A stretch of DNA of 39,255 nt from Bacillota bacterium. Lineage in GTDB: Bacteria; Bacillota; Clostridia; Acetivibrionales; DTU013. How positions within the stretch are numbered: position 1 is the first letter of the stretch; each line of letters starts with the position of its first letter. The notes beneath the pieces are model-generated. The model was not told where the DNA came from. It did no database searches and saw only the letters and a program-made list of their open reading frames with translations. Positions 1 to 39,255 of this stretch are shown here, piece after piece. The translations under genes were made by a program, and so were the position numbers. Location: the NCBI GenBank assembly GCA_023415815.1, contig JAEZJL010000331.1, forward strand, positions 1 through 39,255, in the 5' to 3' direction.

Positions 1-1
1 G

Positions 2-172
2 CATGAACGCATGATTACGGAGTTCTTTACCAGCTTCATTCCCAACTATGCCTATATCTGCTTTGCCGAAAGCTGGGCCAGGTACTTCGGGATTGACCGC
101 AAAAGCTTTGACGGTATTTACATGAAAGCCTATATGGAGACACACGGAGCCTATCACAAGCGGCAGGAGTAA
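2..172 (+). CDS. 3' end of an unidentified CDS entering from upstream of the window (last ~56 codons, ...FFTSFIPNYAYICFAESWARYFGIDRKSFDGIYMKAYMETHGAYHKRQE, stop TAA 170-172)
   Basis: My own translation of frame 2 is open from base 2 to TAA at 170-172. It is followed by a T-run. It is absent from the ORF track only because it is shorter than 60 aa. I do not recognise the family. Confidence 0.4.
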   Translation, partial: HERMITEFFTSFIPNYAYICFAESWARYFGIDRKSFDGIYMKAYMETHGAYHKRQE

Positions 173-218
173 TTTTTTTCACACACATTAATACTGAAAA
201 TTCAGTACATAAAGGGAG

Positions 219-1115
219 ATGCTTACGATGGATGATCTTAAACCCGCCAGATATGACGCAAAGGAGTTTGAAATCCTCAAATCGCCTTTCAGCGACTGGG
301 AGGAGGCGCTTAAAAATCCCGGAAATATAAGGCTTGAGATATTGCATGCGGGAGATGTATCGGGGACCGTACATCAAATGATAAATCTGGACGATGCCCA
401 AAAGGCGGAAATAGCGGATGCAAAGCTGAAAGCTCCGCTTTTTGCACATCTGATCCGGCATGAAAGGTACGGCGACTTTTTAGTTGACGCCGGCTTCGAC
501 AGCGAGTATTCAAAAAACAGCTGGGGACATTTCGAGGGCTCACAGGTTAAGACCCTGGATTTTGGGGCTGAGGCCGGACACGGAATAGACGAGGTGCTCG
601 GGGCAAGGGATATCAGGCTGAAAGGAGTCTTTTGCACCCATTTCCACGAGCATCAGGGCGGAGCGCCCTCCCTGCCTCATGATATACCGTTTGTCTATGG
701 TAAGGGAGAAGAGGAACTGAATGCGGTTCCTTATGTATACGCACGGTTTTTAAAGGATAAAACCGACATCAGGGAGATAGATTTCGAAAAAGCGGAGGAT
801 ATGCCACTCGTAGGTAAATCGGTTGACATTTTCGGTGACGGCTCCTTCTGGGCCATTTCAACCCCCGGCCACACCGAAGGTCACACATCCTACCTTGTCA
901 ACGGCAGCGAGGGACAGTATATGATCACAGGAGATATATGCATGTGCATCAAAGGCTTTGAAATGGGGATAGAAAGCGGATATACCTATGCAAAGCACCC
1001 TGAAATGAACAAGGAAAGCTTTTTCAGGATCAAGAAGCTTCTGGAGAGATATCCGCAGATAAAGGCGGTTTTCGGACATGAGTCGGAGGAATTCAGGATG
1101 AAGTACCTTCCGTAA
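219..1115 (+). CDS. Metallo-beta-lactamase-fold hydrolase (unknown substrate)
   Basis: 298 aa. MBL motif order is visible: THFHEHQGG (motif 2, variant of HxHxDH), TPGHTEGH (motif 3), ITGD (motif 4), FGHE (motif 5). RBS AAGGGAG lies just upstream of the ATG. Confidence 0.8.
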   Translation: MLTMDDLKPARYDAKEFEILKSPFSDWEEALKNPGNIRLEILHAGDVSGTVHQMINLDDAQKAEIADAKLKAPLFAHLIRHERYGDFLVDAGFDSEYSKNSWGHFEGSQVKTLDFGAEAGHGIDEVLGARDIRLKGVFCTHFHEHQGGAPSLPHDIPFVYGKGEEELNAVPYVYARFLKDKTDIREIDFEKAEDMPLVGKSVDIFGDGSFWAISTPGHTEGHTSYLVNGSEGQYMITGDICMCIKGFEMGIESGYTYAKHPEMNKESFFRIKKLLERYPQIKAVFGHESEEFRMKYLP

Positions 1116-1128
1116 TTTAATAAATATA

Positions 1129-1156
1129 TTTGCGCGTCGGTCCGCGCAAAATTTTC
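1129..1156 (+). terminator. Putative intrinsic terminator after the MBL gene
   Basis: TTTGCGCG (1129-1136) pairs with CGCGCAAA (1143-1150), followed by ATTTT. Confidence 0.5.
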
Positions 1157-1160
1157 GCCG

Positions 1161-1180
1161 ATCTTCATAATATCTACACA
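1161..1180 (+). promoter_or_regulatory. 20-nt box ATCTTCATAATATCTACACA, copy 1; candidate response-regulator operator overlapping a -35 region
   Basis: Exact 20/20 identity with 3148-3167. Internal direct repeat ATCT(T/A)CA spaced 11 bp. TATAGC (-10-like) lies 3 nt downstream. It sits about 50 nt upstream of the 1229/1235 start. Confidence 0.55.
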
Positions 1181-1228
1181 TTTTATAGCTATATTTAATT
1201 TTAAAAAGGAAAGCTATAAAAGGAAGGT

Positions 1229-1693
1229 ATGCGGATGAAGAATAAAATGAACCTATTTATAGGTATAGGCGTGGTTGCGGCACTTCTGGTGATCTTTCTC
1301 ATCCTAAGGGGCGGCGCTCAAAGCGACACCGGCGGAATCACCATACCGAAGGCCGGGATTACGCAGACTGCGAGCTTTTACAAGTACAAGACCGGCGGTG
1401 TAAACATGGAGGTGCTGGCGCTGAAGGCTTCGGACGGAAGCATCAGGACCGCGTTCAACACCTGCCAGGTCTGTTACAGCTCGGGAAAGGGCTATTATGA
1501 GCTGGACGGCAATACCCTGGTCTGCCAGAACTGCGGCAACAGGTTCGAGCCCGACCGCGTAGGCGTTGAAGCGGGAGGCTGCAATCCAGTCCCCATAACC
1601 GACGACGTCAGGACCGACGACGGGGGTAATATATTGATTTCCGACGATTATCTCCAGCAGGCAAGGGTGATCTTCAATAACTGGAAACGATGA
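1229..1693 (+). CDS. N-terminally membrane-anchored CxxC...CxxC protein, DUF2318-like (putative metal-binding)
   Basis: 154 aa. One N-terminal TM helix (LFIGIGVVAALLVIFLIL). Motifs CQVCYSSGKGYY and CQNCGNRF plus GGCNP are consistent with my memory of the DUF2318 cysteine pattern. GGAAGG RBS spacing favours the second ATG at 1235. Confidence 0.55.
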   Translation: MRMKNKMNLFIGIGVVAALLVIFLILRGGAQSDTGGITIPKAGITQTASFYKYKTGGVNMEVLALKASDGSIRTAFNTCQVCYSSGKGYYELDGNTLVCQNCGNRFEPDRVGVEAGGCNPVPITDDVRTDDGGNILISDDYLQQARVIFNNWKR

Positions 1694-1723
1694 GGAGTAT
1701 GTCCCTGCGGGACGTGATAGCCT

Positions 1724-3118
1724 ATGAAATACAGCCTGAGGACAAAGCTGACGCTTTCATATTTGGCCGTTATCTTTCTGCTTGTAGCCTCTATAAGCTT
1801 TTTTTCCAATGTCCTTCTTGAGCGGCAGTTCAAAAGCTATGTGATAAGGGAGCAGGAGCAAAGGAACAGCGAGGTGGTGAGCCTCGTTACGAAGCAGTAT
1901 GAGGCCGACGGCAAATGGAACGGCGGCGTGATAGAGAATATCGGCGTAAACGCCCTTGAGCAGGGCATGATCATCAAGGTAAAGGACTCGTCCGGAAAAA
2001 CGGTCTGGGACGCGACCGTCCACAATAACGGCTTCTGCATGCAGATGCTGGCTCATATGTCCGAGAACATGAACAGCCTCTATGGTAATTTCAACGGGGG
2101 ATATGTCGAGAACAAATTCCCCGTCAGAAGCGGCTTTGAAGAGGTGGGGAGCGTTGAGATCGGATATTACGGGCCATACTATTTCACGGATAACGACCTG
2201 ATCTTCATAAATACGCTGAACAGGATATTTGTCGTAGTTGGCATCATAGCGCTGATTGTGGCTCTCACCATCGGGACCTTTATGGCCAAGCGGCTGAGCA
2301 CTCCCATTTCCGACACCGTCAGGACCGCGCAGCAGATTGCGAGGGGCTATTTCGGAGACAGGATCTCCGGAAAATCCAGTACGAAGGAAATAGTACAGCT
2401 TACCGGTGCAATCAACAATCTCGCCGAAACACTTGAAAAGCAGGAGTCACTCAGAAAGCGGATGGCCGCGGATGTGGCGCATGAGCTCCGCACGCCGCTG
2501 GCAACGCTTCAGAGCCATCTGGAGGCGATGATCGACGGGATATGGAAGCCGGATACCGAAAGGCTCGTGAGCTGCCAGGAGGAGATCGTGCGCATCAATA
2601 AAATGGTGGGAGATATGGAAAAGCTCGCAAGGCTCGAGGGCGAATCGGTTGTACTGGACAGGAGCCTGTTTGACGTATCTGAGGCCGTCGCTCACATCAT
2701 GCGCAATTTTGAGACCGAATTTGCCGCCAAGGAGATCCGCACAAGCTTTTCGGGACAGCGGGAAATGCTGTTCGCAGACAGGGACAAAATCAGCCAGGTC
2801 ATAGTGAATCTTCTCTCAAATGCCCTGAAATACACTCAAAAGGGCGGAAGCGTGGAGGTCGGGGTAAAAGGCTATGACGACAGGACTGAGATAATCGTGA
2901 AGGATGACGGCGAGGGCATATCGGAGGAGGACCTTCCCTTTATATTCGAAAGGTTTTACAGGGCCGACAAATCAAGAAACAGGCTCACCGGCGGCTCGGG
3001 TATAGGACTGACCATTACCAGGACCATCGTGGAGGCCCATAAGGGTGAAATAAGCGTATCCAGCGAGCCGGGCCGGGGCTCGGAATTCGTCGTAAGCATA
3101 CCGAAGCAGCCGCAATAA
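1724..3118 (+). CDS. Sensor histidine kinase (two TM helices, periplasmic-type loop, HAMP, HisKA, HATPase_c); no cognate response regulator adjacent
   Basis: 464 aa. TM1 LSYLAVIFLLVASISFF, TM2 IFVVVGIIALIVALTIGTFMA. H-box AHELRTPLATL, N-box NLLSNALKYT, G1 DDGEGI, G2 GGSGIGL. Confidence 0.9.
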   Translation: MKYSLRTKLTLSYLAVIFLLVASISFFSNVLLERQFKSYVIREQEQRNSEVVSLVTKQYEADGKWNGGVIENIGVNALEQGMIIKVKDSSGKTVWDATVHNNGFCMQMLAHMSENMNSLYGNFNGGYVENKFPVRSGFEEVGSVEIGYYGPYYFTDNDLIFINTLNRIFVVVGIIALIVALTIGTFMAKRLSTPISDTVRTAQQIARGYFGDRISGKSSTKEIVQLTGAINNLAETLEKQESLRKRMAADVAHELRTPLATLQSHLEAMIDGIWKPDTERLVSCQEEIVRINKMVGDMEKLARLEGESVVLDRSLFDVSEAVAHIMRNFETEFAAKEIRTSFSGQREMLFADRDKISQVIVNLLSNALKYTQKGGSVEVGVKGYDDRTEIIVKDDGEGISEEDLPFIFERFYRADKSRNRLTGGSGIGLTITRTIVEAHKGEISVSSEPGRGSEFVVSIPKQPQ

Positions 3119-3147
3119 AAGCGCAATAAGATGCCTGAATTTTATAA

Positions 3148-3167
3148 ATCTTCATAATATCTACACA
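3148..3167 (+). promoter_or_regulatory. 20-nt box ATCTTCATAATATCTACACA, copy 2
   Basis: Exact repeat of 1161-1180. TATAGT (-10-like) lies 4 nt downstream at 3172-3177. It sits about 60 nt upstream of the 3227 start. Confidence 0.55.
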
Positions 3168-3226
3168 AAAATATAGTATTATTTTGCCTGCTTGATAAAA
3201 TTTTTTATGAAGGAGGCTTTGAACAA

Positions 3227-3706
3227 ATGGATGCTATGACCCACTATATGGGGCTGCTTCAGGCGAACCAGCCATGGAATCTTCTGATATTTATGGCGGT
3301 CCCGGTTATCTGTGCCGAAACCCTCGCCATCACGGAGCTTGTGATCCTGTTCTCAAGGAATCTCACGGGTACCGCCAGAAAGATCAACAAATTCACCGGC
3401 ATTTTTGCGGGATTGTACTTTCTGGGCATTTTCATTTATCTGTTTGCGACCGCAGTCGTGCCGCTTACCGCGGGAGGCGGCTGGAGAGGCGCTGCAGATG
3501 TGATCGCCGTCGGCTTTTATCTTTCCGGAGTCGTTCCGTTCCTCGGCATGTTCCTGCTGGAAACGGGATTGATAGGAAGAAAGAGGGACGACACCGGCAA
3601 ATTGAAGCTGCATGCGATTTTTGTAGGCATTTTCCTGGTGGTGGCCCATATAGCCATGATCTTCGGCATGCTCGACCCCTCGCTGATGCAGATGGCTCCG
3701 ATGTAA
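3227..3706 (+). CDS. Small polytopic membrane protein, function unknown
   Basis: 159 aa with about four hydrophobic helices. Strong RBS GAAGGAGG lies 8-9 nt upstream of the ATG. Followed by a terminator. Confidence 0.7.
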   Translation: MDAMTHYMGLLQANQPWNLLIFMAVPVICAETLAITELVILFSRNLTGTARKINKFTGIFAGLYFLGIFIYLFATAVVPLTAGGGWRGAADVIAVGFYLSGVVPFLGMFLLETGLIGRKRDDTGKLKLHAIFVGIFLVVAHIAMIFGMLDPSLMQMAPM

Positions 3707-3757
3707 GTCGTCTTTTTGCGGAAAATATCTTTAATCTCAATGTGGATTTTTAAATAA

Positions 3758-3797
3758 AAGCATCCTGCTTGATATACAGAGGCAGGATGTTTTTATT
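3758..3797 (+). terminator. Intrinsic terminator
   Basis: CATCCTGC (3761-3768) pairs with GCAGGATG (3782-3789), followed by TTTTTATT. Confidence 0.7.
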
Positions 3798-4037
3798 CGG
3801 GCATTTGACGGGACGCCGGATGTGCAAAAAGCAAGGGGATTTGACGCTCCTGAATTTTTACTGTTTATCATCGGTAGCCGCCTGTATTTTGCGGGATTTG
3901 AAGGGAAATGGATATGGGCTTATACGCTATACCCCATTGTCGTCCGATATATAAAAATGCAGGAAGAATATGCGCCGGGTTTTAAGACATTTTACCTCTC
4001 CGGACGTAATATATTATTGAATTGGAGGTAAGCTAAG

Positions 4038-4904
4038 ATGAAAACGAAAATGAGAGTGAAAATATGCGTCCCGGTTGCGGCTGCGATGCTTACGGCGTTG
4101 CTGGGAGCCTGTACCGTCAACGTAAACGGCGATAAGATCAATCTGGACGGAAATATATCCTACACCGAGGGGACAAACCTGACGGAAGAGGAGAACCTGG
4201 CGCAGGACGCGGGGGATGTCACGGCTCTGGAAATAGTCAACAGCGCGGGCAATATCAATATCACTCGCTCCGACTCAAACAACGTGTCCGTTAAAATCAC
4301 CAAGAAGGTGAAGGGCACCGATGAAAACGAAAAAAAGGAAATCATGGAAAACATAAAAATAGAGATGAAGAAGGATGGCGATAAACTGACTCTTTCCGCC
4401 AGGTCCAAGGACGAAAGCGGCTCATACATATGGGACTGGGTGAGCAGGGTGTACAAGTCGGTGACAGTAACGACGGACTACGACATAAAGGTGCCCGAAG
4501 GCGTGAGGATCTATAAGATCGACAATACTGCCGGAAATACGAGTCTTGACGCTGTCAGCGGCGAAATCGGCATAAAGCAGAATGCCGGAGATATCAGGCT
4601 TACCGGAGTGAGCCTCGAGGGAAACAGCAGCTTCACCATGAACGCGGGCAATATAGAACTGGACGCCGCCGTTAATAGGGCCGAAGAGGTCAAAGTAGCC
4701 GGCACTGCGGGTAATATCAATATCAAAATCCCCGAGGGCTCCGGAGTCGATCTCGATACGAATCTTTTGGCGGGAAACCTGTCGGGCAGCTTCCTTTCCG
4801 GTCTGAGCATAAAAAGCGGGAGCTACAAGCAGGAGATCAACGGGGGCGGCACAAGACTTCTGGTGACTTTGACGGCGGGAAATGTTATAATAGACGGCAG
4901 ATAA
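4038..4904 (+). CDS. Lipoprotein with DUF4097-like (putative adhesin / beta-helix) repeats
   Basis: 288 aa. Signal peptide with lipobox LLGAC. Recurring AGNI(N/E/R)(I/L) repeat units (SAGNINITR, NAGDIRLTG, NAGNIELDA, TAGNINIKI, TAGNVIIDG). RBS TGGAGG upstream. Confidence 0.7.
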   Translation: MKTKMRVKICVPVAAAMLTALLGACTVNVNGDKINLDGNISYTEGTNLTEEENLAQDAGDVTALEIVNSAGNINITRSDSNNVSVKITKKVKGTDENEKKEIMENIKIEMKKDGDKLTLSARSKDESGSYIWDWVSRVYKSVTVTTDYDIKVPEGVRIYKIDNTAGNTSLDAVSGEIGIKQNAGDIRLTGVSLEGNSSFTMNAGNIELDAAVNRAEEVKVAGTAGNINIKIPEGSGVDLDTNLLAGNLSGSFLSGLSIKSGSYKQEINGGGTRLLVTLTAGNVIIDGR

Positions 4905-4924
4905 ACGATGCACGAGGTTCACCG

Positions 4925-5683
4925 ATGCAGGCCCGAGAATTGATTGAAGTGGCGCTGAAGGCGGGGGAGATACTCCTGACCAGCGGCGCCGAGATATACA
5001 GGGTGGAGGATACCGTCAAGAGAATATGCCGCAGCTACGGCACGGAGTGTGAAAGCTTCGCGCTCCCCACAGGCATATTCATCACGGTATGGGATGAAGC
5101 CGGAAGCGTTTCCCAGACCACCTTCAAGCGGATAAGTCAGCGTTCGGTCGACCTTCACAGGGTCGACAGCGTAAATTCGTTTTCCAGAAGCCTGGAGAAG
5201 GCTTTGCCGGAATACCGCGAAGCAATGGAACTATTGAACGGGATAGAAAAACGCAGGAGCTACGGCTTTCCCATAAGACTTGCGACTGCGGGCGCCGCTT
5301 CCTTTGTTTTTACTCTGCTTTTCAGGGGCACCGCAGGAGAAGGCGCGGCTGCCATCATCATAGGAATGCTTATCTTCACAATAAAAGAGCGATTGTCAAA
5401 GACCGGCGTCTTCCAGTTCTTTGAATTTTTTACCGCCGGGGCCGCCGCCGGGGCCGCCAGCCTTCTGGCAGTGAGGCTGTTCCCGGAATTCAATGTATAT
5501 AAGATAATCATAGGCGCTATAATGCTTTTCCTGCCGGGCGTTGCGATAACAAACGGCATTAAGGACGCTTTGTTCGGCGACCTTGTCGGGAGCCTCGCCA
5601 GGATGGGCGAAGCCGCCTTTGTAGCCGTTGCCGTAGGCGCCGGGGTCGGTATATCTCTTGCGATAGGGCTGAACTGGGGGTGA
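4925..5683 (+). CDS. Threonine/serine exporter family protein, large subunit (ThrE / DUF1212-like)
   Basis: 252 aa. Soluble N-terminal half followed by Gly/Ala-rich TM helices. Immediately followed by the small partner gene, which is the typical two-gene arrangement. Confidence 0.65.
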   Translation: MQARELIEVALKAGEILLTSGAEIYRVEDTVKRICRSYGTECESFALPTGIFITVWDEAGSVSQTTFKRISQRSVDLHRVDSVNSFSRSLEKALPEYREAMELLNGIEKRRSYGFPIRLATAGAASFVFTLLFRGTAGEGAAAIIIGMLIFTIKERLSKTGVFQFFEFFTAGAAAGAASLLAVRLFPEFNVYKIIIGAIMLFLPGVAITNGIKDALFGDLVGSLARMGEAAFVAVAVGAGVGISLAIGLNWG

Positions 5684-5687
5684 GGAT

Positions 5688-6125
5688 GTGCGGGAATTTT
5701 TACTGGCTTTTGCAGGCAGCATCTGCGCCGGAATCCTTTTCAACGTAAGGGGGCGCAAGCTGCTTTTGACCGGCTTTTCGGGCGTGGTTGGCTGGATGGT
5801 GTACATATGGATTTCAGGAATGACCGGAAGCTCCATGGTTTCGATATTCGCAGGAGCCGTGGCTGTGGGCGTATTCAGCGAGACCGCCGCCAGGCTCTTC
5901 AAATCGCCGGCCGCCGTGTTTTCAATACCAGGGATATTTCCGATAGTACCCGGGATTGCCGCTTACGAGACGATTCAGTTTCTTTTTTCGAACAATCTGC
6001 AGGAAGCGGGGCTGAAAATAGTAGAAACGCTTTCAGGCGCAGGGGCGATAGCATTTGGCATACTGCTCGTCACCGCCGCCTTCCGCTTCTTTACACAGAA
6101 GAGATACGCCGACAAGCCGCTGTAG
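5688..6125 (+). CDS. Threonine/serine exporter family protein, small subunit (ThrE_2 / DUF3815-like)
   Basis: 145 aa, four TM helices. GTG start 5 nt after the upstream stop, with a GGGGGTGAGG RBS. Confidence 0.65.
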   Translation: MREFLLAFAGSICAGILFNVRGRKLLLTGFSGVVGWMVYIWISGMTGSSMVSIFAGAVAVGVFSETAARLFKSPAAVFSIPGIFPIVPGIAAYETIQFLFSNNLQEAGLKIVETLSGAGAIAFGILLVTAAFRFFTQKRYADKPL

Positions 6126-6266
6126 CGCCAGCCGGGAGAAGCTTTTATACCGGCGCTGCCTTTTAAACGCAAGACAGCCCAACCTTAAGCTGGGCTGCGT
6201 CCTGCCGTTATTCGAGCTTTTAAACTCATGCTTTACCGCTTACCGTTCTGATAACCGTAAGCCGTA

Positions 6267-6881
6267 TTAATAAGACTTCATGAACTGCTGTGTCCAATAG
6301 CACACGCCTTTATTGTTTTTAGCCAGGCCTACGCCGATTTCATTATAGCTGGGATTCATGATATTGCTCCTGTGACCCGGCGATCCCATCCAGTCTCCCA
6401 TGACCTCCGCAGGAGTGCGCTGGCCGTACGCGATGTTTTCGCCTGCCGCGGAAAATCTCAGACCAAAGCTTTCCATCATCTGGAAAGGCGAGCCGTATGT
6501 GGGCGATCTATGGTCAAAATAGCCCTTGGGAGGCGGCTGAGCCATGTCGGCGGATTTGTATCTGGCGCACCTGGAAAGCTCCCAGTTCAGCTTCAGCGTG
6601 CCCAGACCGGCTTTTGACCTCTCCACGTTGACCAGCCGGGCCACCTCGTTTTCCTGTGCGGTAGTGGTAACCGTAGGTATTGTGATCTTCTGCCCCGGAT
6701 AAATGAGCGCCGGGTTTTTTATCTGCGGGTTTGCCGCGATTATTTCGCTGATGCCCACCTGATTCCTTGATGCTATCTTCCACATGGTATCGCCGGACTT
6801 GACGGTATATGTCGACTGTGCGAATACCTGTGCCGTGAAGAGCATCAGGAAGGCAAATATCAGGATTGATCTTTTTTTCAT
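6267..6881 (-). CDS. Secreted LysM domain + CAP/SCP (YkwD-like) domain protein
   Basis: 204 aa. Signal peptide MKKRSILIFAFLMLFTAQVFA. LysM motif YTVKSGDTMWKIA...IYPGQKITIP. CAP-type C-terminus GHRSNIMNPSYNEIGVG. RBS GAGGTGAT. Confidence 0.8.
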   Translation of the reverse strand: MKKRSILIFAFLMLFTAQVFAQSTYTVKSGDTMWKIASRNQVGISEIIAANPQIKNPALIYPGQKITIPTVTTTAQENEVARLVNVERSKAGLGTLKLNWELSRCARYKSADMAQPPPKGYFDHRSPTYGSPFQMMESFGLRFSAAGENIAYGQRTPAEVMGDWMGSPGHRSNIMNPSYNEIGVGLAKNNKGVCYWTQQFMKSY

Positions 6882-6959
6882 ATCATCACCTCGGGTCTAT
6901 TTTTTGATGAATCGTATAAAATAATGCTGTCAATTATGTTCACTACTGTAAATTCGTTC

Positions 6960-6988
6960 TTGACATGAACATGTGTTTGCGGAATAAT
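6960..6988 (+). promoter_or_regulatory. Sigma-A-type promoter of the topoisomerase operon, with an embedded LexA (Cheo)-type box
   Basis: TTGACA (6960-6965), 17-nt spacer, AATAAT (6983-6988). The spacer contains TGAACATGTGTTTG (6966-6979), which matches the GAACAnnTGTTTG seen at uvrB and uvrA. Confidence 0.55.
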
Positions 6989-7020
6989 AAAGCTGAGAAT
7001 ATTTCGGAGGAAGCACACCA

Positions 7021-9003
7021 ATGATAAAAAGCAAAAAGCCCGAAGTCTACGGCAACGAAAGCATTTCATCACTCAAGGGGGCGGACAGGGTAAGGCTGCG
7101 TCCCGGCGTCATATTCGGCTCCGACGGCATAGAGGGCTGCCAGCACTCCTTTTTTGAAATCCTCTCGAATTCCATCGACGAGGCGCGCGAAGGCTACGGC
7201 AGCACGATCGCCGTCACCCGCTGCGGCGACCGTTCAATCGTCGTAAGCGATCAGGGAAGGGGCATACCCCTCGACTACAACCCCAAGGAGGAGAAATACA
7301 ACTGGGAGCTGGTCTTCTGCGAGCTCTATGCGGGAGGCAAATACAAGAACAATTCGGGCGAGAGCTATGAATTCAGCCTCGGTCTGAACGGCCTAGGCTC
7401 CTGCGCCACCCAGTACAGCTCGGAGTATATGGACGTCACGGTTTTCCGGGACGGCTTCAGGTACGACCTGCATTTTGAAAAAGGCCAGAACATCGGCGGC
7501 CTGATGAAGGAGAAATGCAAATACCCCCATACGGGCACCATACAAAAATGGAAGCCCGACCTTGAGGTATTTACCGATATAGACATACCGCTCGAATATT
7601 TCCAGACCGTCCTGAAAAAGCAGGCCGTCGTCAACGCCGGGCTGAGATTCGAGCTTTACGACGAAGCCTCCGGGCAGAAATTCGAATACTGCTATGAAAA
7701 CGGAATCGTCGGTTATATAAGCGAGATAAGCGCAGACAAAGGCTTCACGGGCGTGCAGTTCTACGAGAGCTCCGCAAAGGGCAGGGACAGGGAGGACAAG
7801 CCCGAATACCGGGTCAGGATACAGACCGCCTTCTGCTTCAACAACGAGATCAACCTCCTGGAATACTATCACAATTCCAGCTTCTTAGAGCACGGAGGCT
7901 CCCCGGACAAGGCCGTCAAGGCCGCCTTCGTATACGAGCTTGACAAATGCCTGAAGGCCAGGGGCAAATATAACAAGGACGAGTCGAAAATCACCTTTGC
8001 GGACATACAGGACAGCCTTATTCTGGTTACAAACTCATTTTCCACGATAACCAGCTATGAGAACCAGACCAAGAAGTCCATCACCAACAAGTTTATACAG
8101 GAAGCGATGACGGAGTTCATAAAGCAGCAGCTCGAGGTGTACCTGATTGAGAACAAGGCTGAAAGCGACAAAATCATCGAGCAGGTCCTGGTGAACAAAA
8201 GAAGCAGGGAGACAGCCGAAAAGACCCGCATAAACATAAAGAAGAAGCTCAGCGGCACCGTCGACATGGCAAACCGGGTAAAGAAGTTCGTGGACTGCAG
8301 GACGAAGGACACCGACCGGCGGGAGCTTTATATCGTGGAGGGCGACTCGGCACTCGGCTCCTGCAAGATGGGAAGGGACGCGGAATTCCAGGCCATCATG
8401 CCGGTCAGGGGTAAAATTCTCAACTGCCTGAAGGCGGAATACGACAGCATATTCAAGAACGAGATCATCGTGGACCTGCTCAAGGTGCTGGGCTGCGGTG
8501 TCGAGATAAAATCCAGGCACAATAGGGACCTCCACACCTTCGAGCTGGAAAACCTGCGGTGGAGCAAGATCATCATATGCACCGACGCCGACGTGGACGG
8601 CTTCCAGATCAGGACGCTGATCCTTGCGATGCTCTACAGGCTTGTGCCCACGCTCATCCAGGAGCGCAAGGTCTTTATTGCGGAATCTCCCCTGTTTGAA
8701 ATTACAACGAGGAGCAAAACACACTTTGCTTACAGCGAAAAGGAGAAGAACGCTATCATCTCCAGGCTTGAAGGCAAATATACCATACAGCGCTCAAAGG
8801 GGCTGGGTGAAAACGAGCCGGAAATGATGTGGGAAACCACCATGAATCCCGAGACCAGGAAGCTTATACAGGTCGTTCCCGATGATACGGGCGGCCGGAC
8901 CGAGCTCATGTTTGACCTGCTGCTGGGCGAGAACCTCCAGGGCAGGAAGGGCTTTATAGAGGAGAACGGATACAGGTACATGGACATGATCGATGTGAGC
9001 TGA
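7021..9003 (+). CDS. parE: Type IIA DNA topoisomerase subunit B (topoisomerase IV ParE-like / GyrB paralogue)
   Basis: 660 aa. GHKL ATPase N-terminus (LEGCQHSFFEILSNSIDEA, GLNGLG). Toprim motifs YIVEGDSALGS, PVRGKILN, ICTDADVDGFQI. Confidence 0.85.
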   Translation: MIKSKKPEVYGNESISSLKGADRVRLRPGVIFGSDGIEGCQHSFFEILSNSIDEAREGYGSTIAVTRCGDRSIVVSDQGRGIPLDYNPKEEKYNWELVFCELYAGGKYKNNSGESYEFSLGLNGLGSCATQYSSEYMDVTVFRDGFRYDLHFEKGQNIGGLMKEKCKYPHTGTIQKWKPDLEVFTDIDIPLEYFQTVLKKQAVVNAGLRFELYDEASGQKFEYCYENGIVGYISEISADKGFTGVQFYESSAKGRDREDKPEYRVRIQTAFCFNNEINLLEYYHNSSFLEHGGSPDKAVKAAFVYELDKCLKARGKYNKDESKITFADIQDSLILVTNSFSTITSYENQTKKSITNKFIQEAMTEFIKQQLEVYLIENKAESDKIIEQVLVNKRSRETAEKTRINIKKKLSGTVDMANRVKKFVDCRTKDTDRRELYIVEGDSALGSCKMGRDAEFQAIMPVRGKILNCLKAEYDSIFKNEIIVDLLKVLGCGVEIKSRHNRDLHTFELENLRWSKIIICTDADVDGFQIRTLILAMLYRLVPTLIQERKVFIAESPLFEITTRSKTHFAYSEKEKNAIISRLEGKYTIQRSKGLGENEPEMMWETTMNPETRKLIQVVPDDTGGRTELMFDLLLGENLQGRKGFIEENGYRYMDMIDVS

Positions 9004-9055
9004 AAAGCGTGAGAAGCATCGGAATGTACCTTAAAAATAATACCTTAAGGTTGAG

Positions 9056-11254
9056 GTGGATATGCTGAACAAAAACTCCATGCAGCAGAAAATAGCGGAC
9101 ACGCTCGAGCAGAATTACATGCCCTATGCCATGAGCGTCATCGTATCGAGGGCGATACCCGAGATAGACGGCTTTAAGCCTTCGCACAGAAAGCTCCTGT
9201 ACACCATGTACAAAATGGGCCTCCTGGGCGGGGCCAGGACCAAGTCGGCCAATGTCGTCGGGCAGACCATGAAGCTGAACCCTCACGGCGACGCGGCGAT
9301 ATATGAGACGATGGTGAGGCTGACCCGCGGCAATGCCGCCCTGCTCCACGCGTTCATAGACTCAAAGGGCAACATGGGCAAGCAGTACTCCAGGGATATG
9401 CGCTACGCAGCGCCCCGTTATACGGAGGTAAAGCTGGAAAAGCTCTGCGAAGAGATATTCAGGGACATAGACAAGAATACCGTGGACTTCTCGGACAACT
9501 ACGACGGCAGCATGAAGGAACCAAACCTGCTGCCGGCGGCTTTTCCGAGCATCCTCGTAAATGCCAACCAGGGCATAGCGGTCGGTATGGCAAGCAATCT
9601 GTGCAGCTTCAATCTGCAGGAGATCTGCGAGGCCGCCGTCCAGTATATAAACGACCCGGCCGTCGACCTGGTGAAATACGTCAAGGCGCCCGACTTTTCG
9701 ACGGGAGGGCGGCTTATCTACAACGAAAGGGATATCCGGGAGATCTACGAGACCGGCAGGGGCAGCTTCAAGCTCCGCGCCAGGTACGGCTACGACAAGA
9801 AAAACAGCTGCATCGAAATATCGGAGATTCCGTATACAACCACGGTCGAGGCCATCATAGATTCCATCATCGAGCTGGTGAAGAGCGGCAAGGTCAAGGA
9901 CATAAACGACGTCAGGGACGAAACGGACCTGGACGGCCTGAAAATAACCCTGGACATCAGGAAAAGCGCCGACCCGGACGCGATCATGAACAGGCTTTTC
10001 AAGCTCACCACGCTGCAGGATGTTTTCAGCTGCAATTTCAACATATTGATCAATGGAATTCCGAGAGTGATGGGAGTCCGTACCGTGTTGGGCGAGTGGC
10101 TGAGCTTCAGGACAGTCTGCATAAAGCGCCAGACGCAGTTCGACATCGACAGGAAGCAGGAAAAGCTCCACCTCCTGCTTGGCTTGCGGAAGATACTTCT
10201 GGACATCGACAAGGCCATAAAAATCATCCGCGATACCGAGAACGACGCGCTTGTAGTGCCGAACCTCATGGACGGCTTTGACATAGACAAAATACAGGCG
10301 GAATTCATTGCCGAAATCAAGCTCAGGAACCTGAACAAGGAGTATATCCTGAACAGGGTCGGCGAGGTCGACAGCCTGACAAGAGAGATACAGGAACTGA
10401 AGGATATTTACGGCGACGAGAAAAAAATCAGAAAGATCATAGCAAAGCAGCTGAACGACATAGCAAAGAAGCACGGCCAGCCGAGAAGGACGGAGATAAT
10501 ACAGGACGAGCTGGTGGAGGAGATAACCGACGAACACATGATCGAGGATTACAACCTCAGGCTTTTCCTGACCGGCCAGGGCTACCTGAAGAAGATACCG
10601 CTCGTCTCACTGAGGGCGAACCCCGAGCACAAGCTGAAGGAGGACGACGGCTTCATGCAGGAGCTTGAAACCCACAATAAGGCGGAGCTTCTGCTGTTCT
10701 CCAGCAAATATACGGTGTACAAGCTCAGGATATATGAGATAAACGACTGCAAGGCCAGCTCGCTGGGCGAATACCTGACGAACCTGCTGCAGCTGGAGCC
10801 GGATGAAAAAATTATCCATATGGCAGCCACCGACAATTACAGCGGTTACATGCTCTTCTCCTTCGAAAACGGCAAGTCGGCCAAAATCGAGCTAGAGAGC
10901 TATGCGACCAAGACAAACCGGAAGAAGCTTGCAAACGCCTATTCCGACCTTTCTCCGCTGACGGACATAAGGTATCTGGACAGGGATGTGGAGCTTGCGG
11001 CTTACAGCAGCATAAACAAGGTGCTCATATTCGACACCTCCGGCATATCCCCCAAATCCACAAGGGATTCACAGGGCGTACAGGTTCTGAAGGCCAAGAA
11101 GGGCAGCATCATGTGCGCGGTGAAGCCGGTCGGCGAAACCGGCATCAGGGACGTCGAATATTACAGGACAAAGTCGATCCCGGCCGTCGGTTGCTACCTC
11201 AGGGACGAGGACCTGGAGGACCGCCAGGTTGCGATGAAGCTGGAGGACCGATAG
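9056..11254 (+). CDS. parC: Type IIA DNA topoisomerase subunit A (topoisomerase IV ParC-like)
   Basis: 732 aa. DGFKPSHRKLLY, HPHGD and the active-site AAPRYTE (catalytic Tyr) are present. The C-terminal domain is short and I see no GyrA-box (QRRGGKG-like), which favours topo IV over gyrase. RBS spacing favours ATG at 9062 over GTG at 9056. Confidence 0.85.
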   Translation: MDMLNKNSMQQKIADTLEQNYMPYAMSVIVSRAIPEIDGFKPSHRKLLYTMYKMGLLGGARTKSANVVGQTMKLNPHGDAAIYETMVRLTRGNAALLHAFIDSKGNMGKQYSRDMRYAAPRYTEVKLEKLCEEIFRDIDKNTVDFSDNYDGSMKEPNLLPAAFPSILVNANQGIAVGMASNLCSFNLQEICEAAVQYINDPAVDLVKYVKAPDFSTGGRLIYNERDIREIYETGRGSFKLRARYGYDKKNSCIEISEIPYTTTVEAIIDSIIELVKSGKVKDINDVRDETDLDGLKITLDIRKSADPDAIMNRLFKLTTLQDVFSCNFNILINGIPRVMGVRTVLGEWLSFRTVCIKRQTQFDIDRKQEKLHLLLGLRKILLDIDKAIKIIRDTENDALVVPNLMDGFDIDKIQAEFIAEIKLRNLNKEYILNRVGEVDSLTREIQELKDIYGDEKKIRKIIAKQLNDIAKKHGQPRRTEIIQDELVEEITDEHMIEDYNLRLFLTGQGYLKKIPLVSLRANPEHKLKEDDGFMQELETHNKAELLLFSSKYTVYKLRIYEINDCKASSLGEYLTNLLQLEPDEKIIHMAATDNYSGYMLFSFENGKSAKIELESYATKTNRKKLANAYSDLSPLTDIRYLDRDVELAAYSSINKVLIFDTSGISPKSTRDSQGVQVLKAKKGSIMCAVKPVGETGIRDVEYYRTKSIPAVGCYLRDEDLEDRQVAMKLEDR

Positions 11255-11327
11255 AATACGGAAAGACATTTGAGGGAATCTTACGTATTCTATATAGGCT
11301 GCGGAAATTGTCCGATGTACGGAAAAT

Positions 11328-12101
11328 TTGATTTCTGCAATGGGTCCTCAAGGTAAAACACAAGTGCGGAATATGGAGGCTGGTTTGAAAAATATTGTCC
11401 CGGCAAGCGAAAAAAGGAAGCTGGTTCTGAATATAACGCTTATTGCGTTATTTTTGGCTGTGCTGGCATATCTGGCGGTCAGGTTCGGGCCGGAAATAAC
11501 AAGGCTGGCCAGAAAGCCGGAGCACTTACGGGATGTATTAAATTCATACGGCTGGAAGGGCGTTCTGGTATTCATAGCGATACAGCTGCTTCAGGTGGTA
11601 GTCGTAGCCATCCCGGGCGAGATCGTACAGTTTGCCGGCGGGTATGTCTATGGCACCTGGCTTGGCACGCTCTATTCCCTTGCCGGCATAGCCGCAGGCT
11701 CTGTAATCGTTTTTTTCATCGCCAGGCTTCTGGGCTATCCCATTGTCAAGATATTCATTTCGCCCAAAAAACTGGAGCAATTCGATTTCATGCTGAACAG
11801 CGGCAAATCCGAGATAGCCATGTTCATCCTGTTTCTTATTCCCGGCATACCGAAGGATATACTTACTTATGTAGCCGGCCTCACGCCGGTGAAGCCTCTC
11901 AGGTTTCTGATCATAATTACCGTCGGAAGGCTGCCTGCGCTTCTGGCCTCTTCTTATATAGGGTACCACACCTGGAAGGGCAATTATGCCATAGTCATCA
12001 TATTGTCCATTGCGGCGCTGCTTCTTTTTGGTGCGGGAGTGCTGCTGAAGGACAGGATCATAGGCTGGTTCAAGAGCCCGGGACACGCGAAGAAGGATTG
12101 A
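11328..12101 (+). CDS. TVP38/TMEM64 (DedA-related, SNARE-associated) family membrane protein
   Basis: 257 aa polytopic protein. The pattern PGEIVQFAGGYVYG...FLIPGIPKD is typical of this family. The start is uncertain: TTG 11328, ATG 11340 or ATG 11373. Confidence 0.7.
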   Translation: MISAMGPQGKTQVRNMEAGLKNIVPASEKRKLVLNITLIALFLAVLAYLAVRFGPEITRLARKPEHLRDVLNSYGWKGVLVFIAIQLLQVVVVAIPGEIVQFAGGYVYGTWLGTLYSLAGIAAGSVIVFFIARLLGYPIVKIFISPKKLEQFDFMLNSGKSEIAMFILFLIPGIPKDILTYVAGLTPVKPLRFLIIITVGRLPALLASSYIGYHTWKGNYAIVIILSIAALLLFGAGVLLKDRIIGWFKSPGHAKKD

Positions 12102-12271
12102 AGTGCGCGTCGGTTCTGTGTATGGGTAACATCAGCTGCCTTGATGCTTAAGCTGTGATTTTAATATTATATGTATACTCTATTGCTTAAAATATGTTAT
12201 AATAAATATACTTTATGTTAACTTATAAATATTTTCAGCGGCACCAATAATAAAAATCGGAGCGGATCCTC

Positions 12272-13369
12272 ATGAAGGAACTACCGTTATATAAGCAAAT
12301 CCAGCATCAACTCAAGGAACTGATATTATCCGGTAAATTGCGTCCCGGCGACCGCATTCCGTCAGAGAATGAATTGGCCGAATATTTCAACGTCAGCCAG
12401 ATTACCTCCAAGCAGGCAATCATGGCGCTGGTCGATGAGAACATAATCATTCGTATTAAAGGTAAAGGATCGTTTGTTGCAGGCCGTAACGGAACCGATA
12501 TCCTGCAATCGCTTAATTCCGGGTTCAAGGGAATTATCGGCCTGGTCTTCCCTTCAATATATATGACGGTTGAAAGTATGATGTTTTATCACCTCCAATC
12601 CATGTTACATGAAAAAGGCTACCAGACCTTGATTCGCGTTACGGACGACAATATAAACAAAGAAATGGAAGCTATCCGCATGTTCCAGCTCTTTGGAGTG
12701 CGCGGATTTATAATTTTTCCGGTAATCAACGAGAACTATAACGACGAAATTCTACGGCTCAGCCTGAACCGTTTTCCCCATGTCCTGATCGATCGCTACC
12801 TGCCGAATATAACCAATAGCAGCATAACCTCCGACAATGTTATGGGGGCCCGCGATGTTGTCCGCTATCTGCTTGATTCCGGGCATAAGTGTATTTCCTT
12901 TATATCTCAGTCAGATACCAATTCGGTAACTCATGACAGAATTATCGGCTTTGAAAAGGCATTCACGGAAAAAGATTTACCTATCGACAAAAGATACTGG
13001 TTGTTTGTTAAAAGAGACAATCGCAGTAATAAGGAACAGGATCTGGCGGTCAAAACAAAGCTTCACGAATATTTCGAGCGTCACCCGGGCGTTACGGCTA
13101 TTCTCGCTGTTGATACTATTATAGCGAGGCTGGCATATGCCGTATTGAGCGAAATGGGAAAAGCGATTCCTAAGGATATTGTTCTGGTTTCTTTTGACGA
13201 CCCTAAGCTGCCTTTCGTACCCTTTGTCCAGCAGGATATGATCGAAATCGCTAAAAGGTCGGTAGGTTTGTTGATCAGCCAGATGGAAGATGAATACAAA
13301 TTTCGCCGTGAACTGGTGCCGATGCAGTTTGTATCCGATGTTCAATATCCGCTTTCGAGCAGCATATAA
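12272..13369 (+). CDS. AraR-like transcriptional regulator (GntR-type wHTH N-terminus fused to a LacI/PBP1-type sugar-binding domain)
   Basis: 365 aa. N-terminus LPLYKQIQHQLKELILSGKLRPGDRIPSENELAEYFNVSQITSKQA is a GntR wHTH. The remainder has PBP type-1 alternating beta/alpha character (IGLVFP..., AILAVDT...). Confidence 0.8.
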   Translation: MKELPLYKQIQHQLKELILSGKLRPGDRIPSENELAEYFNVSQITSKQAIMALVDENIIIRIKGKGSFVAGRNGTDILQSLNSGFKGIIGLVFPSIYMTVESMMFYHLQSMLHEKGYQTLIRVTDDNINKEMEAIRMFQLFGVRGFIIFPVINENYNDEILRLSLNRFPHVLIDRYLPNITNSSITSDNVMGARDVVRYLLDSGHKCISFISQSDTNSVTHDRIIGFEKAFTEKDLPIDKRYWLFVKRDNRSNKEQDLAVKTKLHEYFERHPGVTAILAVDTIIARLAYAVLSEMGKAIPKDIVLVSFDDPKLPFVPFVQQDMIEIAKRSVGLLISQMEDEYKFRRELVPMQFVSDVQYPLSSSI

Positions 13370-13386
13370 CTTATACTTATATAAAT

Positions 13387-13404
13387 TATACTAACCTTAG
13401 TATA
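13387..13404. promoter_or_regulatory. Perfect palindrome TATACTAA-CC-TTAGTATA; candidate operator for the AraR-like regulator
   Basis: 8+8 inverted repeat overlapping a TATATAAT -10-like element, between the regulator and the transporter genes. TATACT half-sites also occur upstream of the regulator gene (about 12165-12215). Confidence 0.4.
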
Positions 13405-13525
13405 TAATATCCCCTCATAAAAACATTATATTATTATTAAGGCGCCTTAATGCAATACACTATATCAAGTTTCACAAATTGCAGTTTACAGAACCAATTC
13501 AATTTAATATTAGGAGGTCAGAAAT

Positions 13526-14854
13526 ATGTTAACCAGAGGTTACAGATATGCTTCTTTATTAATGGTTTGTATTCTTGTTCTGCTGCTTATTGCAGGGTGT
13601 GGCAATAATAATGTTACGTCAAATAATTCAACCGAATCAATTAAGACGGATGCAACGGCTGTTGAAAAATCAGCAGAACCGGTCCGGCAAGAAAAGGTGG
13701 TTGTTAATTATTGGAATGGTTTTGGCGGATCGGACAGACCCGTTCTCGAAAGCATTGTAAAAAAGTTTAATCAATCTCAAAATGAAGCTGAAGTGAAAAT
13801 GGAAATCATGGCGTGGGATGTATTGTATCAGAAGCTTACCGCATCTGCCGCTTCCGGGCAAGGGCCGGATATGATAGCCTTTGGGCCGGAGAATGTCGCT
13901 ACCTATGTCGATCTGGGAGTAGTAGCTCCCATAAATGACTTCTATGAAAACAAAATGATAGATATAAGCTTGTTACCAAGGGGATACGACCAGCTGCTTC
14001 AATATAAAGGCAACTATGTCGGAGTACCGATGAATTTTTATAATTTAGCGTTCTTCTACAACAAGGATTTAGCTAAAAAAGTTGGTTTGGACCCGGAGGC
14101 TCCGCCGAAGAACTGGGATGAAATTGCGGACTGGGCTGTCAAAATCACGGATGTGAAGAAGGGCGTTTGCGGTCTGTCCCTTCCTACGGCTGGAGATATT
14201 TTTCCAATGCTTATGTGGCAGAATGGCGGAGATATCATAAATTATACCGATAAAACGTCAACAATAAATCAGCCGAAAGCTGTCGGGGCGGTAAAATTCT
14301 GGACGGATCTCATGATTAAAAACAGTATTGCCGCACCTCAGGATCAGGATTTTGTCCAGCTGTTTGCTTCCCAGAAATTAGGCATGATGTTTAGCGGTCC
14401 CTGGGCGATTGCTACCTTGAAGGCGGCAAAAGTCAACTATGGATTGACAATGATGCCTCCGGGCCCTGAAAAACAAGTGACCATGGGTACGGGACTGCTA
14501 ATGCTGATGACAAAGCAGGGTACTGCTAAAAAGGACGCCGTTTATAAATATTTGCAATACTGGTTCAGCCAGGATTCGCAGAAGGAATGGGCGGCCGGCG
14601 TGGGATTCCCCCCTGTCCGTACCGATTTGTCGTCCGACCCGGGGCTTATTTCCGCAAACCCCGATATGAAGGTGTTTATGGATTCTGCCTCCATTGCTCA
14701 GCCGTGGTTGGTCGGTATCGTCAATTCCAATAAAATTATTAATGATGTAAATAAGAAAGCTTTTGATGAAATTATCCTGAATAAGGCCGATGTCCAGAAA
14801 ACGCTGGACAAGGCGGCTGCCGAGATGGATAAAATACTGGCTACGGAGCGGTGA
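13526..14854 (+). CDS. CUT1-family ABC transporter solute-binding lipoprotein (sugar/oligosaccharide)
   Basis: 442 aa. Lipobox LIAGCG followed by a Ser/Asn/Thr-rich linker. Family-1 extracellular solute-binding character. RBS AGGAGG. Confidence 0.85.
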   Translation: MLTRGYRYASLLMVCILVLLLIAGCGNNNVTSNNSTESIKTDATAVEKSAEPVRQEKVVVNYWNGFGGSDRPVLESIVKKFNQSQNEAEVKMEIMAWDVLYQKLTASAASGQGPDMIAFGPENVATYVDLGVVAPINDFYENKMIDISLLPRGYDQLLQYKGNYVGVPMNFYNLAFFYNKDLAKKVGLDPEAPPKNWDEIADWAVKITDVKKGVCGLSLPTAGDIFPMLMWQNGGDIINYTDKTSTINQPKAVGAVKFWTDLMIKNSIAAPQDQDFVQLFASQKLGMMFSGPWAIATLKAAKVNYGLTMMPPGPEKQVTMGTGLLMLMTKQGTAKKDAVYKYLQYWFSQDSQKEWAAGVGFPPVRTDLSSDPGLISANPDMKVFMDSASIAQPWLVGIVNSNKIINDVNKKAFDEIILNKADVQKTLDKAAAEMDKILATER

Positions 14855-14888
14855 GGAGCATTATTCAGGCCGGATAGCTTTGAAGGAG

Positions 14889-14930
14889 GAGAAATCCACG
14901 GTATACCTTCGGATTTCTCTCCCTTATTTT
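14889..14930 (+). terminator. Intercistronic stem-loop / partial terminator after the binding-protein gene
   Basis: GAGAAATCC (14889-14897) pairs with GGATTTCTC (14911-14919), followed by TCCCTTATTTT. Confidence 0.45.
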
Positions 14931-14951
14931 AATTGGGGAGGTCTCGGATCT

Positions 14952-15839
14952 ATGCACATAAAATCATTAATCCGGAAGCAGTCAACGGCAGCTTACATTT
15001 TTTTATTACCAAGCATGATAGTTTTATTGCTTTTTGTCCTGGGACCGCTGTCCTTCTCGTTTTTCTCCAGTTTTTTTGATTTCAATATAATGATGACAAA
15101 ATTCAAATTCATCGGATTTCTTAATTATGCCAATGTGCTGCACGATGAACGGTTCTGGAACAGCTTGTTAAACGTAACGTATTTCACTTTGGCAATCGTC
15201 CCGGCACAGACGGTGATCAGCCTGCTTTTGGCTATGGCTGTCAATAAGCAATCCAGATTGAATGTATTATACCGGACGATATATTATCTCCCTGTCGTTT
15301 GCTCGATGACAATAGTAGGGCTGGCCTTCAACATGATCTTAAATTACAATATCGGCATTGTCCCTGAATTTATCAGATCACTGGGATTTACGCCGATTGA
15401 TGTTTTTCACGATCCGGTCTGGGCCATGCCTGCCATCATATTAATCAGCATCTACAAGGGCTTCGGCTTTACGATGGTAATTCTTCTGGCTGCATTGCAG
15501 GGGGTGCCGGATTCCTATTATGAAGCAGCGCAGATGGATGGCGCAAATAAGGTTGATATGTTCTTCCGGATCACGCTTCCGTCAATAGCGCCATCCCTTA
15601 CATTTGTCGTTATTACTACTGTAATCGGTTCCTTTCAGGTATTTGACCAGGTTTATGTAATAACGAAAGGCGGCCCTCTTTATAAGACGGAAACAGCTGT
15701 CCAGTATATTTACGAGCGCGCTTTCGTAACGAATGAGATGGGATTTGCCATTGCAAATGCGGTCCTGCTGTTTGCAGTCATTTTACTTTTCACATTGGTA
15801 AATTATCAAATCAGTCGCCGGTCGGAGGAAAATTTTTAA
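14952..15839 (+). CDS. Sugar ABC transporter permease (MalF/UgpA-like)
   Basis: The ORF-track ORF starts at 14790 but overlaps the binding-protein gene and the hairpin. ATG 14952 (MHIKSLIRKQ...) has a GGGGAGG RBS. The EAA-type loop YEAAQMDGANKVDMFFRITLP is present. Confidence 0.85.
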   Translation: MHIKSLIRKQSTAAYIFLLPSMIVLLLFVLGPLSFSFFSSFFDFNIMMTKFKFIGFLNYANVLHDERFWNSLLNVTYFTLAIVPAQTVISLLLAMAVNKQSRLNVLYRTIYYLPVVCSMTIVGLAFNMILNYNIGIVPEFIRSLGFTPIDVFHDPVWAMPAIILISIYKGFGFTMVILLAALQGVPDSYYEAAQMDGANKVDMFFRITLPSIAPSLTFVVITTVIGSFQVFDQVYVITKGGPLYKTETAVQYIYERAFVTNEMGFAIANAVLLFAVILLFTLVNYQISRRSEENF

Positions 15840-15850
15840 GCCGAAACACT

Positions 15851-16708
15851 ATGCTTAAATTCAAGGGGGGAACAAACTTGCGCTTTAGAATCTATCATGC
15901 GACTAATATATTCAAGTATTTACTGATGACTGCAATAGCGATAGCCACCTTATTTCCGTTTTTATGGATGTTTTTAACTTCCTTGAAGCAGAATGAAGAA
16001 GTAATGGCCCATCCTACCCAGCTGTTTTCATCAAACCCTACCTTTACTTCATATATCAATATCTGGTCGGAGGTTCCGTTTGCCAGGTTCTTTCTCAATT
16101 CGGTAATCTTTGCGAGCAGCGTCGTCATCATTGCGCTCATGTTCAATTCGATGGCCGGCTATGCGTTCGCCAGGCTCCGGTTTAGAGGAAGACATGCGTT
16201 GTTCATTATAACGCTCTGCACAATGATGATTCCGTTTCAGGTGATTATGGTTCCTTTATTTCTTCTGGTATCCAAAATGGGTATCATGGGTACTTACGCA
16301 GGCCTGATCCTGCCGCGCGCGGCGGATGCGTTCGGGATATTCATGATGAGGCAGTTCTTTCTGACCTTGCCCAGGGATCTGGAGGAAGCCGGGAGAATAG
16401 ACGGGCTTACCGAATTCGGAATTTTTTATCGCATCATGCTGCCTTTGTGCAAGGCTCCGTTTTTTACGCTGGGTTTATTCATTTTTATGGGGAATTGGAA
16501 CGACCTGCTTTATCCCATGCTGTTTACGAATTCCGAGGAAATGAGGCCTATTCAGGCGGCGATAGCCGTGTTTTCCGGCAAATATTCCACAGACTATAAG
16601 TTTATGATGACAGGGCTGTTTATTGCGTCCGTCCCGACCATACTTGCCTATTTATTTACCCAGAAATATTTTATCAGGAGTATTGCAATATCAGGCTTAA
16701 AAGCTTAA
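15851..16708 (+). CDS. Sugar ABC transporter permease (MalG/UgpE-like)
   Basis: 285 aa. EAA-type loop LEEAGRIDGLTEFGIFYRIMLP. TTG at 15878 is preceded by AAGGGGGG and may be the real start. Confidence 0.85.
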   Translation: MLKFKGGTNLRFRIYHATNIFKYLLMTAIAIATLFPFLWMFLTSLKQNEEVMAHPTQLFSSNPTFTSYINIWSEVPFARFFLNSVIFASSVVIIALMFNSMAGYAFARLRFRGRHALFIITLCTMMIPFQVIMVPLFLLVSKMGIMGTYAGLILPRAADAFGIFMMRQFFLTLPRDLEEAGRIDGLTEFGIFYRIMLPLCKAPFFTLGLFIFMGNWNDLLYPMLFTNSEEMRPIQAAIAVFSGKYSTDYKFMMTGLFIASVPTILAYLFTQKYFIRSIAISGLKA

Positions 16709-16749
16709 TTTCACTATTAATTCCACAAACGAAGGAGTATGCCATAAAT

Positions 16750-18507
16750 ATGGGACATGTGCATATAAAAGATTATCCGAGGCCGCAGTTTATCCGCCAA
16801 GAGTGGATTAACCTTAACGGAAGATGGGAATTTGCCTTTGATGACCGGCATATAGGCGTTTCATCCAAATGGTTTGAGGACATGCCGGACACAATGCCGA
16901 TTGAGGTTCCTTTCACCTATGAAACCAAGGACAGCGGGATCGGCGAGGAGCGGTTTCATTCCTGCGTGTGGTACCGGCGCAGCGTAACCATACCTCAGGG
17001 AGTTGAGAAAAAGAACACTATTCTTCATTTTCAAGGCGCCGATTATAAAACGCGGGTCTGGGTAAACGGACAATATATCGGACAGCATGAAGGAGGCTAT
17101 GCGGCATTTTCTTTTGACATTACGGATTCGGTCTGCTTTAACGATGAAAATAAAATAACTGTTTGTATAGAGGACAGTAATAGCGGGCTGCAGCCAAGAG
17201 GCAAGCAAAGATGGGTTAAGGACAGTTTCGGCTGCTGGTATGTACAAACGACAGGAATATGGAAAACAGTGTGGCTGGAGTATGCTGACGAGATACATAT
17301 CCGCTCGGTAAAAACGACTCCGGATATCGATACGGACACAATCCGTTTTGAATTTGATCTGTGCGGTATCAAAGAATTTGAAGGGCTTTCGATCGAAACG
17401 GATATCACTTTTGAGGATCAACCGATAAAAAAATGCGAAGTATCCGTCGGGCGCTCCGATTGTACGCTTGATATCTCTCTTAGAAACGATGCGGTGGATG
17501 AGTGGAAAATTAAATACTGGCGTCCCGACCAACCCAATATATACGACGTCAGATTCGTGCTGAAGAGGAATGAAAAGCCGCTGGACACGGTTTATTCATA
17601 TTTTGGCATGAGAAAGGTATCCATTGAGAATGGTAAAGTGCTGCTGAATAATAAACCGATTTATCAGCGGCTTATACTGGATCAGGGGTATTGGAAGGAT
17701 TCGCATATGACGCCCCGCTCGGAAGAAGCGTTGATCGAAGATATAGAGATGACGATCAAAATGGGGTTTAACGGCGTGCGGAAGCACCAGAAGACAGAGG
17801 ATGCCCGCTTTTTATACTGGTGCGACAGGAAAGGACTGCTTGTCTGGCTGGAAATGGCGGCTTTTTATGAATTCCAGGATAGTGCGGTTTCACAATTTAC
17901 CTGCGAATGGACGCAAATCGTGAAACAAAACTATAATCATCCATGTGTCGTGACCTGGGTACCCTTTAACGAGTCGTGGGGAATCCCGAATATTATGGTC
18001 AGCAGGAGACAACAGCAATTTACCGAGGCGATCTACCATTTGACAAAGTCGATTGACCCGATTCGCCCTGTCATCGTCAATGACGGCTGGGAGCATACGG
18101 TTTCGGACATCATTACGTTACACGACTATGAGGCGCAAGCCGACTTATTCCTGAAACGTTATTCGGATAAGGAAAAACTGATGGGCAATGAAATTGCGCA
18201 TAACCAAAACCGGTATCCGTTTGCCAGGGGATATGGTTACAAGGGACAGCCGATCTTAATCAGCGAGTACGGGGGGATCGCTTTTGAATGTGAAGACGGA
18301 TGGGGCTACGGATACCAGGTCAAGACAGAGGAGGAGTTTCTTCAACGCTATCGCAGTATCACATACGCGATTAAAAGTCTTGATTTTATTTGCGGATATT
18401 GCTATACGCAGCTAACGGACATACAGCAGGAGGTTAACGGCCTTTTAACGGCTGAGAGAAAACCGAAGGTTGATCCCGAAAGGATTAAACAAATTAATAT
18501 GGCGTGA
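16750..18507 (+). CDS. Glycoside hydrolase family 2 enzyme (beta-galactosidase/beta-glucuronidase-type fold), no signal peptide
   Basis: 585 aa. N-terminal sugar-binding jelly-roll (WYRR...VWVNGQYIGQHEGGYAAFSFDIT). TIM-barrel acid/base motif PFNESWG and nucleophile motif ISEYGG. Confidence 0.8.
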   Translation: MGHVHIKDYPRPQFIRQEWINLNGRWEFAFDDRHIGVSSKWFEDMPDTMPIEVPFTYETKDSGIGEERFHSCVWYRRSVTIPQGVEKKNTILHFQGADYKTRVWVNGQYIGQHEGGYAAFSFDITDSVCFNDENKITVCIEDSNSGLQPRGKQRWVKDSFGCWYVQTTGIWKTVWLEYADEIHIRSVKTTPDIDTDTIRFEFDLCGIKEFEGLSIETDITFEDQPIKKCEVSVGRSDCTLDISLRNDAVDEWKIKYWRPDQPNIYDVRFVLKRNEKPLDTVYSYFGMRKVSIENGKVLLNNKPIYQRLILDQGYWKDSHMTPRSEEALIEDIEMTIKMGFNGVRKHQKTEDARFLYWCDRKGLLVWLEMAAFYEFQDSAVSQFTCEWTQIVKQNYNHPCVVTWVPFNESWGIPNIMVSRRQQQFTEAIYHLTKSIDPIRPVIVNDGWEHTVSDIITLHDYEAQADLFLKRYSDKEKLMGNEIAHNQNRYPFARGYGYKGQPILISEYGGIAFECEDGWGYGYQVKTEEEFLQRYRSITYAIKSLDFICGYCYTQLTDIQQEVNGLLTAERKPKVDPERIKQINMA

Positions 18508-18544
18508 ATGTCTTTAAATATACTGAGAGGATGGAAATGATAGC

Positions 18545-19600
18545 ATGAAAGCATTGAAGCTCAATTGGGATTCACCGGTACTGATTCATAATATTCCCCC
18601 TATGGATTTTAAACTGCTCACGGATAATCGCGAGCCCGGATTGTTTGGCTCGGAATATCCCCGAATGACGGGACTTTCAGACGGGAGCCGGATAATCGTA
18701 TATACCTTGTCGGATAATCCGGGCTATGGCACGGAGCCGTCCGGCGGGAAAAGACTGGAGTTTGCCCTGAGTGAGGACGGCGGCCGAAAATGGTCCGTTT
18801 TGTCAAGGCTGTCGGACGAAGGGCGCGATCTGGATAACGGGCAGATTATTGAGCTGTCGGATGGCACTTTACTGATGGCATGCAGGTCGGTTATCTGGCA
18901 GCAATCATACAGGCTTGACGTATATGAGAGCCGTGACAAAGGAAGGACGTGGGATTACCGGAGTACGGTTGACGAAAACCATGGCGCCCCGGGCGCTTTG
19001 GGACATCCGGATAAAGGCGTGTACGAACCGCATTTTTATTTTTTACCGGATGGCCGCCTTTCTGTCATGTATGCGAACGAAATCCATGTAACCGAAGACA
19101 CACCCTACAGTCAGATTATTTCACAGAGAATCAGCACAGACGGAGGACTAAGCTGGGGCAAAGAGATCTGGGTTGCATGGGATCCGCACGACCCGGCTGC
19201 CCGTCCCGGTATGCCGGTATGGGATCGGATGCAGGACGGGCGATATATTGTGGTCTTTGAGGTGTGCGCGACACACGGCAGCAATGTATATTATAAGATT
19301 TCTGCCGACGGCTGCACCTGGGAGCCCGGAATAGGCAGAGCGATAGTCGGCCAATACGGGGGGCCTTATGTTGTGTCGTTATCCGATGGCGGACTGCTTG
19401 TCAGCTCAAATTCCGGCCATTTGTCATATAGCGATGATTCCGGCCAAAACTGGCTTTTGATGGAGAAAGCCGCTTTTCCGTATCATCTGTGGTCAAGCGT
19501 CTATCAGACAGGCGAGCGGGAGATAGCTGTTCTCAATTCAATGTGCCGCAGGGAGGGAGGTCATCATATACAGATCCGTTTCGCCGATATTGTTGAATAA
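18545..19600 (+). CDS. BNR/Asp-box repeat beta-propeller protein (sialidase-fold, specificity unknown), no signal peptide
   Basis: 351 aa. Four Asp-boxes: SEDGGRKW, SRDKGRTW, STDGGLSW, SDDSGQNW. I find no canonical (F/Y)RIP motif. Confidence 0.7.
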   Translation: MKALKLNWDSPVLIHNIPPMDFKLLTDNREPGLFGSEYPRMTGLSDGSRIIVYTLSDNPGYGTEPSGGKRLEFALSEDGGRKWSVLSRLSDEGRDLDNGQIIELSDGTLLMACRSVIWQQSYRLDVYESRDKGRTWDYRSTVDENHGAPGALGHPDKGVYEPHFYFLPDGRLSVMYANEIHVTEDTPYSQIISQRISTDGGLSWGKEIWVAWDPHDPAARPGMPVWDRMQDGRYIVVFEVCATHGSNVYYKISADGCTWEPGIGRAIVGQYGGPYVVSLSDGGLLVSSNSGHLSYSDDSGQNWLLMEKAAFPYHLWSSVYQTGEREIAVLNSMCRREGGHHIQIRFADIVE

Positions 19601-19645
19601 ATGCACTGCGAAGGATAGAAAAATATATTATGAAAGGACAGAGCC

Positions 19646-21442
19646 ATGTCTGATAAACGTCAGGGACTTATCGGAATCCCTTTTACAAGAGTAAAAATAT
19701 TTGACGGTTTCTGGTCTCCAAGGATTGATAATCATCAGGAATCAATCATTAAGGCTTGTCTTGACAAGTGCAGGGAGACAGGGAGAATATCAAATTTTGA
19801 TAAAGCTGCAGGGTTAACGGACGGTGAATTTGAGGGCAACTACTTTAACGATTCGGATGTTTACAAGCTGGTGGAAGGTATTGCATACTCGCTGTTCCAC
19901 AACCCTAATGACAGGCTGGAACAAGAAACGGACGGGATTATTGACAGGATAGCGGCGGCGCAGCAAGCGGACGGCTATCTGGATACTTATTTTATTCTGA
20001 CTGCTCCGGATAAAAAGTGGACGGATATGGAAAAGCATGAGGATTACTGTGCAGGCCACCTGATTGAGGCGGCTGTGGAATATTATAAAGCGACGGGAAA
20101 AGGTAAGCTTCTCGAGGTCGCACGCAAGCTGGCGGACCACATCGATAATATTTTCGGCGAAGGAAAACGCCATTGGGTGACCGGACATCAGGAGCTGGAA
20201 CTGGCGCTTGTAAAGCTGTACCATATAACAAATGAAACGTGCTATTTAAAGCTTGCAAACTGGTTTCTTGAAGAGAGAGGCCACGGGTATGGCAAGGGAG
20301 TAATATGGGGAAAAGAAGAATGGGGTACACGGTATTGTCAGGATGATAAACCGATTTACGAAATGTCGGATGTCAAAGGTCACGCCGTACGGGCTATGTA
20401 TCTGTATACTGCGGTTGCGGATGTTGCTGCCGTTACGGAAAACCAGGGGTATATCGACGCTTTAAACAGGCTATGGGATAGCGTTGTTAACAGAAACATG
20501 TATATTACCGGCGGTATCGGCTCTACTAAAAATAATGAGGGCTTTACTTCGGATTATGATTTGCCGAATAGCTCAGCATATTGTGAAACCTGTGCTTCCG
20601 TAGGCATGGTATATTGGAATCACAGGATGAACCTTCTGAATGGCGATAGTATTTATGCGGACATACTTGAAAGATCCCTTTATAACGGAGTTTTATCCGG
20701 CGTTTCGCTGGACGGCGGCAAATTCTTTTATGTAAATCCGCTGGAATCGGACGGATCCCATCACCGTCAGGAGTGGTATGACTGTTCCTGCTGCCCCACG
20801 CAGATAGCAAGGTTTATACCCTCCGTAGGAAATTATATATACGCGGCTTCGGATGATACTATTTACATTAATCTTTTTATATCAAGCGAGGTTGAAATTC
20901 CTTTGGAAGCAGGAAGCGTAAAGTTAATTCAAATGACGGAGTATCCGTGGAAGGGCGCTGTAAATATTACTCTGAAACCGCAGAATGCCCAAAAATTCGC
21001 TGTAAAGCTGCGTTATCCGGGGTGGTGCAAAAAGGTTTCCATCAAGTTAAATAATGAATCCTTAAATGACCTCCCGTTATCGCACGGCTATTTAAAAATA
21101 GAAAAGGAATGGAAAGACGGAGATACCATAACAGCAGATTTTTCAATGCCTGCCGGGATAGTGCATTCGGACCCCCGTGTCGCGGAAAATACCGGTAAGG
21201 CTGCTTTACAAAGAGGACCGCTTGTTTATTGCTTTGAAGAGGCGGACAATATCGATACGTTTCATAAACTTGAATTACATCCGGATATGGAATTTACCCT
21301 TGATGACGCCTCTAATCTTTTATCCGGCGCAACTGTAATAAAGACGGAAAACGGTCACGAAAAATACACGGCTGTTCCATATTATACATGGGATAACAGG
21401 AAGCCCGGAGGCATGAAAGTCTGGATTAAAGAAAACAGATGA
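19646..21442 (+). CDS. Glycoside hydrolase family 127 (DUF1680) beta-L-arabinofuranosidase-like enzyme, no signal peptide
   Basis: 598 aa. YCETCAS and DCSCCPTQIARF match the Glu/Cys and Cys-Cys zinc/catalytic-cysteine motifs described for the GH127 founder enzyme HypBA1. Confidence 0.8.
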   Translation: MSDKRQGLIGIPFTRVKIFDGFWSPRIDNHQESIIKACLDKCRETGRISNFDKAAGLTDGEFEGNYFNDSDVYKLVEGIAYSLFHNPNDRLEQETDGIIDRIAAAQQADGYLDTYFILTAPDKKWTDMEKHEDYCAGHLIEAAVEYYKATGKGKLLEVARKLADHIDNIFGEGKRHWVTGHQELELALVKLYHITNETCYLKLANWFLEERGHGYGKGVIWGKEEWGTRYCQDDKPIYEMSDVKGHAVRAMYLYTAVADVAAVTENQGYIDALNRLWDSVVNRNMYITGGIGSTKNNEGFTSDYDLPNSSAYCETCASVGMVYWNHRMNLLNGDSIYADILERSLYNGVLSGVSLDGGKFFYVNPLESDGSHHRQEWYDCSCCPTQIARFIPSVGNYIYAASDDTIYINLFISSEVEIPLEAGSVKLIQMTEYPWKGAVNITLKPQNAQKFAVKLRYPGWCKKVSIKLNNESLNDLPLSHGYLKIEKEWKDGDTITADFSMPAGIVHSDPRVAENTGKAALQRGPLVYCFEEADNIDTFHKLELHPDMEFTLDDASNLLSGATVIKTENGHEKYTAVPYYTWDNRKPGGMKVWIKENR

Positions 21443-21484
21443 CGGCGCCCTGCGGAGCATAAAGTGATTCTTAACGGACAACAA

Positions 21485-21537
21485 GCGGAAAGTTCCCGAA
21501 GTTTCAATGCTTTCGAGAGCTTTCCGTCTGTTTGGCT
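21485..21537 (+). terminator. Putative terminator of the glycosidase operon
   Basis: Long imperfect hairpin: CGGAAAG (21486-21492) pairs with CTTTCCG (21520-21526), with further inner pairs, followed by TCTGTTT. Confidence 0.45.
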
Positions 21538-21589
21538 GTAAAACCCGGGTTAAAGCATATCGTGAAGTCTTTTTATATCGCTCAGTTGC

Positions 21590-22942
21590 CTATTTCCCGA
21601 AGAATTCATTGTACAGCGCCCTCACGGCGTTGACGCTGTCGGGGGCCTTTACCCCGAAAACGATGCTGACCTCGGAAGCGCCCTGATTGATCATTTCAAT
21701 ATTGATGGAAGAGCCCGCAAACGCTTCCGTCGCCCTTGACGCTATGCCTACCGTATGCTGCATGCCTTCGCCTACGATCATTACCAGGGCGAGGTCGTGC
21801 TGCACATAGATGTCGTCTACCAGCATTTCGGTTTTTATGCGGCTGACGATACGCTCCTCCTTGACGCTGTCGAGCTGGCTTTGCTTCAGGATGACGGACA
21901 GGTTGTCTATCCCTGAGGGGATATGTTCGTAGGACAAGTGTTCCTCTTCAAGAATATGCAATATCTTGCGTCCGAAGCCAACCTCACGGTTCATCAGGTA
22001 TTTGCTCATGTAGATGCAGCAGAAGCCGGAATCGCTTGCTATGCCCACCACGGGACGGGTTATGCTGCTCCGGCTTTTCAGAATGGTGGTGCCGGGCGCG
22101 TCGGGGTTGTTTGTGTTCTTAATCCTGACGGGTATTCCTTTAATGAATACGGGTACCAGCGCTTCTTCGTGGAATACGCTGAAGCCTGCATACGAAAGCT
22201 CTCTCATTTCCCTGTATGTCAGCTCGTGTATGGGATATGGATTCGGCACGATATTTGGGTTGACGGAAAACACGCTGTCAACGTCTGTGAAATTCTCGTA
22301 CAGATCAGCTTCGACAGCCGCCGCAAGTATTGAGCCCGTTATGTCCGAGCCGCCTCTCGGCAGGGTGACCACGTCGCCGTCCGGGGAATAGCCGAAGAAG
22401 CCCGGAAATATTGAAATGCCGGGCGCATCCTTTAAAGCCCGAAGATTTTCATAGGATTGGGGAAGCACCTGCGCGTTTCCGAATTCATCGCTGAGCAGCA
22501 GCCCCGCGTCCTTCGGATTTATATAGCTCGCATCCGCTCCGGTGCTTTTCAGGTATTCGGCGACCAGCTTCGCGCAGTTGTCCTCGCCTGCTGCCTTCAG
22601 GCAATCCATGAATTTGTCCTTGTTTGAAATGTCGCCTTCAAGCCTGCTCTTCAGGTCCAGAGCGATGGAATCCGTTATCCTGTCCGACAGGCCCAGCTCC
22701 GATGCAATATCCGCAAACCTATTTACGAGCGCCGCCAGCTCTATGTCGGCCGTGCCATTCTCCAGCTTTGCCTTCGCACAGGCGATCAGCATGTCCGTGA
22801 CCTTCGTATCCTCTTTGCTGCGCTTCCCGGGAGCCGATACGACGACCAGCCTGCGCTCCGGGTCCGAGAGGACGATTTTACAGACCTTTTTTATCTGATC
22901 GGCGGAAGCCAGAGACGTCCCGCCAAATTTTGCAACTTTCAT
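21590..22942 (-). CDS. lysC: Aspartate kinase (monofunctional, ~450 aa class)
   Basis: MKVAKFGGTSLA and VVVSAPGK kinase motifs, with C-terminal ACT-like repeats. GGAGG inside the ORF-track N-terminal extension (start 22957) serves as the RBS for ATG 22942. Confidence 0.9.
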   Translation of the reverse strand: MKVAKFGGTSLASADQIKKVCKIVLSDPERRLVVVSAPGKRSKEDTKVTDMLIACAKAKLENGTADIELAALVNRFADIASELGLSDRITDSIALDLKSRLEGDISNKDKFMDCLKAAGEDNCAKLVAEYLKSTGADASYINPKDAGLLLSDEFGNAQVLPQSYENLRALKDAPGISIFPGFFGYSPDGDVVTLPRGGSDITGSILAAAVEADLYENFTDVDSVFSVNPNIVPNPYPIHELTYREMRELSYAGFSVFHEEALVPVFIKGIPVRIKNTNNPDAPGTTILKSRSSITRPVVGIASDSGFCCIYMSKYLMNREVGFGRKILHILEEEHLSYEHIPSGIDNLSVILKQSQLDSVKEERIVSRIKTEMLVDDIYVQHDLALVMIVGEGMQHTVGIASRATEAFAGSSINIEMINQGASEVSIVFGVKAPDSVNAVRALYNEFFGK

Positions 22943-23049
22943 TTTATTAACCTCCATTTTTTACATGCAGGCATCCATGGCGCATAACCGCGGCAATTTT
23001 CCGCGCACCTTTTGTTACCTGTATTCCACCCTGTTTACAATATGCAAAT

Positions 23050-23079
23050 ATTATTACACTTGCGAAAAGGTTATGTCAA
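23050..23079 (-). promoter_or_regulatory. Sigma-A-type promoter for lysC
   Basis: On the minus strand: TTGACA (23079-23074), 17-18 nt spacer, TGtAATAAT (23058-23050). This gives a leader of about 100 nt with no recognisable L-box. Confidence 0.5.
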
Positions 23080-23131
23080 TAATTATTCTATAATTACAAT
23101 TTTAAATCCGCAAAATTGCGTAAGCGTATGT

Positions 23132-23172
23132 AGAACATTTGTTTGATTTTGAATGCAGGGGTGGTGTATAAT
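23132..23172 (+). promoter_or_regulatory. LexA (Cheo)-type SOS box overlapping the uvrB promoter
   Basis: AGAACATTTGTTTG (23132-23145). -35 TTGATT (23143-23148), 18-nt spacer, -10 TATAAT (23167-23172). Same layout as at uvrA. Confidence 0.7.
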
Positions 23173-23178
23173 AGGTGA

Positions 23179-23222
23179 GGGGACAGTTCTGCAAAGGACT
23201 GTGCCGAGAACTGTCCCCTTTT
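23179..23222 (+). ncRNA. uvrB leader module 1: terminator-like hairpin starting at about +1
   Basis: GGGGACAGTTCT (23179-23190) pairs with AGAACTGTCCCC (23207-23218), followed by TTTT. An alternative inner hairpin pairs CAGTTCT with AGGACTG (23195-23201) around a GCAA loop. Confidence 0.55.
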
Positions 23223-23238
23223 GACGCTAAAGCTGACC

Positions 23239-23281
23239 GGGACAGTTCTGCAAAGAACTGAGCCGGGAACTGTCCCCTTTT
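23239..23281 (+). ncRNA. uvrB leader module 2: tandem copy of module 1
   Basis: GGGACAGTTC (23239-23248) pairs with GAACTGTCCC (23267-23276), followed by CTTTT. Inner alternative pairs CAGTTCT (23243-23249) with AGAACTG (23254-23260) around GCAA. Both modules end in TGTCCCCTTTTGACGCT. A third GGGGGACAGG half-site lies at 23298-23307. Confidence 0.55.
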
Positions 23282-23332
23282 GACGCTGAGGTGCAGCGGG
23301 GGACAGGTTGGGTTGTAAAACGGGAGGAGATT

Positions 23333-25309
23333 ATGCCGGAGTTTAAGATTGTTTCAGATTATAAAATGCGCGGAGACCAGCCGGAGGCTGTGGAGAAGCT
23401 GGTCAACGGGCTGAACAGGGGCTACGGGCACCAGACGCTGCTCGGCGTCACGGGTTCGGGCAAGACCTTTACCATGGCAAACGTTATTGAAAGGGTGCAG
23501 AGACCCACGCTGGTCATCGCCCACAATAAAACCCTTGTGGCGCAGCTCTGCAGCGAGTTCAAGGAATTTTTCCCGGACAACGCCGTCGAGTATTTCGTCA
23601 GCTATTACGATTACTACCAGCCGGAGGCCTATATACCTTCGACCGACACTTATATAGAAAAGGATTCCTCGATAAACGACGAGATCGACAAGCTGAGGCA
23701 CTCGGCCACCGCAGCGCTGTTCGAGAGGCGCGACGTCATCATCGTCGCCAGCGTTTCCTGCATTTATGGCCTGGGCGACCCGGAGGACTACACCGAGCTT
23801 ATGCTGTCGCTGCGGCCGGGGATGCGCAGGGACAGGGACGAGATCATACGCAAGCTGGTAGATATACAATACGAGAGGAACGAGATAGACTTCAGGCGCG
23901 GAAAATTCAGGGCCAGGGGAGATGTGCTTGAGATATTCCCGCCCGACTCCTCCGACAGGGTGCTCCGCATAGAGTTTTTCGGAGACGAGATCGAGAGGAT
24001 TTCGGAGATAAATTACCTCACGGGCGAGATTCTCGGTATACGCACGCATGCGGCGATTTTTCCGGCAAACCATTATGCCACGACCAGGGTTAAAATGGAG
24101 AGGTCGGTCATCACCATAGAAAAGGAGCTGGAGGAGCGGCTTGCGGAGCTCAAGAGCCAGGGAAAGCTGCTGGAGGCGCAGAGGCTGGAGCAGAGGACGC
24201 GATACGACCTGGAAATGCTGCAGGAGGTCGGCTTCTGCCAGGGCATAGAAAATTACTCCAGGCATATCAGCGGCAGAGAGCCGGGGAGCTCTCCGTACAC
24301 CCTGATCGACTATTTCCCGGAGGACCTGCTTATGATAATAGACGAGTCGCATGTTTCGGTGCCCCAGATAGGAGGCATGTACAACGGCGACAGGTCGAGG
24401 AAGGAATCGCTCGTGGAATACGGCTTCAGGCTGCCCTCTGCCTTTGACAACAGACCCTTGAAATTCGATGAATTTGAAAAGAAGATGAAGCAGGTGGTCT
24501 ATGTCAGCGCAACGCCGGGTCAGTACGAGAAAAGGCACTCAAACCAGGTGGCGGAGCAGATCATCCGGCCGACGGGGCTCATCGACCCCGAGGTGATTGT
24601 GAAGCCTGTCAAAGGGCAGATCGACGACCTCATCGGGGAGATAACGAAGCGGGTCGGAATGAATCACAGGGTTCTTGTGACCACGCTTACAAAAAAGATG
24701 GCGGAGGACCTCACAAGCTACCTGAAGGAGCTGGAATTCAAGGTCGAATACCTGCATTCGGATGTTGAGACGCTCCAGAGGATGGAGCTGATAAGAAACC
24801 TCAGGCTCGGCGTATTCGACGTGCTTGTGGGGATAAATCTGCTGAGGGAGGGCCTTGACCTTCCCGAGGTCTCGCTTGTCGCTATACTTGACGCGGACAA
24901 GGAGGGCTTCCTGCGCTCCGAGACCTCGCTCATACAGACCATCGGAAGGGCCGCCAGAAATGTCGAGGGCACTGTCGTAATGTACGCCGACACGGTCACC
25001 GAGTCCATGAGGAAGGCGATAAGCGAAACCAACAGAAGAAGAAAAATACAGATGGAGTACAACGCCGAAAACGGCATCACTCCCACCACCGTGCAGAAGG
25101 GCGTAAGGGATATTCTCGAGACCATAAAGATTTCCGAGGACGGCTCCAGGTACGACTTCAAGGGCAGCCCCGACGAAATGGCCAGGGAGGATATTGAAAA
25201 GCTGCTGCTGAAGCTGGAAAAGGAAATGAAGGAAGCGGCGAGAGAGCTGCAGTTTGAGAGGGCCGCAGTGCTGAGGGACAGGGCTCAGGAGCTGAAAAAG
25301 CGGCTGTAA
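23333..25309 (+). CDS. uvrB: Excinuclease ABC subunit B
   Basis: [17 protein letters not shown]..., Walker [13 protein letters not shown] box (IIDESHV), C-terminal UVR motif ([12 protein letters not shown]). GGGAGGAG RBS supports ATG 23333 rather than the ORF-track GTG 23291. Confidence 0.95.
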
Positions 25310-25324
25310 AAGCAATAGTGAAGA

Positions 25325-25361
25325 GGGTGCGTCGCAGCGATACTGTGCGCATCCTTTTTTA
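25325..25361 (+). terminator. Intrinsic terminator after uvrB
   Basis: GGGTGCG (25325-25331) pairs with CGCATCC (25348-25354) with one G-U pair, followed by TTTTTTAT. Confidence 0.55.
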
Positions 25362-25376
25362 TGCTGCTGCTAATGG

Positions 25377-25454
25377 ATTGGATGGTGCCAAAATATCTGA
25401 ATTGGCTGTTTTCTTCTAAATTAAGTGCTGATATAATTAAATTGGATGATGCCA
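25377..25454 (+). promoter_or_regulatory. Promoter region of the MocR gene with two direct copies of ATTGGATG(G/A)TGCCA
   Basis: Copy 1 at 25377-25390, copy 2 at 25441-25454 (13/14 identical, 64 bp start to start). They bracket an extended -10 TGaTATAAT (25429-25437). Confidence 0.45.
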
Positions 25455-25475
25455 TTTGAACTTTGGAGGGCTTTT

Positions 25476-26996
25476 ATGAAGATCGAGGTCGACAGGGAAG
25501 GCGCTGTGCCGGTTTATTTGCAGATCAGCAGCCAGATCAGGGATATGATACTTTCGGGACGCCTGCCGTCCGGCAGCAAGCTTCCGCCTGAAAGGAAGCT
25601 GGCCGATACGCTCGGCGTAAACCGGAGCACGGTCCTGAATGCCTACAGGGAGCTGAAATCCAAAGGCTATGCCGATTCCTGCGTAGGCAGCGGTACGGTG
25701 GTTGCAAACGCGATGTACAGCCCGGATGCCGGCACAGACGGCTTCAAACCGCTGCCGATGCCCTGGGATCAGCTTTTCAGCGAAAGCGTGTCCAGGACCT
25801 CCGATACGACGGTCAAGGATCTGCTCAAGCAGGCTCCCAACAGGGATATGATATTGTTTGCGGCAGGTGTGAGCGCTCAGGGGCTTGACTCTCTTGATGA
25901 GTTGCTCCGGGTTCAGCAGGAGGTCACCAGGGAATACGGGCATCGGGTAGTAAGCCACATGCCTACCGAGGGCTACCATCCCCTGAGAGAGAGCATCTGC
26001 GAGCTGATGGGAATCAGGGGGATAAACGCCAAACCTTCGGAGGTAATGGTGCTGTCGGGCTCACAGCAGGGGATAGACCTGGCCGCCAGGATATTTCTCG
26101 ACCCGGGGGACGTGGTTTTCGTTGAGGAGCCTACCTTTTTCAGCGCCTTCCAGATATTCCGGACGGCAGGGGCAAGGGTGATCGGGGTGCCGACCGACGG
26201 CGACGGGATGAGGACCGATCTGCTGGCGTCGATGATTGAAAGATTCAAGCCCAAGCTTATCTACACCATACCGGACTTCCAGAATCCCTCGGGCACGGTC
26301 ATGAGCCTGGAGAGACGGAGGCAGCTGCTCTCCCTGGCCTACAGGCATCAGGTGGCGATCCTGGAGGACGACCCGTACGGCCGGCTGAGGTATGAGGGCG
26401 AAGACATACCGCCTCTTAAGACGCTGGACGCACACGGTTATGTAATATATCTGAGCACATTTTCAAAGCTGCTTTTCCCCGGCTTTCGCGTGGGCTGGCT
26501 CGCGGCTCCGGCCGCGGTGCTGGACCGCTTCACTCTGCTGAAGCAGAACGCGGACCTTCACACCTGCAGCCTGACGCAGCTCGTCTTCAACAGGTTTATA
26601 CGCGAGGGACTCCTGGAGGGGCAGATCCGGCGTGTAGCAAGCGAAAACGCCCTGCGGAGGGATATAATGCTTGACGAGCTTGAGAAGACCGCGGTCAGGG
26701 GGATGCGCTGGGCAAGGCCCGAGGGCGGCCTCTATCTGTGGTGCGGGCTTCCGGAGGGGATATCGCAGCCAAAGCTGCTTGCAAAAGCCTCGGAATACGG
26801 AGTAGCTTTTGTCCCGGGCAGCGTTTTTTACCCGAACAGGCCGGCAGGCAGCTATATAAGGCTGAATTACACCTATCCCTCGCCCGAGCTTATAAAGGAG
26901 GGCGTGAGGCGTCTGACAAAAGCCGTGAGGCACGTTTCGTCGGAAAACAGGAGTGGAACGGATGAAACCGATCTGGACCTCCGGTCGCTGGTTTGA
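25476..26996 (+). CDS. MocR-family regulator (GntR wHTH fused to a fold-type I aminotransferase-like domain)
   Basis: N-terminus VPVYLQISSQIRDMILSGRLPSGSKLPPERKLADTLGVNRSTV (GntR wHTH). C-terminal PLP-fold motifs IPDFQNPSG and STFSKLLFPGFRVGW (Lys). GGAGGG RBS supports ATG 25476 rather than 25446. Confidence 0.85.
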   Translation: MKIEVDREGAVPVYLQISSQIRDMILSGRLPSGSKLPPERKLADTLGVNRSTVLNAYRELKSKGYADSCVGSGTVVANAMYSPDAGTDGFKPLPMPWDQLFSESVSRTSDTTVKDLLKQAPNRDMILFAAGVSAQGLDSLDELLRVQQEVTREYGHRVVSHMPTEGYHPLRESICELMGIRGINAKPSEVMVLSGSQQGIDLAARIFLDPGDVVFVEEPTFFSAFQIFRTAGARVIGVPTDGDGMRTDLLASMIERFKPKLIYTIPDFQNPSGTVMSLERRRQLLSLAYRHQVAILEDDPYGRLRYEGEDIPPLKTLDAHGYVIYLSTFSKLLFPGFRVGWLAAPAAVLDRFTLLKQNADLHTCSLTQLVFNRFIREGLLEGQIRRVASENALRRDIMLDELEKTAVRGMRWARPEGGLYLWCGLPEGISQPKLLAKASEYGVAFVPGSVFYPNRPAGSYIRLNYTYPSPELIKEGVRRLTKAVRHVSSENRSGTDETDLDLRSLV

Positions 26997-27146
26997 ATAA
27001 GCCAGACACAGGACAGGATTTGATATTAAGATGCAATGAACGGAAGAAACATGTCCATGCACATGTTCTAAAGAGGTACCGTCTGCTTGAAGGGGAGGGT
27101 GCCGTTTATATATCCAAACAATTTTAAATGAAAGAGGCGGAATATA

Positions 27147-28340
27147 ATGAGCGTGAAATTTGCCGACAGGATGCAATTCATGAAGGCTTCCGAAATACGG
27201 GAGCTGCTGAAGGTCACCGAGCAGCCCGAGATGATCTCGTTCGCGGGAGGCCTCCCGGCGCCGGAACTTTTTCCGGTGGAGGCCCTAAAGGACATTACGG
27301 TCAGAGTTCTTGCCGAGTCCGGCATGCAGGCGCTGCAATATGCGACAACCGAAGGCTTTACGCCTCTCAGGGAAAAAATCGCGTCCAGGATGAACATTAA
27401 ATACCAAACACGTCTGTCGCACGACAATATCCTCATTACCAGCGGCTCGCAGCAGGGCCTGGACCTCACGGGCAAGGTCTTTCTGAATGAAGGGGACGCC
27501 GTCCTGTGCGAGAGCCCCACCTATCTCGGGGCCATAAACGCTTTTGCAGCATACAGGCCCAGAATGCTTGAGGTCCCGACCGACGACGAGGGCATGCTCA
27601 CGGACGAACTGGAAAAAATCCTCGACTCCGTCGAAAATATAAGGCTCATATACGTCATACCCGACTTCCAGAATCCGAGCGGCAGGTCCTGGTCGCTTGA
27701 ACGGCGCAGGAGGTTTATGGAGATCGTCGGCAGCCGGGGAATACCCGTTCTTGAGGATGCCCCATACAGCGAGCTGCGCTTTGAGGGCGAGCTGCTGCCC
27801 CCGTTGAAAGCCTTCGACACTAATGGGCTCGTGATCTATCTCGGCACCTTTTCCAAGGTGTTCTGCCCCGGGATGCGCATAGGATGGGTGGCCGCAGACA
27901 GGGATATCCATGAAAAATACATCCTTGTCAAGCAGGGAGCGGACCTCCATTCGTCAGGACTTGTACAGCGCAACATTTCCATGTATATGGACCTGCACGA
28001 TCTGGACGAGGATATTGAAAGGCTGAAGGAGGTCTACAGGAGCAGGAGGGACGTCATGCTTGCAGCTATGAAGGCGGAGTTCCCCGAAGGAGTCAGGTAC
28101 ACATTTCCGGGCGGAGGGCTTTTTACCTGGGCCGTGCTGCCGGAATGCATCGACGCCTACGAATTGCTCGAGGAGTGCCTGAAAAGCAATGTCGCCTTCG
28201 TGCCCGGAGGCTCGTTCTTCCCGAACGGCGGCGGAAGGAACACCATGAGGCTGAATTTTTCAAACATGCCCGAGGACCGCATCGAAGAAGGCATAAGAAG
28301 GCTGGGACGGATGCTCAGGGCCCGCCTGGACCTCAATTAA
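27147..28340 (+). CDS. PLP-dependent aminotransferase, class I/II (2-aminoadipate/aromatic aminotransferase-like)
   Basis: 397 aa. IPDFQNPSGRSWSLERRR and GTFSKVFCPGMRIGW (PLP lysine) motifs. Clearly paralogous to the MocR C-terminal domain. Confidence 0.85.
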   Translation: MSVKFADRMQFMKASEIRELLKVTEQPEMISFAGGLPAPELFPVEALKDITVRVLAESGMQALQYATTEGFTPLREKIASRMNIKYQTRLSHDNILITSGSQQGLDLTGKVFLNEGDAVLCESPTYLGAINAFAAYRPRMLEVPTDDEGMLTDELEKILDSVENIRLIYVIPDFQNPSGRSWSLERRRRFMEIVGSRGIPVLEDAPYSELRFEGELLPPLKAFDTNGLVIYLGTFSKVFCPGMRIGWVAADRDIHEKYILVKQGADLHSSGLVQRNISMYMDLHDLDEDIERLKEVYRSRRDVMLAAMKAEFPEGVRYTFPGGGLFTWAVLPECIDAYELLEECLKSNVAFVPGGSFFPNGGGRNTMRLNFSNMPEDRIEEGIRRLGRMLRARLDLN

Positions 28341-28561
28341 GGCCGCTGACTGAGGAAGGCAATGCCCGGTAAATACACCCTTGCCGTTATATACTGCAAC
28401 AAGGGCGTTACCGGAAATGAGGGTGCAAAGCGATGAATTTACAAAAGTATATCATTTCTCGCGCGGATATAAGCACTATAGCAAATTGCATAGTAAAAAA
28501 GATATCCAAAAGAATACGTGCACCGGTATGACCTCACGACCCGTCGCAATGGGCCCAAGCG

Positions 28562-29506
28562 TTACGGCGTAATTCCCGTTTTAACCAGTATGTTCTCCCT
28601 GTAGACTGAAAGCAGCTCCGTGATTACGGCTTCGTCCGTTATCCTCGGTATATAAGGGCTGCCCGCTGCGCAATAGCCCGCCGGAATCCCATGTATGCGC
28701 TCCAATATCATCTTGATGGCGGGCAGCGAGCCTATGTGCTTCGGACCGTACGCCTCCGAGAAGTTATTGGCGCGGTACTGGAGCTCGCGCGCCTCCCTGT
28801 ATTTCCCCTGTTCCATCAGCTTCTGAATCTGTTTGTAATGGTAGCAGGTTATTGCCTGCAGGCTCCCGATATTTCCGTCCGCACCCATCAGCATCGAGCA
28901 GACGGCCAGCTCGTCCGCGCCTGTGAGGATATTCAGGCCGGGGGCGTGCTTCTTGAAGCGTTCGAGCGTAAAAAAATCGTTGTCGGTAAATTTTATTCCC
29001 TTAAAGGTAGGGACGGCTTTCATCGCCTCCAGCATTTGAGTGACGCCGACCTTCTCTCCGCCGGAGGTAAACGGATTCGCCGAAACCCAGTAAATATAAA
29101 AGGGGACGTGCGGCGCCGCTTCGGATATCTGTCTGAAATATTTCACATTCGCTTCCAGCGAGACTCCCGGAAGGCCTACCGAGGCTACGGCATATGCGCC
29201 GTGCTCTGCGGCGTGGCGGGCAAGCCCGACCGAGTCGTCCGGGTTTTTGTTATAGCCTACATGTACGAAGACGGGCAGTCTCTCCTTGCTTGCCCTTAAA
29301 ACTGCTTCGGCCCACAGCATGCGCCTTTCCACCGTAAGCGACATCCCTTCGCCCGTCCAGCCCAGCATATACAGCCCGTCCGCTTCCTCTTTCACATAAT
29401 AATCGATCAGCGGCTCCGCAAGATCGGTGAGTATATCGCCTCTTTCGTCCATGGGCGTAATCAGGGCGGGTACGGTACCGGTAATTGCTTTATACACCTG
29501 CATCAC
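28562..29506 (-). CDS. DHDPS / N-acetylneuraminate lyase family class I aldolase
   Basis: 314 aa. GWTGEG motif region. Schiff-base lysine context FKGIKFTDNDFFTLERFKKHAP, which resembles my memory of NanA-type GVKFT...LER sequences. Substrate not assignable. Confidence 0.75.
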   Translation of the reverse strand: MMQVYKAITGTVPALITPMDERGDILTDLAEPLIDYYVKEEADGLYMLGWTGEGMSLTVERRMLWAEAVLRASKERLPVFVHVGYNKNPDDSVGLARHAAEHGAYAVASVGLPGVSLEANVKYFRQISEAAPHVPFYIYWVSANPFTSGGEKVGVTQMLEAMKAVPTFKGIKFTDNDFFTLERFKKHAPGLNILTGADELAVCSMLMGADGNIGSLQAITCYHYKQIQKLMEQGKYREARELQYRANNFSEAYGPKHIGSLPAIKMILERIHGIPAGYCAAGSPYIPRITDEAVITELLSVYRENILVKTGITP

Positions 29507-29814
29507 TCCTATTTCTCATAATGCCTTTATTGTATGAATAGAAGCGCACTCCTGTAAACATCCAGTTCTTTGGATCAAGGTGCCTGTTTTCCGTGCAAAA
29601 GGCAAAAGGGGCCGATACGTCTGAGACATTTATCATCCGCAGGGCAAACAGACACCTGAATCTTAAAATCTGGGTATTTACGCGCAGCTTTAACGGAAAG
29701 TACAATTAAAAGCGGGAAATGTGAATGCGTCCGGCAAACCGGCGTCATATTTCTCCGGCCGGCGAATGAAGCTTCAAAAAATGCTCCGAAACAACTTAAT
29801 AATAACAAGGAGGT

Positions 29815-31155
29815 ATGAAAATGGCAAAGAAAAGACTGTTCCTCTGTATGCTGACCTGCATCGTCGCAATCTCCATGCTCACATCCTGCTCGGGAAACGC
29901 GCAGCAATCCGGCGCATCCGTACCCTCCTCCTCGGTTCAGGCGCCCGCCTCAGCGGCTCCGGCGGAGAATACCTCAGGCCCAAAGGTAAAGCTGCTTCTC
30001 TATCATTATATGGGCGAAATGGCGGATTATCTGAACGGCTTTTGTGAAAAGTTCAACGCAGAGCATCCCGACATCGAGCTCGGGACGGAGCTGCAGAAGG
30101 ATTCCTCCACCCTGCAGATCAAATACGCAGCCGGCGAAGATCCGGATATTGTGTTCGGCGCCGCATCGCAGAAATACATAGACCTGGGCAAATACCTGGA
30201 CTATACGCCGCATAGCGACTGGCTGGACAGGGTGGACCCGGTGATGAAGCAGCTTTTTACCGATGTCAAGACCGGAGGCATCTATAAGCTTCCGATGGGA
30301 AGGGGCTGCACGGGGGTCTTTTACAACAAGAAGATCTATGACGAGCTCGGGCTGAAGCCCGCGCTTACCTGGGAAGAAATGCTGGACAACCTGAGGGCCA
30401 TAAAGAAGGGAAAACCGGACATAACTCCTTTTTACATCGTATCCGGGGATTACTTCAACATGACGCTGTATGTCCCTTACGGGCATAAAACCATGGACCT
30501 GGGCATTGTTGCTATGAAGAAGGCGGTGTCGGCAAACGATAAGGCGGCATTGGACTGGGCCAAAGCAGGGGGCTATATGGAAGCCTTCGCACAGAACCTG
30601 CTGGACATGAAGGCCGAGGGGCTCATTGACAGCGAGCTTGCCCTGACCTCCACCCAGGAAATGCTCTCCGAGGCCTTTGCAACCGGCAAGACCGCCACGA
30701 CCATCACCGGCACCTTCTGGAGCGGCCCGCTGCTCAGGCAGTTCCCGGACGTGGCGGAATTCATCGGCGTCGCCCCGCTTCCGTCCCTGGACGGCAGAGG
30801 CGGATACATCGGCTCAAGCTCCGACAGCGCGGTATCCATGTCGGCCGTCAGCAAGCACAGGGATGAGATATTTGCCGTCGTCGATTACCTTTTCAAGGTT
30901 GAGAATCTGAAGAACTACTGCTCGGCAAGGCGTGTAGCCTGCTCCTTCAAGGACGTCCAGATAACCGACTGGAGCCCGATCGCTGGACAGATACAGGATC
31001 TCTGGAGCAAATACCCCAACCTTGCCGCGCCGGACATCCCCACGGGCTTCCCTACCTCCGAGTGGTCGAAGCTGGGGCAGGAGCTGATCGTAGGCTCTTA
31101 TACGGCAAAGGATTATGCCGGAAAATTCAATGAAAAATGGAACGCCGCCTATTAG
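29815..31155 (+). CDS. CUT1-family ABC transporter solute-binding lipoprotein
   Basis: 446 aa. Lipobox LTSCSG plus a Ser/Ala/Pro linker. AGGAGG spacing favours the second ATG at 29821. Confidence 0.85.
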   Translation: MKMAKKRLFLCMLTCIVAISMLTSCSGNAQQSGASVPSSSVQAPASAAPAENTSGPKVKLLLYHYMGEMADYLNGFCEKFNAEHPDIELGTELQKDSSTLQIKYAAGEDPDIVFGAASQKYIDLGKYLDYTPHSDWLDRVDPVMKQLFTDVKTGGIYKLPMGRGCTGVFYNKKIYDELGLKPALTWEEMLDNLRAIKKGKPDITPFYIVSGDYFNMTLYVPYGHKTMDLGIVAMKKAVSANDKAALDWAKAGGYMEAFAQNLLDMKAEGLIDSELALTSTQEMLSEAFATGKTATTITGTFWSGPLLRQFPDVAEFIGVAPLPSLDGRGGYIGSSSDSAVSMSAVSKHRDEIFAVVDYLFKVENLKNYCSARRVACSFKDVQITDWSPIAGQIQDLWSKYPNLAAPDIPTGFPTSEWSKLGQELIVGSYTAKDYAGKFNEKWNAAY

Positions 31156-31210
31156 AAGCTTGAGCAGCCGGGACTGCGGCTGTAAAGGCGCTGAGCGGTA
31201 AACCTGAGCG

Positions 31211-31240
31211 TTTGGGGCATGGAGCGGTCCATGCCCCAAA
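31211..31240 (+). other. Perfect 12-bp intercistronic stem-loop after the binding-protein gene
   Basis: TTTGGGGCATGG (31211-31222), loop AGCGGT, CCATGCCCCAAA (31229-31240). No U-tract follows. Confidence 0.6.
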
Positions 31241-31260
31241 TAATAAAATGGGGATATGAT

Positions 31261-32145
31261 ATGGACAGTATATACAATAAAATCGGCAGGAATCTGTACA
31301 GAGGCATGGCGCTTCCTGCAATCCTCCTGTTTTCCTTTTTCTTCATCCTTCCGCTTGGACAGGGGATAGGCATCAGCCTCACCGACTGGGACGGCTTCGG
31401 CGAGCCGAAGTACATCGGCGTAAGCAACTTCGTCACCTTTTTCGCGGATTCGCGCGCCATAGGCGCCCTGCTGCACACGCTGCATTACGGCCTGGTGACG
31501 CCCGTCATACTCAACGTCGCCGGACTGGTCTGCGCGCTCCTGCTGGATAAGCCGCTTTTCGGCAAGAATGCGGCCCGCGTCCTCGTCTACCTTCCGGGAG
31601 TTATCAGCTCCCTTGCCATCGGCTACATATGGCGGATCGTGCTGATGCGCGACGGCGGGGCGCTGCATGACATAATGACCTTCATGGGTCTTGGGGAGTA
31701 TTTCAAGGTATGGCTCAGTATGCCCGACCAGGCGATGTGGATGATCATCGCCGTCAACGTGTGGCAGCATACGGGCGGCGCAATGATCATCTATCTGGCA
31801 GGGATGCAGACCATTCCCGTGGAGCTTTTCGAGGTGAGCCGGATCGACGGCGCCAATTACTGGCAGAGCCTGAAAAACATCACCATGCCGCTGCTTATCC
31901 CGGCAATCAAGATCAACATCATATTAAACCTGATCGGTTCTCTGGCGGTGCACGACAGCGTCGTCGCCCTGACGGACGGGGGGCCCGGATACCATACCGA
32001 AACGCTGGCGGTCTATATTTACAACATGGCCTTCGGGACAAAGACCGGGTATGCAACGGCGGTGGCGCTTATCATGTTTGTGATCATCGCCATACCGACA
32101 ATGGCGACATACAGGTATCTGTCCTCTAAAAATGTGGAAATGTAG
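31261..32145 (+). CDS. Sugar ABC transporter permease (MalF/UgpA-like)
   Basis: The ORF-track start 31219 lies inside the stem-loop, so ATG 31261 (MDSIYNK...) is preferred. EAA-type loop FEVSRIDGANYWQSLKNITMP. Confidence 0.85.
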   Translation: MDSIYNKIGRNLYRGMALPAILLFSFFFILPLGQGIGISLTDWDGFGEPKYIGVSNFVTFFADSRAIGALLHTLHYGLVTPVILNVAGLVCALLLDKPLFGKNAARVLVYLPGVISSLAIGYIWRIVLMRDGGALHDIMTFMGLGEYFKVWLSMPDQAMWMIIAVNVWQHTGGAMIIYLAGMQTIPVELFEVSRIDGANYWQSLKNITMPLLIPAIKINIILNLIGSLAVHDSVVALTDGGPGYHTETLAVYIYNMAFGTKTGYATAVALIMFVIIAIPTMATYRYLSSKNVEM

Positions 32146-32991
32146 GTGGCGCACATGGGCAAACTAAAAATAAAGGAAATAGGACCGAAGCTTTTCAACT
32201 ATCTGGCGATGCTGCTGCTGTGCGTCATCGTGATCATCCCGTTTTACGTTTTGCTGTTCGTCGCGCTCAACCATCCCTCAAGGCCGCTCTCCATGGGAGT
32301 TTTCACCATGCCGGAGATTGCCTTCGACAACATAACCGAGGCCTGGAACAGGTCGAATATGTACCGGGCCATGCTGAACTCGATGTATATCACGGTAGTG
32401 GCAAGCACAATCGTGGTGGTGCTGGGAGCGTCGGCCGGATACGTGTTCGCGCGCTTTCCGAACAGGTTCAACAGATTTTGGTTCAACCTTTTCCTGATGT
32501 GCATGATGATACCCGGCATTATCAACACCGTGCCGCTGTATTCGGTCATGCAGAGGATCAACGGGAACAATAACCTGTTTATGGTGGCGGTGCTGCTGAG
32601 CACGCTCCGGCTTCCCTTCTGCATCTTTTTATACACGTCCTTCATAGAGTCGTCGGGACGGGAAGTAGAGGAAGCCGCGGTTATAGACGGCTGCAACCCC
32701 TTCACCGCCTTTTGGAGGATAACCATCCACATCCTGAAGCCCGTTACGGCAACGGTGATCATTACAAGCTCGGTGGGCTTCTGGAACAACTACAGCCAGG
32801 CTGTCTTCTTTCTTACAAAAAGCGAACGCCAGACGATCCCCCTTGCCATGCGCTACTTCTTCAGCGAGTTCAGCGCCGAGTGGAATCTGGTGGCCGCAGC
32901 CGCCATGATAGGGATCATCCCGGTAGTCGTCATGTTCCTGCTGCTGCAGAAGTATTTCATTAAAGGCCTTGCGGCCGGAGCGATAAAGTAG
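32146..32991 (+). CDS. Sugar ABC transporter permease (MalG/UgpE-like)
   Basis: 281 aa. EAA-type loop VEEAAVIDGCNPFTAFWRITIH. ATG 32155 is an alternative start to GTG 32146. Confidence 0.85.
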   Translation: MAHMGKLKIKEIGPKLFNYLAMLLLCVIVIIPFYVLLFVALNHPSRPLSMGVFTMPEIAFDNITEAWNRSNMYRAMLNSMYITVVASTIVVVLGASAGYVFARFPNRFNRFWFNLFLMCMMIPGIINTVPLYSVMQRINGNNNLFMVAVLLSTLRLPFCIFLYTSFIESSGREVEEAAVIDGCNPFTAFWRITIHILKPVTATVIITSSVGFWNNYSQAVFFLTKSERQTIPLAMRYFFSEFSAEWNLVAAAAMIGIIPVVVMFLLLQKYFIKGLAAGAIK

Positions 32992-33026
32992 GGGCAGCCA
33001 ATATAAAATGAAATGGAGCGATAGCT

Positions 33027-33830
33027 ATGGATAACAACAACGGGTATTTCGGACAGGCAGATAAACGCCGCCATAAAAATCTCAAGGAAATGGTCGACAG
33101 GGGCATAATTCCGGTGGGCGTGGGCATAAGCATACCCTCTCCGGTCATTGCGGAGTACGCGGCTCTGGCGGGATACGATTTCGTATCGCTGGATCTGGAG
33201 CATGGGCTATATAATATGGAAACGGTCTGCAACATCATACGCACCGCAGACTCCTGCGGCCTTGCGACCACTGCGCGTGTGGCCGACAAAAAACTGATAC
33301 TCCCGCTTCTGGATTTCGGCCTGGTAGGCGTGGCGGTCCCGCATGTGCGCTCCGCGGCACAGGCAAGAGAGCTCGTGGAGATAACCAAGTACAAGCCGGT
33401 GGGACGCAGGGGCTTCAATTCCTCCGGAAGAGCCCACAGCTATGGGAAAAAGCCTTTCCTGGACTGTGCGGAGGAGGCTGCCGGGGAGATAACGCTTGCA
33501 GTGCAGATTGAGGACCTTGAGGGCCTTAAAAATGTCGAGGAGATCCTGGCGGTACCCGGCATCGACTATCTGCAGCTCGGCCCGGGGGACCTGTCGGCGG
33601 ACCTGGGGCATCCCGGAAACGATAAGCACCCGGACGTGCTTGCGGCTCATAAAAAAATCCTTAAAACGGCTGATAAATACGGAGTGAAATACTTCGGGAA
33701 CGGAGCCCCGATCTCGATCGTAGAGGACAAATCCTTCCTGATCCGGGCGTTTACCCAGGCCAGGGAGGGGATACACGAAAGGGCAAAGGCCATGTTCGAG
33801 GCGGATATGATGCTGATAGCAAACGCATAA
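33027..33830 (+). CDS. HpcH/HpaI family class II (metal-dependent) 2-keto-3-deoxy / 4-hydroxy-2-oxo acid aldolase
   Basis: 267 aa. AGYDFVSLDLEHG, PHVRSAAQA, VQIEDLEGLKNVEEILAVPGID and LGPGDLSADLG motifs are typical of this family. Confidence 0.75.
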   Translation: MDNNNGYFGQADKRRHKNLKEMVDRGIIPVGVGISIPSPVIAEYAALAGYDFVSLDLEHGLYNMETVCNIIRTADSCGLATTARVADKKLILPLLDFGLVGVAVPHVRSAAQARELVEITKYKPVGRRGFNSSGRAHSYGKKPFLDCAEEAAGEITLAVQIEDLEGLKNVEEILAVPGIDYLQLGPGDLSADLGHPGNDKHPDVLAAHKKILKTADKYGVKYFGNGAPISIVEDKSFLIRAFTQAREGIHERAKAMFEADMMLIANA

Positions 33831-33849
33831 CCGCAATACGGGCGCGGCA

Positions 33850-33872
33850 GGCAGGGCGGTATCCGTCCTGCC
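33850..33872 (+). terminator. GC-rich hairpin after the aldolase gene (possible terminator lacking a U-tract)
   Basis: GGCAGGGCGG (33850-33859) pairs with CCGTCCTGCC (33863-33872) with one G-U pair and a 3-nt loop. Confidence 0.3.
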
Positions 33873-33932
33873 GTCCTTGCGTCCGGGACGGCGCACCCGG
33901 CATTTGCCCTGTCCGGCAATGGAGCGGGGCTT

Positions 33933-33961
33933 TTGAAAGTAGTGCAGGGATAATGTATAAT
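33933..33961 (+). promoter_or_regulatory. Sigma-A-type promoter for the two-component operon
   Basis: TTGAAA (33933-33938), 17-nt spacer, TATAAT (33956-33961). Confidence 0.6.
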
Positions 33962-34021
33962 ATATGCAGGCATGTCCATGAATGTACGGCGGATCCATAG
34001 AAGTTTGTATATCAAGCGGGG

Positions 34022-35815
34022 ATGGAAGTGGTCGGACTGAATATCAAAGCAAAATTCATACTAACCTCCATAGTTACTTTTACGATTGCCATCATTATTA
34101 TTTCCGCCTATATGTACTACGAGTACACCGACTCGTACAGCGACCAGGTAAATGTTGCGGACAGGCAGATTTTGAGCCAGCTTTCCTACAATCTGGACAT
34201 CTACCTCGACGAGATTTACCGTCTGACCCTGCTGCCCTATTACAATGAAGCCGTGCTTGAACAGATGAGAAACGGCAATGCCGATACCCTGCAAAAAAAA
34301 TATATTAAAAAATATACCATCGAGGGCTTCCTGAACAATACCCTGCTCTTCCCGAGAAGGGATATCCAGAGGGCGATCATCATTTCCAACGGCCTCTATT
34401 TTTCCGAGTGGAACTCCAATTCAATCCTTACCTATGAGCAGCAGATAAATTCCGACTGGTACAAAAAAATCTGCGAAGAGAAAAAACCCATGGTCCTCCT
34501 GCCCGGGAGCGAGGGCGCCGAGCGCCCGTCAAAAAACCCTTCGTTTTCGGTGATAAATACCATCCAAAACACGAACAGCGACTTCTCCATTCTGGGAATC
34601 ATCCGGGTGGAAGCCAACTACAACACGCTGAAGGATTTGTGCAGCAAGGTGTATATGGGAAATGAAGGAGGAGTGATGATCCTTTCCGAGGATAACGCGG
34701 TGATCTATGCCAGCCTTGATATTGAAAGGATGCCGTCTCTTCTGGAAGAGATATCCGGGTTCGGCGGCGGGACCGAGCTCCAGGGCTATCATCACAACGG
34801 CAGCCTGATAAACAGCGTTTCCCTGAGTCATTTCGGCTGGAGGCTCGTTTCGGTAAATTCTCTGGATACAATGAAAGCTCAGCTGAATAAAATACGCAAA
34901 ACCATTCTTTTAGGAGTATGCTTTACTTTCCTGTGCACCTCCGTGCTGCTTTACCTGATGATGTCCAGATACTTCAAGCCCTTTTACCGGATCATCGATC
35001 TGATGAAAACGGCCAGGAGAGGCTTTTCCTCCGTCAGGTATCACGGGGAGTCCAGGGATGAGTTCGGATATCTGGGCAATACGCTCAACAGCATGCTTGA
35101 CAATCTCAATGAAATGTACGAGCAGAACGCGGAGCTCGATAAAAAGATATACAATGCCCAGCTTTTCCAGCGCGAGACGGAGATCCAGCTTTTATACAGC
35201 CAGATCCGCCCCCATTTCATTTACAACACCCTGAACATGATAAGCATACAGATACAGACGGAGCAATTCGACGAGGCGGTGGACAGCATCAACAAGCTCA
35301 GCCTTTTGATGCGCGGCGTCGCATATATAAATAAGGAAATTCCCCTTAAAATGGAGCTTGCAATTATCGATTCGTACCTGTCCATCCAGAAATCGCGGTA
35401 CGGTGACAGATTGAGCTTTACGGTCGATATCGACAAAAGTCTCGAGAATTTTGTACTTCCTTCGCTGATCCTGCAGCCTGTAATTGAAAATGTGGTAATG
35501 CACTGCTGCGAGCATACGCACCGGAAGGTGCACATAAGCATATACAGCCTGTTTACCGACCGGAATGCCCAGATCAACGTCGAGGACGACGGCGAGGGCA
35601 TCAGCGCGGAAAAGCTCGAGGAGCTTAACCTGAACCTGCTTGGCGGGCAGCCGGACAAAAGCCGGTTTATAAACGACCTTTCCAAAGCCGGCGGACTTGG
35701 ACTCGCAAATGTGAACACCAGGCTGAAAATGCGCTTCGGCGAAGCGTACGGCCTTCATGTCGAGAGCATCCCCGGAAAGGGGACGACGGTGAAGGTCCTT
35801 CTGCCCTGCGCATGA
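34022..35815 (+). CDS. YesM-like sensor histidine kinase (TM, large extracellular domain, TM, HAMP, His_kinase/LytS-type, HATPase_c)
   Basis: 597 aa. Phosphoacceptor region LYSQIRPHFIYNTLN. ATPase motifs LQPVIENVVMH, DDGEGI, GGLGLANV. Confidence 0.85.
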   Translation: MEVVGLNIKAKFILTSIVTFTIAIIIISAYMYYEYTDSYSDQVNVADRQILSQLSYNLDIYLDEIYRLTLLPYYNEAVLEQMRNGNADTLQKKYIKKYTIEGFLNNTLLFPRRDIQRAIIISNGLYFSEWNSNSILTYEQQINSDWYKKICEEKKPMVLLPGSEGAERPSKNPSFSVINTIQNTNSDFSILGIIRVEANYNTLKDLCSKVYMGNEGGVMILSEDNAVIYASLDIERMPSLLEEISGFGGGTELQGYHHNGSLINSVSLSHFGWRLVSVNSLDTMKAQLNKIRKTILLGVCFTFLCTSVLLYLMMSRYFKPFYRIIDLMKTARRGFSSVRYHGESRDEFGYLGNTLNSMLDNLNEMYEQNAELDKKIYNAQLFQRETEIQLLYSQIRPHFIYNTLNMISIQIQTEQFDEAVDSINKLSLLMRGVAYINKEIPLKMELAIIDSYLSIQKSRYGDRLSFTVDIDKSLENFVLPSLILQPVIENVVMHCCEHTHRKVHISIYSLFTDRNAQINVEDDGEGISAEKLEELNLNLLGGQPDKSRFINDLSKAGGLGLANVNTRLKMRFGEAYGLHVESIPGKGTTVKVLLPCA

Positions 35816-35853
35816 GGCCTTAATAATATCGGTGATAACAGGAGGGCTTTTCC

Positions 35854-37497
35854 GTGATAAAGGTTATGGTAGTTGACGATGAATTTGCAACCAGGAATTT
35901 TTTATGCCGCAAGGTCCCGCAGCTAAACGCGGAATGCGTGGTAGTGGGCAGCGGAGCCGACGGCAGGGAAGCGCTCGAGCTGCTGGAGAGCACCGGTGCG
36001 GACCTTGTCATAACGGACATCAAGATGCCCGTCATGGACGGCCTTGAGCTGTGCAGGGAAATCAGGAGCAGGTATCCCGGGATTTTCACCGCCATACTGA
36101 GCGGATACGGCGAATTCGACTTTGCGCGGCAGGCGATCCGGAACGGCGTTTCCGATTTCCTGCTGAAGCCTATCGTCAACGATCAGCTTAAATGCCTGCT
36201 GGACGCTATGAGGGACAGGATAAGGCTTCAGTCGGAGCAGCGGATGAAGCAGCTGAAAAGCGAGGAGCGGGTCAGCAGGACGTCGGAGTGGCTGGTCTGC
36301 AGCTATATAAAATCGGCGGCTCTCGGCCGGAAGGCGGAGACGGCTTCCTGCAAAGCCCTGCTGGAAGAGCTGGACATACAGCTGTACGACGGCCCCTTCA
36401 GTTATTTGCAGTTTTCAATGGCGGCCGGTCTGTTTTCTTCCTCATATAAATATTTCTCCAGCTTCGCGGAGCCGGGGAATGAGCTCCCAAAAGCCGTGGC
36501 AAAAGCCGCCGGAGCGCTCGGAGGATATGTTTTCAGCGATTCGTACGGCAATGTCGCCCTGCTGGTCCCCACCCCGGATGAAAAGCATTTCTGCCGGACG
36601 GCGGAGTCGGCGTATCAAAGGGTTGCTTCCAATCTGCCCTCCGGATCCGGTGAAATAAGAGCCGCCGCAGTTTTCGCCGGGGAGACGGGAAAGCTTTCCG
36701 CGGCTTATGAGCAGGCCGGGAGCCTGGCCTTCTCCGACACCCGGAAGCCGGTCGCCTGCTTCATACCGGAGGTGCATTTCTTCCCCGAGCCCGACTGTAT
36801 GCTGGTTACCGATAAGGAGTACCAGCGGCTTTCAGATATTAAAAAGGGCGTGCGGACGCTCCGGGCGGCGGTATCGGACGGCGACAGCCTGACGGTTTCC
36901 GCCTCTGCCGGCGAGCTCTTTTTGCTGATAAGCAAAGCCATGCCGGATAAAACTCCGGGGGAAAAATTGTACGGCATCGGGATAGCCGCTTCGCTCTGCT
37001 TTGAGGAGGGGCGCTCCGGGCAGTGGCTTGACGAAATGGCGCAGCTTTCCCGCGACTGCGATCGTATTTCTGCTTTAGGGCAGGAGGAGATCCCCGGAGA
37101 ATTGACGGACCGGTTCGTCAGGCTGCTGTGGGGGCTGAAGGACAGGGAAATAAGCGACCGGCCTTCGAGCAGCCGTATTGTGGAGAGCGCCAGGGATATC
37201 ATTCTGAACAATTACCGCCGGCCTGTGAGCCTGTCTTCGGTTGCCGGACAGATCGGCGTTTCGTCCAATTACTTGAGCGACGTGTTCAGCAGGGAGACCG
37301 GGGAGACGTTTTTAAAATACCTGACCGGGGTGCGCATGAGGATTGCCGCGCATTATGTGGAAAGCAAGCCTTTGATGAGCATGAATGAAATTGCGGAGAA
37401 AACCGGGTATGTGAGCTCAAAGCACTTCCTGCACATATTCAAAAAGCACTTCGGCATGACGCCCTCGGATTACCGGCGGAAGATTAAGGGTCATTGA
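35854..37497 (+). CDS. YesN-like response regulator (REC domain + AraC/XylS-type HTH output)
   Basis: 547 aa. REC motifs MVVDDE, LVITDIKMPVMDG, LLKP. C-terminal AraC HTH (SSNYLSDVFSRETGETFLKYLTGVRM...GYVSSKHFLHIFKKHFGMTPSDYR). GTG start with a GGAGGG RBS. Confidence 0.85.
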   Translation: MIKVMVVDDEFATRNFLCRKVPQLNAECVVVGSGADGREALELLESTGADLVITDIKMPVMDGLELCREIRSRYPGIFTAILSGYGEFDFARQAIRNGVSDFLLKPIVNDQLKCLLDAMRDRIRLQSEQRMKQLKSEERVSRTSEWLVCSYIKSAALGRKAETASCKALLEELDIQLYDGPFSYLQFSMAAGLFSSSYKYFSSFAEPGNELPKAVAKAAGALGGYVFSDSYGNVALLVPTPDEKHFCRTAESAYQRVASNLPSGSGEIRAAAVFAGETGKLSAAYEQAGSLAFSDTRKPVACFIPEVHFFPEPDCMLVTDKEYQRLSDIKKGVRTLRAAVSDGDSLTVSASAGELFLLISKAMPDKTPGEKLYGIGIAASLCFEEGRSGQWLDEMAQLSRDCDRISALGQEEIPGELTDRFVRLLWGLKDREISDRPSSSRIVESARDIILNNYRRPVSLSSVAGQIGVSSNYLSDVFSRETGETFLKYLTGVRMRIAAHYVESKPLMSMNEIAEKTGYVSSKHFLHIFKKHFGMTPSDYRRKIKGH

Positions 37498-37510
37498 CCG
37501 TGAGACCGTG

Positions 37511-37547
37511 AAAAATCAGGTGTGCCTGTGCGCCTGATTTTTTTCTC
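37511..37547 (+). terminator. Intrinsic terminator after the response-regulator gene
   Basis: AATCAGGTG (37514-37522) pairs with CGCCTGATT (37531-37539) with one G-U pair, followed by a T-run to 37547. The A-run on the 5' side could make it bidirectional. Confidence 0.75.
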
Positions 37548-37556
37548 AATAAAATT

Positions 37557-37596
37557 CGAACAAGTGTTTGCATTTTAAAAACAACTTGGGTATAAT
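37557..37596 (+). promoter_or_regulatory. LexA (Cheo)-type SOS box overlapping the uvrA promoter
   Basis: CGAACAAGTGTTTG (37557-37570). -35 TTGCAT (37568-37573), 17-nt spacer, -10 TATAAT (37591-37596). Confidence 0.75.
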
Positions 37597-37601
37597 AGTG
37601 A

Positions 37602-37653
37602 GGGGACACACCTCTCCCGCCGACGGACTGAGCGTCGAGGAATGTCCCCTTTT
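37602..37653 (+). ncRNA. uvrA leader module: terminator-like hairpin homologous to the uvrB leader modules
   Basis: GGGGACA (37602-37608) pairs with TGTCCCC (37643-37649), with inner CCTC/GAGG and CGACG/CGTCG helices, followed by TTTTGACGCTGAAGCT. Additional GGGACACACTTCTCCCGCCG (37670-37689) and GGGGACAGGG (37689-37698) half-sites lie downstream. Confidence 0.55.
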
Positions 37654-37769
37654 GACGCTGAAGCTATTTGGGACACACTTCTCCCGCCGGGGACAGGGCT
37701 CTGGGTTGGTTCAATATAGATGCGAGGCGGATTGGACTTGATTTTTATTATTGACAGGCAGGTGCTTAT

Positions 37770-39255
37770 ATGACTACAAACAGTATTTTTATCAAGGGCG
37801 CGAGGGAGCATAACCTCAAAAACATCGATGTGGAGATACCGAGGGACAAGTTCGTCGTGATTACCGGCCTCAGCGGTTCGGGCAAATCCTCGCTGGCCTT
37901 CGACACGATCTACGCCGAAGGGCAGAGGCGCTATGTGGAGTCCCTCTCGGCCTATGCAAGGCAGTTCCTCGGCCAGATGGAAAAGCCCGAGGTGGACTAT
38001 ATTAACGGGCTTTCGCCGGCAATCTCGATAGACCAGAAGACCACCAGCAGGAATCCGCGTTCGACCGTCGGCACGGTCACGGAGATATACGACTATCTAA
38101 GGCTTCTTTATGCGCGTATCGGAATACCGCACTGCCACATCTGCGGCAAGGAGATAAGTCAGCAGACCGTCGACCAGATGGTGGACGGCATCATGAGCAA
38201 GGAGGAAGGGACCAGGATACAGCTGCTGGCGCCCGTGGTCAGAGGCAGGAAGGGCGAGTACCACAAGCTGATAGAGGACGCCAGGAAGAACGGCTACGTG
38301 AGGGTCCGGGTCGACGGAGAGGTAAGGGAGATAACGGAAGAGATCAATCTGGATAAAAACAAGAAGCACACCATAGAAATCGTTGTGGACAGGCTGATAG
38401 TAAGACCGGATATGCATAAAAGGCTTGCGGACTCCATCGAGACCGCCCTGCACCTGAGCGGAGGCTTGCTGGTGGTCGACGTGACGGGCGGCGAGGAAAT
38501 GCTTTTCAGCCAGAATTTTGCCTGCAGCGACTGCGGGGTGAGCATCGAAGAGCTGACCCCAAGGATGTTCTCCTTCAACAACCCCTATGGCGCCTGCCCC
38601 ACGTGCAGCGGCCTGGGGACGCTTCTCAAGATGGACCCGGACCTGATCCTGCCCGACCGGACCAAATCCCTTTCCGGAGGGGCGATAAGGGTGGGCGGCT
38701 GGAATTCGGAAAACGAAGACAGCTACGCCAGGATGTTCATCAACGGTCTTGCAAAGCATTACAGCTTCAGTGTAGACACTCCCGTAAACAAGCTATCCCC
38801 GGAAATTGTGGATATCATACTCTACGGCACCAAGGGTGAAAAAATACAGGTCGCCTATGAGAAGGAATACGGCAGCGGGACCTTCCACTCCGCTTTCGAG
38901 GGCGTAATAAACAGCATGGAGAGACGCTACAAGGAAACGCAGTCGGACGGGATGAAGCAGTATTACGAGGAATTCATGAGCAGCAATCCCTGTCCGGATT
39001 GCAAGGGCGCCAGGCTGAAAAAAGAGAGCCTTGCCGTGACCATAGGCGGCTGTAACGCACACGAGCTGACCTGTATGCCCGTGCTTGACGTCAGGGGATT
39101 TTTTGCGGACCTGAAGCTCAGCGAGCGGGAAAACTTGATTGCGCACCAGATATTGAAGGAAATCAACGCAAGGATAGGCTTCCTTGTGGACGTGGGGCTC
39201 GATTACCTGACGCTGTCGAGATCCGCAGGCACCCTCTCGGGCGGCGAGGCCCAGC
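37770..39255 (+). CDS. uvrA: Excinuclease ABC subunit A, 5' part (continues beyond the window)
   Basis: My own translation from ATG 37770 gives [73 protein letters not shown]..., with the zinc-finger CHICG...CSDCG. The frame stays open to the end of the window, which explains its absence from the ORF track. Confidence 0.95.

Follow-up and report, generated by a model that had tools for sequence, protein, structure and literature searches.

The window (the whole stretch of 39,255 nucleotides that was analysed) carries two genes of nucleotide excision repair, uvrB and the 5' part of uvrA, and the leader of each contains units of a hairpin-forming repeat (Table 1). By its UvrB homologues, the window belongs to an Acetivibrio/Ruminiclostridium-like clade. 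Upstream of uvrB, the order given in the first-pass annotation, an SOS promoter running into two tandem modules and a third half-site, is present in the sequence as described (23132-23307). Its attribution to the SOS response is plausible, for a GAAC-N4-GTTT box lies over the -35 and is kept in the uvrB and uvrA leaders of relatives. Boxes of the form GAAC-N4-GTT(C/T) occur three times in the window against 0.43 expected, and a box over the -35/-10 region of a repair gene, as is typical of LexA-controlled (Cheo-box) SOS promoters, is kept at loci L001, L004, L006, L031-L035 and L157. By box match and conservation, the uvrB and uvrA boxes are plausible LexA-type sites, with LexA binding putative. 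The window's third LexA-box promoter, at 6967 ahead of a GyrB/ParE-like gene, is free of the module. A genuine terminator, with seven T at its end, closes the gene that precedes the uvrA promoter (37511-37541).

Table 1. Coordinates of promoters, repeat units and genes at the uvrB and uvrA loci of the window.
Feature	Position	Strand	Description
Aspartate-kinase-type gene	21590-22957	-	Divergent from uvrB; Pfam AA_kinase and ACT domains
Cheo/LexA box of uvrB	23132-23145	+	AGAACATTTGTTTG; overlaps the -35 of the uvrB promoter; box type kept in uvrB leaders of relatives
uvrB promoter	23143-23172	+	-35 TTGATT (23143-23148), 18-nt spacer, -10 TATAAT (23167-23172); 10/12 match
Repeat unit 1, uvrB leader	23179-23238	+	Hairpin 23179-23218, then tail TTTTGACGCTAAAGC and linker
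Repeat unit 2, uvrB leader	23239-23297	+	Outer hairpin 23239-23277; alternative inner hairpin 23243-23260; tail TTTTGACGCTGAGG
Terminal partial unit, uvrB leader	23298-23307	+	5' arm alone, GGGGGACAGG; can pair with the 3' arm of unit 2
uvrB with ribosome-binding site (RBS)	23322-25309	+	RBS GGGAGGAG at 23322, ATG 23333; UvrB Pfam domains; 100% match to P0001
uvrA promoter	37557-37596	+	Cheo box CGAACAAGTGTTTG (37557-37570), TTTGCA, 18-nt spacer, TATAAT (37591-37596); same box in relative L157
Canonical repeat unit, uvrA leader	37602-37664	+	GGGGACACACCTC...GAGGAATGTCCCC hairpin, -22.9 kcal/mol, then TTTTGACGCTGAAGC
Two partial units closing the uvrA array	37670-37698	+	GGGACACACTTC at 37670, GGGGACAGGG at 37689
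uvrA, 5' part	37770-39255	+	ATG 37770; UvrA Pfam domains; continues beyond the window end

The first arm of the first uvrB module starts six bases past the -10. The two arms of this module, GGGGACAGTTCT (23179-23190) and AGAACTGTCCCC (23207-23218), are followed directly by TTTTGACGCT, as are those of the second module (23239-23249 and 23267-23277). In a repeat search of the window, the two units measured 59 nt each with 59-nt spacing and 85% identity, and the array as a whole amounts to 2.2 units; TRF did not report this pair. The 17-mer TGTCCCCTTTTGACGCT is present three times in the window against 0.12 expected, a number reached by none of 100 shuffled sequences. Its third copy, overlooked in the first-pass annotation, lies at 37643 in the uvrA leader. 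The units of the two leaders have in common a loop motif, G(G/A)ACTG, that is otherwise found only at L030 and in none of 133 cores of a broader family described below, and a 3' block, CGGGGACAGG...TGGGTTG. These shared features point to a recent common source, and suggest that one uvr leader seeded the other, perhaps via the similar LexA-box/-10 sequences.

Module 1 folds with a predicted free energy of -24.5 kcal/mol (z = -4.9) and module 2 with -19.2 kcal/mol. The earlier description of both as terminator-like is an overstatement: the U-run is only UUUU followed by GACGC, and a terminator scan of the window called neither uvrB module. The tract UUUUGACG has fewer than the five or more U in eight, directly after the stem, by which an intrinsic terminator is recognized, and at other loci it is reduced to UUCU (L004 and L028) or UCCU (L011). 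Termination at U4 would be at most partial, since ordinary metabolic genes elsewhere lie behind one to four copies of the same module (four units at L013). The competing inner hairpin that had been claimed for the window is real (CAGUUCU-GCAA-AGAACUG, -12.9 kcal/mol), and pairing of the half-site GGGGGACAGG with the 3' arm of module 2 is worth -22.1 kcal/mol. When the full leader is folded, unit 2 favours a non-terminator arrangement, in which the inner hairpin forms and the 3' arm is paired to the downstream half-site.

These structures could be parts of a regulated attenuator, in which terminator-like outer hairpins compete with the inner GCAA hairpin and a protein or ligand sets the level of read-through, adding a second layer of control to excision repair. 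Outer hairpin, inner hairpin and U-run are all present in the uvrB copies of the window, the full-length fold favours the non-terminator state of unit 2, the conserved tail of the repeat could be a binding site, and the element occurs on both uvr genes. Nevertheless, because the sequence with which the 3' arm can pair instead is located downstream of the U-run, it can neither pre-empt termination nor serve as a classical antiterminator, and no upstream, mutually exclusive antiterminator is conserved together with the terminator. The inner hairpin is found in the window and in unit 1 of L001, but it is missing from canonical units with 13-nt loops and, as a switch, is lost even in L004, where UvrB is 96% identical and about 4 bp can be recognized by eye. 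The loop of the family is hypervariable and hosts nested units, which leaves no conserved aptamer or ligand pocket. With only four U (UUCU in L004), the same module in up to four copies before housekeeping genes, and relatives whose uvr genes lack it upstream, a regulated attenuator is very unlikely.

The statement that the leader does not belong to a described leader or riboswitch class agrees with Rfam, which matched the repeat to no family in either gathering or permissive searches of the window, the leader and 21 related loci. The variability of the loops, and the uvr leaders of relatives that lack the element, likewise set it apart from riboswitches and other structured cis-regulatory leaders. 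Several other candidates were considered and rejected. A leader peptide would have to start at the only AUG, which directly abuts its SD-like GAGGA; the TTGACG of the tail has no -10 at 16-18 nt that would make it a -35; and the loop motifs match no targets of ANTAR, T-box or PyrR-type regulation. The 'spacers' are nearly identical, unlike those of a CRISPR-like array, and the dispersal of copies before housekeeping genes does not fit the RNA repeats of type III toxin-antitoxin systems.

The uvr leaders of relatives differ greatly in their content of the repeat. The uvrB leader has two units in the window, three in L001 (97% UvrB identity), two decayed units in L004 (96%) and none in five relatives with UvrB identities of 86-90% (L006, L031/32, L033 and L034/35), all of which keep the LexA box and the -10 in a short leader. 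In L001, the 5' arm of the second and third units is mutated (GGTCAGG) and has lost its match to the 3' arm; the units of L004 have compensatory changes in the outer stem, with UUCU in place of UUUU. L033, which represents MAG 8_bin.75, has no module in its uvrB leader, yet the same MAG has the repeat at other loci (L017 and L030). Among uvrA leaders, compared for homologues of 85% identity or less, those of L033 and L156 have no module, and in that of L157 (85%) the same Cheo box precedes TTATAATGTTA-GAGGACA-TGAA-TGTCCAC, in which the two arms are reduced to a stub. Overall, in relatives at 84-90% protein identity these leaders retain the LexA box and the -10 and lack the module. The conservation upstream of uvr genes that would be expected of a dedicated control element is thus not found: five relatives have no module before uvrB, and in the uvrA leaders compared it is absent or a stub.

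Beyond the uvr genes, the repeat is widely dispersed in Clostridia. Among genomes sampled at one per species (GTDB representatives), the 19-mer TGTCCCCTTTTGACGCTRA was found in 24 stretches, 23 of them in ten uncultured Clostridia MAGs (Hungateiclostridiaceae UBA1305, several 'Bacillota bacterium OH_*', Oscillospiraceae and Clostridiaceae 8_bin.75) and one a chance match in Rhodobacter. A scan that tolerated mismatches identified 53 units in these loci and the window, versus none in shuffled sequence. The repeat adjoins unrelated genes at about 24 independent sites, including cheW, proB, tmk, gnd, dapB and tmRNA. The downstream genes identified by Pfam encode GNAT, amidohydrolase, CheW, M50 peptidase, C26 peptidase, flavodoxin/metallo-beta-lactamase flavoprotein, DnaD-like, amino-acid kinase (ProB-like), DAG kinase, GDPD, 6-phosphogluconate dehydrogenase (6PGD), thymidylate kinase, GT2 glycosyltransferase, PHP and phosphoglucomutase (PGM) proteins. 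This dispersal over ten MAGs speaks against a repair-specific placement. Together with the absence of the module from the uvr leaders of relatives, it leaves unsupported the second layer of control on repair that the first-pass annotation had proposed, which itself named both observations as grounds for refutation.

Orthologous sites in different MAGs differ in loop subtype and copy number (L013 versus L018, and L012 versus L024), and most arrays of the family close with the partial unit GGGACACACC. The density in the window, two arrays per 39 kb, is like that of the family elsewhere, where flanks totalling 184 kb contain about six extra arrays. Antisense copies are located at L007, between dapA (recognized by eye) and dapB (by Pfam) downstream of a lysine riboswitch; at L016/L019, between smpB (by eye) and tmRNA (confirmed by Rfam); and at L030, where both flanking ORFs are on the minus strand and one was recognized by eye as TyrS-like. 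ARAGORN missed the tmRNA that Rfam found in L016 and L019.

No transposase or other mobilising gene was found beside the copies: clustering of 787 neighbouring ORFs yielded housekeeping families only, and the ORFs between inverted pairs in L151 and L145 include no transposase recognizable by eye. The arms could serve as terminal inverted repeats; a cognate insertion sequence was not found among the neighbouring ORFs, and no target-site duplication is visible at 30 array borders. Annotated plasmids and phages contain no match to the repeat. Literature searches for the arm sequences returned unrelated primers only, and those on intergenic repeats of Hungateiclostridiaceae returned nothing relevant. 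The lack of a mobilising gene beside any copy counts against the view that the repeat is a passive one, for which the mode of spread is conjectural.

The family consensus is (TATAAT)GTAA-GGGGACACACCTC-[loop]-GAGGAATGTCCCC-TTTTGACGCTAAAGC-N5-GGGACACACC, in which a head, TATAATGTAA, precedes a hairpin with a free loop (GGGGACA-(CA)-CCUC...GAGG-(AA)-UGUCCCC), the tail TTTTGACGCTAAAGC and a partial next unit. In an alignment of 33 units, 81% of stem cells are paired; sliding the partner column lowers this to 43-63%. In the second helix, two positions alternate between C-G and U-A pairs, one with 23 C-G to 10 U-A and no unpaired cells, the other with 14 to 11 and six unpaired. Judged by these compensatory changes, the hairpin itself is under selection. 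Loop length varies from 13 to about 130 nt, and loop sequences are unrelated between loci; some loops contain heptamer satellites, and those of L011, L020, L021 and L025 contain a complete nested unit.

The same data bear on the suggestion that GGGACA/TGTCCC half-sites make up a DNA operator array, at which a second transcription factor would roadblock or repress the SOS promoters. Three or four such half-sites lie just downstream of each uvr promoter, and the arm sequence is highly conserved. The spacing of inverted half-sites, however, varies from 13 to about 130 nt, the compensatory changes of the second helix preserve pairing rather than sequence, and copies also lie inside operons and antisense to genes, all of which makes an operator array extremely improbable.

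In 50 nt aligned before 30 array heads, the information content is near zero until -12 and then rises via TATAAT-G-T-A-A into the stem. TATAAT is perfect in 17 of the 30 heads, including that of the antisense array L007, and there is no common -35. The lack of information before -12, and the presence of TATAAT even in an antisense copy, indicate that the head is a component of the repeat itself, with TAAGGAAA, the head of the broader family, as its homologue. The sequence (G)GTATAATGTAAGGGGACACACC recurs at eight or more unrelated loci. In the uvrB leader the -10 of the promoter coincides with the TATAAT-like head, and in both uvr leaders the head occupies the required -10 position, 20-22 nt after the LexA box, as does the -10 of relatives that are free of the element. 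Entry of the repeat just behind a resident -10, or by recombination through it, would be the simplest inference from these alignments. No Cheo box was recognized on reading the 50 nt upstream of the other array heads, and a general association of the repeat family with LexA was dropped for that reason.

Within the Clostridial subfamily, conservation of the tail UUUUGACGCUAAAGC equals that of the stem. The repeat of this subfamily might conceivably be a domesticated, movable 'promoter-plus-leader' cassette that supplies a TATAAT head, a stem-loop at +1 and this tail, in single-stranded form, to dozens of transcription units, uvrA and uvrB among them. A putative RNA-binding factor or RNase would then act through the tail or hairpin and impose a genome-wide post-transcriptional layer; this is regarded as a long shot.

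Placement relative to genes is not even. The repeat is co-oriented with the downstream gene at 20 of 24 sites and lies between convergent genes at none; where arrays lie between genes of the same strand, 16 of 19 run in the gene direction. Conservation of the UUUUGACGCUAAAGC tail together with this 16/19 co-orientation would also fit a selected RNA function. Within the 39-kb window, arrays are present on two of three LexA-box promoters and in none of roughly 30 other intergenic regions, and random placement would rarely put both on uvr promoters (on the order of 1/600 by the author's own estimate). That both arrays of the window lie on LexA-box uvr promoters and none in the roughly 30 other regions counts against a passive repeat.

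The chief rival explanation of why both uvr genes carry arrays is that a 5' hairpin is useful there and has been selected. The repeat would then be of selfish origin, but its copies at uvrA, uvrB and other 5' ends would have been kept as constitutive leaders, in which a stem-loop at +1 stabilises the mRNA against 5'-dependent RNases or the hairpin-U4 damps the basal leak of the partly repressed SOS promoters, again with no sensing. The hairpin starts about 6-7 nt past the -10, hence at the predicted 5' end of the transcript, and the element brings or overlays a consensus -10. The retention of a mini-hairpin at the uvrA start of the 85% relative L157 suggests that a 5' hairpin may be useful there, and the bias towards co-orientation, the avoidance of convergent regions and the two of three LexA-box promoters occupied in the window all fit. 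Close relatives nevertheless manage without the repeat, its copy number and U-run drift freely, and antisense copies exist; moreover, co-orientation is automatic in divergent intergenic regions, and the sample is small. Co-option of this kind is possible, though on balance rather unlikely.

Known repeats offer several parallels. The family has the properties of generic interspersed intergenic hairpin repeats (REP/BOX/MITE-like), being multi-copy, non-coding, hairpin-forming and polymorphic in copy number among close relatives. It resembles REP, BIME and REPIN sequences (PMC2817692, PMC3733652, PMC3116915), which are short, multi-copy, imperfect palindromes of intergenic regions with no coding capacity, in that the stem is kept while its sequence drifts, abundance and copy number vary between close strains, and copies are often transcribed within neighbouring mRNAs. 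It differs from GTAG-type REPs in having no GTAG abutting the stem, but instead the TATAATGTAA head or GTGA, GAGA or GATA. The CGTC-type REPs have a terminal CGTC tag, an 8-9 bp stem that starts with A/T pairs, and a loop of 4-5 nt (PMC3733652), whereas the stem described here starts with GGGG, its loops are 13 nt or longer, and the CGTC on its opposite strand (CGTC-AAAA) sits 4 nt from the stem rather than abutting it. Its units are also longer than REPs (a hairpin of about 40-60 nt and a tail of 15-20 nt), its arrays are head-to-tail direct repeats rather than the inverted dimers of REPINs, and, unlike REP/RAYT systems, it has no flanking RAYT among the 787 neighbouring ORFs. The words Firmicutes and Clostridia do not occur in the cited survey of REPs.

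Correia repeat enclosed elements of Neisseria are small non-coding repeats, one end of which can create a promoter hexamer for the adjacent gene, and their transcribed hairpin affects the mRNA (PMC2649163). They measure 100-155 bp, contain an IHF site and are bounded by long terminal inverted repeats with a target duplication of TA. The Clostridial repeat is similar in being small and non-coding, with a promoter-hexamer-like end and a hairpin in the predicted transcript, but none of these further features of Correia elements was seen in it. Reused or 'mobile' promoters of prokaryotes are near-identical promoter-containing sequences that lie upstream of unrelated genes within a genome (PMC3575422). 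The recurrence of (G)GTATAATGTAAGGGGACACACC at unrelated loci is comparable, except that only the -10 is common, no -35 is conserved, and the common part is mostly transcribed hairpin.

In common with terminators and attenuators, the repeat places U residues behind a GC-rich stem within a 5' leader and has an alternative pairing in the uvrB copies; unlike them, it has a short U-run, a pairing partner downstream of that run, no sensor element and no specificity for a gene or regulon. Pneumococcal BOX elements are reportedly organized as boxA-boxB(n)-boxC, form stable stem-loops in intergenic regions, often lie in 5' regions, and are said to be able to alter expression of neighbouring genes (accounts attributed to Martin et al. 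1992 and Croucher et al. 2011). By analogy with BOX elements, the Clostridial repeat may be viewed as modular, with a head, tandem internal units that vary in number and a closing module, although its sequence is unrelated and its host clade different. On present comparisons, the best reading is that it represents an undescribed family within the known class of interspersed intergenic hairpin repeats.

The modules of the uvr leaders are therefore likely to be copies of a lineage-specific, multi-copy interspersed hairpin repeat, with LexA remaining the regulator and any effect on expression a by-product. Such a repeat would spread and also amplify locally, producing tandem units and nested insertions, and its hairpin may be kept because a single-stranded stem-loop is needed for propagation or persistence. 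In the narrow lineage of the window, one copy may have landed directly behind the -10 of the uvrA promoter, or recombined through it; another may have entered the uvrB promoter likewise, followed by duplication to 2.2 units. Transcription of both uvr genes is predicted to begin at the foot of the first stem, so that the mRNAs would open with one (uvrA) or two (uvrB) stable 5' stem-loops, then a short U-run. The by-product could be protection of the 5' end and/or weak constitutive termination, with no sensing of damage or ligand. An effect of the added 5' stem-loops on expression, as modelled here, would probably be incidental.

For excision repair, the interpretation of the modules as an interspersed repeat removes a false lead, as uvrB and uvrA appear to be ordinary LexA-controlled genes with leaders that a repeat has colonised. 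For annotation, it adds an undescribed repeat family in uncultured Hungateiclostridiaceae-like Clostridia, one that mimics terminators and attenuators, opens spurious ORFs through an internal AUG and breaks assemblies. If the -10-like head is active, the family would also be a clear natural example of how unrelated genes come to share copied promoter and 5'-UTR sequence.

The arms alone, in the form GGGGACACACCT-N10-40-GGAATGTCCCC, are present in at least 120 metagenome stretches, and define a wider GGGGACACACC/GGAATGTCCCC hairpin superfamily beside the Clostridial family. Among the matches listed, tails are GATT, AACT or AAAT and not TTTTGACGCT, the head is WAAGGAAA and not TATAATGTAA, and loop length peaks at 28-30 nt. 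From these tails, the U-run is a peculiarity of the Clostridial subfamily and not a defining feature of the hairpin. No recurrent protein family or transposase lies beside the listed matches, which comprise 38 tandem sense, 20 tandem antisense, ten divergent and 11 convergent arrangements. Viral contigs yielded five matches to the broad family, and one match to the tail pattern that looks like chance inside a coding-like stretch. One stem pair takes three Watson-Crick forms among the listed matches (CG 67, TA 31 and GC 17), and the 23 arm nucleotides are nearly invariant on listed contigs that range from 31% to 63% in G+C content. Such near-invariance across contigs may mark a cross-lineage hairpin for a putative, horizontally spreading enzyme.

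At orthologous intergenic sites in different Clostridia metagenome-assembled genomes, the hairpin repeat differs in both loop subtype and copy number (L013 versus L018; L012 versus L024; L008 versus L011 6108-6202), with four copies against one, and two against one. Such differences imply that the repeat inserted more than once at one and the same promoter-proximal position or that its copies converted one another. Heptamer microsatellites of the types (CAGAAGT)n, (CAGAGAT)n, (CCAGAAA)n, (CCAGAAT)n and (CCCCAAT)n lie within or immediately beside hairpin units, in the loops and flanks of L008, L013, L014 and L017 and also at the metagenome loci L047, L057, L098, L119 and L130; one of them, in L008, breaks the assembly at a stretch of N. 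In the uvrA leader of the 85% relative (L157), which has the same Cheo (LexA) box as the window, a mini-hairpin, GAGGACA-TGAA-TGTCCAC, immediately follows TTATAAT; this is a remnant left by deletion within the repeat, or else a 5' stem-loop that has been kept.

The arms GGGGACACACCT and GGAATGTCCCC are common to a hairpin-repeat superfamily of at least 120 metagenome loci (L036-L155), whose hairpins have a 2x2 internal loop (CA/AA) and the head WAAGGAAA, and whose contigs, among the matches listed, range from 31 to 63% GC. In a GC-rich subgroup the stem is extended and perfectly paired (CCTCGTGCC-GACG-GGCACGAGG in L037, with variants in L055, L093, L118 and L131). The arrays of L053, L056, L070, L091 and L142 consist of a single 5' arm followed by multiple 3' halves (...GAATGTCCCC) repeated with a period of about 18-35 nt, so that each 5' arm has a choice of several partners. 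The uvrB unit of the window displays the same trait in miniature, AGAACTG being duplicated ahead of GAACTGTCCCC.

Coordinates of promoter, gene and repeat features in the window and compared loci
Feature	Locus	Position	Detail
Third Cheo/LexA box	window	6967-6979	GAACATGTGTTTG; within the promoter below
Promoter around this box	window	6953-6990	TTGACA, 17-nt spacer, AATAAT
GyrB/ParE-like gene	window	7021-9003	downstream of this promoter
uvrA leader	L157	230-300	
Antisense repeat	L019	4216-4290	between smpB and ssrA
Antisense repeat	L016	5937-6025	between smpB and ssrA
tmRNA (ssrA)	L019	4287-4688	Rfam RF00023
Repeat arrays and the ANTAR response-regulator gene they flank	L015	3022-3864	downstream of glnA

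The hairpin repeat is absent from the third LexA-box promoter of the window. The GyrB/ParE-like gene behind it, which is followed by a 732-aa ORF, would be an unusual member of the SOS regulon.

In the antisense copies between smpB and ssrA, the AT-rich head of the repeat adjoins the first base of the tmRNA; read on the tmRNA strand, this head is TTACAATAT, which is -10-like there too. The ANTAR gene of L015 has repeat arrays on both flanks, in which no dual hexaloop target of the ANTAR type was recognised.

The ORF lists of L011, L015, L016, L019, L025, L026, L030 and others include spurious ORFs (MSPFDAKA..., LTLKP...) that begin at an AUG within GGAATGTCCCC or, immediately 3' of it, at a start codon of the tail. 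Gene callers may report such ORFs as hypothetical proteins or as incorrect N-terminal extensions. The ANTAR regulator of L015 is a case in point.

Follow-up and report, generated by a model that had tools for sequence, protein, structure and literature searches.

Two genes of nucleotide excision repair (NER), uvrA and uvrB, lie on the 39,255-nucleotide stretch of Bacillota DNA analysed here (the window), and each is preceded by a promoter and a similar hairpin-forming leader. The first-pass annotation of this DNA argued that the sharing of such a leader by two repair genes reflects a function in their common pathway. The locus raises the question of whether the shared module is an old leader dedicated to repair or a copy of something more widely distributed.

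The leaders of uvrA and uvrB

All features described here lie on the forward strand. The gene 5' of uvrA encodes an AraC-type response regulator, has its stop at 37497 and, by sequence reading, is followed by a canonical terminator-like hairpin and T-run (about 37513–37545) that is conserved in the L150 locus of a close relative. Since this gene has its own terminator, the uvrA module is dispensable for ending it. A LexA/Cheo-like box, CGAACAAGTGTTTG (37557–37570), overlaps the −35 of a putative sigma-A-type promoter (37567–37596), which scores 10/12 and consists of TTTGCA (37567–37572), an 18-nt spacer and TATAAT (37591–37596). The window contains just three GAAC-N4-GTTY sites, this box among them, and each lies in a promoter; GAACAAGTGTTT, a GAAC-N4-GTTC-like palindrome with one mismatch, lies across the same −35.

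The TATAAT of uvrA doubles as the −10-like head of the repeat unit described below. The left flank at uvrA reads TATAAT-AGTGA(G) (37591–37601), compared with TATAAKGTRAG in the consensus logo of 30 arrays. The hairpin of module 1 follows at 37602–37649 and consists, from the outside inwards, of an outer stem (GGGGACA, 37602–37608, with TGTCCCC, 37643–37649), a C.A/A.A internal loop, the helix CCTC/GAGG and an apical CGACG/CGTCG, with GGACTGAGC within the loop region. Directly 3' of TGTCCCC, and up to 37665, lies TTTTGACGCTGAAGCT; this interval (37650–37665) holds the T4 tract and the conserved tail GACGCTGAAGCT (alignment A2). Then come a truncated second unit, GGGACACACTTCTCCCGCCG (37670–37689), which retains a left arm only, and a third left-arm remnant, GGGGACAGGGCTCTGGGTTGG (37689–37709), which resembles the right end of the uvrB array. 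In total, the repeat region (37591–37709) amounts to 1.3 units. The native leader appears to resume with GAGGCGGATT (37724–37769, with an SD, AGGTG, near 37760), from which point it can be aligned by eye to the leader of module-free relatives (TATAATaggaGAGGCGAATTc in L148). The uvrA ATG is at 37770 and the 5' part of the gene (37770–39254) continues past the window end. Provided that transcription begins at the hairpin, the leader is about 168 nt long.

The layout at uvrB is the same, with a repeat region (23167–23315) of 2.3 units. A LexA-like box, AGAACATTTGTTTG, and a putative promoter of TTGATT, 18 nt and TATAAT (together 23132–23172) precede module 1 (23179–23234; hairpin 23179–23218) and module 2 (23241–23290; hairpin 23241–23277), each hairpin being followed by T4 and tail. 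A closing partial left arm, GGGGGACAGGTTGGGTTG (23298–23315), lies 5' of the SD and of the ATG (23333). TRF, run on the window, did not report this pair, which has fewer than two good copies. The T-run of four T is below the 5-of-8 rule of the consensus terminator scan, so that no terminator was called at uvrA or uvrB.

Every element that the first-pass annotation listed for the uvrA leader is present where it was placed, including the two interior helices and the downstream left-arm copies, of which GGGACACACTTCTCCCGCCG matches the first left arm at 19/20 positions and GGGGACAGGGCTCTGGGTTGG parallels GGGGGACAGGTTGGGTTG at uvrB. The proposed homology of the two leaders is also borne out. TGTCCCCTTTTGACGCT has three exact occurrences in the window against 0.12 expected, and GGGGACA-N20-50-TGTCCCC is present at two places where chance would give 0.00. 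Searched with a covariance model of the unit, the window yields the three modules alone, uvrA module 1 at 72.4 bits and uvrB modules 1 and 2 at 71.0 and 39.1 bits, the best non-module match in the window being at 8.6 bits (E = 1.9). The uvrA hairpin folds at −24.7 kcal/mol (z = −3.35 compared with shuffles) and the uvrB hairpins give z = −5.60 and −3.03, respectively. The whole 178-nt uvrA leader showed no extra stability over shuffles (z = 0.17).

A dispersed repeat with a covarying hairpin

We scanned one genome per species from 185,579 species with the pattern GGGACA-N20-50-TGTCCCCTTTTGAC. About 23 of the 60 loci returned are evident homologues, with covariance-model matches of 40–83 bits, the remainder being chance matches or unrelated palindromes. 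All homologue loci are in uncultured Bacillota MAGs assigned to Hungateiclostridiaceae, Oscillospiraceae, Clostridiaceae or simply Bacillota, and several of these MAGs have two to four family loci each. Fuzzy and covariance-model searches of the 8-kb loci yielded approximately seven extra arrays in about 170 kb, or about one per 25 kb. Overall we recovered about 30 arrays; beyond the two uvr leaders, at least ten Bacillota MAGs carry the unit, at about 27 sites. A phage origin was considered and rejected, as a scan of viral contigs gave one match, within a coding region and without the left arm, which we attribute to chance. A literature string search for the motif returned unrelated primer matches only and no description of the family was found; it is apparently an undescribed short interspersed repeat of uncultured cellulolytic-type Clostridia.

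The unit, of about 67–80 bp, comprises a −10-like head, (TGn)TATAAKGTRAG, the hairpin, T4 and the conserved tail GACGCTAAAGC. The logo of 30 arrays gives the head as (g/T)(G)nTATAAKGTRAG; position −5 is G in 30/30 arrays, position −2 is A in 28/30 and position −1 is G in 28/30. Heads with a perfect TATAAT carry the TGn of an extended −10 in 5/11 cases, and a −35 of at least 4/6 lies upstream in 4/11, a weak excess compared with 15% of control TATAATs. The hairpin measures 40–55 nt; its base, GGGGACAC..(A/T)ATGTCCCC, is nearly invariant and its interior differs among copies yet stays paired, falling into three sub-types across the family. The T4 directly 3' of the stem is highly conserved (alignment A2). 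Four to five variable bases follow the tail, after which about 60% of arrays close with a GGGAC(A)CACC partial arm. The terminal inverted repeat is the stem base itself, conserved sequence runs asymmetrically beyond the stem in the logo, and neither a consistent target-site duplication nor a clean boundary of the element emerged. Compared by eye, some right junctions look like the left flank, as with TATAGATGCGAG at uvrA and in L054 and L056. The annotation had listed the stem base, the GGACTG(A/T)GC core, the T-tract and the tail as conserved; the stem base, T4 and tail are indeed conserved in the family, but the core marks a single sub-type, found in the window lineage, L060 and L048.

Arrays are strictly head-to-tail, with periods of 59–69 bp. 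We also looked for coding potential. A start-stop mini-ORF (ATG-TAA in TATAATGTAAG) was rejected as a peptide-coding element because it is unconserved in the TAAGGTGAG class, and peptide coding of the arrays was rejected because periods of 59, 67 and 69 are out of frame.

In order to assess the hairpin itself, covariation was examined in 31 distinct modules, with the structure fixed from the conserved ends. The seven outer pairs are invariant. Covariation is seen in the second helix, in which pair 21:58 is never unpaired, with C-G in 24/31 modules and U-A in 7/31, and C-G occurs at pair 24:55 in 14 modules and U-A in 8. Double-change cells numbered 21, compared with 7.1 in shuffles, and this value was reached by 0/500 shuffles. 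Structures slid relative to the fixed one, used as controls, all performed far worse. A 2x2 internal loop (C.A and A.A) is kept in about 25/31 modules, and in the uvrB-type modules it is closed into Watson–Crick pairs. These results support the view, put forward in the annotation from the changed interior helices, that the hairpin is maintained by compensatory changes and hence is under constraint.

The genomic contexts of the arrays are diverse. Open reading frames were called with a simple custom script and ten were checked with Pfam, which identified as neighbours thymidylate kinase (tmk), CheW, a GT2 glycosyltransferase, DapB, an M29 aminopeptidase, a C26 glutamine amidotransferase, a flavodiiron protein, a PHP phosphoesterase and an amidohydrolase. 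Others, identified by reading alone, we take to be proB, a glycerophosphodiesterase, a phosphoglucomutase, a diacylglycerol-kinase-like gene, an iron alcohol dehydrogenase and an smpB–ssrA spacer. Outside the window lineage at least 15 kinds of unrelated genes are represented. None of the approximately 27 other sites has a repair gene beside it, neither uvrA nor uvrB occurs in those loci, and a GAAC-N4-GTTY box was found within 100 nt of 0/27 arrays outside the window lineage. The argument from two repair genes to a pathway function finds no support in this census, given that copies in related genomes show no association with repair genes. A covarying leader shared by two repair genes is not evidence of a repair riboregulator if the unit is a genome-wide repeat.

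With respect to orientation, about 21/26 sites are co-oriented with the neighbouring gene and five are antisense to both neighbours; none of about 26 lies between convergent genes. At about eight sites the conserved head supplies the stop of the upstream open reading frame, with a TAA inside TATAAK or a TGA inside GGTGAG. The dapA–dapB junction carries a sense array in L014 and an antisense one in L001; in L001 the tail GCTTTAGCGTC provides a TAG stop. Orthologous sites are filled in different MAG species (L015/L030, L056/L058, L035/L053 and L022/L035), sometimes by different sub-types.

History of the uvr leaders in related genomes

To place the modules in time we compared uvr loci from relatives of decreasing identity. 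Since the UvrA homologue search returned mostly truncated proteins of at most 85% identity, the closest relative (97% UvrB identity; L061 and L150) was reached at uvrA via the neighbouring response regulator. Its uvrB leader has three units and its uvrA leader at least 2.8 identical 67-bp units, a lower bound set by a contig that stops inside the array. Arrays break metagenome assemblies more generally, three contigs of this relative stopping inside them. Each of the differing interior types, that of uvrA and that of uvrB, is retained in this genome. In the 96% UvrB relative (L063–L065, loci fetched without uvrA) the uvrB leader has one unit plus a decayed one, with a compensatory change, GGGACAT.../...ATGTCCC.

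At lower identity the leaders are empty. This applies to the uvrB leader of the 90% UvrB relative (L147 and L153/L154, with uvrA outside the locus), to both uvr leaders of the 87% (L148/L149) and 86% (L146) UvrB relatives, and to the uvrA leader of an 84% UvrA relative (L155, with uvrB outside the locus). The L146 MAG carries the family elsewhere, in L029 and L060. A further 80 metagenome uvrA loci, of at most 83% identity, gave no covariance-model match in 640,520 bases. There is thus a presence/absence polymorphism, the uvr leaders being filled at UvrB identities of at least 96% and empty at 90% or below, with the promoter intact. Conservation of the module at uvrA and uvrB extends no further than relatives with at least 96% UvrB identity.

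The promoter has a different history. LexA (DinR) Cheo box promoters of Firmicutes carry GAAC-N4-GTTC, a form that CGAACAAGTGTTTG over the −35 fits. In the empty uvr leaders of L146–L148 and L153/L154 the LexA-like box and TATAAT are kept at the same spacing, and the box is kept 5' of uvrA and uvrB in L066–L074, L146–L148 and L153. The empty uvrA leader at 84% UvrA identity likewise retains box and TATAAT. The box is independent of the hairpin module, as it occurs in promoters without the module and is absent from other module sites. Taken together, these comparisons show a LexA-type promoter that is ancestral and independent of the module, and leader modules that are recent, variable in copy number and restricted to the close lineage of the window. 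The unit, a member of a dispersed family, sits directly after a −10 that already existed together with its LexA-like box.

The empty leader of L148 reads TATAAT-AGGAGAG-GCGAATTC, and its by-eye alignment suggests that the DNA inserted at uvrA lies between TATAAT-AG and GAGGCGGATT (37724). The ancestral discriminator, TATAAT-AGGAGAG, resembles the family head, as can be seen by comparison with L029, in which TATAATAAGGAGAG is followed by GGGACAC. We infer from this resemblance that target similarity may be the reason why both promoters were filled. In about 50 kb of the window lineage there are only two arrays, both at uvr promoters; 2/3 LexA-box promoters in the window carry an array, and none of about 22 others does. 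If arrays were scattered at random over about 25 intergenic regions, this outcome would be expected roughly 1 time in 300; the count is post hoc, but chance by itself does not readily account for it. Target similarity, selection for co-ordinated damping of the NER genes and chance are all possible reasons for the filling of both promoters.

Explanations and known systems

From these observations we consider it probable that the uvr leader modules are copies of a dispersed REP/MITE/SPRITE-like repeat rather than an old repair-specific leader. Further copies are to be expected in the organism of the window itself, as they are seen in related genomes. The repeat may have entered through insertion or conversion, at a target that looked like its own head (TATAAT-AGGAGAG), after which units would multiply locally into head-to-tail arrays, usually ending in a partial left arm. 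Transcription from the TATAAT would start at the first G of the hairpin or within 1–2 nt of it, and the mRNA would therefore begin with a stable 5'-terminal stem-loop. For uvrA and uvrB this predicts 5' ends formed by a stem-loop of −20 to −26 kcal/mol followed by U4.

Such a hairpin could act in cis as a weak intrinsic terminator (attenuator), as a 5' stabilizer, or as both. Partial intrinsic termination would be multiplied by the number of units. The second effect would be protection of the 5' end against 5'-exonucleolytic decay, an idea that follows from the general features of mRNA decay in Firmicutes. SOS induction via LexA would stay the regulatory input and the array would merely scale the output. 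Judging from its structure and position, the hairpin probably serves as a weak terminator and 5' stem; termination by it is, on its own, doubtful in view of the four T only and of the lack of sites between convergent genes, the usual location of terminators. A regulated attenuator is unlikely because a hairpin at about +1 leaves no upstream RNA for an antiterminator, and the downstream left arms do not compete and no pseudoknot signal was detected.

A different reading of the same repeat is that it is a purely DNA-level selfish element, a REP/PATE-like single-strand hairpin mobilized by an HUH/Y1-type or other transposase, with RNA effects that are incidental or neutral. The presence/absence polymorphism and the opposite orientations at one junction would be expected of such an element, and the share of arrays co-oriented with genes, about 80%, matches the usual preference of Firmicute genes for the leading strand. 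The GTRAG head before the palindrome also recalls the GTAG tag of REPs (PMC3733652). Moreover, there is a conserved C.A mismatch in the stem, and the hairpin gains stability on average when folded from the antisense strand, which folds better in 24/31 modules (P = 7e-5) and has 44 G.U pairs against 20. The better antisense fold traces mostly to that one inherited C.A position, so it hints at, but does not prove, a role for the bottom strand or for single-stranded DNA. Against these points, T4 directly 3' of the stem is highly conserved, orthologous sites are filled across species with the pairing kept, and the arrays are head-to-tail, an arrangement that REP dimers almost never adopt (PMC3733652). 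On balance, a purely selfish element is credible but unlikely.

A more elaborate possibility combines mobility with function. The repeat could be a mobile promoter-proximal cassette, made up of an extended −10 head, a +1 hairpin and a weak terminator, that targets −10/+1 and stop-codon/SD junctions and that, in the window lineage, would have been co-opted to scale uvrA and uvrB jointly, the tandem number (1 to at least 3) acting as a heritable tuning knob on SOS-induced excision repair. This cassette might be read by a dedicated hairpin-binding protein recognizing the invariant stem base and the C.A/A.A loop. The proposal as a whole is speculative and rather unlikely, and genuine co-option of the repeat for uvr regulation is decidedly unlikely.

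We regard as quite improbable the repair- or SOS-specific leader envisaged at the outset, an attenuator or riboregulator that would co-ordinate uvrA and uvrB. It would account for the occurrence of the module at both uvr genes and nowhere else in the 39-kb window, for covariation that conserves structure, and for retention at both genes in the 97% relative. It does not fit the empty uvr leaders at UvrB identities of 90% or below and the 80 further uvrA loci, nor a unit whose neighbours, at sites that lack LexA boxes, include unrelated genes of at least 15 kinds. The RNA itself gives little sign of a switch. In addition to the missing upstream antiterminator, the alternative pairing proposed in the annotation, between the right arm and the downstream left arms, was rejected: it reaches −17.4 kcal/mol, which is at shuffle level (z = −0.20), and the arms, which lie 3' of the U-tract, are the closing partial units found family-wide. 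A loop–tail pseudoknot was also rejected. AGCGUC in the uvrA loop could pair with GACGCU in the tail, but across the family such pairing is at chance level, the best loop–tail helix averaging 5.0 nt in the 31 modules compared with 4.92 in shuffles. There was no match to Rfam 15 in the window at the gathering threshold, and at E up to 10 both uvr leaders gave chance snoRNA/miRNA matches only (E > 1).

A double-stranded DNA operator, in which the GGGGACA/TGTCCCC inverted repeat would bind a repressor just downstream of the promoter, would explain an inverted repeat at +1 of two promoters, but it is very improbable given that the half-sites are 25 to more than 40 bp apart, depending on the copy, that the interior covaries to stay a hairpin, and that many copies are found not at promoters but 3' of stop codons within operons. 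Recent segmental duplication or gene conversion limited to the two uvr leaders is hardly credible: the shared ends, the GGACTG(A/T)GC sub-type and the similar right end (GGGGACAGG..GGGTTGG) speak for it, but the interiors are wholly different and each is kept in the 97% relative, which argues against a simple recent duplication, and the unit is present in many other genomes and contexts.

We return to the reading of the modules as copies of a dispersed repeat and compare it with known systems. A repeat at a repair gene has a precedent in the Correia element, a Neisseria MITE and dispersed repeat with a sigma-70-like −10 that lies at the gonococcal uvrB promoter as well as at many other genes (Black et al. 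1995, cited in PMC10969869). Such elements are described there as 100–155 bp long, with 26-bp terminal inverted repeats, a TA duplication and an IHF site (PMC10969869). The Correia element supplies the promoter, whereas here the −10 and the LexA-like box pre-exist in the empty sites. The precedent cautions against reading a repair role into every repeat that lies beside a repair gene.

The nearest analogue is SPRITE of Streptococcus pneumoniae, described in 2011 (PMC3049150), a terminator-like interspersed repeat of a Firmicute. SPRITE and the present family share a long stem followed by a U-containing tract, A/T runs that flank the stem, a location near genes and a narrow lineage; SPRITE has no known transposase (PMC3049150). 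It differs in that its sequence is AT-rich, its stem spans 18 bp, its U-rich tract is long, and it is enriched between convergent genes and forms no arrays (PMC3049150), whereas the present family has a GC-rich stem base, U4 only, a −10-like head, the GACGCTAAAGC tail and head-to-tail arrays, and lies upstream of or between co-directional genes, with 0 of about 26 sites convergent.

The family also resembles REP, BIME and REPIN elements, which are imperfect palindromes scattered between genes and bearing a short unpaired tag (GTAG, compared with GTRAG here), with high copy number, sub-families per genome, clustering and intragenic 3'-end insertions (PMC3733652, PMC2817692). REP/RAYT systems are defined by a 20–40-bp palindrome with a GTAG or CGTC tag, inverted dimers and a RAYT gene flanked by REPs; the dimers are head-to-head or tail-to-tail, and REPs were reported mainly in Proteobacteria, with no Firmicutes in that large survey (PMC3733652). 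The present units, at about 67–80 bp and strictly head-to-tail, depart from this definition in size and arrangement. The architecture of the family, with its head, covarying hairpin, T4, tail and head-to-tail arrays, is unusually well defined, and the family could be used as a lineage marker. Since arrays lie at +1 of promoters or directly on stop codons, they may be a common and fast-evolving modifier of expression.

For function, the model that we adopt is provided by the internal terminators and SRPS stem-loops of cellulolytic Clostridia, which have GC-rich stems and U-poor tails, lie between co-directional genes and come from the same broad group (PMC9045158, PMC8219983). In Ruminiclostridium cellulolyticum, GC-rich, U-poor internal terminators set expression ratios (PMC9045158), and both partial termination and transcript stabilization have been shown for stem-loops of this kind in cellulolytic Clostridia (PMC9045158, PMC8219983). 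Those stem-loops are individual and non-homologous, whereas the members of the present family are homologous, have conserved flanks and also occur at promoter +1.

Module arrays at contig ends

In the relative whose UvrB is 97% identical to that of the window, three contigs terminate within uvrA or uvrB module arrays (L150, 11751-11939; L151, 9430-9466; L062, 1-28). The array on L150 has a period of 67 and comprises 2.8 copies, which are 100% identical as far as the contig end. Tandem module units evidently break short-read assemblies, and module copy numbers in MAGs are therefore lower bounds.

Repeat units at dapA and ssrA, and adjoining microsatellites

At the end of dapA, the repeat provides the stop codon in both orientations. 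In one locus (L014, approximately 4196-4206) the stop is a TGA within the repeat head GGTGAG, whereas in another (L001, approximately 4397-4404) it is a TAG within the reverse-complemented repeat tail GCTTTAGCGTC. This implies either two independent repeat insertions at the same dapA end or an inversion in situ. A unit is also found in the smpB-ssrA spacer of two MAGs (L022, 5936-6016; L035, 4215-4280), where it lies antisense to both smpB and ssrA, and the mature 5' end of tmRNA adjoins its head (...CTTACAATAT/GGGGGCGTA).

Elsewhere, the closing partial arm GGGACACACC continues into AG-rich heptamer microsatellites (CAGAAGT, CAGAGAC and CACAGAT), as seen in L005 after 6399 (minus strand), L015 (5250-5400), L029 (5190-5320) and the flanks of L009 and L023. 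The AG-rich heptamers of L015 pair with a complementary TCTCTGA-rich arm ending in GGAATGTCCCCTTTTGACGCT, giving a giant module with a microsatellite hairpin as its interior.

The uvrB-uvrA interval and a further LexA-like box

The distance between uvrB and uvrA differs among lineages. The two genes are direct neighbours in the 86% UvrB relative (L146, 11977-12146), have two aminotransferase genes between them in the 87% relative (L148, 11977-15156), and lie about 12 kb apart in the window lineage (window 25310-37500), where the interval holds aminotransferases, a DHDPS-like gene, a sugar ABC transporter, an HpcH aldolase and a histidine kinase with an AraC-type regulator. The gradation looks like stepwise insertion of DNA between these two repair genes.

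A third LexA-like box, GAACATGTGTTT (window 6967-6978), immediately adjoins a perfect TTGACA in the promoter of a GyrB/ParE-like and TopoIV/GyrA-like gene pair (ORFs 7021-9003 and 9056-11254) lying 3' of it. Both the 97% and the 96% relative have an identical promoter, whereas L146 lacks the box. These features suggest SOS-type control of the type II topoisomerase pair, at a promoter that carries no hairpin module.

Palindromes in unrelated phyla

Perfect GTCAAAAGGGGACAGTCCC...GGGACTGTCCCCTTTTGAC-type palindromes occur in unrelated phyla (pattern-scan matches L024, L026, L032, L033, L041 and L055, with two sites in L026), their hosts including Lachnospiraceae, Atopobiaceae, Polyangiales and Gammaproteobacteria. 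These sites may be convergent bidirectional terminators or, alternatively, a terminator-like palindrome that is separate and widespread.
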